A stretch of 64,000 bases of DNA from Lytechinus variegatus (lineage: Eukaryota). Positions 1 to 64,000 of this stretch are shown one piece after another (the first letter of the stretch is position 1; the number at the start of each line of letters is the position of its first letter). Both the position numbers and the translations under genes were made by a program. The stretch lies in NCBI RefSeq assembly GCF_018143015.1, contig NC_054751.1, positions 28,449,438 through 28,513,437 of the forward strand, in the 5' to 3' direction. The notes beneath the pieces are model-generated. The model saw nothing but the letters and a program-made list of their open reading frames with translations. It was not told the DNA's origin and made no database searches.

Positions 1-590
1 TGGTCAGCGATAAAGTAGCTGAAAAATTCTGATCATCGTGCATCATGATTAAAAACGGTTTCAGACCACCAATAATTTCAAATAAAAGTGTTTGTAAATA
101 CAACTCCTTGCAGAGAAAAGTTGAAATTTTTATTTTAATCTGTAATCTTGTTTATTGCATAATTTGCAATAAGCGTTCTTTTATTTGATAAATGTTAGTT
201 TATTTTGTAAGATTTGCCAGTAGTTAGGTGAGCCAGATAGTTATAGTAATAGCAGGGCCTGCTGGGAGGACACTTTTTGGAGCTGAATTGGCCTCTACTG
301 GGTAAAAATACCTATATTATTATTATTGTTGTTGTTATTATTGTTATTAGTATTTATTTATAACTGACAATACTACCTTATTTACATAAACCTACAAATA
401 AATGAATAGTGCATAGTTTTTATTCAATTTAGCTTTAAGACAACTAACTTGGCCTTAACAAATTTTGTATTTCTGTGAAATTGTGATCACCACTCAGAAG
501 TCTCTAGCTGACATGTTGTCTCTCATAATTCTGTCACAAACATAAGATTTCTTAATCATATTACCCTCATTTATTTTGCTTTTTCCACAG

Positions 591-681
591 TGAAAGGCAA
601 TGAGATGGCCAGCGAGGGAAACTACCATGCAGCTATCAAATTTTTCTCAAAAGCAATAGACCTAAATCCATTGGATTTCAG
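591..681 (+). CDS. Gene 1 exon (TPR motif), 5'-truncated gene: TPR/RRM/CCCH zinc-finger protein
   Basis: Acceptor ttttccacAG at 589-590, donor GTAAGA at 682. Translation xKGNEMASEGNYHAAIKFFSKAIDLNPLDF(R) is a canonical TPR helix pattern. Phase links to the next exon (AG|g = R). Confidence 0.75.
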
Positions 682-1091
682 GTAAGATCTTGGTCCATTT
701 CCTCAAGGCTAAATAATTGATTTTAGGACCTATCTTTACAACTGATGGTATCAATCATTCATACTAATCAGTGTCACGTTTAATTGCTGTGTACTGTACT
801 GCATGGTGCAGGTCATCTGAAAGGGCAGGTAACGAACAAAAAGTTGAGTTTGAGAGTTGCCAATTCTAGGCAACCTTGCCAATGGGAGGATTGCCATCGA
901 AAGTTAATAAAGACAATCCTAACTCTCATAACGTCATCATTCTGTAATGGATTGTGACAAATTATTTTAAAAATGCTTAAACTCTTAGTCTCCATTTTCA
1001 GTTTATATGTATTTCCCCAGGGTTTTGAAGCTTCATATCCCATTAATTTTTCAGCAATATAAGATTAAAGTAAATATGAAATAAATAAATT

Positions 1092-1310
1092 GCAGAGCGT
1101 TGTGGCCCAGTGGATAAGTCTTCTGACTTTGAAACAGGGTCGTGGGTTGGAATCCCAGCCATGGCATGATTTCCTTCAGCAAGAAATTTATCCACATTTG
1201 CTGCACTCAACCCAGGTGAGGTGAAGGGGTACCCGGCATGATTAATTCCTTGAATGCATGAGTGCTGAAAGGCAGCTCGAGCTAAACCCTGGGTAATAAT
1301 GATAATGCGC
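1092..1310 (+). mobile_element. tRNA-derived SINE, family A (full copy)
   Basis: The tRNA-like head GCAGAGCGTTGTGGCCCAGTGGATAAGTCTTCTGACTTTGAAACAGGGTCGTGGGTTGGAATCCCAGCCATGGCA carries A and B boxes, followed by a conserved body ending in ...GGGTAATAATGATAATGCGC. Related copies are at 30701-30905(+), 34056-34280(-), 35040-35165(+), 39345-39540(-) and 52795-52920. Confidence 0.8.
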
Positions 1311-1475
1311 CATATTTCTAGAAATATATGTGTCATATATTTAGAAATAGAATATTTCTAGATATATGAAACTATGTAAATGCCTATTATTACATGTATT
1401 TATTATTATTAATATTTTTGTGCTTTGTCGGAATGAGCATTAACTGTCCATCTCTCCTCTTGTTTTCTTTGACAG

Positions 1476-1526
1476 GTTCTTTGGAAATCGCTCTTTTTGT
1501 TATGATCATTTACAAATGTATGACCA
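1476..1526 (+). CDS. Gene 1 exon (TPR)
   Basis: Acceptor ttgacAG, donor GTAAGT at 1527. Encodes RFFGNRSFCYDHLQMYD, a TPR consensus continuing from the previous exon. Confidence 0.7.
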
Positions 1527-2618
1527 GTAAGTTTAAATCCCTTTAAAATCCTTTAGGCTTTGTACAGTGCAATTCCATAAAATGATCAACCTTTTTTCTC
1601 CAGTCTTTCTTTACGCCATAAACCAACCAAGTCATGATATTTTGAGAACATTACAGACTATCAAAAGAACAAGAAATCACAGACAGAAAATTAAATGAAG
1701 GTCCCATAGGGGGTCGGACATACATAATTCATGGAATTGCCCTACAGGGACAACTGGATCCTAGTAGCTATTTGGTTAATTTGTTGACTACATAAGCTTT
1801 GTACATTGACCTTCCAGTGCCAGGTGGAAACTGTCTATAAAACCTGTTTGTGAATTAGAACTTGAAATTATTATGAGTATTGAAAGTGGCTATAATAGTT
1901 TTATGACCAAGAATCATTTCATAATCTCGTCTTTAGCAATAATAAAAGTTTGGGGAAAACGTGTTCAGCCGCAATTGTCCTGCGGAAGAATTTAGTTAAT
2001 CGATGTGATTTTGGTGATTGCATTGCTTTTTTGGTGATTGCATTGCTTTTCAGCAAGACTAGTTCTTATGTGCATCATAGACAGCCCTTTTGAGATGTTG
2101 CTGTCAGTCATCACCCAAATTTACAACCAGAATCACATTCATCTTTAAAGATAGATGCCAGTTGTAGTAACAACTTCAAAATGAGTTCTTAAAGAATCCA
2201 ATAAAACTACCACGAAAATGTCTGTGCTTATGAATAAAGTGTATGCGCCAATGGATTCAGGAATGAATTGTGTAATTGCTGTGTGATTTCTCAGCTAAGG
2301 TTTCGTAAGTTTACAAAGTTCAGTTTATGTAACCACCAGGGGCCCGTTTCATAAAACTTGTTACAATAACAAATTTGCAATAACAGTTAAAAGCTACCGA
2401 AATGCTTCCATTTGATTGGCTGATAGCAGATTTGTTAAAGAAATTTTGTATTTGTTATTATAACAAATCTTTATGAAACGGAACCCAGATCTCAATCCAG
2501 GGTGAAACAGTGACAATTGACATGGTTTACAAACTTTCTAATGGAACCAGTGTTCATTGCTGTTATTTTCATTCATCTTTAATAACATAATGCATGTTTT
2601 TTTTTATTCTTCAAACAG

Positions 2619-2709
2619 TGCACTAAGTGATGCTGACCAAGCAATCCTCTTGGACAAGACATGGCCAAAGGGTCACTACCGAAAAGGCCGTGCCTTGAGT
2701 GGTCTTAAA
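2619..2709 (+). CDS. Gene 1 exon (TPR)
   Basis: Acceptor tcaaacAG, donor GTGAGT at 2710. Encodes HALSDADQAILLDKTWPKGHYRKGRALSGLK, a TPR. Confidence 0.75.
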
Positions 2710-2760
2710 GTGAGTCAGAGTTTCTTATCAGAGCTTAATGTCAATCCAAGGCCAGGTGGG

Positions 2761-2925
2761 CATTTCATAAAGCTGTTCGTAAGTTAAGAGCGACTTAAAG
2801 AACAACTGGTGATCCTTTCTTGTGGTAAATGGTACACTGTATATACATTGGCGATGGTTTAGCATGTAAGAAAGGATCACCAGTTCTTAAAGTCGCTCTT
2901 AACTTACGAACAGCTTAATGAAATG
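2761..2925. mobile_element. Palindromic MITE (TTTCATAAAGCTGTTCGTAAGT...ACTTACGAACAGCTTTATGAAA)
   Basis: The sequence is almost perfectly self-complementary for about 160 bp. A second copy is at 50614-50773. Other TTTCATAAA...TTTATGAAACGG MITEs are at 2339-2486, 6451-6605 and 13604-13752. Confidence 0.7.
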
Positions 2926-3142
2926 GCCCCCTGGACTGGTATGGGGGTATCAAATTCTTACTGCCCCACATTGTTGTTCCCCTTTTTGTCTCGCCTGAAC
3001 GAAGTTCGGCAGAGACCTAGTAATCACTTTCTGATTAGTCTGTTGGTCTGTTAAAAAATGCTTAAAGTTTTTGTTCAACTTGCTCTCATTTCTTTATCTC
3101 AGCATCAATGAAATGCCTAATGATCTTTCTCTTTGTTTTCAG

Positions 3143-3247
3143 CTTTATACAAATGCAGAGGCATCCTTTGAGCATGTCTTGAAACTTGATAAAAACTGTG
3201 CTGAAGCAATCCAAGAGCTGAGGACAGTCAGAGTCTATCGGCTTATG
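3143..3247 (+). CDS. Gene 1 exon (TPR capping helix)
   Basis: Acceptor ctttgttttcAG, donor GTGAGT at 3248. Encodes LYTNAEASFEHVLKLDKNCAEAIQELRTVRVYRLM. Confidence 0.75.
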
Positions 3248-4441
3248 GTGAGTGTTTAATCTTATTGGTCTACACCAGCTTGGTCTACTTTCTGTTTCGT
3301 CTGATCCCATATGGTCTATTCCTTCTTTTCCTTCAAGTTCGTCTCAATGCCTTAATTCAGCATTTTGCCTAATTTCCAGTTGGGCTTTACACATTTAATC
3401 TAATATTCATACCACTTAGTCTAGGTGGTTAGATGAACTGTTTTTTAACCAAATTTCATTTTGACAAATTGAAAAATGACCCAAGAAGTTATTGGACCAA
3501 CTGGGCATTATGCTTGATGGGAAAAAGACGAAGTACTTTAGGTATTAGACCAAGTATGAGGTATAACTTCAGTGAGATTGAAGGTACTGTGGTCAAGTAT
3601 TCTAGGGCCTGGTCTAGCACCTGATTTGAGCCTTAAAAGACAGGATTGCGATCCCTAGACTGTCTTACAAACCCATCACTCCCATTAAAGGGTCTGAATG
3701 CACAGACTACAATGAATAATGTAGTGAAGACGCTCTTGAAATTGAAATATCATATTTTATATTCTTGTTTTCTGTGAACTTCCAATTGTTAAAGTTTCAA
3801 TCAGGGCCTTTGCCTGCAGACTATGTGATCTCTGTCACAGCAGTTCTATGGAGCAAGGCATTTTAACGTCTTTGTTCTTATATTGCCATTACACAAACCG
3901 CAATGTGGCTGCAATGATGCATCACCTCTCTGCTCCAGTCTTGCATCAGTTCATTTTTGTAATTGACTAGGACTCGCTGCTGGTTTTTTCGTTATAAAAA
4001 ACTTCCATCAGTTGATAAAAGAGCAAGAACTAAAAAAAAGACCAGTGTGTAGGCGGTGGCTGACCTCCAGCATCAGACTCGTTGCTGACATTTTGCGTAA
4101 CATCATCAGACTTGTAAAAGGCAAAAGCTGGAGCCTCTGTTTAGATAATAGGCTAGTATTGGTATGGCTTTCTAGGGTTATTCTTTGAACATTATGATAC
4201 TTTTGGAAAATAGCACTGTATCTCTACATTCTGATATTACGATAGCAATGATAATAATGCATCTTGGGTGCAAATAGCGACACTGTACTCTTCGAAGATC
4301 CCAAGGTGCTAAGTGCATATATTACCGTGGCTGTAGAATAAAATTGTTTCAAAGAAAGAATATTCATATACCCATTTACTACACCTGGGTTTAGTGCAGC
4401 ACAATGTGGATGAATAATGCCGTTCCCTTCTTCCCTTACAG

Positions 4442-4620
4442 GAAATGGGTTTTGGTGCACAACAAAGCGAAGCAGCTATCTTACAATTTGACACAGTGCA
4501 AGCAGCACTGGAAAACCTACTCGCACAAGGGGATCTACCCGTCAACGGGGAAATGGATGAAGTTTACGTCTCAGACGAAGAAGATTACATAACCCAAACC
4601 ATTCAAGAGAGCAAGCTTGA
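4442..4620 (+). CDS. Gene 1 exon (linker, acidic)
   Basis: Acceptor cccttacAG, donor GTAAGT at 4621. The ORF is continuous and in phase with its neighbours: EMGFGAQQSEAAILQFDTVQAALENLLAQGDLPVNGEMDEVYVSDEEDYITQTIQESKLE. Confidence 0.65.
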
Positions 4621-5221
4621 GTAAGTCCTTTGATTTAATCTCTTCTTATCATGACATTGGCAATAGTCATTAATTTTCTATACATTTGCATACTTTGAGA
4701 AAATGGAATATGAATATAAAGCATGGGTCACAATTGTAATTTCAAAGTTTAATTTTAAGATTGCCAATTTGCATTTTTAGATTATGATTGTATATACTTT
4801 TGTTGCGTTGCCAATTTTGAGAATTTCTATGAGGAGGACTACGTAACCCAAAATAGTACTTTAACCCATAGACATACAAAAGTTTGACTTCATCAGCTTT
4901 CTCTCAAATTGGTATTTTATTTTTCTTGCTATCTTACATAGTTAAAAAAAGAACAAACATATGGTTGAAAAAAATCATTGCAAAATTAAATTTTGAAATT
5001 GCTAGATTGCATTCTAAAATAGTGGTTTTATATTTTTGGTATTTCCAATTTTAAGAGCAAAATGATTGAGAAAAAGTGATTCGGCTTTCATATTACTTAT
5101 GACCTTCACTCTTAGATTTTTAATGATCCATTTATGTAATAAGAAATATCACATATGGTACAGTAATCCCGGTCTTAATGGGGTTCACTACTAGTTCCAT
5201 GATGTTTTCTTTGAACTCCAG

Positions 5222-5311
5222 CTCAAGAAATCCTGAAAATTTGAAATCCTTGTGGATAGGTAATCTACAACCAACAGTTACTGAAAAGGAATTAAAGGAC
5301 CTTTTTAAACC
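5222..5311 (+). CDS. Gene 1 exon (RRM N-terminal half, RNP2-like LWIGNL)
   Basis: Acceptor ctccAG, donor GTGAGT at 5312. Encodes DSRNPENLKSLWIGNLQPTVTEKELKDLFKP; LWIGNL is an RNP2-type hexamer. Confidence 0.75.
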
Positions 5312-5818
5312 GTGAGTATAATTGTTTTGATGTTTTAAGCTGCAGTATGGTAATTCATTTTTAATTGATTTAAAACATTATGCACATATATGTATGTCAT
5401 ATGAATTGTCTCGTATCTATTAGTGACTAGTTCATACACATCTGAAGTATTGAAATTGGTTATTGCTTGAAATATCCTACATAAAATAAAGTTTCTCATG
5501 TTATTTTGCATCTGGCCACATTTGGTTGCTGAAAGCATTATGTTTTAGGGCCATCTGTCTGTATTCACTCTCATGGTAACTAAAGAGCTGTTTGATGGAT
5601 CAACTTAAAACTTTCTCCAAGTACACATATAGGAGTGATGATGACCTAATAAGTTTCACGGGTAACAGCGTCATTGTAGAGGTTCTGGCTATCGTATACC
5701 TGAAAGTATCCTATTCTTGAGATAACTAAGGAACCATTTGAGGGTTCAACTTCAAACTTGACTCAGAAGTGATATGATTGTGTTTATGTAATACTATGAT
5801 CTTTATTTGTGTTGACAG

Positions 5819-5921
5819 ATTTGGCGAGGTCTCCAGTATGAGACGAATGCCAGAAAAGTTTTGTGCCTTTGTTAATTACAAGGACCCCAGAATGGCCAGC
5901 AGAGCTATGGACAAACTACAG
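5819..5921 (+). CDS. Gene 1 exon (RRM C-terminal half, RNP1-like KFCAFVNY)
   Basis: Acceptor gttgacAG, donor GTATGC at 5922. Encodes PFGEVSSMRRMPEKFCAFVNYKDPRMASRAMDKLQ. Confidence 0.75.
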
Positions 5922-6244
5922 GTATGCGTGAGCACTTCTTGATTGCTTAGATAGAAATATATGAGTCATCGTAATGTCCCAGAGATTCTGAATAGTATTT
6001 TACGTTAAATTTGATTAATCTGGGGTCAAATGGATTAATTTCCTTCACCAAAAAATTGATCCGCACTGTGCTATACAGGTAAGGTATATGGGTACCTTGC
6101 AGGAATTTATTCATAAAAGCTTTGAGCGAGTAACAGTAGCTTGGCTAAAGCCAGGCTTAAGCCAAGGTAATTATGCTGTATTTACTGTAGAGCGAATAGA
6201 CTCTGATAAAAAGTTGTTGATCACCACACAAGCAAGTACAGTTG

Positions 6245-6440
6245 TTAATCAGCTCAGTCAGTAGAGCATTTTTAGATTCCGGTGAGCTGAGTTTGATTCC
6301 CCCATGGTGCTCTAGAGCCTCTTGGTATGGCATTAATCCTCAATACCAGGTCCCTCGGAGAGGATCTTGTGCTGTAATTCGTCTGGTTGGTTGCTTGCTT
6401 ACAAGCATTCATGCTTTCTTAGCAATGTGGTAAAAAAAAA
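6245..6440 (+). mobile_element. tRNA-derived SINE, family D (poly-A tail)
   Basis: AGCTCAGTCAGTAGAGCATTTTTAGATTCCGGTGAGCTGAGTTTGATTCCCCC is a tRNA-like head. The element ends in A9 at 6430-6440. Confidence 0.6.
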
Positions 6441-6682
6441 TCATCACCTTGGGCCCGTTTCATAAAGAGTTACAACAGCTGCATCTTTGCCATAATGGTA
6501 ACTACCAGGGTAACCTTGATTATGAGTGGCTGCTGAGACTTGTTACCATGGTAGTTGCCATAATGGCAAAGTTACAACAGTTGTAACTCTTTAGGAAACG
6601 GGCCCTATAACTTTGTTCCATGATGTCACTTCACTATGGTGACAAATGGTTCTCTCTCTCTCTATCTGTATCTTGATTTCAG

Positions 6683-6888
6683 GGTCGGGAACTGCATGGG
6701 AAGCAGCTACTAATAAAATTCCCAGACAACCCTATAGAACAACAAACCGCTCCAGTCAACGACCACCAGGAGTATGTGGACATGCGCTACAAGAACCTGA
6801 TCCTCAGGAAACCACAGGCGCAGATGTCGGCCAGCAAAGTCAACAACAACAATGTTAACAAGAAAACCAAGCAGCAAATAGACCCAGC
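6683..6888 (+). CDS. Gene 1 exon (end of RRM plus low-complexity linker)
   Basis: Acceptor tcttgatttcAG, donor GTAAGT at 6889. Encodes GRELHGKQLLIKFPDNP...NNNNVNKKTKQQIDP. Confidence 0.7.
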
Positions 6889-7357
6889 GTAAGTACAGAG
6901 GGCTGGAATTTTTGTCGTGCTTTTGTTTTTACCAATGTTCGAGGTTTGTGAACCATGTTGACTACGTCCTCAAGTTTCCGGTCCAAAGGTTCACCACCTT
7001 TGTCAAAGTGGTTGAGAAATATAAAGGAGATTAAAGGGATGGTCTGGGCTGAAAGTATTTATAGCTTAATAAATAGAGTAGAATTCACTGAGCAAAATTC
7101 CCAAAATGTAGCTTCCATTAGGGAGCTGCGTGTATTAGATATTGGGTCTCCCAGATCCAGATAAATCCCTCATCCAGATTGGTGCTGGTCCCAACGTGTC
7201 CGGATAAGAGAGGTTGGACTGTATGATTAAAGGACCAAAATTGGACTTTATAGATGGGTAGTTGCTAGAGCAGTTCTGACTGAAATTTGAAAGATTGTTC
7301 CTAAATGTTCCTCTGTCTTTCTTCTTTATCTCTCTTTCTTGGTTCCAATGCTAAAAG

Positions 7358-7481
7358 GTTCAAGATGTCTGGACCAGTAAACGGTGATGAATGTTACTTC
7401 TGGAGGACCACAGGTTGCTGGTATGCTGAGCGTTGCCGCTACAAACATCTACCCGAATCCAAGGGCATCGACAGGAAGTAA
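7358..7481 (+). CDS. Gene 1 terminal exon with CCCH zinc finger; stop TAA 7479-7481
   Basis: Acceptor ctaaaAG. Encodes AFKMSGPVNGDECYFWRTTGCWYAERCRYKHLPESKGIDRK*. C-x7-C-x5-C-x3-H is a textbook CCCH finger. The reading phase is consistent across all nine exons. Confidence 0.75.
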
Positions 7482-8442
7482 TTGCGCCCTCTACAGCCCG
7501 AGGTTGAATGTTGTTTGACAACAAAGATTCAAGAGTGGAAGCTTTTTTTTTTTTTTTTTTAATGTCCCATACGTGAAAAAAAAAGAAAATTCACTTACGG
7601 GATAAAACTTGAAAGACATTGGACGAAAGAGTCCCCTTTTTATATATAAATATGTAGACATTAATATAAAACAGGGGTCTTAGAAGAACAAAATGACATA
7701 CCCTGACTTGACTTTTTATATTGGTGGGATCGTTTTTTTTTTTCCTTTAAAAGATGCTTTTGCTATACTGAGCAGTGGAAAAAGAAAAAAAATTGAGCAA
7801 CGTTTATGAACAAGTTGGAGGAAGAAGTTGTTTGGAGAGAAACGAGCGACAACACCAAACAGAGCAAGCGGACGACACGTCTGAATATGGCACGTGAGAC
7901 CTTCATTGAAGGACAGCTGCAGAGAAGGTGTAGAAGAAATATCAACTTCAGAGTCACATCAGCGCAGCAATGGCTGTTGTACCAAAGGTGCTTATGATAA
8001 AGTTATCCTATGGGGAGTTGACTAGAGGAAGATGTCTGATTATGAAATAATATTTACTATTTAATAACATAACTGATGTTTCTAGACATGTGATAGAGTG
8101 ATCGCTATCTTTTTATTCCAGACCAAAATTGTGCATCTCCAGCTAATAAGTGAAGGATCTCGCATCAATCGCCTTTGTGAAAACGTGTACCCGATTCAAT
8201 ATGTGCAGCAATGAAACATAAAATGCAATGATTTTTAAAAATTTCTTACCAAACGTACATCCTAATTCAATTAGCAAGAAGTGGCAGAATATATTCAATC
8301 AAGCAATTAAAGTCTATCATTTTTCAGAAGTCAGATTTTTTGTTCTGTTGAAGTTGAGCACACAGGCAAGAGATGAAATCATCATATGCAGAAATGGATG
8401 TTGTTCATAAATTCTCCCTACTGCCAGTACAATATTAGCCAA

Positions 8443-8943
8443 TTTAAAGAGGAAGTTCACCTTGAAGAAAAGTTTGTTGTAAAACTAGCAGAAAAGATAT
8501 TTAAAAATATTGGTGAAGGTTTGAGAAAAATCGGTTAAGAGATTAAGAAAGTTATTAGAAATGTAAGTTTTGGATTTGTGATATCATAAACGAGCAGGTG
8601 CCCCTTATCTTGTATGAAATGCATGGATTTCATTTTATAATGGTTCCTGAGGACTTTTTTGCTTTCTTTTCATGATCGGGTGTGAAATGATTTGTCTATT
8701 GATATTCAAAAGGTACAGTAAAAACCATTTTCAAATTTCAGAGAAAAAAAATCATTTCATTGATTTTTTTTTACCATTCGCTATTAGGAATGCTGCTCGC
8801 ATAGGACGTCACAAATAAAATTATTGAAATTCTAAGAACTTTTTTATTCTTGGATGGATTTATCTCAAACCTTTGGCAATATTTTTTATTTTTTCTGCTA
8901 TTTTTACAATAAAATTTTTGTCAGGGTGAACTTCCCCTTTAAA
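8443..8943. mobile_element. MITE family with TIR AAAGGGGAAGTTCACCCTGA
   Basis: Start AAAGAGGAAGTTCACCTTGAAGAAAAGTTTGTTGTAAAA; the end is the reverse-complement TTTTTACAATAAAATTTTTGTCAGGGTGAACTTCCCCTTTAAA. Other copies are at 9910-10341, 14297-14583 and 36189-36512 (MVP intron 16). Confidence 0.75.
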
Positions 8944-11434
8944 GAAGGTGATGAATCTCTTATTACAGCAGTAAGATTATTAGCTGATGAAAGAATACGG
9001 AGATTAATAAGTGTCTAACATTTCCAACATATTCTTAGTATTATATTGTCCACATTCTGAACAGCAATGTTGCACCATCATAATCTGTTGCTAAAAATTT
9101 TATTTTATTCACTTCATGACTTTTTATCTGGCTTGATTTTTTCTGAAATCATTTTTTCTTAAATGAGATCAGTGCTCTGTAAGTCTACTAACGGCAAACC
9201 ATGTACCAAAGTGACAGCCAATTTTAAATATGTATTTACATAACACATTCTTGATCCCCTTTCATAAAGAGATGGGGGTGGTGTTTCTTAACGAGTTCAG
9301 TGTGTCTTAAAGTCGTGCTCAAACACTAACACATAATCTGATTGGTAGTGCACATCCCTTGCGCATGATCAAACCAATGTGGTGATGCATTATATACTGC
9401 ATGCATCTGAGATTTAATCACGACTCTTAATTCTTTGTGATAACACCTCCCTGATTATTGATTACAATCAATCCTAAAATTTAGTACCTGTTCTGCCATA
9501 GACTTGCACAACTGTAATAGCAAAATAATTTGTTCAATTGTATATTTTCTGTTTGGATATACTGTTTTGTAAACTTGTCAGCACTATCAAATACATGATT
9601 TCAATAACAAATTTGACATTCACCAATCAAATTTCATTATTTTATAAGCTTTTAACTTCAACATGAATTGGTCATTGATAACAATTTTCATCAATCAGTA
9701 CCCTAGATCATATTGTATTGCCTTTAACACAAAATGATCCTGTTTCTTGAACCTATTATTGATAGAATATTACAAATTTTTACTGGAAGATAATAAAATC
9801 ATGGCATTTGATTGGCTGATAGAAAAATTGTCATGGCATTTTAGCATTTTATGAACTGGAGATTAGTACTTTTCTGTTTTGTAGAATATTGTATTGGCAA
9901 TAGGGAGATTTAAAGGGGAAGTTCACCCTGACGAAAAGTTTGTTGTAAAAATTACCAGAACAAAATAATAAAAGCATTGTGAAGGTTTGAGGAAAATCCA
10001 TTTAAGATTAAGGAACTTATTAGAATTTTCAGCTGCCCCAGATGTTACATAATATAAATTGCATAAATGTAATTTTTTAAGGGTTCATGATGATTAAAGG
10101 TTTCTTCTAGGAGTGGGGGTGAAATAATTTGTCAATATAGTGAAGGTAAAATAATACCCATTAAAAAATTTTGAGAAAATTACATTTCATTGATTTTTTT
10201 TAAATTCACAAATAAAAAAATGACATTTATGTTTAACTTTTTAAATCTTTGATGGATTTTCCTCAAACCCTCATCAATATTTTTTATTATGTTTTCTGCT
10301 CTTTTTACAATAATTTTTTGTAAGATGAACTTCCCCTTTAACCTTCCATTTTTTGCAAAAAAATATTTTAACTTGGTACTGAACAATGTCACTGTCATTT
10401 TTCTATTTTAGTTTGAGACAGATGTATTTCCTTTTTATGTTCTCTACCACCTACTTATCAACTTGATAGCTTTACGATTTTATCAATTTATAGAAATTAG
10501 GGCTGGTGAAGAATAATATAATCTGATGCTTGAATGTTATCTTACGAATGTTTATTCATTTGAATAACTGTGATATATTTATTGGTCAGGGGAGTCCAGT
10601 CCAGTTTTATCCAAAAGTTACTATAGTAACCATAGTAACTGTGGGTCTCGGCCAATCAAAATCAAGGAAAATTGTCAGATCCTACACCTTGTTGGATGAA
10701 AATGTTGATGAAATGCTCCCTTGGAGAGCAAAAAAGGGGGTAAAGTAATATGATCTGTCTTGAAATAATGGTTTTATTATTTATTTTCCTTCACATTATT
10801 TCATGGTCCACATTCTTGGTAACTTTGCTAACTTTCTGTTTAGTCTGATCACATATGGTCTAATCTCAGTTTTAAAAAATTGGAAAAATTTACAAAGTAT
10901 AAAAAAATTAATATTAAATTATCTGAAGTTGATGTGATAAACTGACATTTCTTTATGCCAAGGAATAAAACATGAGTGACTGTTGAACTCAAATGAGAGG
11001 AAATTTGAATATTTGATTTGATAAGAATTAGATAGTTCCATCAACCTCCCATAAATCAAACTTGTATGAAATGAAAAATCTGGCAAATGTAATAATGACA
11101 CCTTACATATTTTTCAGCCTGTTTTTTTTTAATGACCCTTTAGATTGGACTATTGGAATATTGCATGTGCTTATTTAAATAAGATAAGGATTTATTTATT
11201 TACTATATTATTTAAGATTTTAAGGACTGTGTTTCTTAGGCCTGTATTCTGAGCTCCAATTTGATTTACACTCTGGCCCAAAGTTGTTAAATTATGTATA
11301 ACCAATTGTGATACAAATCTCTGGTACAGTTTCAACTTACCACCTCAATTAATACTAAAATCATTGATAGTTGATTGGGAATAACTACTAAAATAGTTTT
11401 CGTCACATTTAAAACATGGGGGAAATATTGTAAA

Positions 11435-11480
<46 letters not shown>

Positions 11481-14400
11481 TTAACAAAATGTTAAGCTTC
11501 CCATAGTTCTGGCACAGAGTTAGACCATGGCCTAAATTAAACTGACTTCAGCATACAGGCCTTATTGTCAGGGGATTCAAATAACTTACAGGAGTGTATT
11601 TCTGAAGATTAATTTCCCACAATGAGGGGATAATTTCTCAAGCAATCCATAGAAACATGTTCTGCTATGGGATACGTAAGGGGGTGTTGCAAGAAACTAG
11701 TTGCAATCAATTGCACATTTCTATTGCAATTTTACAATTGATAGATCAATTGTAACTACATGTATGGCAAATAGATATTTCGTTCCTGATGAAAGATAAA
11801 ATAAATTGAGTGCAAATTTGCAATTGATCGCCAGACTTGTGATTGATTGTGGGACGTAGAATTAAATTGCAATTGATTGCTAGTTGATTGCAATGCCCCA
11901 ACAAACTTCTGACCAAACCAATGTTGACATCAGGAATTACTTTCTTTTTTAATTGTCAGCCAATCGGCTTGTTAGGATGATGTGTTTTCTTCTGAAATCT
12001 TGTATCAATCTTAAGGCCCTTGTCACATTGTTCCGTGCAAGCCTTGCATGTAATTTGCCGGTGACTATTTTAGCTACCCGCATTGCCCAGGGGTGGCCCA
12101 CAGTGACAGTTTCTCGCTAGCAGTTGCCCACAGTAGCAATCGCAAGTCTCATTTGTGCGCAGAAAAGTTTTGAGCACATTCAAAACTTGTTTTGTTACGG
12201 GCGAGTTGCAAGAGAATGCCCTCAGCTTGCCCGCAAGGCTTGCGTGGAACGATGTGACCGGGCCATTATCAATGTCTGAGGCAATAATGTCATGTGCAAG
12301 CATGAACTTGTATTTCTGCAACTTTGACCATGTGTGTTCTTATGTACACTGTCCGTCATATAGTAGGATAGGACGTACAGTACATGTCATCGTTGGGCTG
12401 TTAAAACTTTGTCGGAATACAGAATTAAATCTTGAAATTTAAAAGAAAAAATGAGTACAGCTGAGAAAAACTCTATTATAGAGGTGTGACTTCAGTTGGA
12501 AATCATCTTTTGCACAGAAATATATCTGTAAAAGAATTAGGAGGTTGTTTCAGACAATGTGATGTTGCCAACATTTTCATATTTCTAGATTGCCACTCTT
12601 TTTTGAGCTGTCCTAATTTTTTCAAATTTTTATTTTTAGATACAAGGTAAGAACAGCCCAGCAGTGATGTATGTCGGTCTATGTTCATGGGTTCCAGATG
12701 CTCTACATGTCGTTTTAGATGTGATTCTTATTTATGATGAAAAAGAGCAAGAGGTTTAGGGGGGCTGCCATCACCGTTAGACATGGAAATACTGTTGATA
12801 CTAAATAAAAAATATAGGCTTTAATTCATAAATATGATTTTAATCTGTAGTCTGAAGTCATGATTTCGCCATTTCATGCATTGATTACACTTAAAGCAAT
12901 GTATATTTTATTTTAACCAAAGGGCCTAAAATGAATGCATGATTTTATTACAGAGTGGTGCATTCTTGCAGGTTACTTATAAAGGTTACTGCATGAATGG
13001 ACCAACATGCAAGAATCTATCGAAGTGGGTATTCATTATTTTGCTCTTCCTCAATATATTTACCAAATTAAGCATAATTAAAGAATGAAATCTACTTTAA
13101 CCATGGTTTTCAGACTACAAAATCAAATTTTCCTACAGTTGGGCCTATAAGTCTTATTTTTTTATATCAATAAAACTATTCAATATTTTCATTTATTTTA
13201 TTTATTATTATTTTTTTTTTGGGGGGGAATCGAGAAGGCATAATTAATGCAATCAATACTTGAAGATATTTCAAAGAATCGATACCACAATCATAATAAA
13301 TAGTTGACTATGGCAAAATATATAGCCTATTTGGTTGGTATAAGCACATAGATATTACCTATGAATAATAGAATTCTACTCTTGAAAGTGGTAAAAGAAA
13401 ATTATTATTGTAATGGGAATAAAACATTTTGTTTAAGTAGCTGCTAAGTTTTAAGGAGTCACTGTAATTTTGGCTCCATATCTTTCAAAAGCAGATCTGC
13501 CAGAATAAACACAATTTTTAAATGATCCAGTCTGCGTTGTCAACGTCTTAGTTATTTTGTGTTTTTACAAAACCAGTGCTTTTGGTCTTGTTATCCACAT
13601 CAGGGTCCTCTGTCATAAAGATTTGTTATAATAACGAATGCACAATTGTTATGACAAGTTCACTATCAGCCAATCAAAATGAGTGATTTCAGTAGCTTGA
13701 AAGGTTTATTGCTATTTTGTTATTATAACAAGTTTTATGAAACAGGGACCCCCATCAGGTTGAAAATTATTGTAGAAGATAAGATCTTAATGATACAGTC
13801 ATACCAACGAGATGGCAGATGGTATGTCGGTAAATTGCCAATTCGTCCTCTGCCAACTCGTCCACTCACCACATATGGTCTACGTTTATTTAGTCTAATG
13901 CCATTCTGTCCAACATTTCATCTAAAAGCCATTTGGTCCAATAAGCACTTTGTCTATTTCCATTTCGTGTCACAACCAGTTGGTCTAATACCTATTTTCT
14001 TTTCAATAATTTTGCCCAATGAACGCTTAGTCCAGTTAGACCAAATGGTATATGGACTAAATGGCTATTGGACCGACTGGTTATTAGACAAAATGCGAAG
14101 TGGATAGACCATGTGGATAGTGGACGAACTGATGGTATACATCGTACCAGATGATAGTAGACGAGTTGGTTATTGGACGAACTGGCATTAGACCAATTGG
14201 AAATAAACGGGTATGTTAATTGTAACTTCAGTCAGTCTGGAGGTGGTTTGATGTTGTGACTGGGCATAAGATTAATTGTTCTTAAGAAAAAGCACTAAAA
14301 GGGGAAGTTTTACTGTACCTACAGTATACCAATAGACAAATCATTTCACACCCATTCCTATAAAGAAAGCAAAAATAAGTTGTCATGAACCATTAAAAAT

Positions 14401-15789
14401 TCACACTTTTTAATTCCAAAGCATATGGGGCAGCTGCTTGTTTATGACATCACAAATCCAAAACTTAAAACCCTAATAACTTTCTTAGTCTTTAATGGAA
14501 TTTCCTCAAACCTTCTCCAATATTTTATCAAGCCTTCTGCTATTTTCACAAAAACAATTTCTTCAGGGTGAACTTCCCTTTAAAAGGGAGAATGGCATTT
14601 GAAAAAAGATATTTTTATCTTTAGGAATATACCAGCAACTTCAAGAAAAAAAAATCACAAATAATCTTCTTGGTTTCCCCCACTTTAATACATATCTCCA
14701 TCTTATTTTTGAGTGAATTCTTGAAGGCGTACTGTATCATTTTCTCATACCCATTCCCAGTGTCCAGACAAAAACAAATTAAGCCCTCTTTGGTTGTTAT
14801 TTCATTCAATGTATTCTTTGTTGAAGAAAACAAATTACTATTTATGATTAGTAATATATGATAATGTACAATATGATCTTGAACTTCCAGCTAACCAGAG
14901 CATACCATAGTCTAGGGGAGGGAGCGGGGTGTAGATAGGGTATGCACGTTACTTCTATGCAGTGTATTTCCACATATTTTTATCCCAAAGCAAGCACAAA
15001 TAAAATTTTCAATTGGTGTACCTTCCAAATGTCTCTTATGGTTCCCGCTATGGTTGCTTCGGTGAGATGTTCCCCTGCTCCCCTCGGAACCAAAGTTATT
15101 CCACCCCCCCCCCTTCCTATACAATGATCACTTTACAGTTAATTGGACTTGCTTGGTATACATTTTAGGGAGGGGATTCATCAACATTTGTCATCTAACA
15201 AGTAAAATCTAACAACTTTCCATTTACTAAAGCAGCATATACATGCATTAAATGTATAGTCTATACCCTTCATTAATTTTCATAAGATTGATTTTGAGTT
15301 ATTTTGATAACTTTGTGATCTCAGAATACATATATCTTTGAGGATGGGGGAGGAGCAGTAGTGTTGATAAAGAGAGAGAGAGAAGAGTTGCAGCGAGTGC
15401 TACTTTGCAGGGGAAGAATAAGGGAGAAAAAGATCGAGGAGGAAGGATATTAGTAATAATAATCCACTTTCATATAGCGCTTAATAGATCAGAACAACGC
15501 CTATAGTGCACTTCAAAGCTATTATATTACACCGGTCGTCGGATCCCTGACAAGTCCGCATACAATTAATGTATGCACTTTCTCCACTCCCCACCTGAGT
15601 ATTAAAAAAATAAGAAGAAAATGGAGAATGAGGTGAGAAAATTGGATGAGGAAAAGAGATAAGACGGGAGGAGGATGAATTTAAAGCAAGAAAGATAACA
15701 TTTTCATGTCTTCTATGCTATAGTTATCTTTCAAAGGTAGCTCTAACAATATTTCATATAGAGTATAATAGACTGCCGCCCTGACCAGT

Positions 15790-16181
15790 CACAACACATG
15801 CAAGGGACGTATTCCTGCCCCCCCCCCCCCCCCCCCCTGACGAGCCACACGTCCCCTCCTTTGAACTTGAAGACCTTTTATTTATTTTTTATTTTTTTGC
15901 TTGTCAATTACTTTTCTGGTGCGAAAAGTCCTTTACTTGTGGTTGAAGAACCTTTTTTTTTTTGCTTATCAAATTTTTGGGCGGACGAATTTGCCCCCCC
16001 CCCCCTTGGATTATATTAGCTCTGAAAATTTCATTCTTTGTACTTCTAGTTTTTCGAAGATTCCGTACATGCCAAATATGTGATTTCGTACGTGCGACCG
16101 AATACTCAGTTCCTCTCATCTTTCTTGTTGTTTTGCTGATAAGCGCCTGGGTTTTCACAGAAAGAAAGAGCTGAAGTCATC
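15790..16181 (+). promoter_or_regulatory. Putative MVP 5' flank / 5'UTR region with long homopolymer C tracts
   Basis: C20 at 15817-15836 and C13 at 15996-16008 lie 350 bp and 175 bp upstream of the MVP ATG. A possible 5'UTR acceptor TTTTCACAG sits at 16152-16160. No TATA box was confirmed. Confidence 0.3.
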
Positions 16182-16235
16182 ATGAGTGAACTCATAGCAA
16201 TAGGACCGACCGAGTTCGTACATATTTTAGACATT
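16182..16235 (+). CDS. MVP: Major vault protein exon 1 (start codon)
   Basis: ATG at 16182, donor GTAAGT at 16236. MSELIAIGPTEFVHILDI aligns to the MVP N-terminus ([20 protein letters not shown]). Confidence 0.85.
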
Positions 16236-16582
16236 GTAAGTATCAACTTTGATCCTATTAAGATTGTTTGTCACAGTCTGAATAGTCGACTCATGTAGGA
16301 GAGCATTGTCATTAACTGACGCATGCAATGATTTTACACACATCATCGAATAGGGATATCACAATACTGTGATAACGTAATTTAATTTGCACAGGCATTA
16401 AATCCCCGTCTGCAGCAGATATATTGTGCTTGTTTAGAACCTATCAGGGCAAGTAGGATGTAGGAGATGAGAAAAAGGCGTGGACTTGAATCAGTGACAC
16501 TAAGGGTACTAATGCCTTTAAAAAAATGGATAATCTGTTTTTCTATTCCAATCATGAAGAAGCGAAAACGGAATACAGCCCA

Positions 16583-17399
16583 GGGGTGGTATTCTGAGAT
16601 CATTTTATCTCGGATAAAATAAATTTTATCTCCGTTAAAATCAGTGAGATAAAATACCCTTAAAATCTCTCCAAATTGGTATTCTGAGAACAATTTTATC
16701 TTCATTTTATCTCTGTAAGACACACCTATTTTTTAATCAATATCCAATTAGAAACGCTTTTATAGCTCTCTGATATCACTCAACCAATGTAAATCCATTC
16801 GGCTATGAGTTGTGGCAAAGAAGTGAGATTGCGTCAATTTATTGACTTCACATACGCTTACAAATGCGTCTTTCAGAGATTTCTTTTTAACAAAAATGAC
16901 AATACTCTCATCTTTTTTTCGAAGTCTATTTCGCATCTTTTCAAGCATCGTTTCAAAGACAATATTAGTCAAGAAAAGTCTTATGAAATACTTCCTAATT
17001 GTACAGGAATAACTTTAAGGTGTTGTTCTCAATGAATATATCATTTTTCTTCATATTCATGTCAATATTTGTAGATAATTCACTTCGAAATATTGACGAA
17101 ATCAACGTCACGGAGATAAAATAACCTCTACCCTCTTTTAAGTTTATTTTATTTTTTCTTCAAAGTAACTAGGGCGCAAGCACATCACCCGCGTTGCAAT
17201 GTCCAGATACGCGATGGGTATGTCTACACTGCCACCGCTCTGTTGCGTATATCATCATAGATACGCAAAATAAAATTTGCACGCAAGATAAAATTTTAGA
17301 TTTTATCTGAGAGATAAAATGTCATCTCAGAATACCAATTTCATTTTAAGAGATAAAATAAAATATTTCAAAGATAAAATGACCTCAGAATACCGCCCC
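16583..17399. mobile_element. TIR element (about 0.8 kb, no ORF) in MVP intron 1
   Basis: TIR GGGGTGGTATTCTGAGATCATTTTATCTC at 16583 pairs with GAGATAAAATGACCTCAGAATACCGCCCC ending at 17399. The sequence GATAAAAT recurs internally. Confidence 0.7.
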
Positions 17400-17676
17400 A
17401 GTGGTTTGGTTTTTGAAAACCCAAAAACGAAATTACAATGAGAAAAATGTGTTGTGATTTCGTTTTTTGTAGATCAAAAACAGAAAATAGAAATTAAAAA
17501 GTTAGAACTTTTTTGGGGCTTTTCCTGATTTCTCATTCTGAATTTGTGTTTTATTATATAAAAAACAAAATCAGAACACGCTTTCCGCTCCGTGATTCTT
17601 CGGACAATCACACCGCAAACCTCAAAATTGACGTCGGCTCTCTGATTTCTGATTTGCTTTTCGTTCATCAATGTTA

Positions 17677-18360
17677 AAGAGCGCCATCTATGTTGAACGT
17701 TTAAAGCACCATATTTCATAATTATCTTGAAAGAATTCAAAGTAAACCACCATTCTAGCATAATACTGGCAAGCTATTGGTGTCGATCTGTATTCATGGT
17801 CGGGGGCTGTTCTCTTGTGAGGGATTCTTTTTTCTTTTCTTTTTTTTAACTTTAATTTTATTTTTTATTTTTTGTTGGGGCGGAGGCCAGTGGCGGAATG
17901 GTTCTAAAGATTTCAGAGCAAAACATGAGAAAAGGGCCAAAGTAATTTTAAATTAAGTGAGTGAGTGAAGCGAGCAAGCCAAAAATAGCTTTTTGATACA
18001 TAAATCAATTTTTTATGATGGATTTTGTCATGATGTTTACAACATATATCATATCAAAATCAGTTGCAAAAATTTGATTTATCTATTTAAAAGGCTATTT
18101 GGCTCAGTCGCTTCCCTTGCTCACAGCGATTTGAAATTAATTTAGCCCTCATATCTTGCCCCTAAAACTTTTAGTCTCATACGCCACTGACCTCCGCCCC
18201 CCCCCCAAAAAAAAAAAATAAGATCCCTCACAAGAGAACAAAACAGCCCCCATGAATACATATTGATACCCATAGCTTGCCAGTATATAAATGCTAGAAC
18301 GGTGGTTTACTTTGAATTCTATCAACTTTAAAAATTTTGTTGACGTAGATGGCGCTCTTT
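17677..18360. mobile_element. Nested foldback element in MVP intron 1
   Basis: Arms of about 160 bp (17677-17835 and 18200-18360) are reverse complements (AAAGAGCGCCATCTA...GTAAACCACC...CTTGTGAGGGAT). The spacer is itself bounded by GGGGCGGAGGCCAGTGGCG and CGCCACTGACCTCCGCCCCCCCC. Confidence 0.7.
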
Positions 18361-18685
18361 GGCAATATGGAAACACTTGCATCATTGATATAATTCTTTG
18401 TTCATTATACACTAGATTACAGTGCTATGGCCATGATGAGAAAGAGCTTGCAAAAGGCAAATTTCCATGACATTATTTTAAAAAAATAGACCAAACGAAA
18501 GAATGAGCCCATAGAAACCAGGTACTGGTCCCCTTTTAGCTTTTTTTTTTTTGGGGGGGGTTAAAAAAATATCAACATGCCTTTTCTTGGTAACCTTTGA
18601 AGACATAGAAGACTTGATGAAGAGAAAAAATGATGATGCTATAATTTTTTTTATCATAACATTTCTTGTTTGTTTTTCCATGTAG

Positions 18686-18819
18686 ACGACAAACATAACT
18701 CATTTGGAGCTTGGTCCCAAGAGGCTTATGCTGAAGGCTAATCAACGAAAGGTTGCTGGACCTTTACCTTGCATCATCATACCCCCGGGTCATTATTGCA
18801 CCATCAAAGACCCTATTAA
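18686..18819 (+). CDS. MVP: MVP exon 2
   Basis: Acceptor ccatgtAG, donor GTAAGT at 18820. TTNITHLELGPKRLMLKANQRKVAGPLPCIIIPPGHYCTIKDPI matches MVP (VEVGPKTYIRQDNERV...VPPRHYCTVANPV). Confidence 0.9.
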
Positions 18820-19830
18820 GTAAGTGTTCTAGCTTGTTTTCTGTTTCTCCTTTTTTCATACTCTTGGACTGTTACATGAACACTTTTATTGTCTCGCCTG
18901 AACGGAGTTCGGCAGAGACCTCGTAATTACTTTTCCTGTTGGTCTGTTAGTCTGTTCCAAAATGTTAAATTTTTTTGTTCAACTTGCTCTCATTTCTTTA
19001 TTTGTGCATCATTTATGTTAATACTTGTACATATGATCCTTGGGTAATGCCACATGTGACTCCATGAAAATGATGGGGTCAAAGGTCACCTACATGTAGG
19101 GGTCAAAAGGTCAAATTATATGAGGGCATGTTCATCGCTTTTTGTTTAACTTTTATTTCTTTATTTCTGCTTCAAGTTTTATCACACTTGGTCCAAATGA
19201 TCCTTGGGTAATACCACATGTGTATTTGTTGAGGATGATGGGTCAAAGGGGCCCAGAATGTAGAATTATTAAGCCAGAAATTATGTACATCATGTAATGA
19301 CAAGGCCCTAGGGGGAACCTGTATTTTCCCAGAGATGAAATCTAAACAACAGGTCAGCTTGATGCTTGCACGTTGTCATGCTATTGGTTTTCCATCTAAA
19401 AATGCCTGCTTGCATTCAAAAACAGAGATCTTGCTTGCTATGTTTGATGATCTAAAATGTAATGTGAATAAGCGATTGTTTACTTTGTAACTACGTGTAC
19501 ATGTACTGTCAATACTGGTTTGACAATTAAAGGCCTGGTCACACTGCCCGAGCGTTGTTGGAGTGGTCATGGAGTGGTAGGGAGAGGGGGTCTAATTTCT
19601 CTCACAAAATTGGGGAAAAAAATAAAAAACAAAACTCGAAAACAAAATAAAAACAATCGAAATCGAAAATGGTGAATGGGAGCGAGCGGTGATGATTTTT
19701 TTTCTCTCTGCTCCAACAATGCTCGGCTGTGTGACCATGCCTTTATAAAAAGCTCATGTGTGCAGACCAAACTGATACTTAATCTCTCTCTTTTATTTCT
19801 ATTTCATTATTTTTGCTATTTTTTAAATTA

Positions 19831-19837
<7 letters not shown>

Positions 19838-19877
<40 letters not shown>

Positions 19878-19912
19878 TTATTTATTTATTTATTTATTAT
19901 TCATTTATTTAT
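19838..19912. repeat. (TA)n followed by (TTTA)n microsatellite
   Basis: TATATATATA... x19, then TTTATTTATTTATTTATTTATT. Confidence 0.9.
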
Positions 19913-20204
19913 TTAGATATTTAATTATTTATTGATACTTTAATTATTCATGCGTTTATTTGTTGTTGTTTTTTGGAGGGGGCTTTAACATTAATTGATC
20001 ATTAAAAGGCTAGATATTTCTTACTTTAGTTTGTGTTTTGTAAAAAAAGGTATACTATTTTATTAAACATTTCTTAATAGAACATGCAAAAGTTCAATTA
20101 TTTGGATTCTTCATTCACATTGTCAGTTGTCAGTTGCTGTACATACCATCTTATTTTACCGTTTTAAATCTCTTTATCATGCTTGTTTTTTTTTTTTTTA
20201 ACAG

Positions 20205-20268
20205 GAAGTACAAACCTGGAGAGCCTTGTGAACTGAAACATGGACACAAAGAAGTCCGGTTTCATCAG
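20205..20268 (+). CDS. MVP: MVP exon 3
   Basis: Acceptor ttttaacAG, donor GTGAGT at 20269. KKYKPGEPCELKHGHKEVRFHQ. Phase is consistent. Confidence 0.8.
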
Positions 20269-21240
20269 GTGAGTAAACGTCCCATATTTTCATATGTAAA
20301 AGCTTGTCTTTTGTTAAGGTTTGGTGAAGTGAACAATATTTGAAACTCATCCAACATTCAGGGCCCAGCAACACAAAGGTTAGCGATTAATTGCTAAATG
20401 AAACAGCCTATCAAGATCATCGTTGCATGCACATTTTGCTCAGTAGACTGACTAGGAACCAATCAGAATTGTTCTTTCAACTTCAGCTACTGTTACGTTA
20501 TGGGTCCCTGATCACAAAAAAGTGTAGTGGCACTTGAATTTGATTTCATCCATTGACCATATTGAAAAAAATAAAGTGTTACTTTTGAGTACATGATACT
20601 TCCCTCTCTTGGCAGTATTATTGTTTATGTTAAGCGGAAAAATGGCAGTTTGAACACTTGTTTCACAGTTGAGTGGTTTGAGCAAAAGCTACATAAAATA
20701 TTATATCCAGAAAAGAAGACAGAAAAAGAGATGAGGAAGGAGGCTGGGAAGGAGAGAAGAATTCAAAGAGGGGAGGCAACTGGGGGATATGGTTAGAGGG
20801 GGAGATATATGAGGAGAGGGGGTTGTTTAATTATATTTTTTCATTAGAGCATTTGTTATTATTCATGTGATTTCTATGATTTCATAACAATAAAGAATCA
20901 ATAATTCATGAAGACAAAACAATAAATTAGTTGGTAGTAATCAAGGGAGTCGGCTTTGACAGGTCAATGGCCTTTCCGACTTCCTACATCAGCTACATTT
21001 TCTTTTCATTTCTTTTGCATTTCTGCTATTTTACTATTGCTTATACTGTTATTAAAATTCTTTTACTCTTTTTGTTGAATCATATTTTCCTTGTATGTGT
21101 GTTTTTAAAGGATGTCAAATAAATGAATTGAATTGATTGTCAGATTTCTTGATATTCATAACGAGTGTGGAATGTATATTTCATTTCAAAACTAGTTGAG
21201 AACTGATTGATTTCTTTGATGATTATCATTCTGTCTTTAG

Positions 21241-21313
21241 GAACCATTTCCTCTATATCCTGGAGAAAGTTTAGAGGGCGCTGAGTCTTTACTATCTGTG
21301 GGTATAAGTAAAG
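21241..21313 (+). CDS. MVP: MVP exon 4 (donor ambiguous: 21302, 21308 or 21314)
   Basis: Acceptor ctgtctttAG. EPFPLYPGESLEGAESLLS... matches MVP DPFPLYPGEVLEK. Three GT sites 6 nt apart all give the required phase. AAG|GTAAAA at 21314 is closest to consensus. Confidence 0.7.
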
Positions 21314-23173
21314 GTAAAAGATCTATAAACTTGAAGACATCAGAATGAAAATATTACACTTTTGATAATGCAAATTATTATGCATGTCATTACAGTTAGA
21401 CTATTTCATCTTTTTTTCAATTTTAACCCATATCCATTGAGAATCAGTCTTGAATTTACTTTAAGAGTCTCTCGGTTAAAACCCACTGACACTCATGTCA
21501 ACATCAATTATACTGTGCCTGATTTGAGACCACTGCATGTTTTGGGGCACAGTAAACAAAATGCAAAGAGTTATTTCCAAACAAAGAAATGCTTCTCTCC
21601 CCAAGGAAGCACTTCGCCCACTCCATGTTTTTTTTATAACAGTATATAATTGAAAAGTGTAATAGTTTTCTGACTTCTACATGTATTTTGTGTTTAGCAT
21701 TATATATGTGCAATCATTTTACTAGTAGCTTATTTATTCTGTGCATTACATAGTGCTGTTTCTAGTATTCTTGTTCAGAAATTTCTTGCATGTTATTGTT
21801 AATGTAATCCTTAGTTTGCATAAACCGGATGTGTCAACTTTGGTTCACTAAACTTTTGTTCACTAATTCCATTTTAATATTCTCACTTACATGTGTATTT
21901 TGAGGAGTTTTATGCATGAGTCATTTGTGCATTTTGTATTATTTTTATGATTATGTATGCATGTCATATCTTTATTATAGCATTGGTCATTTATTCAATG
22001 GGTTTGGATGGTTCTCATACATTTTAATTTTTTTTAATCACCAAAACTCATGAATTCTTGAAATTTGTGAGACTAACCATTTTGTTGCATTGTTTCTTGC
22101 ACTTTTCCTAACTCTATACTAACCCCTTGTTATTTCATTTTATACCTAACCAGGTTTAGGTGCTAAAGCTCAATTCTACATGGGTGAGAGTTTAAAAGAA
22201 TTATAGATTTTATCTTAAATATTCAAGAGATCGTTACACTTTGTAAGCATCTGATCTCAAAAATTCTCAAGCTAAGATCCAGGGCCTGCTGGCAGATCAG
22301 CTAATGGCTGAGGTGGCTATCCTGAAAAAATAAAGTGTTATTGTTTATGTATTTCATGAAGTGAAAAATGTATATTTAATATTAACTTAAGGAGTGGTGT
22401 ACACAGAATTCTTGAAGGGGTGGTTCAAGCTGAATGAAAAGTTGACAAGCAAAAAAAACAGTTTTTCTTTAAAAATTTGAGGTCATTTGTTTGGTACCAA
22501 AACAATGTTTAGGGGGTGTTCAACCCCTGTAACCCCCCCCCCCCCTGCATATGTTACTGACATCGAGAATTGCTTGCATGCTAAAATATTTGGTTAAAAG
22601 TAAGTAGTAACACAAAAGTCAAGTTGGTATTCTAAAGTTGCTTTAAATGGTACTTACTTTGCTTTCACTATATTCTTTTGCATGACATGTTTATATTATT
22701 TTTATAGCACTAGATAACGGTGAATGATAGTGATAACCATGGTGATATGGTACTGATGATGAATTTGTTATTGTAATAATGATATATCAATAATAATGAC
22801 AATTACATTGATTGTTACCATAAACCAAGTCTTCTTAGTAAGATACTCCTGGAATTTGAAAAAAAAAAGAATGTACATGTAAAATCATGGGCATGTGGAC
22901 TAAAGACAGTGGTAGGACTGTATGGGCTCCAAACCGGTACCAATGCGATTGACATAGCCTCCTCATGCATATTCTGTTCTTATTTTAACCTGTTGTTCTT
23001 ATTTTAACAATGATCTTGTTAACTCTTTTGATCGTCTTATGTATAAGGATGAATGTATTACGTGCATGCCAATATTTTGTATTAATTTTGTCTCTCTTTG
23101 ATTATGTATATTTGTAATTTGTATGTTTGCATGTAAACAAAATGAATTTCCATTAAGTTGGACAATAAAAACA

Positions 23174-23929
23174 TATATATATATATAAACCCCTCAAAAA
23201 AAGTTTTGCTACTCGGATTTCGGGATGATATCTTTTTGGTTAATGAAGTATAAAAAATGAAACTGGTATCATTGGAAAGCTGAATTATTCATCTTTACAA
23301 TGACATGCCATTTGCTGTGATTATGTAATCATGGAATATGCAATCACCCTGAACATCGAGAAAAGTCAGAAGTGAAATGTTGCAAAATGCATTGATTTCC
23401 AACAAGAGTCTCCATTTCTATAGAATTTCCACCACAGTGAATGCACTCGGTCCATCCTCGAAACAATTGAAATTCGCTATTGCAAACGACGCATTTTGCA
23501 ACATTTCATGTCTAACATTGCTGCGTATTATCATGTCTGTGTATTTCATGATAACACTAGCATTACAAATGACACATGATTGTAAAGGAGAATAATCATA
23601 CTTTCTAAAGATATTACTTTTACACATGATGATGGCACATTAAGAAATTTATTAGCACTCAAACTTGCAGTTTGAGTTGCAGAACTCAAACATGACATGG
23701 CAACGAATTTTTGCAACATTTCATTTCTTACATTGCTGCATATTTATCATGTCTGTGTTTTTCATGATAACACTAGCATTACAAATGACACATGATCGTA
23801 AAGAGGAATAATCATACTTTCCAATGATACCACTTTTACATATGATGATGGCACACTAAGAAATTTATTAGCACTTAAACTTGAGTTGCGGAACTTTTTT
23901 TGAGGGGTTTATATATATATATATATATT
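23174..23929. mobile_element. TIR element with internal tandem duplication, MVP intron 4
   Basis: TIR (TA)n AAACCCCTCAAAAAAAGTTTTGC at 23174-23210 pairs with AACTTTTTTTGAGGGGTTT(AT)n at 23893-23929. Inside, a unit of about 190 bp is duplicated in tandem (23498-23690 and 23703-23893). Confidence 0.7.
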
Positions 23930-24047
23930 CATATCCAAATCTTTGACCTTTTTTTAGATTCTTGCCTCAATTTTTGATTAAAAAGAAATAACTCTGAAAA
24001 TTTGCTCAAGACAAGATTTGATACAATGTCAGTGGTCTTGACTATAC

Positions 24048-24862
24048 AGTGCGTATCAAAAAAAGTTTACACTTTGAAAAAGGCCTGTGAATTAAAAAAT
24101 ATACAACATGTTGTTAATTTTTTCACATATAATCTTGGGTTTGGGTCTCAACTATCCAATGAAAGAAGAAGTTTTGTCAGAATGTTACACTTGAGTGAGC
24201 ACTGTCCATTTTTGTAAAACTCGCAGAAATCTGTTTGCGCAGAAATGCTCGTTTTCACGCTGTGTTAAGGAGAAACTGCGAAATCAAACTTACCCTGCGA
24301 AACATTTCTCATACATTTCCCTTGCACCTTTAGTCAGTTGAAATTAGACGGATACATTCAAGCATTTTGTAACGATCTTGCCACCCAAATTGAAATTTCA
24401 ACACTTAGTAAGCACAACCTTTATCCTTTTTGTGCCAGCTGGATCTGAGGACATAACTGAATCTGAACAAAAGTTTATATCAGACGTCTTCAGCATTATT
24501 TCACTAAATTTTTGTCATTGAAAGTGGGTTTTCATTTCATTTTTCATTTAATACTTGTTTCTTTACACTTTTCCAAGCTCGGCAATGATTAACAAAATGA
24601 AATCAATAGATAAATTGTACATGTTCTTCATGATTAAGGTCTACTTTCATTCGCATAACTATTTCAAAGTTCTACGCAAATCATTTTTCAATAACTTTTC
24701 AAAAGTAAGTAATGCTCAGTTAAGTGGAAATATTTTTCGACATATCGTCATTTGATTAAATGAATCTGTACCAATGTTAAAATGTGGAAAAATCTTCAGG
24801 ATATTACAAATGTATAATTTTATAGGATTTTTTCAAAGTGTAAACTTTTTTGATACGCACTG
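24048..24862. mobile_element. TIR element (34-bp TIR), MVP intron 4
   Basis: CAGTGCGTATCAAAAAAAGTTTACACTTTGAAAAA at 24048 pairs with TTTTTCAAAGTGTAAACTTTTTTGATACGCACTG ending at 24862. Confidence 0.75.
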
Positions 24863-25118
24863 TACATGTAGTTGGTTTGTTTGCACCTCGCCAATCGACC
24901 TGACTGGTGTGTCAGAAATTGTGCTATATCCTTACATTTCGTGTCCATGAATATTCCTGAGGCGTACTGACAAACTAAACCATATTGTATTGTCATTATA
25001 TGTCAATCACGACCGTACCGATTTGGAGTCAAATCCTTCCCACATACATGGACATGTATATTCTTCTTGATATCAAAACACCATATATCATCTTGATTGT
25101 ATCGTTAATTCTACCCAG

Positions 25119-25267
25119 CCATCAAGCCGCTCCCTGTGGTGAAAGCAAATCAAGCCATCCGTCTGTTCGCCCTAGTTGATCACACCAGCCCTGAAGGGGT
25201 GAAGAGATACGCTGGTGATGAATGGCAGTATCACGGACCACTCACATACAAACCCACCGCTGAGGCA
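25119..25267 (+). CDS. MVP: MVP exon 5 (MVP repeat 1)
   Basis: Acceptor ctacccAG, donor GTAAGA at 25268. PIKPLPVVKANQAIRLFALVDHTSPEGVKRYAGDEWQYHGPLTYKPTAEA matches MVP repeat 1 (PLQVVLPNTALHLKALLD...AGDEWLFEGPGTYIP). Confidence 0.9.
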
Positions 25268-25644
25268 GTAAGATCTCTCTCTCTTAATTTCCATACCAAC
25301 TATCTTACCTATTATTTTTTTCATTTTCCATGACTTTCTTGCAATTCAGTATGAATGTGTGACATCATTTTTCTTTTGTGCATTTTAGCATTTTTATGAC
25401 CATATTTCACTGAAATGCCCCCCCCCCCCAAAAAAAAAAAAGTTTTGTGAGATCATTGCTTTGTTGCTCTATTATGATTTCCAATTATTATAAGATTTGA
25501 TGTTATGGCAGGATTCCTGTATGCAACTACATGTACATAAAAAAATATATTTTAGCAGCGTGGGTGTATTATGAAATAATTAGTTTTCCTTGTATATTCA
25601 CACACTATTTATTGAAGTATGTATTTTCTGTGTTTTATTAACAG

Positions 25645-25736
25645 AAAATTGTTAAGTTTGTTGATGCTGTCGTTCTAACCAGTGGGGAAGCCTTACATCT
25701 CACAGCAAAGAGAGAGCTAATTGACAGTAAAGGAGT
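25645..25736 (+). CDS. MVP: MVP exon 6
   Basis: Acceptor ttattaacAG, donor GTAAGT at 25737. KIVKFVDAVVLTSGEALHLTAKRELIDSKG(V) matches MVP (DLVDAVILTEKTALHLRA). Confidence 0.85.
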
Positions 25737-25744
25737 GTAAGTTA

Positions 25745-25862
25745 TAGTAACCTAATGGATGGATGGGTGGGTGGGTGGGTGGACGGACGGACGGTTGGAT
25801 GGATGGGTGGGTGGGGGATGGACGGTTGGACGAACGGATGGATGGATGGGAGGATGGATGAG
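25745..25862. repeat. G-rich minisatellite (GGATGGATGGGTGGGTGG / GGACGGACGG variants)
   Basis: Tandem GGATGG / GGGTGG / GGACGG units begin 9 bp after the MVP exon 6 donor. Confidence 0.85.
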
Positions 25863-26372
25863 TAATCACTGGATGGATTTATAGGTCAACAAATCAATGG
25901 ATTGACAAATGAATAGACAGAGAAATGAATGGACTGATGAAAAGAAAGATTTACAGATAAAGTGATGATCAATATGAATGAATTACTCACACCTCAGTGA
26001 ATGAAGGAAAAAATGATTGGTTTTCAACTTTATAAAGAGACAAATTTAATGATCAAACAGATTAATATAATAATTGGTAACAATATATGTCGCGGTCTAT
26101 TTAACAATGGATCTTTACTTGAATAGATGGGTTGAGTGAAAATATGAGTGAGGATAAGAAATGCTTCATCAGGAGTTCAAGAAATTGGGAGAAAAAAGAA
26201 CATGAACATTTATAAATCATGAAATAAACGAAGTCTTAAAATAAACGTTTTTCTTTTTTATATGTGTCTGTGCGTGTGATTGAAAAATATTCCAGAGGTG
26301 CTCATTTTTAAGAAGTATTCTAGATCTGTGATTGTCAGAGTCAGGCAGTTCTTTTTTTTCATCATTTTTCAG

Positions 26373-26442
26373 AAAACGGGAAGTACAGGAGGAATGGTTG
26401 GTCAGAGAAGAAGGAGCATATCTCCCAGGGATTTATGAAGAG
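26373..26442 (+). CDS. MVP: MVP exon 7
   Basis: Acceptor catttttcAG, weak donor GTTAGC at 26443. (V)KREVQEEWLVREEGAYLPGIYEE matches MVP ([21 protein letters not shown]). Confidence 0.8.
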
Positions 26443-27030
26443 GTTAGCAAAACTAGCTAAATTATTCAGATTTGTTCCCAAGGATGGGAGGGGGCTGGCA
26501 GTAGCATGGTTTGGAGAATTTTCTGGTAAAAACATTTTTTTATAAGCAAAGTAGGGTAAAGGGTTACCACCAGTTCTTGAAGCACTTTTCTGTGCCAAAC
26601 TTTGTGACAATTTTGACATTTGACATGTTGAATAGGATGTTCCCTCCTCAGGTTGAGGGGATGGGTACGAGATTTGAGTTTGACGGGTTGGTGTCTTTGA
26701 AGCTGCCAAACAGTAAATATTGTTACAAAAATTTGCAGCAAACGTAATAAACTGCATGTTATGAATATGAAAAGCAAAATTTAATGGCAATATTTACACC
26801 AGAATGATGAATTTTAGCATCATAATTAACAGCTTGGCACATTTTCCTATAAAGAATTGGCAAGAATATCCTTGATTTATTATTCACCCTTGCAACAAAA
26901 CTTCCATGGTTTTGTTTTCAGAACAGAAATATGTGTTCTTCTCTTTAATTGACTGAAAAGACTGTGGGTTTAGAGGATGATTAAAAATTTCCTTTTCAAT
27001 GCCAAGTGCATTACATTTTCAAGTAGATCA

Positions 27031-27723
27031 GGGGGGTGTTTCACAAAGATTTGAGTATGACTGAGAGTTGCACTCATTATAAAAGGCATGGTTGCGTTGG
27101 TCAGATTATGCTAAGAGGATGCACATAACTGCGTATTAATCACTATTATAAAACGGGTTCAAGGATGTAGCCAATGGCGAGTGCGTATTCAAGTCACGTG
27201 TTCATGCTTTAATTATGCGCAACCTTCCAGTCGTGCATTTTTCGTGCAGCACTGTGCATTTTTTGTGCAGCATAAACTGATACGCGTTCTGTAAAAGAGG
27301 CTGGCTAGGATTTTGATGCGCTTACTAAGGCGCGCATAGTAGATACGCTTGTGATGTCATAATTGACAGTCTTGTTATCTCTTCGTCTGTGCGATCGTAC
27401 ACAAGTTGGAGGGATTTGAACAAGATTTCCATGAAAACTTCATTTTGCCGACCCGTTTTATAAAACAATTAATGCACATTTTAAGATTCGTGATGTTAGT
27501 GATGATGCAAGCAACTCTCAGGCATTCACAATATTATGCAAAAGCACTCGGCGCAATTGCCTCTTGCTTTCGCATAATTGTAAATACCCTCGAGTGTGCT
27601 GCATCGTCATAACACACTCATAAATGTGCATTATTTGTATATTATTACACATTGCCTATTATGTATGCGTCGGCATTTAACTGCGACTCTTAAGTCATAC
27701 TTAAATCTTTGTGAAACACCCAC
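27031..27723. mobile_element. MITE (TIR GGGGTGTTTCACAAAGATTTGAGTATGAC), MVP intron 7
   Basis: The start at 27031 and the reverse-complement terminus GTCATACTTAAATCTTTGTGAAACACCC ending at 27723 are inverted repeats. No credible ORF lies between them. Confidence 0.7.
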
Positions 27724-28017
27724 TGATTATGATATCAAATTCACCGTCTATAGAGCTGAAGGAGCATGATGAGAACTTACTTGTTGAACTAAATGATTTG
27801 AGTTTAGTTTTTAAGGCTTCATCAGTGATTCACTCTTTGATATCTTGATGAAGATGAAGGCTATTACATAAAATGACCTTTCATTGACAAATCATGGGAA
27901 AATCAAGGCTAATCCCAGAACAGAGAAGGGATTCAAGTCTTTCACTCGGCTGCATGCCTGGGGGTGTTATGTAATAGATGCCGGCATGTCTGGGAGGTCT
28001 ATAAGAGAGCAATAGAG

Positions 28018-28468
28018 GCCGTTCTCATTACGCTTTCTAAAACTAGTTTACTGGAAACCGATTCAGGAAACCACTTTGGAAGATCGCTTTGCTAGCGTTC
28101 TCACTTGATCACACGAAAGTGGTTTTCAAAATCACTTCACGTAAAGCGCTCTTGTTGCTATGGAAACGCTCTCAGTGGGGCGAGACGTTTCGCGCAAAAT
28201 TCGAAACCGCAGCATAGGCATTCTTCACCTGTTGTGTGGAGTAGCGCGCTCAAAATGTGCGAAGATCGCTTCCCGAAGAACGGTTGTGTCCTCACGGTAA
28301 AACCAGTTTAACGAGGCAAACCGATCTTGAAAACTACATCGCGAGGTGGTTTTCCAAACTGGTTTGGAAGATCGCTTCCAAGACCGCTTTGACCGTTCTC
28401 ACTACGCGTTAAACTAGTTTCCACTAAACTAGTTTCCAGTAAACTAGTTTTAGGAACGTAGTGAGAAC
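28018..28468. mobile_element. Foldback-type element, MVP intron 7
   Basis: GTTCTCATTACGCTTTCTAAAACTAGT at 28022 pairs with ACTAGTTTTAGGAACGTAGTGAGAAC at 28441-28466. Internal repeats are AAACTAGTTT(C/A)C and GGAAGATCGCTT. Confidence 0.6.
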
Positions 28469-28823
28469 AGCCTCCTTGTTAGTAGACTAACCAACCAGAA
28501 GTAAACTGCTTGCTTTCACTCTGAAACATGTAACTTCACAGAGGTTATTTATTTTGGTTTAGCAATCAAAAGACCTGCTATGAGTCTAGGAATTGTTGGA
28601 AACTAGAACTTCGATGATCCAAAGTAAATAGCCATCACGAGTTAGGTCAAATTCGTGCTGTCCGAACTTTTTTCACATTAGTCTGACGGGCGCTCACGAC
28701 GGATGGATTATATCATGCAAGTCAATTGGCCTTTTGCAAATTTCGTATTGATTCAATTTCCCCCATGAGTTTTCAATGGGATTGCTCTTTAACAGCAAGC
28801 AATTTATTATATTTGAATGACAG

Positions 28824-28985
28824 GTAATCAAGGTGGTCCAGCCATTCAGGTTGACCCCTACCACTGGTCTTCACCTGAAGACCATTCACAGCTGCAAGGA
28901 TGCCCTGGGTAGGGAGCGGTCAGCAGGAGAAGAGTGGTTAGTCACCGACAAGGACACGGACTCGTATGTACCTGAGATAGGCGAG
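28824..28985 (+). CDS. MVP: MVP exon 8 (MVP repeat)
   Basis: Acceptor atgacAG, donor GTAGGC at 28986. VIKVVQPFRLTPTTGLHLKTIHSCKDALGRERSAGEEWLVTDKDTDSYVPEIGE matches [24 protein letters not shown]. Confidence 0.9.
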
Positions 28986-29030
28986 GTAGGCTCATATCAC
29001 TTTTATTTCTGATTTGGTGATATTTGTGAT

Positions 29031-29303
29031 CTGGGCCCCGTCTTACAAAGAGTGACGATTGATCCAATTGATCGTAACTCTATGGAAATCCATTAGTGTC
29101 ATAATTTTTTCTAAGGAAATTTGCAAAATGTCCTTTGTAAACGTAGGAGAATACACCAAATTGTCAAGAAATCAATGAATTTATGGATATACATTCATAT
29201 CTAGAAAAAAAAATGAGCAAACATGCATTTTATATGTTGACTTTGCTGGCTTTCCATAGTTGCGATTGATCGGATTTGCAAATCTTAGTAAGACGGGGCT
29301 CTG
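29031..29303. mobile_element. MITE (TIR CTGGGCCCCGTCTTACAAAGAGT), MVP intron 8
   Basis: Inverted termini are at 29031 and 29285-29303. A second copy lies at 29656-29931 in the same intron. Related copies are at 20340-20500 and 45395-45535. Confidence 0.7.
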
Positions 29304-30198
29304 GATTTCTGTAAGTGATATTTCTCTGTGACATTACAAAGGGTTCAAGAGCACAGTAAATGTCTTTGTCAAATTGGTTAACCGGAACAGCAGTTTTGTC
29401 CCAAGTTTCGGAGCTGATGGAATATTGCGAATCATTGTTTGTCGAGAGTGAAGGACGAAAGAGCTGTTTTTGATTCACCAATTTTCTACGAAAGCTTCTT
29501 GGTTGTTCTTTATCTTGTAGGGCATTTGACAATAAATTTTCTCTGTATGATTGAACCCTCCATCATACATTGAGTGAAAACGTGACAAATATCAAAAAGT
29601 CAGGTCCACCATTTATGGAATATTTTCCTTAGATATAAAAATGGAGTGTATTAACCTGGGCCCCATCTTGCAAAGAGTTGTGATTGATTTGATCAATCAC
29701 AACTATGGACGGCCATCAACGTCAACATCTATTATGTATGTGTGTTCAAAATATTTTCTAGCTGTGATGTATATTCCTGCATTCATTGTTTTCTTGAAAA
29801 TTCACTGTGTTTCTCTTTGTTTACAAAGGACATTGTGCAAATTTCCTGTAGAAAAAATTATGACACTGATGGATTTCCATATAGGTATGATTGATTGGAT
29901 CAGTCGTAACTCTGTGTAAGACAGGGCCCAGGTGATTTTATAAAGAAAGGAGGACTGCTTTTGAGAAAAGGTCAGGTTGCGCAAATGCATAGCCCATTGT
30001 GATCACTTAATTGATTATCAACACTAACCTGCTTCTGTATGCATATTGGATTGAAAATAATTGAATACCAATTTTTGTTATGGGTTTTGTAAAAGTTTGG
30101 TTTCTAAAACATTTTAGATCTGGCAATGATGGTGGTATGATTATTTACATTAAGCAATCAGGAATTCATAATTATTTCACTCTTTTTTTTTATTACAG

Positions 30199-30340
30199 GA
30201 AGTAATTTGTATGGTGTCTAAGACTGTCTTACAAAAGGGGCAATACTGTGTGGTCAAGAACCCTGTTGATACGACAGGCAAACCTCAGTATGGCAAGTTG
30301 AAACTTTTCAAGGGAATCGCAAGCTTCTTCCTCCATCCAG
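30199..30340 (+). CDS. MVP: MVP exon 9
   Basis: Acceptor tttttttattacAG, donor GTGAGT at 30341. EVICMVSKTVLQKGQYCVVKNPVDTTGKPQYGKLKLFKGIASFFLHP matches [23 protein letters not shown]...KSFFLQPG. Confidence 0.9.
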
Positions 30341-31415
30341 GTGAGTAAAAATAATCTTGAGAACCCAGTTAATTCCACAGTCAGGTTAATCAAAGTATGG
30401 CAAGTTGAAACTTACATGTATCAAGGGGATCGCAAGCTTCTTCCTACACCCAAAATTAGTAGAAAAATCCTATTCAAAGGGGTTACAGCTACAGTTTATT
30501 TATGATAATGGTAATGTTATGTAGCAATGCAGCTGTGTGCTGTAAAATTGTCTACTTGCACATCAATTCATTTTTATATCCATGTTTTGGTGTTTTTGTT
30601 TGAAAAAAACAACTTGTATTCAGCTTTGGTAAAAAAAAAAAAATAGTTTACATTAGGTCTGAATACATAGTGGCTTTGGCAAGATTATCTAATTACTACT
30701 GGGTTTGAATCTCAGCCACGGCGTGTTTTCCTTCAGCAAGAAATTTATCCACACTGTGCTGCACTCGACCCAGGTGAGGAGAATGGGTACCTGGCAGGAG
30801 TAATTCCTTACATGCACTGAGCGCTGGTGATGGTAGCTTGAGCTAAAGCCGGGGTAATAATAGCAGCGCAAAAAGCGCTTTATAAATCCAGCTATTATTA
30901 TTACTGAATTCTTCAATTCCTATACAGTTTGGACAGGTATGTCTCATTTCCAGTATTATAAGATTAATCCATTTGCTGTGAGAATCAGATGGTCCTGTAT
31001 TAAATCCACCATAAATAAGCAATTTAGTGCTCAAGTCTTGATAGAATAACTTTCATTCTGTAAAGTGACTGCATTAAAACCTTTTTATTGCTGCATTTTG
31101 CCTTATAGAGTTTGATTATGAGAATTTAATTGAGATTAATAGTGAATGTCTTTACAGGTAGTGATTGTGACATTTCCATGATGTTGCCAATTTTAAAGAT
31201 TTCACTGATTGTTATATTTTTTGTCAACAATTATATGAAATGCACACAGACTGTGTTTCATGTATTTTTCTCTTTCTTGGATGTATTTGCCACCCCCCTC
31301 CTCCTTTTCTAGCTGTATGATCTACTAAAATACATGTAGCTTGGCTTTGTTAGATTTAATACACCTATTTAAATATAGTCCATTTAAAAAGAATCTTTTC
31401 TTTTATGTATTGCAG

Positions 31416-31517
31416 GTGAAATTATTGAAGAAGGCATCAAATCCCAATATGTACTAGGTGAAGATGAAGCCTTGGTGTTGGAGTGTGTAGAGAACTTCAC
31501 CGATGACGCAGTTCCAG
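31416..31517 (+). CDS. MVP: MVP exon 10
   Basis: Acceptor tattgcAG; donor GTTAGT at 31518 runs directly into the (AGT)n tract. GEIIEEGIKSQYVLGEDEALVLECVENFTDDAVP matches EQLEQGIQDVYVLSEQQGLLL. Confidence 0.85.
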
Positions 31518-31518
31518 G

Positions 31519-32337
<819 letters not shown>

Positions 32338-32338
<1 letters not shown>

Positions 32339-32460
32339 ATGATGGTGATGATGATGACGATGATGTTGATGATGACGATGATGATGTTGATGATGATGAT
32401 GGTGATGATGATGTTCATGATGTTGATGGTGATGATGATGACGATAATGTTGATGATGAC
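32338..32460. repeat. (GATGAT/GATGAC)n microsatellite adjoining the AGT tract
   Basis: GATGGTGATGATGATGACGATGATGTTGATGATGAC... continues to 32460. Confidence 0.9.
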
Positions 32461-32515
32461 GATGACGGCAACAAAAAAAAACATTATGGTGATCGTACGT
32501 CTTAATAATTTCTAG

Positions 32516-32624
32516 GAGGGAAAGTTCGCAAACCTGGAGATCGATGGATGATCAGAGGGCCTAAGAGTTACATTCCTCCCACACAAGTCAAAGAATTAGA
32601 TCAAGGAAACTCTCAAGTCATCAG
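32516..32624 (+). CDS. MVP: MVP exon 11
   Basis: Acceptor aataatttctAG, donor GTATGT at 32625. GGKVRKPGDRWMIRGPKSYIPPTQVKELDQGNSQVI matches [28 protein letters not shown]. Confidence 0.9.
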
Positions 32625-32887
32625 GTATGTCATTCAATTTTCCTCTGTACCTGTATACAGTGGTGCTAAAAAGTTAGAGACTTTACCTGCCCTTTTTCTC
32701 CCTTTAAATGTGGAAAATGAAAGAGTATTTTTTATTGAGTTGACTCCATATTCACATTGTTTTTGTGTAAATATTGATGTAATGGAAAATGTATTCTGTA
32801 TTTGCTAGCTCACTTGCTCTCTCTCTTTCTCTCCACCCAGTATTCACTCTCTTTGATTTTGCTTCTCTCTTATTATATGTATCACAG

Positions 32888-32948
32888 GAAAGCTATTCCT
32901 CTGGGTGAAAATGAAGGAATTTACATCAGAAATCTACAAAGTGGAGAG
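32888..32948 (+). CDS. MVP: MVP exon 12
   Basis: Acceptor atcacAG, donor GTGTGT at 32949. RKAIPLGENEGIYIRNLQSGE matches PLDENEGIYVQDVKTGKV. Confidence 0.9.
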
Positions 32949-33068
32949 GTGTGTAGATTTCAGTGGTGGTATATTAAACTTACCTGTTTGAAGTCATGTG
33001 AATAAAGCATCATCAATAGTTCACACTGTAGCATGCAATCATGGTAGGCAAACAATCGTTATTTTTAA

Positions 33069-33380
33069 CCCTGAATGGACTGGGCTATTTTGACGCCCAA
33101 GGAGACTCGGGGGAGCTGATTCAGCCCCCCCCCCCTTTATTATTTCGGCCGTCGATCGTGATGAAAATTGACACACACATTGCCCATGGCATAATCTACA
33201 AATTGTATGGTCAAATCTCATTTCTAATTTATGCATAAAATCAAAAGTTTGTTCTAATTAACTGAATAAGGCCCCTGAAATGCTAATTTTTGTTTCACAG
33301 TCTTTATCCGATTCTGATCAAATGTACTTAAAAAAATTTCAATATCACAACTATTTTCTAAAGATTGTTTGCTATTCTTT
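33069..33380. mobile_element. piggyBac-like MITE, 5' portion of the same family, ending at the MVP exon 13 acceptor
   Basis: TTAA at 33065-33068, then CCCTGAATGGACTGGGCTATTTTGACGCCCAAGGAGACTCGGGGGAGCTGATTCAGCCCCCCCCCC. The body is collinear with the 57040 copy up to about 33380. Confidence 0.65.
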
Positions 33381-33386
33381 AAACAG

Positions 33387-33481
33387 GTGAAAGTCATCAT
33401 GGGTCCAAAGTCATATCTCCTCAACGAACATGAGAAGCTATGGGAGAAGGAGTTAGACCCTCTGGTAGTGTCCATCCTCAA
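33387..33481 (+). CDS. MVP: MVP exon 13
   Basis: Acceptor ctttaaacAG, donor GTAAGT at 33482. VKVIMGPKSYLLNEHEKLWEKELDPLVVSIL matches [29 protein letters not shown]. Confidence 0.9.
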
Positions 33482-34461
33482 GTAAGTTCCTCATCTTATA
33501 AACAATGTTGTTATTTGATGCATGCTCTTATAAATATTAAAGTCAACTCTTTATGTAAATCCTGCTGTTTTCTATTGATGAAAAAATCAGGAAAAAATTG
33601 AAAAGTGGTTCCATATTGATTTGAGAATTTTTTTTCTTGAGAGTTACAATTGTTTTTTGAACGTGTATGTCCATTGCCTGAGCCCTGTATTATGCTTTTC
33701 ACACTGTATTTCCTTAAACCCATACTATGTTTGACCCCGTACTTTTGGGGTTTCACACTGTCTTTCTTAACCATAATGTTAATGTCTTAACCCCGAACTA
33801 TCGCACAGCTCATGAATATTGATAATTTTGCCACACAGAGCATGATTAACATGCAATTTTTACTTCTGTGATTGGCTAATGCTTAGCCCACTTTTCCTTA
33901 GCCCGATTTGGTTTCACACTGCAGTTCTAAGCACTGCAATTGTGGTGCTAGCACCTCAGTAAGCCGGCTAATCCTGCTTTTTAGCAGGGCAAGATAGTAA
34001 TAATAACAATAGGCATTTATACAGTGCCATCTATCTAGAAATATTCTATTCCGAGGCGCGTTATTATTATTATTACCCCTGCTTTAGCTCAGGCTGCCTT
34101 TCAGTGCTCATGCATTCAAGGAAATAATCTTGCTGGGTACCCATTCACCTCACCTGGGTTGAGTGCAGCACAATATGGATAAATTTCTTACTGAATGACA
34201 TTACGCCATGGCTGGGATTCAAAACCACAACCCTCTGTTTTAAAGTCAGAAGACTAATCCACTGGGCCACAGTGCTCCACTAGTACTATACTATTTTCTG
34301 TGCTAGCCCACTTTGGTAAAATATAGTGTGAAACCAAAGTGGGAAACCGAAGTGGGCTAAGCTTAACCCTGGGAAATAGCCCCACCTGTTTCCCGGGGTT
34401 GAGGAAAATTTCTGTAGTGTGAAAAGCATGTACATGTATGTGTCTTTTAATCTGTTTGTAG

Positions 34462-34546
34462 GAAAGGAGGAGGATTTGGTGAAGGAGACATCAGGAAGTT
34501 GGCTTATTTTGAACAATCCATTGACTCTGAGTATACTGGAAATAAG
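34462..34546 (+). CDS. MVP: MVP exon 14
   Basis: Acceptor tctgtttgtAG, donor GTAAGG at 34547. KKGGGFGEGDIRKLAYFEQSIDSEYTGNK. Phase is consistent. Confidence 0.8.
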
Positions 34547-35569
34547 GTAAGGCAAAGAGGCTCAGTGGTTGACGCAGTGGTGCAAGAATAGGCAGGTTGT
34601 CGGTTCACAAATGAGCCACTGAAAAATGGCTTTCAATAATTCAATCATAATTTTCATACTTGGGAAATGATGCATACTTTTCAGCTATGTCAATATGTCA
34701 ATTGTTTTCTACGAGAATAGCTTTTAAAAATAGTCATTATGAAAAGGGGGATTGGCAGGTTCGATGTTCAAACAATCACCACCGACAAATGGGTCAAATA
34801 ATTGTAAAAAAAAAAATTTCATGAAACAGTGTTGAAAGCTACTGAAATCCTTACATCTGATTGGCTGAAAGCAGATTAGTTATTGAAAATGGCTCACAAA
34901 ACTCTACATGAAATGCTCCCCTGATTGTACTTTGAGAGACATTACCCTTGAATACATGGTTAAGACAGAAAGTTCAAACAGTGACAATATGAAATATGCC
35001 TTAATTGAAATACAATTCTGAATTATGACAGTGGGTTAATTTCTGAATGTGGAGCTTTGCGGCACGGTAGATTAGTCTCTGGAGTTTGAAACAGGGGGTC
35101 GTGGGTTTGAATCCAAGCCATGGCAGCAGGAAGTTAATTCCTCAAAAAGCTGTGAGCAATGCGAGACTGTGTGTGTGTGTGTGTATTTGAGTTTTGTCAG
35201 AGGTGTAACAATCAGGTATGATTATTTACGTCTAGGACTGACCTTTAACGTCACCATCCGAAAGACGTTATCAGGGCTCGAACCTCTGCACCAATTTGTA
35301 ACTTCCCCACAGCTTGGATTACAGGCGCACGCCACAACGCCCAGCTAAGCTGGTAATAGGCTTACCTTCAGCCCCTACATGTAACAAGGTGGATATGTGT
35401 ATTATCCCAATACCCTATGTTATTATTATTATAATTATCATTAAATGTTTTGTATTAGATAACATGGATACTTTCATTCCAGGGGATGATTAAAAAAAAA
35501 ATCTGATGATTTTTAAAGTGGTTAAATGTTTTTGAAGATTCTTTTTTAACTCTCTCTCTCTTTAATTAT

Positions 35570-35626
35570 TATATTGCAGCCTAGAGATAAGACCAGAGCA
35601 GTGAGGTACAGATGCCCTCATAATAC
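35570..35626 (+). CDS. MVP: MVP exon 15
   Basis: Acceptor atattgcAG, donor GTGAGT at 35627. PRDKTRAVRYRCPHNTAVQ matches TRVVSYRVPHNAAVQ. Confidence 0.9.
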
Positions 35627-35823
35627 AGCAGTACAGGTGAGTGTAGTGGCAGCACCATGAGGAGGGGGTGGTGTGGTTTCACAAACAAAAACGTTCTATA
35701 AATAATTTTGCCCTTTTTGCCTGATTTCTTACAGATCTAAATCAACATCAAAATCAAGTGTTAAACTTAAACCTTGTAGGTTAACTTTCTTTAGGCATAC
35801 ATTATATCCATTTTGCATGACAG

Positions 35824-35920
35824 GTATATGAGTACCAGAAGAAGACGGCACGTGTTGTGTTTGGACCAGACATGGCTATTCTAGGACCTCATGAAGACTT
35901 CAATGTTCTTAGTCTCAGTG
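35824..35920 (+). CDS. MVP: MVP exon 16
   Basis: Acceptor gcatgacAG, donor GTATGT at 35921. [32 protein letters not shown] matches [32 protein letters not shown]. Confidence 0.92.
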
Positions 35921-36765
35921 GTATGTTAATACTTCATTACCCCTTTGACTCCCCAAATTAGTCTCTGTAATAGGCTTTGTACAGTGGCCATCTGGTTCCA
36001 GTAAGATACCGGTTAACTTTGAGTAGTTCATCACATTAAAGACAAAGAATTTATTGTAAAAAGCACAAAAAAATAATTTAAAAATATAGCTCAAGGTTTT
36101 GGAAAATCCTTTAAAGATTTAAAAAGTCGTTTGAATTTTAATTATATGATTTGTGACGTCATATGCGAGCAGCTTTCTTAAATATTGTAGGGTGAAAAAT
36201 CAGTGATATGTAATTTTTTCAGAAAATTGGTTTTACTGAAGCTTAAGTATATCAGTAGACAAATCATTTGACACCCGTTCCTAAATCGAAAACAAAAATA
36301 TGTCATCATTGACCATTGAAAAATTGAAATTTATGCATTTTATATTACATAACATATGGGGTAGCTGCTCGTTTGTGACATCACAAATCCAAAACTTTAA
36401 ACTCTAATAACTTAATCTTTATTGGATTTTCCTTAAACCTTTATCAATATTTGTTTATCATTTTTCCTGCTATTTTTACAACAAACTTTTCATCAGGGTG
36501 AACTTTTCTTTAACATTATTCTATTCGACCCAATTGAATCTGAACACACCCATTGTTGAAGAATGCAGTGATCTCGGCATTAAATAGGAAATATTTAGCA
36601 GGAAGATTTGAAGTCATTTGAATCATCAAAAGTGCCAAAAACTTACTGGGTTTTTCATGAAACATCCACCAATATCATGTTCTTATTGAAGCTGCTTTCA
36701 TTCAAATTGATTTATCACCAGGATGAACTTCTTCTTTAATTATTCATGCATTTACCTTTTTATAG

Positions 36766-36845
36766 CTGGTAAGCCAAAAGTGGAGAATGCTCTCAAAACT
36801 ATATGCCTCATGCTGGGACCAGATTACATCACAGATATTTTAGAG
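36766..36845 (+). CDS. MVP: MVP exon 17
   Basis: Acceptor ttttatAG, donor GTAAGC at 36846. AGKPKVENALKTICLMLGPDYITDILE matches RALCLLLGPDFFTDVITIE. Confidence 0.9.
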
Positions 36846-37019
36846 GTAAGCATTAAATGATAATATTTTCCTTCCCATCATTTCATGACTATCATAGTGT
36901 TAGAGAAAAAACAAATCCTTAACAAGAGGAGCATACATTTTAGATAAATCAGAGCAACGATATGAATAAAGTTGTTTCATAGCAGGCTAAAATTTTCATC
37001 TATGAAATAATAATAATAT

Positions 37020-37778
37020 TAGGGACAGTGATTTTCCGTTTCAGAAAATCTCAAATTCCGTTTCAGCATGTCTGAAAACGGAAATTCCGTTTCCCCATAG
37101 ACTTTGTGTACAAGAGAAATTGACAATTCCGTTTATATAGAAAACCAATACGCAACGAGTAGCTTTGTCAAAATGCTAGCGCTGCTCAAAATTTGCATCT
37201 ACCAATGTACTAACATCGCTTTAAAATCCATATTAATCGAAGAGATTCGAGCTCATGAAATATTTAGGGAAACATAATCAACATGAATATATTCTCACCT
37301 TTTATATTATTAGCATTATTTAATTGTTAAATGGGATTTTATCGCTGATTTGGGGACTTTTCGGACATCGTTTTGAACAGTCGATGACTTCCGAATATCC
37401 GCCATTTTGGATTTGATGAATCACCGTGATCATTATATTATGACCGAACGTAGAGGGCAGCAACACACGGCCGGATTCTGCCTTCTATGCGGACGTAAGT
37501 GAAAACTAATTTGGATATATACGATCGAGTGATGGAGAGGCTCGAGTGTAGTTACGATGTGTTGATTGTCATGATTGTTGTTGCAAAGTGAGATCGTGTT
37601 TTTTCAGTTGATATTCGTATTTTGTTGAGGATTTGGGATTAATTTCTGTTGCTTTTTTGTGCATTTTGAGAAAAACATGTTTTCCGTGATTTTCCGTTTG
37701 AAAAGCCACTTTCCGTTTCAAACAGCCGATTCCGTGAATTCCGTCCGTTTCCGCGATTGCGGAAAATCACTGTCCCTA
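37020..37778. mobile_element. TIR element with subterminal TTCCGTTTC repeats (hAT/MULE-like MITE), MVP intron 17
   Basis: TAGGGACAGTGATTTTCCG at 37020 pairs with CGGAAAATCACTGTCCCTA at 37760-37778. There are many subterminal TCCGTTTC motifs and a possible TAATAT flanking duplication. A fragment of the same family is at 58644-58730 in MAK16 intron 1. Confidence 0.7.
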
Positions 37779-38228
37779 TAATATGTGCAATTTGTAAGGC
37801 GCCATATCCATGTCATAAGAGATGCTCAAGGCGCACAAGTGAAGGGGGTAAAAAAATCACAAGCATCAGGAAATCATTGATAAAATGAGTTAAAGAGGTA
37901 CATTTTAAGCTTAATCTTAAATGTTTTGACACTCTTGCTATCCCGGATCTCTCGTGGGAGGGAATTCCATAGTGAGGGCCCCTCATGGATGAATGAAATG
38001 ATTAGCTTGACGTGATTTTCTTTCCAAAGTTGATCTGCATTGAGATTGTTTTTAATAGAACTCGTAAAAAGAATAAGTGTGGAAGCTTTATATCTTAAAA
38101 TGCAACATATTTTGCTCAAATTATAAAAAAAAATTGCAAAGTGCTTCAGTGTTATTTTAAATCAAGCATTTTACATTAATAAACATTAATATTTTTGTGA
38201 CTTATTTATTTTTACATTGTTTTCTTAG

Positions 38229-38288
38229 GTGGAGACGGCTGACCATGCAAGGCTAAAGATCAAGATCGCTTTCAACAACCATTTTGAG
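38229..38288 (+). CDS. MVP: MVP exon 18
   Basis: Acceptor tttcttAG, donor GTAGAT at 38289. VETADHARLKIKIAFNNHFE matches ETADHARLQLQLAYNWHFE. Confidence 0.92.
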
Positions 38289-39158
38289 GTAGATTTGTTT
38301 TTACTCTTTCAGTATCCATCAAGACCCCATGGTTGAATTTTAGCCATTTGTTATTTGCGGAATGTGTTATTTTCTCATTCTTGCAAATATGATTGTTGGT
38401 ATTTTCATAGGAGTGGTTTAGTTTGAACCAAGGTTCACTAAGACTATGCTTTTATGGTAAGCTGGAGTACCGACAAAATCTCAGAGAGACCCATACACAG
38501 TTGTACACTACACCTAAGCTGTTGAACCTGTTCATCCTGCATGCAAATCAATTCTTTTTTAGAACGAAAAGTATCACATATCACATGAAACTCGAGGGCT
38601 GAGGAAACCTCGGCGATGAAGCATGCATGGATGGTTGGTTAATTTCACCGTCATAGCATTATGTCGTCCAAATCAAAAGCTCCCAAAATTGAGGATTAGG
38701 ATTAAGGTTGGGGTAGGGTTGAGGTTAAGTTTCTATATTTGGCATTTGGTGCAGAATTAGCTTTGGTGCTATGGTCACTGAAAAAATGTTGTGGAACCAA
38801 TTACCCAAGGTCAGACCTGATATTTGAGGGAAAAAACAGAGTCAATTCCATCCATAATGAAATATATCACTAGTTTTGTAATCATCTTTCTCAGTCATGA
38901 TGTTCATAATTTTGCAATTATTTGACGTTCAGTCAGTATATCTTTTAGAGTTGACTTGTCCATGTATGTAAAGTATTCATGGTACGTAAGGTGGAATGCC
39001 AGCAATAGATTTGAGGTTTCAGATATTTTGCATCCACATTAATCCATTGTCAACTGTCTATACCCAAACACATTGCTGTGGATTTTGAAGGTATTATAAA
39101 AGCGGAATATCATTATTATATTGTGATATCATGTTTATGGTTCTGTTTTTGTTTGTAG

Positions 39159-39237
39159 TTTGAGCGAGGAAACTTGAAGGAAGAGAGTTCCATCTTCTCG
39201 GTGCCAGACTTCATTGGATTTGCCTGTAGAGAAGTTG
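39159..39237 (+). CDS. MVP: MVP exon 19 (tandem in-frame acceptors at 39158 and 39164)
   Basis: Acceptor tttgtttgtAG (an alternative TTTGAG lies 6 nt downstream); donor GTAAGC at 39238. FERGNLKEESSIFSVPDFIGFACREV matches KLFSVPDFVGDACKAIAS. Confidence 0.8.
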
Positions 39238-39727
39238 GTAAGCTACATGTATGATAATAGTTATTCTTATGCCTAGGAATAGATCATATCTAGATAATAA
39301 CAATATGCAACATCTATATAATACTTAATTCAATGTTTCTGAGCGCTGCATACTATTACCTTGGCTTTGGCAAGGCTACCCTGATGGAGTGTTCAAGTAT
39401 TCAAGGAATTTCTTCCTATTGGGTACCCATTTACTACACCTGGGTGGAGATTGACAAATATAGATAAATGCCTTGCCAAAAGAGACGAGTGCTGCGATGG
39501 GATTTGAATCCCGAACCTTATGGTTCAAAGGTTGATGGAGATATGGAGATATGTAATTGCTTATTATTTTTATTATTATTGCTCAAATAGTAATTATTAC
39601 ACATGTAACTAAATTGTGAATCTTGAAGGTGTTCTAATATATTGAGGGTTTTATAAAAAGCAAACCTATGGTCTTACAGGTTCCTTAACCCTTCATATAA
39701 TTATGGTATTTGATGTATATACTCTAT

Positions 39728-40027
39728 GGCCCGTATTCTGAAGTCAGGTTTAACTTAAACTCAGGTTTAAAGTTATGGAAAGCCAATAGTATCAAAGTTT
39801 TTATTAAGTTCTATGTTTCTTATGTTTACTGTGCTCTTTCCTGATTCATCGATGGTGAAGACAATAATTTATTTATACTTCCTACACAATTATAAATGAT
39901 TTGAGAGCCGAATGAGCTGGAGTATGATGTCTCTACTGTTAGTGATTATGTGACAATTGGCTGTCCATACTTAAACCACAACTTTAAACCTGAGTTTAAG
40001 ATAAACCCGACTTCAGAATATGGGCCC
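39728..40027. mobile_element. MITE (TIR GGCCCGTATTCTGAAGTC), MVP intron 19
   Basis: Inverted termini are at 39728 and 40010-40027. Subterminal ACTTAAAC/TTTAAACCTGAG repeats are present. The related family at 11215-11590 has TIR GGCCTGTATTCTGAGC. Confidence 0.65.
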
Positions 40028-40255
40028 ATGTATTTGCCCTATTGATGAATAAACCACAATACTTGGAATTGTGTTTCCTTACTGCTATATCAGATTAGCC
40101 TTGGGCAATCTTGTAGTTTGTCAGGAAGACTTTTTATAGAAAGTGTATCAAACATTTACACGAGACTGGAAATATTACATTTGTGTATATCATCACTTAA
40201 CTTTTTGGAGTCTGCTTCACTTGGTGTCTTGGTATTTCAATTTCTGTCCTAACAG

Positions 40256-40398
40256 GAAGTCGCATCCGTGGTGCCGTGTCAAGGGTCAAATTTGACGAGT
40301 TTCACCGTCACTCTATGGAGCTGTTGAAGACTGGCGTGTTCGGTTTGAATCCCGATAAGACTCCCAAAGATAGACTAGTCTTTAAAGCCAACAAACTG
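40256..40398 (+). CDS. MVP: MVP exon 20
   Basis: Acceptor tcctaacAG, donor GTAAGT at 40399. GSRIRGAVSRVKFDEFHRHSMELLKTGVFGLNPDKTPKDRLVFKANKL matches [30 protein letters not shown]. Confidence 0.92.
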
Positions 40399-41540
40399 GT
40401 AAGTTGTCATTGGGGGCATGTTGCGGGGTGGGGAGACGGGGTCAATTTTGGACTTGATTTGAAAAAAGGTCCGCTCTTGTATTGTGATTGATCATTGACA
40501 TATTGAAAATTGGTGCCGTTCATGTAGTCTATAACTTTCAACTTATTGAATAATAATTATGATGATTTGATTTATAGTTTGATTTTTATCCAAGAACAAA
40601 GGATACCAGTGTTTTATATATAAAATTTGTAGATCAGGGGAGGATTTCACAAAGAGTAAAGTGTGATGAAAAGTCTCTGCCGGAACGTGAGTCACATAAT
40701 CTGCCACAACTCAGTAGGTGTGGTTACTTCACATCATCTTCATTTTTTATGTTGTTTTTATCTGTTACTTCTTAGCAACACACTATGAGATATTCAATAA
40801 TCTATTGATGGCTTGAGGAATTCATTACACAACCAATCAAACACAACTCTCGAAACTTTATACTCAACTTGTTTTTCAAGAAATAAAAAACGTGTACTCA
40901 GAAATTGCACTTGATTTTTTCAGTTGCATTTATAAAGACAAGTCTTTCTGCAACGGCCCCCAGATTTGAAAATCAAGTTGCTGATAATTTCTAGAGTTCC
41001 ATCAGGGACTCAGTTTTAGCGAAAGCGATTGCTCGCTACCGCTCTCCTTAATCAATTTAAGTTAGAGCAATTTATCGCTCGCCTCAGCGAATTCAATGTT
41101 TTGTATTAAAACATAAAATGATTAATGCAGAGATGCACAAAAAAAGAAAGAAATCAAGCAGCATTATACACATTTGTATTATTTGTACATTCCATGTATA
41201 ATCTCTATTCTGGTATGACTTAAAGAGTGTCGGTTAATGATCAAACTGTTAGATCCAAACCTTGTAAAAACCTCATTCTAGGTCAAGGTTTTATAAACAA
41301 CACACAATTACACAATTAGCTATAAGCAGTAACATACATTACAACAGCGCCTGCATTACAAGAATGACAATAAAAAGTTCATTGAGATATATATTGCATA
41401 TTGACCCTTTATTTGATTAATTGTCTCCTTTGGTTATGGGTTGTATGATGATGCATAGAAAATGTGAAATGAACATATGAATAAAATCTTCACCCCTTGA
41501 ACCAGACATTCACCACTGCTCTCTGTATCCCTGTCCCTAG

Positions 41541-41641
41541 GTGATTACCAATGTTGACATCCAAGCCATAGAACCGGTGGATTCTACGATGAGAAACAGT
41601 CTTCTGAAATCAGTTCAGATGGCCATTGAAATCGCAACTCA
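41541..41641 (+). CDS. MVP: MVP exon 21
   Basis: Acceptor ctgtccctAG, donor GTGAGT at 41642. [33 protein letters not shown] matches [33 protein letters not shown]. Confidence 0.92.
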
Positions 41642-41649
41642 GTGAGTGA

Positions 41650-42256
41650 ACACAGTTTGCATACACGATCCAGGACCATGTTTCATGAAGACTTAGACCT
41701 TAATACATGTAAATTTCGCTGCTTTGCCGCCTTGCAAATTTTTTTTACCGCGCCACTTGCGCATCTTTTGAGACCAAATTTGCGTTGTTGTTTTAGATGG
41801 ATTTATTTTCTGTTATGTATGATGGAAAAGGGTCCCCGTCAAGGTTTATCCAAAAAACAAAAAACAGTTATGAAAAAACAAAGAAATACATAAGAATTAA
41901 AAAACAATAAAATACATAGGAAATTAATCATTTTGGGGGCAATTCTGTGTAGAGTTTTGTTAGAAATTAAAAAAAATTCATATGTTTACCAAAACTTAGC
42001 TTTCTCCTAATTATGTAAAGTAAGTTAAAGGCAAAAACATACAAAAAAAATAATTCAAGGCAAATTTCATATGCTTATTTGCATAATTAAATAATAAAAA
42101 AATATAAGTGATCAATTTTTTGAAAATTTAACTTTAGTCTTAGAGTTTACATCCGGCTATACGTGCATGCAAATTTTCGCGGCGATCTTGGCCGAGATCT
42201 GAGGGGGGTCAAACTGACCCCCCCCCCATAGGATATGTTGGTCCAAAATAGCCCAG
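41650..42256. mobile_element. Related MITE (3' terminus ...GGGGGGTCAAACTGACCCCCCCCCC...GGTCCAAAATAGCCCAG|TTAA) ending 31 bp before MVP exon 22
   Basis: The reverse complement of 42236-42256 is CTGGGCTATTTTGGAC, matching the family TIR core, followed by TTAA at 42257-42260. The subterminal region 42160-42230 resembles the 57700-57775 end. The 5' boundary is uncertain. Confidence 0.5.
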
Positions 42257-42287
42257 TTAAATATTCAATCACTTTTATCACCCATAG

Positions 42288-42468
42288 ATCTATTCAGAGA
42301 ACTGCCGGTCAAGATGCGGCCTGCAAAGAGCAGGAGGCTCAGGGACAGCTGGAGAGACAGAAGCTTACTAATGAACAGGAGAATGAAAAGGCTCGTACCT
42401 TGCTGCATGAGTTGAGAGCTAGCGCCAGCGCCGTGGAGTCGTGTGGACAGGCCAAAGCTGAGGCACAG
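42288..42468 (+). CDS. MVP: MVP exon 22 (start of coiled-coil cap helix)
   Basis: Acceptor cacccatAG, donor GTATGG at 42469. ...QLERQKLTNEQENEKARTLLHELRASASAVESCGQAKAEAQ matches [41 protein letters not shown]. Confidence 0.92.
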
Positions 42469-42628
42469 GTATGGCCAAGATTTACAATCAAATTATTCTT
42501 GAGATTCTTTCATTTCATTCAACTCTCCAATTAAATATATTCTTGAAGGACAGAAATTAACATTATGAAAGCAGGGGCAGAAGTCAGGCCATTTCTTTTT
42601 CGTTTCATTAAGGATTTTTTTAAAGTGC

Positions 42629-42850
42629 GGCTGTGTGTTTGCTCAGTTGGTAGAGCATCCCGTCTCACAAGCAGGAGGTTGGGAGTTCAAGCCCCGGCCA
42701 CATCAGACCAAGAGACGTTGAAATATTGGAGTTGCTGCTACACTGTTTGGCATTCAACCATCAAAGGGATAGAGCTACGTCGATCTAGCACTGCACAATG
42801 GCTGCGGGGCCCACGATCAATTGGGCAAAATAATTTTCGGGGTATTTCTA
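42629..42850 (+). mobile_element. tRNA-derived SINE, family C
   Basis: GGCTGTGTGTTTGCTCAGTTGGTAGAGCATCCCGTCTCACAAGCAGGAGGTTGGGAGTTCAAGCCCCGGCCACA is a tRNA-like head with D and T arms; non-coding tail follows. Confidence 0.7.
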
Positions 42851-44502
42851 TTTCATTGTTACCAGACTTCATTCACTGCTCAAGCGATGATAATATGAAA
42901 ATATTTTAGATCATTGAGAACTTTTCATGTGAACTAAAAAAAATAGACAGATTCTTTCAATAAGGTATGGGGAGTTGGACATACTTATTTTATGGAATCA
43001 CCCTATTGTTTAATAAGGCAGTCAAAGTATAGGAACATTGTTACATTTTCTGTGCAAAAAATAATAACATTGATGGGTTTTTGTAGTTAAAGATAAATTC
43101 CAGTGTTGGTAACGATCTCAAAATTACTTTTTACAGAATCTAATATAATGACCACCCAAGTGTCTGTTTGTATGAATAAAAAATATGTGCCAAAGGATTC
43201 TTGAAGAAATTGTGTAATTGCTGAGAAATAAGCAAAATAAGCGCGGATTCGGTCACTTCCGTCGGGTCTTTATTCCAGCAATAATAATACACTGTCCCAA
43301 GTGTTCCTATCTGTGTTGGTGATTTTCAGTGTGAACATTTTTCAGCGTAGATTTCACGATTCCACAAAGTTCAGTTTATGTAACTGTACCAGATCTAGAT
43401 CCTCGATGATATACTGACAATTAAGCCTGGATTTACAGACTTTCTCATGAAATCAGTGTTTACTGCAACTACTGGCATTTCTCTTTAAGATTAATAATAA
43501 TAATAATAATAATATTCCGCATTTATATAGCGCTTAATACATAGGAACGATGTCTCTAAGCGCTTTACAAACATATTATTACCCCGGTCATCGGATCCTT
43601 GCATGCCCGCATACAATGTATGCACCTTCTCCACTCCCTTTGGAGCATTCCAACAAGAGTTCCAAGACTCAATTGCTAGGCATACTACATATAGGCTTTC
43701 ACATCCTACCGGGTACCCATTTAACACCTGGGTGGAGAGTGGCAAAGTGTGGATTAACGCCTTGCCAAAGGACGCTAGGCCATGGTGGGATTCGAACACA
43801 CGACCCTCTGATTACAAGGCGAGAGTCAGAACCGCTACACCATGACGCTTCCACACAATTGATCAGATCAATTTCAACTCTTTATAAGATGGGCCTTAAA
43901 AAGAAGAATAAGAAGACATGTTATATAGTGGTGGTGCTAATTTCAGGGTTCCCGGCCCATCAGGGAAATCGGAAAGTTATTCTACTTTTTTTCCAGTCAG
44001 GGAAAAGTTGGGGACTTTGGTAAAAAAAATACCTCAAATCAGGGAAAAATGCCTCACATGAGGGAAAAATTAGGGAATTTTGTTCGGCTCAAAAGTCAAA
44101 AGCATGGTAATCAGTCAGACTCTGTTATATTTTGTTGCATATCAAAACAACCATTGAATGACTGTTATGGTGGTACTAATTAGTTTTACATTATTGCTTT
44201 TATACTGAAAATACATGTAATGCAATGCAGCAACTTAGAAAACGTGCAAAACTGGGAATAGGTGTAGATATCAGGGAATTTTGAAAATTCATCAGGGAAA
44301 AATCAGGGAATTTGGAAACTTCATCAGAAAAGCTTGGAACCTTGGATTTTGTTACCTGTTGCTGCCCGAAAGAAAGCATTCAGAGCTCTGAAGGCTTAAA
44401 GGCCTCTCAGAGGGACCTACATGTAGTAAGAAGATAAATGCCTTACCAAAGAGCACCAGCTCTAACAATAGTAACACAATATCAATGTAATCTTGTTTCC
44501 AG

Positions 44503-44694
44503 GCTCAAGCTGAGAGACTTCTGATTGAGGGTCACAGTGCCATCGAGTCAGCCAGACTCAAGGCAGAGGCCGAGGACATCTTATGCAACTCCGAGCTGGA
44601 CAACACCCAGATGGCTCGCCTGTCGGAACTGAACTTTCTAAAGGAGCAGAATGAACTGGAGATAGGCAAAACAAAGCAATTGGCAGATATTGAG
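44503..44694 (+). CDS. MVP: MVP exon 23 (coiled coil)
   Basis: Acceptor tcttgtttccAG, donor GTTAGG at 44695. AQAERLLIEGHSAIESARLKAEAEDIL...QLADIE. The heptad-rich sequence is consistent with the MVP cap helix. Confidence 0.85.
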
Positions 44695-45040
44695 GTTAGG
44701 ATGTACTCTATGAGGTCAGAGGTCAAGATATGTCAGTGATTTTCACTGGCTGTTTTGTTCTCGACCAATCAGATATAAGCCCTCACAGTAGTGTATTAGA
44801 TTACCCAGCATGCAATTTTTTCCAGGTGCTACCATGAGGCCAAGTTAAAGTGAATAAAGGGAACTTAAGCAAAACAGTACATGATGAAGCAGAAGCAGCA
44901 GAAGAAGAAGAAGGAGGAGGAGGAAGAAGGAGAAGAAGAGGAGGAGGAAGAAATAGAGAGAAGGAATGAGTGATGCTACTCAGTTTGTTTATCTAATAAT
45001 TTTAATGTTTTCTTATCAACCCCTCTACATTTTCATTAAG

Positions 45041-45121
45041 GTCGGAAAGTTTGCTGAAATGGTGAAAGCCCTTGGAGCAGAAACCATCATGGAGATGGCC
45101 AATGCTGGACCCAAATTTCAG
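45041..45121 (+). CDS. MVP: MVP exon 24
   Basis: Acceptor tttcattaAG, donor GTAAAG at 45122. VGKFAEMVKALGAETIMEMANAGPKFQ matches [26 protein letters not shown]. Confidence 0.9.
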
Positions 45122-46485
45122 GTAAAGACAATTGGTGACACTACCATAAATACCAGCAAAATTAATACAATGAGAGTGAGGAACAGAAATGGCCTTCTTT
45201 TTTATCCGGACAATGCATTTTTCCACAATTATGAGTAGTTGAAAGTGAACAAAATTATAAGACCAGTTTGTAGTTACCTCATGGACAATTTTGGTCAAAT
45301 GACCTTTCTTTTATTTCATTATGATAGGCAGATTTCAAAGCAAGATATTATTACGTAAGCTTGCCTAACATAGCATGATGAAGAAATTGAATAGACCAGC
45401 TAGGGCCCATAACACAAAACTTAGCAATGATCGTAGAACATTTTTCTATGATTGATCCCATAGACTACAATGTACAATCAATCGTAAAGATCAAGTGTAC
45501 GATCAATCTCTAACCTTTGTGTTACGGACCCTGGTGTCTAGAATAGCACATCAGTGAACACTCTATGAAGGTATTTGTTGTATTTCTACTTTGAATGCAT
45601 ATTTAGAGGATGTTGTACAATGTACATGGCAAACTGTGAAATATACCAGTCATTCGTGGACACATTTTTCTGTGTGGATGTATTTGAAAAACACAATTCA
45701 AAAGAATACATGAATAATCAAGACATCAAAGTTGGTGCTTATCTCATTGAATTTTAAACCACCACGTCACTTTAGTACAAATGACCTTCCTGTGAACATG
45801 CGCAGAATCTTCTGATCATGTGCAGAGTGGAACTATGAACTGTCTTATTGCATCAACTCCCCTCAGTCATCTCCACATTGCCCACTTGACTTTGGGAAAA
45901 AAAAATAGTTGCGTAAACCTTTGCAATCATTTTGATTTTGGCGATCCACTATATAATGATTAATATTATTGCCAAATTATTGCCAAATTTTAAACTTTTC
46001 AACTTTAATTACAAACGACACTTACTTTACACTGAGCAACCCCTTTCTCTTGACTTATAATTATAGCCTCTCCCTCTCTTTCCTCCTTCTTTCCTGTCCT
46101 GTCTTATGGTATATGGATGTATTTTTATGATTATGTATGTATTATGTTTTATGTCTTATGTATTACGTACTATGTGTACTTATGAATGTTATATTGGGCC
46201 ATCCAAACAAGCCTGTTGAGCTTTCATTTGGTCCACCACTATTTTAAAATGTATTTGTATATTGCTTTGTACATATTTTAATTTTGTGGAAATAAATGAA
46301 ATGAAATGAAATGAAACACGTCAAATAAACCCTGAACACATCATTTCATATTCACAAGCTGTTTGCAAGTGCATCAGGCTATGTGTATAATGTAGCCTTG
46401 TTGAAATTTATCCATATTGTGATGCAGTCATTATTATCATTATTATTACTCTCTTTAATTTTGCTATTGATTTTCTTGAACACAG

Positions 46486-46608
46486 GTTGAACTGCTGAGC
46501 AGCCTTGGGCTTGAGATGACGGTGTTCACCGATGGAAATAGCCCCATCAATCTCTTCAACGTTGCACAGGGTCTCATAGCTCAGCCCACACAAAGCGAAA
46601 GTGCTTAG
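46486..46608 (+). CDS. MVP: MVP exon 25 (terminal; stop TAG 46606-46608)
   Basis: Acceptor gaacac[42 protein letters not shown] matches [32 protein letters not shown]. The total CDS is 2586 nt and in frame across all 25 exons. Confidence 0.9.
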
Positions 46609-48668
46609 TAAGTCACCGTGGATTATGCTTGAGAGCAGCTACACCATGTGTTGGGGGTAATACAATGTAGAAATATCATGCAAACGATGTTCCGGAAATG
46701 TTATTCGAGTGCATCACCAAAGTTTTCTTTGATCAGTTTACTTACCTGTAACAAGCTTGTGCAAATTTTCTCTAAGATTTACATTACATGTCTAGTGTCT
46801 TGAGTGAAACAATGAATCGAGAAACATCCTTGAAATGTGAGAATTACTTCCTTTGGCAGTATTCTGAAAATTATTTATCTTTCATTGTATCTTCATCGTC
46901 AGGATTGCCATAACTACTTTTGAAGTTGTAACTTTGATTTGTTGAGGTGTGCAACTTTGCACCCTAGGACCAGAAAGTGTGTGGTTTTGAACCAAAGACA
47001 TGCCTAATTTCAGGAGAGCATTTCAGATTTGTCCATGATTTTTTACCGACAATTGATATAAGCTACTGAAAATCATTAAACCGGATTGGATTGGCGAGGA
47101 GATAATTGGTGAGTTGAAATCACTGATAAAACTTAGATGACAAAGAAAAGGTAAACATGATTTTAGAATTTTCTTCCCTCTGCCTCATAGTGTTAAGGTC
47201 ACAATCAATTGTAATTATCAAACATATTATATCTTTGTTTTACCCCTTGAATTACAAATTGTGTTGACCATTACTTTCACTTGTACATACATCTATATGC
47301 AAATGTGACTATTGTGTACTTAATTCAACCCATTCCTTTTCAATTGAACTCTAAATGAATGCACAAAAAGAGATACTTTGAGTACAATACTTAGCTTAGT
47401 TCTGCTTTAAACATATACCAAGTAAATTTTTTTTTCATGATAGTGAGTTTGTATACATTATCTTTATTATCCATGTAGAAATTTGTTTAATATTTGGCTA
47501 ATAATGATAGTTTATCTGTCATATTGAATGACACTAAAGCTTTTTGTACATTAAGGAATATGCAATATTAAAAGATATATATTAACATGTAAATTATCTA
47601 TGGTAATGTAAAAAAAGATATTATAGTAGTGACAAAGCATCACATTTCCAACATCAGCACCTAAAGTTGTTGACTATTTTCCAAGAATGATGAAGTATTT
47701 CACTCCTTACATTGTATTTTTTATGCATTAATATAAGAGTAGAGAGGCCACTTTAACATGTCTTTCATGCCTTCTATTGCTTAATATATATATGATACTG
47801 TAAAATTAATGCCATGAAGGCAATATACAATGTTAGCTTTTATGTGTTGAGTCAAGTATTGCAGGTAATGTATTACTTTATAATGTTATATCGAGGGATG
47901 GTTAAGGGTACCCTTATGTATATTTTTTATGACTAAAAAAATTATCAAACCAATATTGGGAAAATCTTATTAGTGGGCAGTAAGCTTAGTGATTCAGCAA
48001 CACAGATTTGGTTTCTTGACTTACACAGTTACATACACTGGTAAACATGTTGATCGGAAAATTTGCTGCAAAATTGCAGTTTGTTCACTTTGATTCTGCA
48101 TGCGCTGCATGCAAAGAACATTCAAGCCATAAGATGCTGGGACCAACAGAGAATATGTGACTTTTTTTTAGAATAATGTCAAGATTAGCAATGAAATGAG
48201 TGCCCAAACAGAACAAATAATAGAGAGCTGTTTGAGATTTATATCAATTTATAATATATTATATTATTTATATATTTGATTATGTAAAACTAGAAAACAG
48301 AATTGTCAAATCATATATGTGACTAAAATTTTGAATTTGCTTATTTGGAATTTGAGATTCCTTAATATGGAATATATATAGTTATATAGTTATAGAAAAA
48401 ATAGATTTTAAATGAATTATAGATTCTAAAAGATTCTGATTTGTGTAATTTTCATACTTAAATTTAAAGTTTGAATTAAGTCCTATGCATCCAGTTATCT
48501 TCAAAGTTCTAGTTGTATACCAGCAAATTATTGTAGAAGAATTATACTTTAAGAATGAAATGCAGGGAGTTGTTTGAACTATTATTAATGCTTTATCAAT
48601 GATCCTGCATTATACATATTCTTTATTACCAATTTACCGTTTATTAGGTGCAATAGTCTATACTAGAA

Positions 48669-49015
48669 GCGTTGTGGTGTAGTGGTTCTGACTCTCGCCT
48701 TGTAATCAGAGGGTCGTGTGTTCGATTCCCACCATGGCCTAGCATCCTTTGGCAAGGTGTCAATCCACAATTTGCCACTCTCCACCCAGGTGTTAAATGG
48801 GTACCCGGTAGGATGTGAAAGCCTATGTAGAATGCCTAGCAAGTGAGTCTCTGAATTCTTGTTGGAATGCTCCCCAGGGAGTGGAGAAGGTACATACATT
48901 GTATGTGTGCATGCCAGTATCCCATGACCGGGGTAATAATATATCTGTTACGCTCTTAGAGACGTCGTTCCGATGTATTAAGCGCTATATAAGTGCGGAA
49001 TATTATATTATTATA
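48669..49015 (+). mobile_element. tRNA-derived SINE, family B
   Basis: Head GCGTTGTGGTGTAGTGGTTCTGACTCTCGCCTTGTAATCAGAGGGTCGTGTGTTCGATTCCCACCATGGCC is tRNA-like. An inverted copy lies at 43491-43853 (the ORF tracks there read through it). A tail fragment is at 15440-15590. Confidence 0.8.
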
Positions 49016-50879
49016 CGTGTAGTTATGATGAATATTATTTGTATGGTCAACAGTTGAATATTATTGGAAACATAATTATATTTGATATATAAATGAAATA
49101 AACATCTCTCAAAGAAGACAAATCCTTATTATTGTCCAGTGCTAAATTATATTTGCCATGAGATAGATTAAACTAAAGGGGTCATTTCTTGTGATTATAA
49201 AAACTGAAAGTGGTTGAATTTACACTGCCATTTTTCAACAAGGCAGTCCTACCATCAGCTGTTCCTAACTTTATTTTGTTTTTGTTCTTGCAAAATTACA
49301 AATAACCAATGGGTCGAGTCTATGAGAGGTGGTCCCCTCCAGCGGCCTAGTAACTCGGATGTACCGGCCTCAACTACATCCCTGGGAATAATCTGGATTT
49401 TCCAGGTCAGAACTTTGATTAAACAGTTCAAAACTTCCAAGGATTGCTTGCTTATGTATCGAGGTATTAATAACATTATTCTGTGCCTTCAATCTCTTGT
49501 TTCTATTTTTTCTTGTTTTTTTATTTTGCATATTCCTACCTCTGAATATAGAAATATAGTATAAATATTCTATCAAATACAAGAGTGGAATGTTAAATAA
49601 AATGGTTCAGTTTAATAGCACAAAGAGAGATCTAATAGACTATTTGATTGTCATTTTTTCATTTACAATATTACTTGTTTACAATATTATTTTTCTAATT
49701 TTTATCAGTGATGAATCGTTAATGATATTTTGATGTTATCAGACTCATTACTACTTATAAAATTTGAGAAATGTAATTTGTGTTATGTGTTGGAATCATG
49801 TATTTTCCATTCAAATTTGCCTTTGGCAAAAATATATATATTTAGAGTGCCAGTATATAGTTTTGATTATGAATACATTTCAAGTTTACTATATTGGTTT
49901 TTTTTTTCTTTGTCAGTGAAATTATACTAACATTTATACTAACATTTGAGTGACTTGTAAGAGGAATTATAAGTGGAAAATAGAAAAGTGGAAAAATGCC
50001 AACTTACAACCAATGGACTCTGGGAATTTGGAGGTGTTTAATGTAATATATCCAAGGCCTCCAAGAAGTTGTTTGTACCCCCCCCCTCCCCCTCTCTGAA
50101 TGTTGAAGTCTTAATACATTATACAAACATGAATTATACATACACCTGATATACAGTAAACTCAAATGACAAATTTTTCACAGAAATCATATTCTATAAG
50201 AAACATCTTTGTGTTTATTACAGTAAATGCCAGGAATCAATAAATAGCATCTACGATTGTGGAGGTCGAGTACAAGGGCAAAATTTGGGCAGAGAAATTG
50301 CCTGTAAAACCCACCGCACACTACATGATCCAACTACGATGCATTTTCTTTTAAACAATCACATTCTGTATCAAAAACAATACAATGATATTTTAGTTCT
50401 AAGAAAACCTAAAATAATATATGACATTCAAAATAATGCTAGGAATACTACTAACAGAATTCTCCTATGCTGCTAGCACTGAGGTCGGAGTAAAGTCCCA
50501 AATCTGGTTTCTAGCTGCATGCAGTCGATGACTTCATTACGATTTGGAATTGAATTTGCTTTTATTCGTACAGGGGGGCTCTAAATAGACTGTAATTTTC
50601 ATGTCTTGTGGGTGTTTCATAAAGCTGTTCGTAAGTCAAGAGCGACTATAAGAACGACTGGTGATCCTTTCTTGTGGCGAATGGTATATTCATTAGCGAT
50701 GCTTCTGCGCGTAAGAAAGGATCCCCAGTCGTTCTTAAAGTCTCTCTTGACTTACAAACAGCTTTATGAAACGGCCTCCAGTATTCTTACCACATTCCAA
50801 AATTTCATTCCCATCCTAAGAAACCAAGATTTTATAGGTGGGAATGGAATGTTCAAATTAAATGTTATTTAGAGAACCG

Positions 50880-51252
50880 TAGTGATGACATCACAAAAAA
50901 CCTTTTTTGCATTTTAGCGTTTTTGTTACCATATTTTGTTAGAGCATGATCAAAAGCCCCCACTATCAAAATTTGGTGGGAATCGGTCCATGGGGGCCTG
51001 AGATATGACCTCATGAATACATAATTAGCCTCAATTAAGTCAATAACCTGGTTGGTTCATAACTTTCAGAACCAGGCCAATAATACATTTACTTCAATGG
51101 GGCTAATTATGTATTCATGAGGTCATATCTTAGGGCCCCAATGACCGATTCCCACAAGATTTCGGTAGTGGGGATTTTTCACCATGCTCTATTAAAATAT
51201 GGTATCAAAAACGCCAAAATGCAAAAAACGAAAAGTGATGACGTCACACTTC
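50880..51252. mobile_element. Near-perfect foldback (hairpin) element, about 370 bp
   Basis: GTGATGACATCACAAAAAACC...GGTCCATGGGGGCCTGAGATATGACCTCATGAATACATAATTAGCC is mirrored by GGCTAATTATGTATTCATGAGGTCATATCTTAGGGCCCCAATGACC...GTGATGACGTCACAC. The central loop is about 75 bp. Confidence 0.75.
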
Positions 51253-52118
51253 GGTACTCTGTAACAACACTCATGAAATTGAGATCGCAATGGATCGTGT
51301 GGTGTGTGCCAGTGTTAACATGATACTGAAATTGTGTATTGACCGAACGAATCTTTGCATCTCTTTAAGTGTACCAAGCAATAGTGTATCATGATCCCCC
51401 ATAACATTTAGTTCACACTATATCAAATTATGATCTTCAAATTCCTTCTTTTATCAATATAGATCAAAGGATTATTACACCCTCTGTAGACAGAAATGTG
51501 ACTTGAAAGTAGACTACTAGTACTTGACACATCCATACATGCTCACCAATGTAAGGGCTCTATGAACCAAACTTAACAAAAGATTATGGTACCACGCAAT
51601 GCCAAAATGTTGGCCTGTAATGTTCCTATACCACTGACCATATATAATATCTGAAAACTCTTACAAGATAATTCAAAACCAGTAAGCAGTTTTTAATGAC
51701 CGTTCCAACTTGAGATGACTTTATATCAATTACCTGAAATTTTACTTGCATCGTGGCTGATACTTGATACTCCTTATATACAATCTTCAGTGTTTGGGAA
51801 CAAATGTGAAAGCAAATATCTTGCTTCTACTATGCAGGTGAGACACAAACCGGATCAAAAGATATGTCTTCATTCATTAATTATACAACTTTCTTGCTTG
51901 CTCTTGTTGATAGAAGATATATATATCGACAGATATACATATTGGTTTTCTGACTTTGCTCAACAGATGCGCACAGCCTGAAATGGAGTGAAGATCAATG
52001 GACCTGACTATAATCATTTATATTCATTTTGAAATTTCTTTATGTTGATGTAATATAGTCCTTTACAATGGAAGTACTATAAGTCCTTATGTACACATCA
52101 ATCAAATATTGGTCTTCA

Positions 52119-52331
52119 TCATCGACTTTTAATCTTCTTCTTGGACGAGGATGGTTGATCTAATTCCTGCTCATACTCTATTTCCACCTTGGCACGTTTC
52201 CTCCTTGATTTCACAAGTTTCTTAGACGATGAGGCCTTTTCCTTCTCTTCCTCATCGTCACTTTCATCCTCGTCATCGTCTGAGGATGATGAGCTGGTGG
52301 TGTATCCCCGAGGCCTTAGTTTATCCATGTC
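52119..52331 (-). CDS. MAK16: MAK16 terminal exon (stop TGA at 52119-52121 on minus)
   Basis: Acceptor ctttgcAG. DMDKLRPRGYTTSSSSSDDDEDESDDEEEKEKASSSKKLVKSRRKRAKVEIEYEQELDQPSSSKKKIKSR* matches human DMDKLDASSDED...LQRKRAYVEIEYEQETEP. The total CDS is 930 nt (309 aa). Confidence 0.92.
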   Translation of the reverse strand, partial: DMDKLRPRGYTTSSSSSDDDEDESDDEEEKEKASSSKKLVKSRRKRAKVEIEYEQELDQPSSSKKKIKSR

Positions 52332-52655
52332 CTGCAAAGAAGCACAGAAGAGAAATATGATCATACTATTTTCTTGTGCTAAAGGGGATTGTGTGTCCAT
52401 TTACAACCATTTCACTGCAATTAATGTTTTGTAATAAGCTTGTGATTATAAAACAGCTTTTATTCAAGAATTGCAACACAGAATACAATAGAAGCGGTAT
52501 CAACTTTGTTTTGGAACATACTCCATGTATGATAACATTCAAGATGAATGAAAATGCAAAATTTTCCTCTATAATTAATATCATAATAAATACTATGATT
52601 ACATTAACAGGTAATTGCTGATAACTGAACTAGTAACAATATATGTTGACTGTAC

Positions 52656-52730
52656 CTCAAAATCACTGAGATCACTCTCATCAAAGTCCTCATCTGCAAC
52701 ATATTCAACTTCTTCTTCTAACTCCTCCTC
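52656..52730 (-). CDS. MAK16: MAK16 exon 6 (acidic)
   Basis: Acceptor tttatacatAG, donor GTACAG. EEELEEEVEYVADEDFDESDLSDFE matches human EFVEDGEVDESDISDFE. Confidence 0.88.
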
Positions 52731-54122
52731 CTATGTATAAAAAATAATAAGCAAATCCAATCAACACACAATTATATCAATATGAATACATGTAGAGGTG
52801 TTGAATTCCTTGAATGCTTAAGCGTCTGATCAGGGTAGCTGCGCTAAGGCTGTGGTAACAGTATGCAGCGCTTAGAAACATCTGTATGAAGCACTTAATA
52901 AATGTTGCATATTATTATTACTATACTATTCCTAACACTAATGAAATACACGATAGATTCACAAGGAATACAAGTACATCTCTTGGGATGAAATTCACGG
53001 ATAACAGAGGTCTTTTAAACTTTTAAAGATCAATGTGTAGCATCGGATCATTAAAGACCATCCCATATTCAAGATTTTAAATGGAATTAACATGTACTGC
53101 CTGCAGGATTTATCCAAACAATTAGACAAAACAATCATGCTGATGTTCCTGAAAAACCATTCTTTGGATTAAGAGGTTTATACAAACAGGAATTGAACAA
53201 TGATAGTTGGTATAGGTGCAAGACATTTTTTTATTCTGCAAAATTTTCTGGTAAAATTCTTACCATGATTTAAATACCATCGTATCATTAGAGAACATGT
53301 ACGGAGGTGCTCAAAAGTTGGTGTACCCCACCAGAAAATGAACATCTTTTAAGTGTTCAAGTTCTGCCAAGTTTTGGATATTTAATTGCTAGGTCAGGTG
53401 ATAAAATATGACATTCGATTCAGCTTGTTTAATAATAATAAAACTTTTGGGTGATAGGTCCTTTTCAAGCTCTGCCCCACGTCTTTGGAACACTCTTCCA
53501 GCTTCCCTCAGTTGTATCCCAAATATCACTTCATTTCAATCCAACTTAAAGATGTACCTCATGAAGAAAGCACATTCAACATTTACAGTGCCTTTGATAT
53601 TTGCTTTCTTCCTTTTTTAGTTATATGATTTCTAATTTCACTTTTGTTTGTATATTTCGTATGTTCTACATTGTAAAGCGCTTTGATATGATTTCATGAA
53701 AAGCACTATATAAGACTAAGTTATTATCATTATTATTAATAATAACAATTTCATATACCGTAAATTCGTAAATTGCCTCTAAGCGGTTAAGAGAGGAAAT
53801 ATGAAGTATAAAGGAAATAGAAAAAGAAATACTTTGCACATTGTAGTGTTGTTGTCTACGTTCAACACTCAACACTACTGTATGTACTAGAAAAACATTG
53901 GTTCAATGAAAGAGTCCAGATGGCACAAAAACTTATTTTCCTCATATTAAATGATAATAGCAAAGGCAAGAATGAACCGAATCACCTTCCACGCGGAAGT
54001 GCCCTATTTCGGTTTTAACAAGTGCAATAAAGAAATGATTTGGCCTGCCATAATATTTGATGACCCTGCGGTTAAATGACCCTTGACATATGACCTCTGT
54101 ACAAAGTTATTCTGTGGTTTAC

Positions 54123-54239
54123 CTCTTCAGCTGCATCGGCTTCTCTCTCAGCGGCTGCTTCAGTTTCTTCTTCATCCTCTTCCTCTCCTTCAAGAGCGCG
54201 ATCAAAAGCATGGGTCGGGAAGTTGTAAATGTCGCCATA
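54123..54239 (-). CDS. MAK16: MAK16 exon 5 (start of acidic tail)
   Basis: Acceptor ttacAG, donor [45 protein letters not shown] matches human [22 protein letters not shown]. Confidence 0.92.
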
Positions 54240-55048
54240 CTGTAAGTATACATAAAAGAACATCATATGGGGCATTGCAAGACACTAGCAATCGATTGGA
54301 AGTCTATTTTTGGTCCCTAAATCAATCATATGTTTTGAAATTAATTGCAAATTTGCGATTGCCAATCTGCTCCTTGAAACAATCACAGTAAACTGATTTG
54401 CTGCAGTTAAAATTGATCTATCAATCGTAAAATTGCAACAACAAAAAATTCTTGCAACACCACAGTCCCCCAGAGTGTTTTAATTCTAACAAATGACCCA
54501 TATTCACAATTGATATTTTAATCTTAATAAGACTGGTATTGTTTTGTTCCTATGACTGACGAAACAGATGTGGATTCTATCCCCGGTCCATATTAAAACA
54601 AGGTTTGAATTCATGCGCTTCAGTTAATGAGGACAACGGATGGCTTCCAGAATAACTAGAGGGTCTGCATATCGCATGAACAAGCTATCTTGCACACAAA
54701 AACACTTGACTTAGAGACCGGGAAAAGGCTTTCATCCTAATGTGGAATATACAATGTGCAATGAATATCTATTGCCGCTATTTCAAAACCAAACTGTGTA
54801 AAACATCAATAGATCATACCAAAATGCATACACAAAGTATACAAGTTTAAGAAACACTTGATATCAAACACCAATCACTTGAAATCACACACCAGTTCTT
54901 ACATAGGACTGGACCATACAAAAGTAAAGTTCAACTTAGGTAAGATCCTTATAATGACCTGAAACATGACATAAGACATTCTTATTTAAGTATATTGTGT
55001 TTTATTCCCCAAACTTCACAGTACTGACATAAAAAAAAATCATATTAC

Positions 55049-55178
55049 CGTTCCAGATTTTAAGCGATCAAGTAGTTCTTTCTCGATAGCATTGTCCAGT
55101 TGGGCAGCAATCAAGGCTTTTTCTTCTCTACGAGATTCTCTTCTCTCCACTTTCCGAGCAAGGGGCACTATTTTTTTT
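55049..55178 (-). CDS. MAK16: MAK16 exon 4
   Basis: Acceptor cttgtAG, donor GTAATA. (Q)[43 protein letters not shown] matches human [44 protein letters not shown]. Confidence 0.95.
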
Positions 55179-55623
55179 CTACAAGGATGAAAAACAAACA
55201 AATCAAATTACATTACTTTTTGTAAGATTATAGTACATACTGTATTGTTTTTGTTAACTATGGATTACTGGTATATCAAATGGCAATAAGATATAAGCAA
55301 GAGACACTGAAAAGATATAGAAGAAAAGAGATTGAAGAGAAAATCCATAACAGCTGTGCAGAAAGAAGAATGTTAAAAAATGTCGTAATGAAGTAATCTG
55401 AAGTCCTGGCCATTGGCATCATACCCATCTCCAATTAGCCATTAGCATTTGGTCATTTAGATTTGTTGTGCCTTTATTTCATTTTATTTCATTTCATTTA
55501 TGCTGCAATAAAAAATTATGCATTTAAGTAAAGTTTCCTTCAACTTAACATATCAAACTTGAAGACCTATAAATTTTTTTTAAAAATTCAAATCACAAAA
55601 ATTAGGGCAGAAAGAGAACTCAC

Positions 55624-55840
55624 TGTCTTCGAAGCACCAGCTTGCGCATGCGGATCAGGTACTGGGTGATCTTGGTGAAGCGTTGCTTGCACTTATGCTT
55701 GATGAAGCCTGGCCAGAACTTGAGATGCCTGTTAATCTGGACCAGGGCTTTCTCGTAGTTCTTCGACAGACGGACCTTCTCCCACAGCTTGTCTGGAAAC
55801 GCCGCCCTCTCTATCGTCTTCATGTACAGGTAGCACACAC
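55624..55840 (-). CDS. MAK16: MAK16 exon 3
   Basis: Acceptor ataccAG, donor [79 protein letters not shown] is near-identical to human MAK16. Confidence 0.95.
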
Positions 55841-55877
55841 CTGGTATGCGAATAAAGCAATTATATCAGTTATTTAC

Positions 55878-56210
55878 TTAGAGTGAAGTTGGCGTAGTCA
55901 GTAACGCGTCTGCCCATCGAACAAAAGATCGCAGGTCCAAGTTTATCCCGGGCAGATGGCTGAAGCCAGTGCGTTGTGTGTAAACATCTCTCCCATGTTT
56001 CATAGATGCAGGCTATGTTACAGTGGAAAACACTACGTCCCACAGATAGGATGTTAAATGGAGGCCCCGTGTAGAGAAGAGTTACCACCTTTGCACGTTA
56101 AGAACCCACTGCACTATTCATATAGGAGTAGGGGGAAACCCCAGTGTAGTGGTCAACCTACACTCCCTCCAGTCAGTTATAATAATAATAGTGTTGCTCA
56201 AGTGGACACA
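55878..56210 (+). mobile_element. tRNA-derived SINE, family E, in MAK16 intron 2
   Basis: GGCGTAGTCAGTAACGCGTCTGCCCATCGAACAAAAGATCGCAGGTCCAAGTTTATCCCGGGCAGATGGC is a tRNA-like head. The tail ends ATAATAATAATAG. Confidence 0.55.
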
Positions 56211-57039
56211 GATGACTTGCCTCAGTCAAATCTCTTTGAGATCGCAGAAATCTGTTCGACCTAGGAGAAGTTTGACTCAAAAGATGTGAATAAGACATGT
56301 TTTACAAATCTATAATGCTTCAAGGTTTAACATAACTGAAGTCTTCTATTTATCCATCTCTGCCTCCTCTTCTTTCTGACATTCCAACTTCTTCTGTGTA
56401 CTATTCTATCTCTGTATCCCCTCTCTCTGTATGTTATAATGTAGAATATTTTGCTGTAACTTGAATATGTATTGAGATGTTTATTATCTGTACAAATACA
56501 TGTAATTCAGCCTTTGGCTATTAATTGGATTTTCTTACAAGAAATAGCATTTGAACCAAATTAATCAGAATCTGCATCTTGAAAGTATTTTTTAATGCTG
56601 TTTCGTACAGAAGAAATCTCTACTGTCAATAAAAAAATACTTTTTTAAAAGTAAGAATTTCAGGTTGTTGAAGTGGCCATTGTCTATAATTTCATTCATT
56701 TTTATAATGTTTAATAATTGATTACGATCTTTTACTTCTTTGTATTGTGATTTGTAATATTTGTACAATGTTGAAATTCAAATTTACAAACTTATATATT
56801 ATAGACTCTAACTCTGTAACAAAAAAATAACACTATTCAGTAATTTAAAAATAAAGGTGCAAGTATTAATTAAAAAGGACAAGAATTTGCCAGTTAACCT
56901 AGAGGTCAGAGTTAACCTCATTTTTTCTTTAATGAATAACGAGCAATATCATATGATGCAGACCTCCTTCTTTATAATCGTTAGCACCGCTCTTGGATGC
57001 ATATTTATTCTTGTTCGTTGATTTAATTTAGGGAATTAA

Positions 57040-57784
57040 CCCTAAATAGACTGGGCTATTTCAACGCCTAAGAAGACTGGGGGGGCTGATTCAGCCCCCC
57101 CTTATGATCTCGGCCGTCGCTCGCGCGATCGCAACGAAAATTGGCACACGCGTTACCCATGGCATTATCTACAAAACTGTAACATCAAATTCTGCAAAAA
57201 ATCTCATGTTTCATTAATTATGCTAATTTATGCGTAAAATCATAAGTTTGCTCTAATTAATAAAATAATGCCCCTGAAATGCTAATTTTTGTTTCACATA
57301 CTCTAGATAGGCATCTGATCAAATTTATTTTAAAAAAATTCAACATCACATTTATTTTCTTATGTATTCTATTGTTTTCTAAATTTCTTATGTATTTCTT
57401 TGTTTTTCGACTTTTTGTTTTTTATTGTTTTTCAATGGAAATTGTCGGGGACTTTATTTTGACCACAAAAAAGAGAAAATCAATTGATTTTAAGCAGTAA
57501 AAGGAAAAATAATGATACATTTATGAATTTTTGCTAAAAACACTATTTGCATTGGATTTGTACACAAATTCACGTTTTTGAGTAATTTTGGGTCTGCATG
57601 CACTTACGAAATGTTGCGTAATTTCTGAACCACGTACCCGGGGGTCACAATTTTGGTCTCAAAAGTTGCACGAGACTTGAAAGTAAAAAGTCAGCGAGCG
57701 ACGCGGTCAAAAAATTTTGCGCGGCGGATTTATCGTGAAAAATGTTGAGGGGGGGGCTGAATCAGCCCCCCAGTCTTTTTAGGG
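57040..57784. mobile_element. piggyBac-like MITE (TTAA target-site duplication) in MAK16 intron 2
   Basis: Termini CCCTAAATAGACTGGG...CCCAGTCTTTTTAGGG are inverted repeats flanked by TTAA on both sides (57036-57039 and 57785-57788). Subterminal palindromes GGGGGGGCTGATTCAGCCCCCCC occur at both ends. Confidence 0.75.
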
Positions 57785-58380
57785 TTAAAGGTCAAGTCCA
57801 CCCCAGGAAAATGCTGACTTGAATAAATAGAGAAAAATCAAACTAGCATATGCTGAAAATTTCATCAAAATCGAATGTAAAATAAGAAAGCTATGACATT
57901 TTAAAGTTTCGCTTATTTTTCACAAACAGTGATATGCACAACTAGGTGAGTCAGTTGATGTCCATCACTCACTAATTCTTGTTTTTTCTTGTTTGAATTA
58001 TACAATATTTAATTTTTATGGATTTTACAATAAGGACCAACTTGACTGAATCATATATGTTCAGGGAGGAATTAATCGTTATATCACTTGACAATGAGAA
58101 AATCAAAATATTTCATGTAATAGAATACAAAAGAAATGGTGAGTGGATGATGTCATAGTCTCATTTGCATACCAGCCAGGATGTGCATATAACCATTTGT
58201 GAAATTAAGCAAAACTTTTGAATGTCATAACTTTCTTATTTTACAATTACATCGGATTTTGACAAAATTTTCTGTGTTATGCTTGTTGGGTTTTTCTCTT
58301 TTTATTCAAATCAACTTTTTGTTGGAGTGGGCTTGTCCTTTAACCTGAACTGGATCAGGAAGCTCTTTAAGCTGACCTAC

Positions 58381-58543
58381 CATTCTCTTCTCTGACGGTG
58401 GCATACTGGCTATTGGCCAATGGACAGGAGGATCGATTGCACAATCCCGTTAGGTTGTATTCATTCCTGCAGAACTGCTGCGTGCGGACCTTGGTGTTGA
58501 CCTTGAAAGAGCAGAAGGTCGTATTGATGATACTCCAAATGAC
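58381..58543 (-). CDS. MAK16: MAK16 exon 2 (ribosomal L28e/Mak16 domain)
   Basis: Minus-strand acceptor tttttgcAG, donor [60 protein letters not shown] matches human [44 protein letters not shown]. Confidence 0.92.
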
Positions 58544-60803
58544 CTGCAAAAACAGGAGGAATAAAAATTGTCAATTTTTACCCCCCCAAAAAAATACAAT
58601 CATATCCCCATCCACTAATCCAATGTACAAGGTTTTTAGAGACGGTGATTTTCCGTTTCAAGAAATGGTCTTTTCCGTTTCTGAAAATCTGTACTTCCGT
58701 TTTAACTTGATCTAAAATTGGAAATTCTGTTTTTGTCACTATTTATTTGCTCAATATCATGGATACTGTGCTATCACCAGAGGAGATACTACGATCGATG
58801 AACAGGCACTCAAGCAAGTCTCCTGCATCGTGGACTTTAAGTATAGTACTAGCTAGTAGAACCATAGTTGCTAAAGCCAGATCTATTTGCTGTAAGCCAT
58901 GGCAGAAAAGCTAAATTAATTTCTTTAAATTATTTTTTTCCAATAAAAAATAACTTTTGTGGGCTTCATTGTTTACTTTACTTTTCACCAATCAATAGTC
59001 TACTTAAATTTAGAAATTAACACTGACTGTTAGACTGCCAAGGGCACAATGGCAAACTGTATAGAATGGATAGCAGAGTGTTCAGCGCTAGTGGGCGTGT
59101 ACATTTTGCTTATTACATGATGTCATCCAGCCACTGCCTGACTGCCATGAACCAATTTATGAATGAAAATATAGTAAGCATGCACAGTGCAAGCCTTCCA
59201 GTGCCCCACACAGTATTCCATCAAAACAAGTGTGCAATTCTCTACCAACATCAACCGAGAATTTCACTTTCATATATTTTATATGAATTATGAAAGGTAT
59301 TCTCAAGAGATCGATTTTCTCACCGATACCACACAGGTAAGCAAATTTTGATTTATTACATACTTCTTGCTTTTCCATCTATATCTTACGAGTTAGTGTC
59401 AATATGGCATTGTGTTCATTGGAGTTTGTAAAATCTATCGCAATGTGTACAAAGTCAATTGATTTCCGAGTTTCAGAGCGTCTTGATAACTTTTGATTGA
59501 TACTGGAGCAATCTAATCACAAACTGACAGACCAAGATCATTTCCCACGTAGATAATGTGACTGGATATCGTTATCGCTCTTGATACTTTCGCACGCGAT
59601 CCGAAGGAATTATCATGAAAGGTTGGCGACCAGTATTCATGACGATTGACGTGATCAGCGCGGTTGACCGATCACTCCCAATCAGCGGTGACGGTCTATT
59701 AATTGCTGTGCGGAAATACATGAGATAGCCTATCAGTTGTTCACAGTCTATGGTGATTTGCCACTGTCTGGAGGGCCTCACAAAACGAAAACAATCATTG
59801 TCACTGCAAATTAAATCAAATCAATTTTAATTTTAAAAACATTAGATCTAAGCACTTGTTCACTCCTACCATCTGGCCTGTGGAGAATCTACAGGTAGGA
59901 CTATGGTATGCCAATGCTGTATTGAGCACACACTTTAAAAAATCCTTAAAATATCACTTTTGTGGCCAAAATTACTAATTTCCATACAGTTTGAATTTCT
60001 TTATCATTAGTAACATGGGAATAATTTTTGTATTCACCAGAGCGCTCAAAGACTTGAATTTGGGGCATATTTTTGTATACGCCCTCTATTGGTGGTAAGT
60101 CATATGGCAAGAAAATTTTCCTTTTTTGATCTCTATTTTTAATTAAGAAAAAAATGATATAAAGAATCAAATTTAAATAAGAGCCAAGTTGTATGAATAA
60201 CAGGTCTAATGGAAACTGTCAGTGTAAAAAAATCAAGCATTTGCCCCAAAGAAAAAGAGAAAATAAGCCAAACATTGCCACCCTTATTTTGCCACACATG
60301 GTCATGGAGATATAACTGAGAACCACTCATTCAATGAACAAAGTTATATCATAACCTTGCTCATTGAATGAGTGGATCTAAGTAACGTAAAAATTTGCAA
60401 TATAAATACGTTTTATTTTATGAATTGTTTTTTACTTATAATAAAACTGAGTTCTTTGTTGTACAAATAAAAACCAGTACACTAGTACTAGATCTCTTCC
60501 ATGTCTTCTGGATCTATTTAAATAGATTTATTTCTTTGTTTTAATGACTTTATGACATCTTTACAAGGTGAAATTGAAAAGGTTTTATTTTTAAAAACAG
60601 ACAATATTGTACAAACTGTAAGTGCTAACAGGAAATTAAATGCCTGGGACTGATAATTAAATCCCAGCCCAGCTCTCAGGCGCAGGCAGGCCAGTCGCTG
60701 CGCGGAAATATAAATGTATCTAGTATCGTGCATCGTCAGACTATAATTAGATTATTTCAGTTACATTTAAAAGTGTTTTATTTAATTTTATAAACAAACT
60801 TAC

Positions 60804-60818
60804 GTCGTCGTGTTGCAT
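60804..60818 (-). CDS. MAK16: MAK16 homolog exon 1 (start codon; only 5 codons, MQHDD)
   Basis: Minus strand reads ATGCAACACGACGAC|GTAAGT. It joins exon 2 to give MQHDDVIW..., matching human MAK16 MQSDDVIWDT. Confidence 0.8.
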
Positions 60819-61154
60819 TTTGTCTAACAAAGCAATTCATGAATTTATTTACAGAATCCGTCACTCCGTCGGCTCGCACATGTCACGTCGCAATGCAATT
60901 TGGCTAAATCTATGGTATCACTAATAGAAAAATGAATTGGAAAAATTTGTTATTGCCCCACATCCCTTTCCCTCTCAGAAGTTAAAATAAGTCATTATTC
61001 AAAGACAAATTAAACCATGAAGGCACCTTTAATTGTTTCCTTAAACTGTCAATTTCATAAATGAAAGAATTTTTTAAATGGGCCACTGCATGCATTGGCA
61101 AGTTTACTTATTTCTGTAAAATTCGTGTTTTGATGGCAGCCATTTCAGAGTTCA
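60819..61154 (-). promoter_or_regulatory. Putative MAK16 5'UTR/promoter interval between the start codon and the upstream inverted-repeat element
   Basis: The assignment is positional only. The ATG at 60816-60818 is the first in-frame start consistent with the MAK16 N-terminus. There is no upstream in-frame ATG within 60 nt. Confidence 0.3.
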
Positions 61155-63043
61155 GGGGCCTGTTGCATGACGAGATGAGCGATACGTAGGAACGTCCTAG
61201 GACCATTCTTCCGAGATAGGAAGATTGGCGACAAATCAGCGCTTTCCGTTTCACGAAGGCAATTTTGTCTTCCAAGTCCGCGACATCGTTTTATATCGAT
61301 AGTATCGGAAAAATATTTAGTCTTCATCGTCACCTGAACCTTTTATTTCGGAATGACGAGTTTTCTTAAAATCATTTATTTCAATAAAAAGAGATCAAAT
61401 GATGTTTTATTCATTACTGATTGTAGAATTGATATATGGAGCTTACTTTATGAGGTAAAAAGAGAAAAAACTTTAAAGATTCACAAACATAACTGAATAA
61501 AATCGAAATTTTCATTATTTCCCTTATTTAGAACACGGTGTCCTTTTAAAGACACCTTTCATTGATATTTCAACGAAAGAGACCCTTGCCCGATATAAAA
61601 ATTGATTTAACTTAGTAATTTAGACATTTTAGTAGTTCAATATTCTATATTTTAAAGAATACTTATATATGATGACAATTTTGCAAATTATGCGTTAATA
61701 TGTTATTTGTTGAGGTAAAAATAGGGTTTGAATGGTGTAAACAAAATCAACAGTGTCTGATTGTATGAGACTAAAAAGGAAAATATGAGAGGCTGCGTGT
61801 GAAATATGTAATTTATTTATTTCATTTGTTAGATATAACGCAAGAAATACAAATGTGAGTGTTTAGAGTATAAACATACCTCAGTTGCATGATGAGTATC
61901 CGAAGACAAGGAAAATCTGAACATTGCTGCAAACATGGCCAAGTGAATAAAGTAGTGCTATGCAATAATAATTAAAACATAGAAAAAGCTGTGTAATCCG
62001 CAATGGAAAAAATACCGTTAACCGGAAATAATGCAAAAAATTACAACGATCATAAACGTTGGTCATATTTGAAGTTGATCACTGAATTAATGGAAATTTA
62101 TATAAGAATATAAGGTTTAAGAATATACAAAATATATATGACTAACGTGATTCTTTTGGGGCCTACCCTGCGATTTGAAATGCGCCTCTTCGTATGGACT
62201 TTTCATAATCTTTTCTTTGTGAACTTATCTTCATTTGTAATGATTGTGATGGATTCGTAAGCTATGGGCCTAATCTGTATCTTAAATTCAATTAGCTATT
62301 TCTGCAGATCTTTGTTTTGTTACATCTCAAGTTATCCCAAATCCATTCAAGAATTAATTTTCATTGATTATAATCAAGCTCATCAAAAATAATAATTATA
62401 ATGAAAATGAATAAAAATAAATGATTTAGCATGTTTAACATCTTAGTTTTGTGTCTTTTTTTGCTGAACGTTATAAACACGTTTTTTACTTACATAATTA
62501 CTTTTTAAGAAATTTGTTTTCATGTTGTTTAATTATCTATATTGAGAAAGCATAAGGAGTCAGAGAGGGAGTGCAGCCCATTTCATAGTTCAAGTTTATT
62601 TATTTTTTAATGAAAAAGGGGTGGGGATAGGACGTATAGGGAGAATAAAATAAAACATATTTTGAAAATATTTGGGCTTACATTACCCTCAGAGAAGTTA
62701 AAATGACTTCCGTTTTGGTCGTCTTGTCGACCTGAAAAGTGATGACAACTAGCCCCCATGTAAAAAAATAACTTGGCGCCATCCAAGATAAAACGTATCA
62801 ACCCCCTAAAAAATATGTTTAAAGGTGATATGTCAGTGTGGCTTGCCGTAACCGCATTTTCTCTCATTGCCGACGGTGGCGGGCGGTGTGCAAAGAAGAT
62901 CATGCCTACGTAGGACATGTCTGGAGGTGTCTTTCCAAGGACCATTCTTCGTATCGCCCAAATCGGCTTTGTGAAACAGTTGAGCGATATCTCGTTCTTA
63001 CGTAGAACGGTTCTACGAAAGACCATTTCATGCAACAGGCCCC
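61155..63043. mobile_element. 1.9-kb element bounded by a perfect 16-bp inverted repeat GGGGCCTGTTGCATGA, upstream of the MAK16 promoter
   Basis: GGGGCCTGTTGCATGA at 61155-61170 is the exact reverse complement of 63028-63043. Both subterminal regions are themselves hairpins containing GGACCATTCTTC...GCGATACG. The interior is AT-rich and has no convincing ORF. Confidence 0.55.
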
Positions 63044-63412
63044 AGACCACTGAATTAGTGAAAGCGGTTCCCGAACATGCTGGCCCTGCAGTGGCTTCTG
63101 ATATTTTTTCGCTTTTCAAGTAAAAATACATCTACCACGCTTTAATTTGAGCTATTATATGTCATTTTCATGATTACTAAAAGTGCTCAAAATGTACCCA
63201 TTTTATGTCTGAAAAATACATTTCAACTGAGATCCGCTTCTCAATCTCGCCTTCAGTTTGTTTAAAGGGATAGTCCAGGCTGGAGATATTTCTATCTCAA
63301 TAAAAGAGAAAAATTCACAGAGCAGATTTTTTCTTATACAAGTGCACCCGGAGTTACCAATAGCATTTCCATTTATTTGAAAGCAGGATAAAACAGCTTT
63401 GCACATTATCAT

Positions 63413-63489
63413 GGTGCCGCGGCCGGTGGCGAACCCGGGACTTTTTTTAATGTATATTCAGGCGCCTTAGACCACTCGGCCACGGCACC
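63413..63489 (-). other. tRNA-like hairpin (degenerate class II tRNA-like element; not a credible functional tRNA)
   Basis: The minus strand reads GGTGCCGTGGCCGAGTGGTCTAAGGCGCC...GTCCCGGGTTCGCCACCGGCCGCGGCACC. Its 5' half matches the tRNA-Leu/Ser acceptor and D arm (GGCCGAGTGGTCTAAGGCGC), and a GGTTCG T-loop motif is present. The anticodon region is replaced by an AT-rich segment, and the terminal stem is 13 bp (one G-T pair) rather than 7. Confidence 0.35.
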
Positions 63490-64000
63490 TTCAGAAGAAT
63501 GCTGAAAATTTGATCAAAATCGGATAAAAAAAGTAGAAAGTTATTGAATTTTAAATATTTGCATTATTCTGGTGAAACTATTCTAGGCATGTCTTATTCA
63601 TTAGGTGGGCTGATGATGTCATATTCCCCACCTGTTCTTTTATATTTTATTATATGAAATAAGATTTATTCAAAAAATTTCTACCAAGAACTCAAACAAT
63701 TGGATGGACAACTGATTAAGTGCATATTAGTTATTTATTGCCGCAACTTATTTCATCATAATGGAGACACATCATTTACACATGAATGAAAAAAATGAAA
63801 CATTTATGATTTCATGTAATAACATAATAAAAAGGAATGTGAAATCCTTAGGCCACCTAATGAAAAGTCATGACGATGTGCATATAACTGTTTTCACAAA
63901 ATATTGATAAATTTTAAAATTCAATAACTTAAATCGTTATGATTGTTATCCGATTTTGATGAAATCTTTTAGCATTTTGCTTTGTGAATTTTACTCTATT

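Follow-up and report, generated by a model that had tools for sequence, protein, structure and literature searches.

A sea-urchin orthologue of the TTC31 / zgc:123010 family with predicted TPR, UBA, RRM and CCCH modules

The locus and its exon chain

The window, a 64,000-nucleotide stretch of the Lytechinus variegatus genome (NC_054751.1, positions 28,449,438 to 28,513,437), carries on its plus strand, between positions 591 and 7481, the last nine coding exons of one gene, corresponding to its 3' two-thirds. Conceptual splicing of these exons yields a single open frame of 345 codons that closes with a TAA at 7479-7481. An AG precedes each of the nine exons, the donors of the first eight read GT(A/G)AG or GTATGC, all 16 of the 16 internal splice sites are canonical, and the frame runs continuously through 8/8 junctions. 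The first exon in the window is itself internal, its first two nucleotides completing a codon begun in an exon that lies off the window. When the translated window was searched with urchin-like (P0001), bivalve (P0003) and coral (P0016) homologues, tblastn returned the same nine blocks in the same order, and a shark homologue (P0048) returned eight of them, missing exon 1; the per-exon E-values ran from 1e-30 up to about 1e-2, with one coral block at 0.09. The exons and the elements that they encode are as follows:

Exon 1 in the window, 591-681, + strand: TPR1, KGNEMASEGNYHAAIKFFSKAIDLNPLDF(R); acceptor AG at 589-590, donor GTAAGA; tblastn HSPs from P0001, P0003 and P0016.
Exon 2, 1476-1526, + strand: start of TPR2, FFGNRSFCYDHLQMYD, with the clamp-equivalent N34 (41/42); AG / GTAAGT; tblastn.
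Exon 3, 2619-2709, + strand: remainder of TPR2 and start of TPR3, ALSDADQAILLDKTWPKGHYRKGRALSGLK, with K64 and R68 (both 42/42); AG / GTGAGT.
Exon 4, 3143-3247, + strand: end of TPR3, then the capping helix continuing as predicted UBA helix 1, LYTNAEASFEHVLKLDKNCAEAIQELRTVRVYRLM; AG / GTGAGT; AF2.
Exon 5, 4442-4620, + strand: predicted UBA core, EMGFGAQQSEAAILQFDTVQAALENLL, then an acidic disordered linker; profile A3, Pfam UBA_7, pLDDT 93-98.
Exon 6, 5222-5311, + strand: RRM beta1 (RNP2 LWIGNL, from 5250) and alpha1; Pfam RRM_1, W183 in 42/42.
Exon 7, 5819-5921, + strand: RRM beta2, beta3 (RNP1 KFCAFVNY) and alpha2; Pfam RRM_1, C217 and F219 in 42/42.
Exon 8, 6683-6888, + strand: RRM beta4 (LLIKFPDNP, to ~6721), then a low-complexity Q/N/K-rich linker; Pfam RRM_1, linker pLDDT <50.
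Exon 9, the last coding exon, 7358-7481, + strand: GPVNGDECYFWRTTGCWYAERCRYKH, with the CCCH finger at 7392-7448 and the stop TAA at 7479-7481; spacing, 40/40 ligands, profile A4, pLDDT 91-94.

Taken together, the splice sites, the open frame and the four-homologue searches bear out the nine-exon, single-gene model proposed in the initial annotation, whose start at 591 and end at 7481 are both exact, while the peptide that it gave as YDQHALS carries an extra Q (the donor CCA/GTAAGT yields YDHALS). The four homologues gave zero tblastn matches in positions 1-590 and downstream of 7481, in line with its placement of the 5' end outside the window. An adjacent MVP gene has exons 80% identical to the S. 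purpuratus MVP-like protein XP_011664280, the next match standing at 60%; together with the best homologue match, this gene indicates a sea urchin related to Strongylocentrotus purpuratus.

Modules of the encoded protein

The product comprises, in order, three TPRs, a UBA domain, an acidic disordered linker, an RRM, a low-complexity linker and one CCCH finger. In the AF2 model of an orthologue with 87% identity, pLDDT is 91-98 within the four modules and below 50 in the linkers, with a pTM of 0.45, and the modules are predicted to behave as independent beads on a string. Pfam searches of the spliced product returned TPR_1/2/8 at E~1e-12 and RRM_1 at E=7e-18, in agreement with the domains that had been read from the exons.

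The TPR region, initially described as about three motifs, consists of three repeats plus a capping helix and is modelled as seven helices with pLDDT ~98 (including H75-88 and H93-109, also ~98, from the exon 4 part). Its nearest folds in Foldseek are the EEVD-binding domains of RPAP3, SGTA (rmsd 0.5 Å), HOP, SPAG1, PP5 and CHIP, several of them solved in complex with Hsp70/Hsp90 peptides, and phmmer E-values to HOP reach 1e-31. The three-TPR-plus-capping-helix fold, at an rmsd of 0.5-1.7 Å to the domains of these co-chaperones, forms the peptide groove. Scheufler and colleagues reportedly defined in 2000 the two-carboxylate clamp of HOP TPR1 as K8, N12, N43, K73 and R77; the last four correspond in the alignment to N3, N34, K64 and R68 of the window protein, and the equivalent of K8 lies off the window. 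Within the family, the K73 and R77 equivalents are conserved in 42/42 sequences, that of N43 in 41/42 and that of N12 in 25/42 (Ile in the vertebrate members). The K8 equivalent, in contrast to the co-chaperones, is Ala in 36/40 orthologues and Lys in none. Thus, the co-chaperone character originally ascribed to this module holds for its fold and sequence neighbours but not for the first clamp lysine, and the family's incomplete clamp makes any binding to Hsp70/Hsp90 tails putative. A further difference is that none of these co-chaperones possesses an RRM or a CCCH finger.

Sequence profiles and modelling identify a UBA domain (PF00627 / PF22562) that separates the TPRs from the RRM and that the initial list of TPR, RRM and CCCH, otherwise correct, had missed. 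It spans ~3230-4525 across an intron and is fused to the TPR capping helix. Profile A3, built from the family, matches the solved UBA domains of HUWE1 (1.5e-5), UBAC1 (3e-5) and TDRD3 (6.5e-4), as well as Dsk2; the segment is predicted to fold as a three-helix bundle (pLDDT 93-98) with an MGF/MGY loop, whose G115 and F116 are fully or almost fully conserved in the family alignment. As a single sequence it falls below the Pfam UBA_7 cutoff (14.5 vs 27 bits, E=0.034).

The RRM is canonical: residues 182-245 score 64.7 bits against a cutoff of 20.7 for RRM_1 (PF00076), the previously noted RNP2 and RNP1 motifs are both present, and the nearest folds are those of hnRNP R, RBM7 and RBM39, with RBM22 among the sequence matches. 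The CCCH finger has the spacing C317-x7-C325-x5-C331-x3-H335, in keeping with the C-x7/8-C-x4/5-C-x3-H pattern of its class. Although its single sequence scores below the Pfam zf-CCCH (PF00642) cutoff (12.1 vs 20.5 bits, E=0.19), each of the four ligands is invariant in the 40/40 sequences with a residue at that position, the family profile A4 matches solved CCCH fingers at E=8.5e-4 and 1.8e-3, and the pLDDT in the orthologue model is 91-94, and it is on these grounds that we call the finger; zf-CCCH_3 also matches 12/41 family members at E<=0.01. The single C-terminal finger annotated in the last exon therefore stands by its motif CYFWRTTGCWYAERCRYKH, ligands and profile, but not by Pfam alone. 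The family signature ECYFWRTTGC, GPVNGDECYFWRTTGC, is kept in the window protein. RBM22, U2AF1 and RBM26/27 likewise pair one RRM with a CCCH finger; however, their similarity to the window protein is confined to these domains, they contain no TPR or UBA, and in the window protein a disordered linker of roughly 60 residues separates the RRM from a finger on its C-terminal side.

The stop codon directly follows GIDRK, so that the C-terminus ends about 5-8 residues before that of almost all orthologues and lacks the conserved KPWQ tail. A search for CCNTGGCAR, which would encode this tail, found none in 7.4-20 kb. Since the bivalve Mactra and the horseshoe crab Limulus encode the tail in the finger's own exon, a micro-exon is unlikely to have been overlooked; KPWQ is also missing from the nearest urchin protein (P0001).

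At the other end, many orthologues carry an N-terminal J domain plus a basic coiled coil. The marks of this region in the family are the basic coiled coil EKRRAKKKRRRERKK, a SAFVA motif and an optional J domain (PF00226), found in 15/41 orthologues with an HPD motif that is intact in bivalves, reads HPE in gastropods and is altered (HPT) or absent elsewhere. We expect the missing 5' exons upstream of the window to encode the basic coiled coil and perhaps also a J-like domain. Comparable combinations exist among J-domain proteins: DNAJC7/TPR2 and DNAJC3/p58IPK join TPRs to a J domain, and DNAJC17 a J domain to an RRM. The TTC31 family overall unites J, TPR and RRM, but it differs from these proteins in domain order, in its additional UBA and CCCH modules and in the altered HPD or lost J domain of many lineages.

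The TTC31 / zgc:123010 family and its human namesake

The initial annotation assigned the gene to no named family; homologue searches supply one. The spliced product matches 416 database proteins at E <= 1e-5. The 120 of them that are listed come from corals, molluscs, chelicerates, crustaceans, some insects, fish and monotremes, and a further search brought in lamprey, frogs and birds. Their source names are TTC31, zgc:123010 and "STIP1-like", with TTC31 used in fish, frogs, birds, monotremes, spiders and sea spiders. TPR and RRM occur together in nearly all of the 120 listed homologues, most of which align as one protein across 99-100% of the product. The best match, UniParc UPI0000587FAE, is the nearest urchin protein (87% identity), and identity to family members is 40-55% over 100% of the product. 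Alignment A1 contains 27 invariant columns, by definition common to the window protein. Judged by sequence, the window gene is thus an ordinary orthologue of an animal-wide, functionally uncharacterised family that extends from cnidarians to monotremes, with three TPRs, UBA, RRM and CCCH arranged collinearly, and its product makes up the last 345 residues of a protein whose length is about 500-600 aa in other animals. The architecture, first described as uncommon, is so among characterised proteins but standard within this family.

Human TTC31 is reported to have TPRs as its only domains, its C-terminus being disordered (PMC7279152), and so differs from the window protein in being described without RRM or CCCH; it appears to be a truncated derivative of the family. 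A search for a therian homologue with the platypus N-terminus and TPR returned none, yielding TTC31-named proteins of frogs, birds and fish, and the putative orthology to human TTC31 rests on source names and on the location of teleost Ttc31 in the paralogon of the mammalian TTC31 locus (PMC2446394). Knockdown of human TTC31 leads to centriole over-duplication (PMC3817404), the only functional datum for a namesake of the family in the literature searched. The same literature contained no functional experiment on any RRM/CCCH-bearing member, and no paper on the full J/TPR/UBA/RRM/CCCH architecture or testing the family's function.

Proposed role and competing readings

The predicted modules suggest that the protein is likely an adaptor between the Hsp70/Hsp90 or ubiquitin machinery and RNA. 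The RRM and CCCH finger would grip single-stranded RNA or an RNP, the TPR groove (plus the N-terminal J domain where kept) would recruit Hsp70/Hsp90-type chaperones, and the UBA domain would recruit ubiquitin or ubiquitylated partners. As a whole, the reading of the gene as the sea-urchin TTC31 / zgc:123010 orthologue, with a putative adaptor role, is in our view very probable.

Two alternatives concern the gene itself. The gene model was derived from DNA alone and both linkers, the acidic and the low-complexity one, show poor conservation, which would leave room for adjacent TPR-UBA and RRM-CCCH genes chained in error. This idea is effectively refuted by the unbroken frame at all eight junctions and by the single full-length homologues found across Metazoa, among them Logan contigs too short for introns (for example, 535 aa encoded on 1,991 nt, or 602 aa on 1,927 nt), which provide transcript-level evidence for a single mRNA in the family. 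Moreover, seven of the eight intron positions fall within 1 residue of the exon boundaries of Mactra (L001) and Limulus (L002), each modelled as a single gene; the eighth lies in an unalignable linker. The early C-terminus with its lost KPWQ tail could instead mark a decaying pseudogene copy, which we consider highly improbable: the 345 codons contain neither frameshift nor internal stop, the splice sites are canonical, every family-invariant residue is kept, and the nearest urchin protein, 87% identical, ends without KPWQ too. The retained introns additionally show that the gene is not a retrocopy.

A third alternative leaves gene and domains unchanged but takes the TPR domain as a non-chaperone clamp that would bind some other partner, in a general RNA-binding scaffold acting, for instance, in cell-cycle or centrosome control like that reported for human TTC31. 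The replacement of the first clamp Lys by Ala in 36/40 orthologues, the loss of the second clamp residue, Asn, in vertebrates, the absent or degenerate J domain (HPE, HPT or none) of many lineages and the supernumerary centrioles seen on human TTC31 knockdown (PMC3817404) all argue for it. On the other hand, little or no variation is seen at the K73, R77 and N43 equivalents, every nearest neighbour by sequence or structure is an EEVD-binding TPR, and bivalve orthologues retain a J domain with an intact HPD. Weighing these points, we regard the scaffold as a credible minority reading, somewhat on the improbable side. Extending the adaptor reading instead, the ancestral animal TTC31, which the urchin gene typifies, may have been an unrecognised class of RNA-bound co-chaperone, whose J-domain/TPR/UBA module would take Hsp70/Hsp90 and ubiquitin signalling straight to the RNAs or RNPs that its RRM and CCCH finger bind, and whose RNA-binding half would have been lost in therians. 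This joint proposal is speculative and rather unlikely; if the therian loss is true, it would explain why the human gene is silent on such a function.

As a plain orthologue of a family that hundreds of annotated genomes already contain, the window gene matters little alone. The wider point is that a family conserved from cnidarians to monotremes has a full architecture undescribed in the literature searched. The sea-urchin embryo suits knock-down and imaging, and it would offer a practical setting for probing a link between chaperones or ubiquitin and RNA; the orthologue could also show any relation to the human TTC31 centriole phenotype.

Gene model and genomic surroundings

The exons of the TTC31-like gene were placed by the splice signals present in sequence 1–9000. 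All nine are preceded by an AG, and every exon except the last is followed by a GTAAGA, GTAAGT, GTGAGT or GTATGC donor. Once spliced, they form a single frame of 345 codons, free of internal stops and closed by a TAA at 7479–7481.

Exons of the TTC31-like gene, placed by flanking splice signals
591–681, +, exon 1
1476–1526, +, exon 2
2619–2709, +, exon 3
3143–3247, +, exon 4
4442–4620, +, exon 5
5222–5311, +, exon 6
5819–5921, +, exon 7
6683–6888, +, exon 8
7358–7481, +, exon 9

When four distant homologous proteins were aligned to the window by tblastn, the urchin-like (P0001), bivalve and coral sequences each matched nine of nine blocks in the same order, while the shark homologue matched eight in order, with exon 1 missing (per-exon E from about 1e-2 to 1e-30; one coral block, 0.09). 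The agreement of four homologues on this chain is far beyond chance. None of them matched in 1–590 or downstream of 7481, with the exception of a weak minus-strand TPR-like hit at 56.6 kb (E=0.67) that we treated as chance. The limits of 591 and 7481 proposed in the initial annotation are exact, and the motifs it quoted recur unchanged in the spliced product, apart from an exon 2 peptide read as ...MYDQHALS..., where the donor CCA|GTAAGT gives ...MYDHALS... without the extra Q. Its placement of the 5’ end outside the window also holds, since the first two nucleotides of exon 1 finish a codon begun in an off-window exon and tblastn is empty in 1–590.

Two further genes lie downstream. The joined exons of the first, which encodes a major vault protein (MVP), are 80% identical to the S. 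purpuratus MVP-like protein XP_011664280, the next match being a sponge sequence at 60%. On this evidence the DNA most probably comes from an echinoid that is a relative of S. purpuratus but not that species itself. Rfam (gathering thresholds) and ARAGORN returned no RNA genes over the whole window, so the introns carry no snoRNAs or tRNAs called by these tools; those of the TTC31-like gene hold interspersed repeats. The MITE-like elements have related termini of the GGGCCCGTTTCATAAA type, and their arms, 60–64 nt long, show 88% complementarity. By eye, the 5’ part of the SINE-like repeat is tRNA-derived in look, and ARAGORN calls no tRNA in the window. The (TAG)n and (GAT)n-like stretch at 31520–32465 apparently sits in an MVP intron, just 5’ of a Vault exon.

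Other genes and repeats in the window
~25100–45300, +, multi-exon MVP gene (ORF fragments, Pfam)
25109–25330 and 32509–32805, +, MVP Vault repeats (Pfam, ORF fragments)
32778–33002, +, MVP Vault_4 (Pfam, ORF fragment)
40201–40488, +, MVP_shoulder (Pfam, ORF fragment)
~52100–58600, −, MAK16-type ribosome-biogenesis gene (Pfam)
58370–58570 and 55623–55865, −, MAK16-type exons, Ribosomal_L28e/Mak16 (Pfam E~1e-17 to 1e-19)
52122–52400, −, MAK16-type C-terminal exon, acidic, Ser/Asp/Glu-rich
31520–32338, (TAG)n microsatellite, ~272 copies, 94% matches, roughly 0.8 kb
32338–32465, (GAT)n-like array directly after (TAG)n
2744–2942, 6451–6605 and 2335–2490, MITE-like palindromic elements, TTC31-like introns
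50608–50779 and 13599–13751, further MITE-like copies, 79–82% identity
1085–1300, SINE-like repeat, intron 1 of the TTC31-like gene
34069–34277 (−), 30700–30861 (+) and 35052–35125, further SINE-like copies, 81–87% identity

Domain content and predicted fold

Pfam recovered TPR_1/2/8 at residues 1 to ~100 of the spliced nine-exon product (E~1e-12) and RRM_1 at residues 182–245 (64.7 bits, E=7e-18), in agreement with the initial reading of a TPR, RRM and CCCH protein. The finger itself fell below threshold in the single sequence (zf-CCCH, E=0.19) and emerged with a family profile of the C-terminal 40 residues, which matched CCCH fingers of solved structure (8.5e-4 and 1.8e-3), followed by ZC3H-type, CPSF30, TTP and U2AF1 fingers; the ligands C317, C325, C331 and H335 (C-x7-C-x5-C-x3-H) are kept in 40 of 40 aligned orthologues. 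That reading had overlooked a fourth module, a UBA domain, likewise sub-threshold in the single sequence (UBA_7, E=0.034). A profile of residues 98–147 built from 26 family members matches the solved UBA domains of HUWE1 (1.5e-5) and UBAC1 (3e-5), as well as TDRD3, TNRC6C and Dsk2.

To stand in for the spliced window protein, the nearest database orthologue (P0001, 87% identical) was modelled from a 41-sequence alignment. The model shows four confidently predicted modules, with pLDDT of ~98 for seven TPR helices, 93–98 for three UBA helices, 95–98 for the RRM and 91–94 for the finger. The two linkers stay under 50 and the pTM is 0.45, pointing to independent modules joined by flexible segments. 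By phmmer, the PDB neighbours of the N-terminal 105 residues are HOP TPR2B/TPR1, RPAP3, PP5, SGTA, SPAG1 and CHIP; by Foldseek, the TPR fold best matches the EEVD-peptide-binding TPRs of RPAP3, SGTA (rmsd 0.5 Å), HOP, SPAG1, PP5 and CHIP, and the RRM fold best matches hnRNP R, RBM7 and RBM39. As modelled, the protein pairs RNA-binding module types (RRM and CCCH) with protein- or peptide-binding types (a co-chaperone TPR fold and UBA).

A TTC31-like family and its variable ends

At E<=1e-5 the database search with the spliced protein gave 416 matches; 120 are listed, and most of those span 99–100% of the query. Among these listed matches are a coral, many molluscs, a sea spider, spiders, ticks, horseshoe crabs, crustaceans, hemimetabolous insects, sharks, teleosts, a coelacanth, caecilians and monotremes. 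Lamprey, frogs and birds were added by a further search, with a platypus N-terminus and TPR as query. Source labels read ‘tetratricopeptide repeat protein 31’, ‘zgc:123010’, ‘STIP1-like’, ‘C3H1-type domain-containing protein’ or uncharacterised. Several matches are Logan contigs hardly longer than their ORF (535 aa on 1,991 nt; 602 aa on 1,927 nt), which can only be spliced transcripts and therefore place TPR, RRM and CCCH on one mRNA in other species. TPR and RRM_1 occur in 41 of 41 aligned members. Of the eight intron positions in the window gene, seven lie within one residue of exon boundaries at the genomic loci of the Mactra (bivalve) and Limulus (horseshoe crab) orthologues, and the eighth is in the unalignable linker; this agreement speaks for orthology and for a gene structure of ancient origin. 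The initial annotation had left the gene without a named family. It has the TTC31/zgc:123010 architecture, invariant residues and intron positions, and of the features compared lacks only a C-terminal KPWQ tail.

Nearly all orthologues end in KG(I/V)D(R/K)KPWQ(K), whereas the window frame stops directly after GIDRK. A search for a KPWQ micro-exon (CCNTGGCAR) found no match in the 12.5 kb downstream of the gene. Relaxing the pattern yielded a single candidate, at 11,524 (KPWPKLN followed by a stop), with a weak acceptor; about one match to the relaxed pattern is expected by chance. In both Mactra and Limulus the finger and KPWQ share one exon, so no intron is expected before the tail and a tenth exon at 11,524 was rejected. 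KPWQ is also missing from P0001, and we conclude from these comparisons that the tail was probably lost in this lineage. P0001 corresponds to UniParc UPI0000587FAE, an identifier range that we take, as a lead only, to be that of the 2005 Strongylocentrotus purpuratus predictions. Its residues 347–407 run beyond the window stop, where (7479–7515) ...KNCCYPKLNE... resembles NCALYSPRLNV in the +1 frame of the 3’ flank. The extra tail looks like read-through of the homologue of this flank in another frame, reflecting either a one-nucleotide species difference or a frame error in an old gene model.

N-terminal to the TPRs, the family alignment contains a conserved basic coiled coil (EKRRAKKKRRRERKK) and a SAFVA motif, which must belong to the part of the gene upstream of the window. 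An N-terminal DnaJ domain occurs in 15 of 41 aligned members. Within alignment columns 1–100, bivalves have the motif HPD, gastropods HPE and a tick HPT; in crustaceans it can no longer be recognised, and vertebrates lack it. On this alignment, the J domain appears to be decaying lineage by lineage.

A possible link between chaperones and RNA

The module types would suit an adaptor through which chaperones of the Hsp70/Hsp90 type, ubiquitylated partners or both are recruited to RNA or RNPs, a role to which a J domain would add in lineages keeping one. We regard this mechanism as quite possible, if tentative. Much depends on the two-carboxylate clamp of HOP TPR1. By alignment, the equivalents of N12, N43, K73 and R77 are present in the window protein, and across the family those of K73 and R77 are kept in 42 of 42 members and that of N43 in 41 of 42. 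However, the N12 equivalent is Ile in vertebrate members, and at the position matching K8, which falls outside the window in this gene, 36 of 40 orthologues have Ala and none has Lys. Because the clamp is incomplete, the predicted binding of chaperone tails is only plausible, and the main rival, in which the TPR domain holds some other partner, is itself possible, if somewhat doubtful.

The window gene was correctly read and is an ordinary member of a family that is annotated in databases but uncharacterised. We found no paper describing an RRM/CCCH-bearing TTC31 form in the literature searched. Human TTC31 is described with three TPRs and a disordered C-terminus, without RRM or CCCH (PMC7279152), and its knockdown, the one functional result for a protein of this name, causes centriole over-duplication (PMC3817404). 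The search with the platypus N-terminus and TPR recovered no therian TTC31, and orthology to the human gene is putative, drawing on the names used by the sources and on synteny reported for teleosts (PMC2446394). The boldest interpretation, which we consider rather unlikely as it stands, would make the ancestral TTC31 a co-chaperone tethered to RNA, with therian mammals having lost the RNA-binding half.

What the first reader, a model, noticed from the sequence alone, without database searches (positions are those of the whole stretch)
33065..33390. A piggyBac-like MITE copy runs right up to the acceptor of MVP exon 13
The element starting at TTAA|CCCTGAATGGACTGGG (33065) is collinear with the full 745-bp copy at 57040-57784. 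That alignment covers the TIR, the GGGGG...CTGATTCAG...CCCCC palindrome, the CATGGCAT box, TTATGCATAAAATCA, and the region ...ATGCTAATTTTTGTTTCACA.... It continues through CAAATGTACTTAAAAAAATTTCAATATCACAACTATTTTC to about 33380. The exon 13 acceptor CTATTCTTTAAACAG|GTGAAAG is at 33385-33386. The polypyrimidine tract and branch region of this acceptor therefore appear to lie inside transposon-derived sequence.
Basis: partly seen in the sequence, partly recalled or inferred. Interest (0 to 1): 0.55.

Follow-up and report, generated by a model that had tools for sequence, protein, structure and literature searches.

The report
Truncated transposon remnant beside MVP splice acceptor
An old, broken copy of a small piggyBac-type mobile element fills two thirds of an ancient intron of the major vault protein gene and stops 27 bases short of the next exon, which is an ordinary situation because the last stretch that carries the splice signals cannot be shown to come from the element.

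Summary
Window 33065-33359 is the 5' 40% of a TTAA-flanked, CCCT-terminated element. Its complete 745-bp copy lies at 57040-57784 (nhmmer E 1e-48, 85% identity over 289 aligned bases).

It lies in a 438-nt MVP intron (32949-33386). That intron's position and phase are shared with a mollusc and a fish, so the intron predates the element.

Demonstrable homology stops at 33359. The last 27 nt (AAAGATTGTTTGCTATTCTTTAAACAG: pyrimidine tract and AG) match the family no better than:
- 12-13 of the 21 other MVP acceptor tails;
- 13-17% of random intronic 27-mers.

nhmmer posterior probabilities fall to 0.2-0.3 there.

The copy really does run to within 27 nt of the acceptor, and the most likely branch site (CTAAAG, A at about 33361) sits on the boundary. 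The polypyrimidine tract is best read as the original intron end, kept when the element's 3' 430 bp were deleted.

A second, more eroded family copy (41726-42257, minus strand) also stops 29 nt before another MVP acceptor.

Verdict: an inert intronic transposon remnant, a known kind of thing, of low interest.

The parts
32949..33386 (+). MVP intron (438 nt) between the exon ending ...GGAGAG (32948) and the exon starting GTGAAAG (33387); GT at 32949-32950, AG at 33385-33386
   Evidence: A phase-0 intron sits at the same G-[EK]|V position in Bulinus truncatus (L013) and Liparis tanakae (L014).
33065..33068 (+). TTAA target-site copy flanking the 5' end of element copy A
33069..33084 (+). 5' terminal inverted repeat CCCTGAATGGACTGGG of copy A
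   Evidence: 3 matches in the window, against 0.2 expected by chance.
33109..33135 (+). Subterminal G-run/CTGATTCAG/C-run palindrome of copy A
   Evidence: hairpin predicted. The equivalent hairpin in copy B has z = -3.5.
33069..33359 (+). Body of copy A with demonstrable homology to positions 1-325 of the 755-bp reference (copy B plus its TTAAs). This is the 5' 40% of the element; the 3' TIR and about 430 bp are missing.
   Evidence: 73-93% identity in every 30-nt bin, and nhmmer posterior probabilities of 0.9 or more up to 33359.
33360..33386 (+). Intron tail AAAGATTGTTTGCTATTCTTTAAACAG, holding the candidate branch A (33360-33362), the pyrimidine tract and the AG. Its origin is not attributable to the element.
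33387..33481 (+). MVP coding exon (VKVIMGPKSYLLNEHEKLWEKELDPLVVSIL...), probably exon 13; donor GTAAGT at 33482
57036..57788 (+). Complete reference copy B: TTAA + 745-bp element (57040-57784) + TTAA. Internal T-rich tandem units at 57356-57433 begin where copy A's homology stops.
41726..42257 (-). Copy C, an older and more eroded member of the family with both termini degraded. It lies in the MVP intron 41643-42287, and its 5' end is 29 nt upstream of the acceptor AG at 42286-42287.
   Evidence: nhmmer E 3e-19 with B, 1e-13 with L006, 4e-14 with L005.

Best explanation
A non-autonomous piggyBac-type (TTAA) element inserted by cut-and-paste at the TTAA now at 33065, inside an MVP intron that already existed.

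Later a deletion removed the element's 3' part (about 430 bp, including the 3' TIR and the second TTAA) and whatever intron sequence followed it. About 27 nt in front of the exon survived.

Those 27 nt (pyrimidine tract and AG, with the branch A at or next to their 5' edge) are most simply the ancestral 3' end of the intron. Selection would have kept them because any deletion reaching further would have destroyed splicing of a constitutive, conserved exon.

The remnant can no longer move and has no demonstrable function. It is passenger sequence making up 67% of the intron.

Shown:
- the identity and extent of the remnant;
- the absence of a 3' end;
- the ancient intron position;
- the lack of detectable homology in the tail.

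Inferred:
- the order of events;
- the deletion;
- the position of the branch point.
For: - Homology of 33065-33359 to copy B: E 1e-59 and 1e-48, 85% identity.
- No 3' TIR anywhere near. The TIR pattern occurs only at 33065, 57036 and 57769. There is no other hit of B's 3' half between 33.4 and 35.6 kb.
- The tail is not distinguishable from null sequences:
  - Anchored global scores are 1/0/0. These are reached by 24% of random intronic 27-mers, 43% of composition-matched 27-mers and 50% of shuffles (summed over the three targets), and by about half of the other MVP acceptor tails.
  - With anchored free-end extension, 12-13 of 21 other acceptor tails score as well or better.
  - With unanchored local alignment against five family members, 17 of 21 do.
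  - nhmmer posteriors are 0.2-0.3.
- The intron position and phase are identical in a mollusc and a fish, so the intron and its acceptor predate the insertion.
- The divergence between A and B (K2P 0.167) indicates an old insertion.
- Copy C shows the same arrangement in another intron, ending 29 nt before the acceptor. This fits a general limit of roughly 25-30 nt that must stay intact.
Against: - BLAST and a permissive global alignment do extend into the tail: ATTGTTTGCTA against ATTGTTTTCTA, then TTCTT. The family sequence at that point is itself T-rich. A true but eroded continuation therefore cannot be excluded with only three collinear comparators.
- No empty-site or sister-species sequence was available, so the deletion scenario is inferred.
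- No transcript or lariat data are available.
Confidence: 0.7

Rival explanations
1. One reading: the whole 3' splice region (branch site, pyrimidine tract, perhaps the AG) derives from the element's internal T-rich tandem-unit region. On this reading the transposon replaced the ancestral splice signals.
For: - Copy A's homology stops exactly where copy B's T-rich 26-28-nt tandem units begin.
- Permissive alignments give 15/18 to 17/20 matches with two gaps in 33364-33383.
- BLAST extends to 33380.
Against: - The same or better scores are obtained with most unrelated MVP acceptor tails and with 13-50% of random, composition-matched or shuffled 27-mers.
- The acceptor tail of exon 25645 scores 10 against 1 for copy A's tail, although its intron has no family homology.
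- nhmmer posteriors are 0.2-0.3.
- The intron is ancient, so an ancestral acceptor existed.
Confidence: 0.2
2. Copy A is a complete member of a short subfamily. It would have inserted at a TTAA 4 nt from the AG, with the TTAA at 33379-33382 as its second target-site copy.
For: A TTAA is present at 33379-33382.
Against: - The 16 nt before that TTAA (TTGTTTGCTATTCT...) show no match to the 3' TIR CCCAGTCTTTTTAGGG.
- The TIR search with 3 mismatches on both strands finds nothing there.
- No palindrome lies near that end.
Confidence: 0.02
3. The intron was created by the element (introner-like intron gain).
For: The element makes up 67% of the intron.
Against: - The intron position and phase are shared with Bulinus and Liparis.
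- The element starts 116 nt inside the intron and supplies neither splice site.
Confidence: 0.01
4. The similarity is a chance match between AT-rich sequences.
For: None for 33065-33359. It applies only to the tail and to the 19616-19663 BLAST hit.
Against: - E 1e-48 to 1e-59, collinear over about 295 nt and including G+C-rich landmarks.
- The TIR pattern gives 3 matches against 0.2 expected.
Confidence: 0.01

Closest known systems
piggyBac/TTAA-superfamily MITEs (for example the coral CMITEs, PMC2872659; human MER75/MER85, from my own knowledge)
   Same: - TTAA target-site duplication.
- A 12-19-bp TIR beginning CC[C/T]T.
- Non-coding and under 800 bp.
- Multi-copy and found in introns.
- The terminal and subterminal repeats are spaced differently at the two ends, as in T. 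ni piggyBac (13-bp terminal and 19-bp subterminal repeats with unequal spacers; my own knowledge).
   Different: - The sequence is unrelated to the CMITE TIRs listed in PMC2872659, and the element is much longer (745 bp against about 100 bp).
- The subterminal repeat is a self-complementary 22-nt G/C palindrome.
- No autonomous partner was identified.
- The family could not be checked against Repbase or Dfam, so it may already have a name.
Transposon-supplied 3' splice signals, as in antisense Alu exonization (PMC2330237)
   Same: A T-rich stretch of an intronic mobile element lies where a pyrimidine tract and branch site are needed.
   Different: - No new exon is created here; the acceptor serves an ancient constitutive exon.
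- The T-rich tail cannot be shown to come from the element.
Introner-type intron gain by DNA transposons (my own knowledge: Huff et al. 2016; Gozashti et al. 2022)
   Same: A MITE-like DNA transposon makes up most of a short intron.
   Different: The intron is older than the element, and the element carries neither splice site.

Membership tests
piggyBac/TTAA-type non-autonomous element (MITE) | TTAA target-site duplication flanking the element | tested here: met
   - Copy B has TTAA at 57036-57039 and 57785-57788.
- Copy A has TTAA on its 5' side only, because its 3' end is lost.
- Relatives L004, L005 and L006 have TTAA next to the TIR.

piggyBac/TTAA-type non-autonomous element (MITE) | Terminal inverted repeats of 12-19 bp beginning CC[C/T]T (criterion as stated in PMC2872659) | tested here: met
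   CCCTAAATAGACTGGG / CCCAGTCTTTTTAGGG. The arms are 95% complementary over 20 nt including the TTAA. Copy A has CCCTGAATGGACTGGG.
piggyBac/TTAA-type non-autonomous element (MITE) | Small size and no transposase coding capacity | tested here: met
   The element is 745 bp and its longest ORF is 73 aa. No ORF above 234 aa exists anywhere in the window.
piggyBac/TTAA-type non-autonomous element (MITE) | Multiple dispersed copies | tested here: met
   There are three copies in 64 kb (A, B, C). Related elements occur in six marine metagenome contigs, L002-L007. The genome-wide copy number is unknown.
piggyBac/TTAA-type non-autonomous element (MITE) | Mobilised by a piggyBac-family transposase; autonomous partner with matching ends | not testable with these tools
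   The window holds no transposase, and no eukaryotic genome or repeat library was available.
Transposon-derived 3' splice signals (branch site and pyrimidine tract from the element) | Homology of the last 20-40 nt of the intron to the element family, above what unrelated acceptors show | tested here: not met
   The tail 33360-33386 is not distinguishable from null sequences. Homology is secure only upstream of position -27.
Transposon-derived 3' splice signals (branch site and pyrimidine tract from the element) | Mapped branch point inside element-derived sequence | not testable with these tools
   Only motif inspection was possible: CTAAAG at the boundary (A at about 33361), ATCAC (A 33347) and CTGAT (A 33316).
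Introner-like intron gain | Intron absent at that position in relatives; element ends coincide with the splice sites | tested here: not met
   The intron is present at the same codon boundary in a mollusc and a fish. The element starts 116 nt downstream of the donor.

The most novel reading that the evidence does not exclude
The element edge supplies the working branch point (CTAAAG, where the CT is element-derived) of a deeply conserved constitutive MVP exon. The same family has also come to sit 27-29 nt before a second MVP acceptor (copy C). This would mean that sequences from this MITE family are repeatedly tolerated, or even recruited, as the branch-proximal part of 3' splice sites in this genome.
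Probability: 0.2. Interest if true: 0.3.

Novelty: new member of a known kind. Interest (0 to 1): 0.12.

Why it matters
It matters little beyond annotation. It shows how close a transposon remnant can lie to a constitutive acceptor, at about 27 nt in two separate introns of one gene. It gives a clean example of why T-rich transposon interiors appear to 'align' with pyrimidine tracts by composition alone. It also documents a TTAA-type MITE family with G/C palindromic subterminal repeats that also occurs in marine metagenome contigs. If the branch point were shown to be element-derived, it would be a modest example of splice-signal turnover at an ancient intron.

Tried and rejected
1. **Sister-species intron.** Two protein searches found no MVP more than 64% identical in the C-terminal part or 50% identical in the N-terminal part. 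Exact look-up of seven window ORFs found nothing.
2. **Distant MVP loci.** L011 and L012 are intron-poor, protist-like loci with no intron at this site. L013 (Bulinus) and L014 (Liparis) were useful only for intron position.
3. **Collection scans with the TIR.**
   - Viral contigs: 0 hits.
   - Genome contigs: 3 bacterial hits, which match only over the TIR length and are chance; about 9 are expected.
   - Metagenome contigs: 7 hits, of which 6 are true relatives.
4. **The 19616-19663 BLAST hit.** It was rejected as a T-rich chance match, because nhmmer --max does not recover it.
5. **A family fragment upstream of exon 25645.** This idea, prompted by the high tail score, was rejected.
6. **TTAA at 33379-33382 as a second target-site copy.** Rejected because there is no TIR there.
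7. **tRNA and Rfam scans of the window.** Both were empty.
8. **Locating exons.** The human MVP sequence used for this was recalled from memory and served only as a lead. MVP identity rests (Vault, Vault_2/3/4 and MVP_shoulder domains in the hits).

Full report
**What is at the coordinates**

The sequence reads TTAA|CCCTGAATGGACTGGG from 33065. A complete relative lies at 57036-57788: TTAA, a 745-bp element (57040-57784), then TTAA.

The TIR pattern TTAACCCTNAANNGACTGGG occurs three times in the window: at 33065 and at both ends of the 57-kb copy. Shuffles give 0.2 matches on average.

The reference copy (B) has the following anatomy:
- A 16-nt TIR, 95% complementary over 20 nt when the TTAA is included.
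- A perfect 22-nt palindrome, GGGGGGCTGATTCAGCCCCCCC, near each end.
- An extra TIR-like 15-mer, 26 nt in from the 5' end only.
- Three T-rich tandem units of 26-28 nt at 57356-57433.

The palindromes fold as strong hairpins (z = -3.5 and -2.6). The longest ORF in B is 73 aa, and no ORF longer than 234 aa exists in the window. The element is therefore non-autonomous.

**Collinearity of copy A with copy B**

| Method | Result |
|---|---|
| blastn | 33065-33380 against B 1-342, E 1e-59 |
| nhmmer | 33066-33373, E 1.2e-48 |
| Gapped global alignment | 73-93% identity in every 30-nt bin from 33065 to 33364 |
| Divergence | p-distance 0.149, K2P 0.167 over 289 aligned bases |

So the element is real and is the 5' 40% of the family. 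The 3' TIR, the 3' palindrome and about 430 bp are missing, and they are not found elsewhere nearby.

**The gene context**

The surrounding gene is a major vault protein gene on the + strand, from about 16.2 to 46.6 kb. The translated exons hit proteins carrying Vault, Vault_2/3/4 and MVP_shoulder domains at E 1e-81 to 1e-101.

- The upstream exon ends ...GGAGAG at 32948.
- The intron is 32949-33386 (438 nt; GTGTGT...AACAG).
- The next exon starts GTGAAAG at 33387.
- Eleven upstream coding exons were located and at least one segment is missing from the chain, so 'exon 13' is plausible.

The same phase-0 intron, between G-[EK] and V, is present in the snail Bulinus truncatus (GGAAAA|GTAAGA...CTCAG|GTTCGC) and in the fish Liparis tanakae (GGAAAG|GTCGGT...CTCAG|GTGCGC). 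The intron and its acceptor are therefore much older than the insertion. This rules out intron creation by the element.

**Where the homology ends**

This is the crux. Confident alignment runs through ...CAATATCACAACTATTTTCT, ending at 33359. nhmmer posterior probabilities change along the sequence as follows:
- 0.9 or higher up to 33359;
- 0.8-0.5 for AAAG (33360-33363);
- 0.2-0.3 for 33365-33373, where the alignment stops.

I tested the 27-nt tail 33360-33386 (AAAGATTGTTTGCTATTCTTTAAACAG) against the collinear continuation of three family members: B, C and L004.

| Test | Tail result | How null sequences compare |
|---|---|---|
| Anchored alignment, global in the tail | Scores 1/0/0 | Summed over the three targets, reached by 24% of 3000 random intronic 27-mers, 43% of composition-matched ones and 50% of shuffles; about half of the 21 other MVP acceptor tails also reach it |
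| Anchored free-end extension | Scores 4/4/3 | 12-13 of 21 other acceptor tails, and 13-17% of random 27-mers, do as well |
| Unanchored local alignment to five family members | Best score 10 | 17 of 21 other acceptor tails do as well |

One control is telling. The acceptor tail of the exon at 25645 (TATGTATTTTCTGTGTTTTATTAACAG) scores 10 against the element's T-rich unit. Yet that intron has no family homology even with nhmmer --max at E ≤ 10.

The apparent continuation to about 33380 is thus what any T-rich acceptor tail gives against the T-rich interior of this element. Copy A's homology stops exactly where B's T-rich tandem units begin. That explains why the eye, and BLAST, carry on.

**Splice signals**

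- Pyrimidine content of positions -25 to -4 is 0.59. This is at the low end of the gene's range of 0.50-0.86.
- Branch-like motifs:
  - CTAAAG, with A at 33360-33362, about 25 nt from the AG. Its CT belongs to the last securely homologous bases.
  - ATCAC, A at 33347, at -39.
  - CTGAT, A at 33316, at -70.
- An AG at 33362-33363 lies between the upstream candidates and the true acceptor. By the AG-exclusion-zone rule (established knowledge, not tested here), this favours the boundary motif.

The branch site is therefore probably at the very edge of the element-derived sequence. This is inference only.

**Other family copies**

A third, older copy (C) lies on the minus strand at 41726-42257. 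It sits inside the 645-nt MVP intron 41643-42287.
- nhmmer gives E 3e-19 with B, 1e-13 with L006 and 4e-14 with L005.
- Both of its termini are eroded.
- Its 5' end lies 29 nt upstream of the acceptor AG at 42286-42287.

Both intragenic copies thus stop 27-29 nt before an acceptor. This fits a minimal zone that selection keeps intact.

A scan of metagenome contigs with the TIR found six contigs (L002-L007, marine, 32-38% G+C). They hold related TTAA-flanked elements sharing the TIR, the G/C palindrome, ATCTCGGC, TAATTATGCAAATATGC and the 3' AAATTTGGT..CAAAAG.TGC.CAAGAC motifs. The three bacterial-genome hits are chance matches of TIR length.

**Interpretation**

A piggyBac-type non-autonomous element inserted at a TTAA in a pre-existing MVP intron. 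It later lost its 3' 57% by deletion, up to about 27 nt from the exon. It now persists as immobile passenger sequence.

The hallmarks of the piggyBac/TTAA class as given in PMC2872659 (TTAA duplication; 12-19-bp TIR starting CC[C/T]T) are met. The transposase partner could not be sought.

For the pyrimidine tract the test was run and failed. Derivation from the element cannot be excluded with so few close copies (I give it about 0.2).

**What could not be done**

The source species was not identified. No MVP closer than 50-64% identity exists in the searchable protein set, and window ORFs are not in the collection. The orthologous intron of a sister species, which would be the decisive comparison, could not be examined. 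No repeat library (Repbase or Dfam) was available to name the family.

**Verdict**

The biology is ordinary: an old intronic MITE remnant close to, but not demonstrably forming, a splice acceptor.

Noticed in passing
window 41726-42257 (minus strand), intron 41643-42287: A third, more eroded copy of the same MITE family fills most of another MVP intron. It ends 29 nt upstream of that intron's acceptor AG (42286-42287), the same spacing as copy A.
   Followed up: partly
window 25618-25644: The acceptor tail of the MVP exon at 25645 (TATGTATTTTCTGTGTTTTATTAACAG) resembles the MITE's T-rich unit more than copy A's tail does. Yet its intron shows no family homology by nhmmer, so the match is compositional.
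   Followed up: yes
window 31520-32490: A microsatellite of roughly 0.9 kb, of (AGT/AGC)n then (GAT)n type with a 9-nt register, starts directly after the donor of the MVP exon 31416-31519. It gives a spurious 234-aa poly-Ser ORF.
   Followed up: no
window 43509-43851 and 48666-49006: An inverted repeat pair with arms of about 340 nt (89-95% complementary) brackets the last MVP exons (44503-46578). These are probably two oppositely oriented copies of another repeat, and they contain a tRNA-like GAGCGTTGTGG...GTGG motif that also occurs at 1095 and 35052.
   Followed up: no
window 50903-51228: A foldback with 142-nt arms (86% complementary) separated by 42 nt, which looks like another MITE-like element.
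   Followed up: no
L002-L007 (marine metagenome contigs): These contigs hold relatives of the MITE family with the same TIR (CCCTAAAAAGACTGGG), TTAA flanks and G/C palindromes. L002 and L007 share an 83%-identical 349-bp element end. The source organisms are unknown.
   Followed up: partly
window 16191-46578 (MVP gene): This MVP is unusually divergent. Its N-terminal half is only 40-50% identical to any protein found, including sea urchin, coral, mussel and vertebrate MVPs. It is either a divergent paralogue or comes from an unsampled lineage.
   Followed up: partly
window 33318-33386: The exon-13 reading frame stays open for 69 nt upstream of the acceptor, into element-derived sequence (SNVLKKISISQLFSKDCLLFFKQ). 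The upstream AG at 33362-33363 would be out of frame if it were used as an acceptor.
   Followed up: no

What the first reader, a model, noticed from the sequence alone, without database searches (positions are those of the whole stretch)
41650..42300. The terminus of a related MITE (CCCAG|TTAA) lies 31 bp upstream of MVP exon 22
42236-42256 (GGTCCAAAATAGCCCAG) is the reverse complement of the family TIR core CTGGGCTATTTTG. It is followed by TTAA at 42257-42260. The subterminal G10/C10 hairpin GAGGGGGGTCAAACTGACCCCCCCCCC sits at 42201-42228. The acceptor CACCCATAG|A of exon 22 is at 42286-42287. The polypyrimidine tract of this acceptor is immediately adjacent to the insertion, and the long G-run/C-run hairpin is within 90 nt of the 3' splice site.
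Basis: partly seen in the sequence, partly recalled or inferred. Interest (0 to 1): 0.5.

Follow-up and report, generated by a model that had tools for sequence, protein, structure and literature searches.

The report
Decayed piggyBac-type MITE filling an MVP intron
An old, worn-down copy of a small non-coding "cut-and-paste" transposon (piggyBac type) makes up about four fifths of a short intron of the major vault protein gene and ends 20-31 bases before the next exon; this is an ordinary kind of genomic passenger and nothing shows that it alters splicing.

Summary
The sequence features are real, with small errors. The 17-mer is at 42240-42256, not 42236. The hairpin is G6/C10, not G10/C10. 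A profile built without this copy finds it at E=5.5e-28, so it is a true member of the family also present at 33065-33361 and 57036-57788.

The family is a piggyBac-type MITE. The full 745-bp copy has TTAA duplications, CCCT...AGGG inverted ends and a G-run/C-run palindrome under each end. Relatives turn up in five eukaryote-like metagenome contigs.

"CCCAG|TTAA" is not the canonical terminus. All seven other ends read TTAA|CCCT+7 nt+CTGGGCTATTT. In this copy the TTAA aligns with the inner 7 nt, and the outer CCCT and its duplication are unrecognisable. The opposite end has lost its palindrome and tip. This is a decayed or truncated, immobile copy.

Firm homology covers 41727-42256, which is 530 of the 646 intron bases. 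The intron position and phase are ancestral: a distant species has a 192-nt intron there. The acceptor and its 27-nt pyrimidine-rich tract lie outside the firm homology.

No effect on splicing can be shown or excluded with these tools. Two untested leads are a cryptic acceptor inside the hairpin and an inverted pairing with the 33-kb copy. Verdict: an ordinary intronic MITE of low interest.

The parts
41541..41641 (+). MVP coding exon upstream of the intron. It ends ...ACT CA|GTGAGT, in phase 2.
   Evidence: tblastn. Joined to the next exon it aligns end to end with rat MVP residues 634-727, E=1.6e-19.
41642..42287 (+). Intron, 646 nt, GT...AG.
   Evidence: The same intron position and phase occur in L003, where the intron is 192 nt. 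P0001/L001 has no intron here.
41727..42256 (-). Firmly homologous body of the MITE copy ('c42'). It lies in the opposite orientation to the copies at 33 kb and 57 kb.
   Evidence: Leave-one-out nhmmer hit 42260-41799, E=5.5e-28. blastn 41789-41927 against 57352-57496: 74%, E=5e-20. Collinear HSPs 41756-41782 and 41727-41769 against 57674-57648 and 57727-57686.
41684..41726 (.). Ambiguous left margin of the copy. It includes TTAA at 41700-41703 and a possible remnant, AAGACT, of the tip CCCTAAAAAGACT. The palindrome and canonical tip are absent.
   Evidence: Alignments, read by eye. No statistically supported homology here.
42203..42227 (.). Subterminal palindrome GGGGGGTCA-AAC-TGACCCCCC(CCCC). 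It is a hairpin in the pre-mRNA.
   Evidence: -18.1 kcal/mol. An equivalent G-run/C-run palindrome sits at every family end.
42244..42256 (-). Conserved inner block of the terminal repeat, CTGGGCTATTTTG.
   Evidence: Exact match to 33080-33092. CTGGGCTATTT is invariant in 8 of 8 ends, but the five metagenome ends were retrieved with this very motif, so only the three window ends are independent evidence.
42257..42260 (.). TTAA abutting the conserved block. It is either the present boundary with host sequence or the last 4 nt of the inner 7-mer of the terminal repeat.
   Evidence: The profile aligns it to repeat positions 12-15. L013 has CCCTTACTTAA|CTGGGC.
42261..42287 (+). Last 27 nt of the intron, ATATTCAATCACTTTTATCACCCATAG: pyrimidine-rich tract and acceptor. 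The first ~7-11 nt may be the decayed MITE tip.
   Evidence: 14 of the 20 nt before the AG are pyrimidines.
42214..42231 (+). Consensus-like cryptic 3' splice signal inside the MITE: CTGAC (branch-point-like), C10, ATAG|G. Half of it is sequestered in the hairpin stem.
   Evidence: Sequence. Use of it would add 56 nt, shift the frame and meet a stop codon. Its use is not tested.
42288..42470 (+).
33065..33361 (+). Family copy 'c33'. It has an intact TTAA|CCCTGAATGGACTGGGC... end, is truncated at about the middle of the element, and ends 5-25 nt before the acceptor of the exon starting at 33387.
   Evidence: Leave-one-out nhmmer E=5.6e-40, envelope to 33381.
57036..57788 (+). Full-length reference copy 'c57': TTAA + 745 bp + TTAA, with tips CCCTAAATAGACTGGG / CCCTAAAAAGACTGGG and a palindrome under each tip.

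Best explanation
The region is an old, decayed copy of a non-autonomous piggyBac-superfamily element (a MITE of about 0.55-0.75 kb).

**Origin (inferred).** The copy inserted, most likely at a TTAA, into an ancestrally short MVP intron of roughly 90 nt. It now forms at least 82% of that intron.

**Family architecture (shown).** TTAA duplication, CCCT...AGGG inverted tips, an extra inner block CTGGGCTATTT at one end, and a G-run/C-run palindrome 14-60 bp from each tip. [quoted passage not shown]

**State of this copy (shown).** It has lost both canonical tips. At the exon-proximal end the outer CCCT and the duplication are unrecognisable or deleted. One plausible route is slippage between the flanking TTAA and a TTAA inside the repeat (inferred). 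At the other end the palindrome and tip are gone. The copy can therefore no longer transpose.

**Relation to splicing.** The intron is still removed at GT 41642 / AG 42287, because this gives an intact, conserved MVP reading frame (shown). The acceptor's pyrimidine-rich tract, and probably the branch point, lie in the last 20-31 nt next to the element. The element is most likely a neutral passenger for splicing (inferred).
For: **Homology**
- Leave-one-out profile E=5.5e-28.
- blastn E=5e-20.
- Collinear left-part HSPs.

**Family definition**
- The full copy has TTAA on both sides and tips identical at 15 of 16 positions.
- No ORF of 130 aa or more lies in any copy.
- There are three copies in the window.
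- Five related ends in eukaryote-like metagenome contigs share the same architecture.

**Palindrome**
- It is present at every end, with varying centres: CTGA-N-TCAG, TCA-NNN-TGA, CCTC-G-GAGG.
- The piggyBac palindromic internal repeat at bp 17-33 is bound by a CRD dimer (PMC7351741).

**Intron and reading frame**
- The intron is ancestral and short elsewhere: same position and phase in L003, 192 nt.
- 89 nt remain here if the two TTAA mark the boundaries.
- The reading frame is intact and aligns with rat MVP 634-727.

**Age and precedent**
- Divergence between copies of about 26-27% indicates an old insertion.
- Truncated piggyBac MITE copies are common elsewhere: most human MER85 copies are solo left or right ends (PMC2268245).
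Against: - No empty orthologous site could be obtained, so the insertion boundaries and the ancestral intron are inferred, not seen.
- Both present-day homology limits abut a TTAA (41700-41703 and 42257-42260). TTAA density is 0.75% per position. This hints at something more orderly than random decay.
- No autonomous partner was found.
- No expression data exist, so neutrality for splicing is an assumption.
- Both copies inside MVP end within 31 nt of an acceptor. My rough estimate is about 5% per copy if insertions were uniform over the present introns. I attribute this to insertion into once-short introns, but that is not shown.
Confidence: 0.82

Rival explanations
1. The copy belongs to a related subfamily whose true terminus is ...CCCAG, inserted at the TTAA at 42257-42260. 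It would then be a complete end with its target-site duplication 27 nt from the exon.
For: - Strong homology stops exactly at CCCAG and a TTAA follows immediately.
- A TTAA also abuts the other homology limit at 41700-41703.
- TTAA density is only 0.75% per position.
Against: - All seven other ends carry CCCT + 7 nt outside CTGGGC.
- piggyBac-type ends start with CCC, and this one would start CTGGGC.
- The two putative ends, CTGGGCTATTTTGG and TACATGTAAATTTC, are not inverted repeats of each other (sequence).
- L013 shows a TTAA directly before CTGGGC inside a canonical repeat.
- The profile aligns the TTAA to repeat positions 12-15.
Confidence: 0.12
2. The element influences splicing of this intron. 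It may supply or mask the branch point. It may offer the cryptic acceptor CTGAC-C10-ATAG|G at 42231. Its G-run, C-run or hairpin may recruit or block splicing factors.
For: - A near-consensus branch-point, pyrimidine tract and AG lie 56 nt upstream of the real acceptor, partly inside a -18 kcal/mol hairpin.
- The real acceptor, CACTTTTATCACCCATAG|A, has a more interrupted pyrimidine tract than most acceptors of this gene.
- No clear yUnAy branch-point motif lies 18-35 nt upstream in the non-MITE flank (my reading).
Against: - Use of the cryptic site would shift the frame and hit a stop codon.
- The copy is old and the gene's frame is intact, so the insertion is tolerated.
- The branch-point A to AG distance of 13-14 nt at the cryptic site is short.
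- There are no expression data.
Confidence: 0.1
3. The 33-kb copy (sense) and this copy (antisense) act as an inverted-repeat pair in the pre-mRNA. They bracket the exons from 33387 to 41641 and would promote back-splicing (a circular RNA) or skipping of that block.
For: - The geometry fits. One copy ends just upstream of the acceptor at 33386, and the other starts about 60-85 nt downstream of the donor at 41642.
- The predicted inter-copy duplex is -148.5 kcal/mol against -95.3 +/- 6.2 for shuffles.
- There is a 14-bp perfect match, ACTGGGCTATTTTG.
Against: - The two copies are so diverged that blastn finds no HSP between them.
- The duplex is riddled with loops.
- Each copy has its own strong local hairpin competing with inter-copy pairing.
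- The shuffle control was mononucleotide only.
- There are no expression data.
Confidence: 0.05
4. The resemblance to a MITE is a chance match of a 13-mer plus a G/C-run hairpin in AT-rich intron sequence.
For: Short-motif matches with up to 2 mismatches are at chance level (3 found, 1.84 expected).
Against: - Leave-one-out profile E=5.5e-28 over about 460 nt.
- blastn E=5e-20.
- The G6...C6 pattern is never seen in shuffles.
Confidence: 0.01

Closest known systems
piggyBac-superfamily MITEs in general, for example human MER85/MER75 (PMC2268245)
   Same: - Non-coding and multi-copy.
- TTAA target duplication and CCC...GGG tips.
- Many copies survive only as partial ends. MER85 has 403 solo left ends, 119 solo right ends and 73 complete elements.
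- Frequently intronic.
   Different: - This family is larger: 745 bp against 140 bp.
- Its left end has an extra inner block, CTGGGCTATTT.
- It carries a G-run/C-run palindrome under each tip.
- No autonomous parent was identified here.
Coral CMITE families of Acropora (Wang et al. 2010, PMC2872659)
   Same: - piggyBac-like MITEs of a marine invertebrate with TTAA duplications and CCCT-type tips (CCCTTT...).
- Internal or subterminal sequence is conserved across families more than expected.
- One copy was found in an intron, of an LDH-like gene.
   Different: - CMITEs are about 100 bp with a 75-nt conserved core.
- The present family is 0.55-0.75 kb with a different architecture.
- No sequence comparison was possible because the CMITE sequences are not in the text.
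T. ni piggyBac terminal architecture (PMC7351741, PMC5861402)
   Same: A palindromic internal repeat close to the tip (bp 17-33 in piggyBac; bp 14-36 at the right end of the 57-kb copy). In piggyBac this repeat is the binding site of a dimer of the transposase's cysteine-rich domain.
   Different: - The palindrome here consists of G- and C-runs with a variable centre. It has no similarity to TGCGT/ACGCA.
- Binding by a transposase is inferred, not shown.
Inverted intronic repeats (such as Alu pairs) that promote exon circularisation. This comparison rests on my own knowledge, not on a tool result.
   Same: Two copies of one repeat family lie in opposite orientation in the introns flanking a block of exons.
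   Different: Complementarity here is patchy, at about 60-65% identity. No circular RNA evidence exists.

Membership tests
piggyBac-superfamily non-autonomous element (MITE) | TTAA target-site duplication flanking both tips | tested here: inconclusive
   Met for the family's full copy: TTAA at 57036-57039 and 57785-57788. For the copy in question, a TTAA abuts each homology limit (41700-41703 and 42257-42260), but neither is in the canonical register. The right one aligns inside the repeat.
piggyBac-superfamily non-autonomous element (MITE) | Terminal inverted repeats beginning 5'-CCC... and ending ...GGG-3' | tested here: not met
   Met by the 57-kb copy (CCCTAAATAGACTGGG / CCCTAAAAAGACTGGG, 15 of 16), by the left end of the 33-kb copy, and by all five metagenome ends. 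Not met by this copy. The positions expected to hold TTAA-CCCT read TGAT-TGAA, and the other tip is missing. This is a degenerate copy, not a mobilisable element.
piggyBac-superfamily non-autonomous element (MITE) | Short and without coding capacity | tested here: met
   The full copy is 745 bp and this copy is about 530-585 bp. No ORF of 130 aa or more overlaps any copy.
piggyBac-superfamily non-autonomous element (MITE) | Multiple dispersed copies | tested here: met
   Three copies in 64 kb. Related copies occur in metagenome contigs L009, L013, L021, L038 and L039.
piggyBac-superfamily non-autonomous element (MITE) | An autonomous partner encoding a piggyBac transposase with matching ends | not testable with these tools
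   None of the five ORFs of 130 aa or more was scanned against protein families, so a transposase gene in the window was not tested for. The host genome is not in the searchable collections.
The window's own MITE family (copies at 33 kb and 57 kb) | Statistically significant sequence homology along the element | tested here: met
   A leave-one-out nhmmer profile hits 42260-41799 at E=5.5e-28. There are collinear HSPs down to 41727.
The window's own MITE family (copies at 33 kb and 57 kb) | Ordered subterminal blocks: CTGGGCTATTT, G-run/C-run palindrome, ATCTCGGCC, GATCGC, GAAAATT | tested here: met
   All blocks are present in the same order in this copy (alignments).
Coral CMITE (PMC2872659) | About 100 bp in length with a 75-nt conserved internal region | tested here: not met
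   The size is 0.55-0.75 kb against 96-108 bp in the paper. No sequence comparison was possible.
Transposon-derived splicing element (exonised, or an alternative acceptor) | Transcript evidence that element sequence is used as, or changes the use of, a splice site | not testable with these tools
   No transcript data are available. There is only a sequence-level cryptic site at 42214-42231.

The most novel reading that the evidence does not exclude
The two MVP-intronic copies may not be neutral. The antisense copy (41727-42256) and the sense copy (33065-33361) sit directly against the splice sites that bound the exon block 33387-41641. They can pair in the pre-mRNA and so promote a circular MVP RNA or block skipping. 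In addition, the hairpin of the copy in question may hide a consensus-like cryptic acceptor (CTGAC-C10-ATAG) that would otherwise create a frame-shifted transcript.
Probability: 0.06. Interest if true: 0.4.

Novelty: new member of a known kind. Interest (0 to 1): 0.12.

Why it matters
It matters little by itself. The finding documents how a piggyBac-type MITE expanded a short, ancestrally conserved intron of a conserved gene about seven-fold, and then decayed in place close to an acceptor without disrupting the reading frame.

Two points have modest wider value:
- **The family's spread and architecture.** The family is widespread in eukaryote-like marine or environmental contigs. Every end keeps a G-run/C-run palindrome whose centre changes while remaining palindromic. 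This is a candidate transposase-binding or structure-dependent element for the piggyBac superfamily.
- **Position next to acceptors.** Both MVP copies abut acceptor sites. Many acceptors of this gene carry TTAA in their T/A-rich tracts. This would be worth a genome-wide test of target preference near 3' splice sites.

Tried and rejected
**Finding the same locus or a close relative, to look for an empty site**
- Exact look-ups of two window ORFs that span the element found nothing on record.
- A protein search with the two exons found only distant relatives, at 62% and 49% identity. These were useful only for conservation of the intron position.

**Pattern scans**
- The scan of prokaryotic genome contigs returned 21 hits. 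I did not read them. By their ~48-nt match spans they look like the bacterial coding-sequence hits seen in the metagenome scan, so I set them aside.
- The scan of viral contigs returned nothing.
- Most of the 36 metagenome hits were that same bacterial sequence. Only L009, L013, L021, L038 and L039 are relatives.

**RNA families.** Rfam and tRNA scans of the window found nothing.

**Extending the copy to a canonical tip**
- A TGAAT match 6 nt beyond CTGGGC, and an AAGACT match at 41690-41695, are each only about 1-2% coincidences. They give conflicting registers, so they are treated as ambiguous.
- A forced global alignment misplaces the left third of the copy because of internal deletions. 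Local alignment was used instead.

**Other checks**
- A further G/C-run hairpin at 22512-22545 shows no homology to the family.
- The species could not be identified with the available tools.
- I ran no further search on ORFs inside the MITE, because success was unlikely.

Full report
**Context.** The window is eukaryotic. A major vault protein (MVP) gene runs on the + strand from about 18.7 to 46.6 kb, with at least 22 detectable coding exons. This was mapped by tblastn with a human MVP sequence recalled from memory, used only as a probe. The two exons around the finding, 41541-41641 and 42288-42470, join to give a 94-residue peptide. That peptide aligns end to end with residues 634-727 of rat MVP structures at E=1.6e-19. 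The intron between them is 41642-42287: 646 nt, donor TCA|GTGAGT, acceptor CCCATAG|A, phase 2. The number "22" for the downstream exon is plausible but unverified.

**Check of the observation.**
- GGTCCAAAATAGCCCAG occupies 42240-42256, not 42236-42256.
- The hairpin is G6/C10, not G10/C10. It is a 9-bp stem GGGGGGTCA/TGACCCCCC with loop AAC at 42203-42223, plus four extra C.
- TTAA is at 42257-42260 and the acceptor AG at 42286-42287.
- The 13-mer CTGGGCTATTTTG occurs exactly twice, at 33080 on the + strand and 42244-42256 on the - strand.
- The pattern G6-N(3-20)-C6 occurs only at this site and at the two ends of the 57-kb copy. Zero are expected in shuffles.

**What the family is.**
- The reference copy at 57036-57788 is TTAA + 745 bp + TTAA. 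Its tips are CCCTAAATAGACTGGG and, in reverse complement, CCCTAAAAAGACTGGG. A G-run/C-run palindrome sits just inside each tip.
- The left end carries an extra inner block, CTGGGCTATTT...CCTAAGAAGACT, between the tip and the palindrome.
- A second copy at 33065-33361 has the same intact left end, TTAA|CCCTGAATGGACTGGGCTATTTTG, and is truncated in mid-element.
- No copy has an ORF of 130 aa or more.
- TTAA duplication, CCC/GGG tips, small size and multiple copies are the defining features of a non-autonomous piggyBac-superfamily element.
- A pattern scan of metagenome contigs retrieved five low-GC (33-43%) contigs that I take to be eukaryotic: L009, L013, L021, L038 and L039.
- All five show the same architecture at the retrieved end. 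L013 and L038 also share significant homology over more than 350 nt, about 63% identity to the 57-kb copy, at E=7e-24 and E=5e-23.
- The family, or a group of related families, is therefore widespread.

**Is the copy in question a member?** Yes.
- blastn links 41789-41927 to 57352-57496 at 74% identity, E=5e-20.
- A profile built from five other members, without this copy, hits 42260-41799 on the minus strand at E=5.5e-28.
- Two collinear HSPs extend the homology to 41727.
- The ordered subterminal blocks are all present: CTGGGCTATTT, palindrome, ATCTCGGCC, GATCGC, GAAAATT.
Firm homology covers 530 of the 646 intron nucleotides.

**Is CCCAG|TTAA the terminus?** Probably not in the sense intended.
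- In all seven other ends exactly 11 nt, CCCT plus seven variable bases, separate the TTAA duplication from CTGGGC.
- In this copy those positions read TGAT-TGAA-TATTTAA. The outer eight match TTAA-CCCT at only 2 of 8 positions.
- The inner seven, TATTTAA, match L013's TACTTAA at 6 of 7 positions. The profile places the TTAA at repeat positions 12-15.
- Two readings remain:
  - The tip decayed in place. The original end would then be near 42267, 20 nt from the exon.
- About 11 nt were deleted, for instance by slippage between the flanking TTAA and a TTAA inside the repeat.
- The other end has lost its palindrome and tip. Supported homology ends at 41727. A TTAA at 41700-41703 and an AAGACT remnant at 41690-41695 give conflicting hints.
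- Either way the copy lacks functional ends and is immobile.

**History of the intron.**
- The same intron position and phase exist in a distant MVP gene, L003, where the intron is 192 nt. Another relative, P0001/L001, lacks it.
- If the two TTAA mark the boundaries here, 89 nt of non-element sequence remain.
- The element therefore expanded a short ancestral intron about seven-fold.
- The copies differ from one another by about 26-27%, so the insertion is old. The MVP frame has remained intact.

**Mechanism and consequences.**
- The subterminal palindrome is kept at every end. Its centre differs between members, CTGA-N-TCAG, TCA-NNN-TGA or CCTC-G-GAGG, yet mostly stays self-complementary; the centres in L009 and L021 are not.
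- In T. ni piggyBac a palindromic 19-bp internal repeat at bp 17-33 is bound by a dimer of the transposase's cysteine-rich domain (PMC7351741). By analogy the palindrome is most likely the transposase-binding site. This is an inference.
- In the pre-mRNA the palindrome forms a -18 kcal/mol hairpin 60-85 nt upstream of the acceptor.
- The real acceptor has a moderately pyrimidine-rich tract: 14 of the last 20 nt, interrupted by A.
- The element contains a consensus-like signal, CTGAC-C10-ATAG|G, at 42214-42231. Half of it is buried in the hairpin stem. Using it would add 56 nt and lead to a premature stop.
- Nothing here can show whether that site is used. Given the age of the insertion and the intact gene, the neutral-passenger reading is the best supported.

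- The 33-kb copy also ends 5-25 nt from an acceptor.
- It lies in the opposite orientation to the copy studied, so the two bracket the exons from 33387 to 41641.
- A predicted inter-copy duplex is far more stable than shuffles, -148.5 against -95 +/- 6 kcal/mol. However, the copies are too diverged for blastn to align them.
- I record possible back-splicing as a low-probability reading.
- Several acceptors of this gene carry TTAA in their T/A-rich tracts. This could favour piggyBac-type insertion near 3' splice sites. Insertion into once-short introns explains the proximity equally well.

**Comparison with known systems and verdict.**
- The closest known things are piggyBac-derived MITEs. Human MER85/MER75 mostly survive as partial ends (PMC2268245). 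The coral CMITEs have TTAA duplications, CCCT-type tips, conserved interiors and an intronic copy (PMC2872659).
- The present family differs in size and in its G/C-run palindromes.
- This is a new member of a well-known kind, or possibly one already catalogued. The specific claim of a CCCAG|TTAA terminus is only partly right, and no functional effect is demonstrated. Interest is low.

Noticed in passing
window 33065-33386: The family copy at 33 kb keeps an intact TTAA|CCCT end but is truncated at about the middle of the element. Its homology runs to 33361 (envelope 33381), only 5-25 nt before the acceptor AG at 33385-33386 of the exon starting at 33387. A TTAA sits at 33379-33382. The pyrimidine tract of that acceptor may be partly element-derived.
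   Followed up: partly
window 33065-33361 (+) and 41727-42256 (-): The two MVP-intronic copies are in inverted orientation and bracket about eight exons (33387-41641). The predicted RNA duplex is -148.5 kcal/mol against -95 +/- 6 for shuffles, but there is no blastn-level similarity between them.
   Followed up: partly
window 57022-57050: Just outside the left tip of the full copy the sequence reads ATTTAGGGAATTAACCCTAAAT. An 8-nt inverted repeat of the tip (TTTAGGG...CCCTAAA) surrounds AATTAA. This may be a remnant of an adjacent or excised element.
   Followed up: no
L039 1890-1925; L038 800-880: In the metagenome contigs, related elements abut one another. In L039 one element ends ...TTTTTAGGG and the next starts CCCTTACTGTACTGGGC on the same single TTAA. 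In L038 a truncated 3' portion of one copy lies directly before a new copy. This recalls the tandem MITE arrays described for coral CMITEs.
   Followed up: no
window 31367-32500: A large minisatellite with a 9-nt period lies in an MVP intron. It has more than 78 offsets and continues as a GAT/GTA-rich array, with strong GC skew (0.28). It creates an artefactual 234-aa ORF at 31503-32207.
   Followed up: no
window 43509-43851 and 48666-49006: A 343-nt inverted repeat pair, 89-95% complementary, flanks the last three detectable MVP exons (44500-46578). The arms overlap a tRNA-like SINE motif (GGGTCGTGTGTTCGATTCCCACC at 48711). This is much better complementarity than the MITE pair.
   Followed up: no
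window 22500-22560: Another G-run/C-run hairpin, preceded by TTTAGGG: TTTAGGGGGTGTTCAACCCCTGTAACCCCCCCCCCCCC. It has no detectable homology to the family. It may be the end of a different piggyBac-like element.
   Followed up: partly
window 1137, 30694, 35096, 48711; 2756/50608; 8442-8919, 9908-10317, 14307-14560, 36045-36491: Several other interspersed repeat families are present, including tRNA-related SINE-like units and hairpin-forming MITE-like units such as 2744-2942 and 50605-50781. The locus is repeat-dense.
   Followed up: no
L003 8019-8210; L001 5699-6001: The phase-2 intron between the codons for T-(N/Q) and S of MVP (rat residues about 667/668) is present in one distant relative, at 192 nt. 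It is absent in another, whose ORF reads straight through.
   Followed up: yes
L005-L040 (most) and L041-L061: In the metagenome hits I read, the search pattern also matches a conserved ~48-nt stretch, CTGGGCTATTTCGTTTTCATGGTGGGGGAA...CCCCC, in many high-GC contigs that look bacterial. It is unrelated to the MITE and looks like a conserved coding sequence, though I did not check that. The genome-contig hits have similar ~48-nt spans but their sequences were not examined.
   Followed up: no
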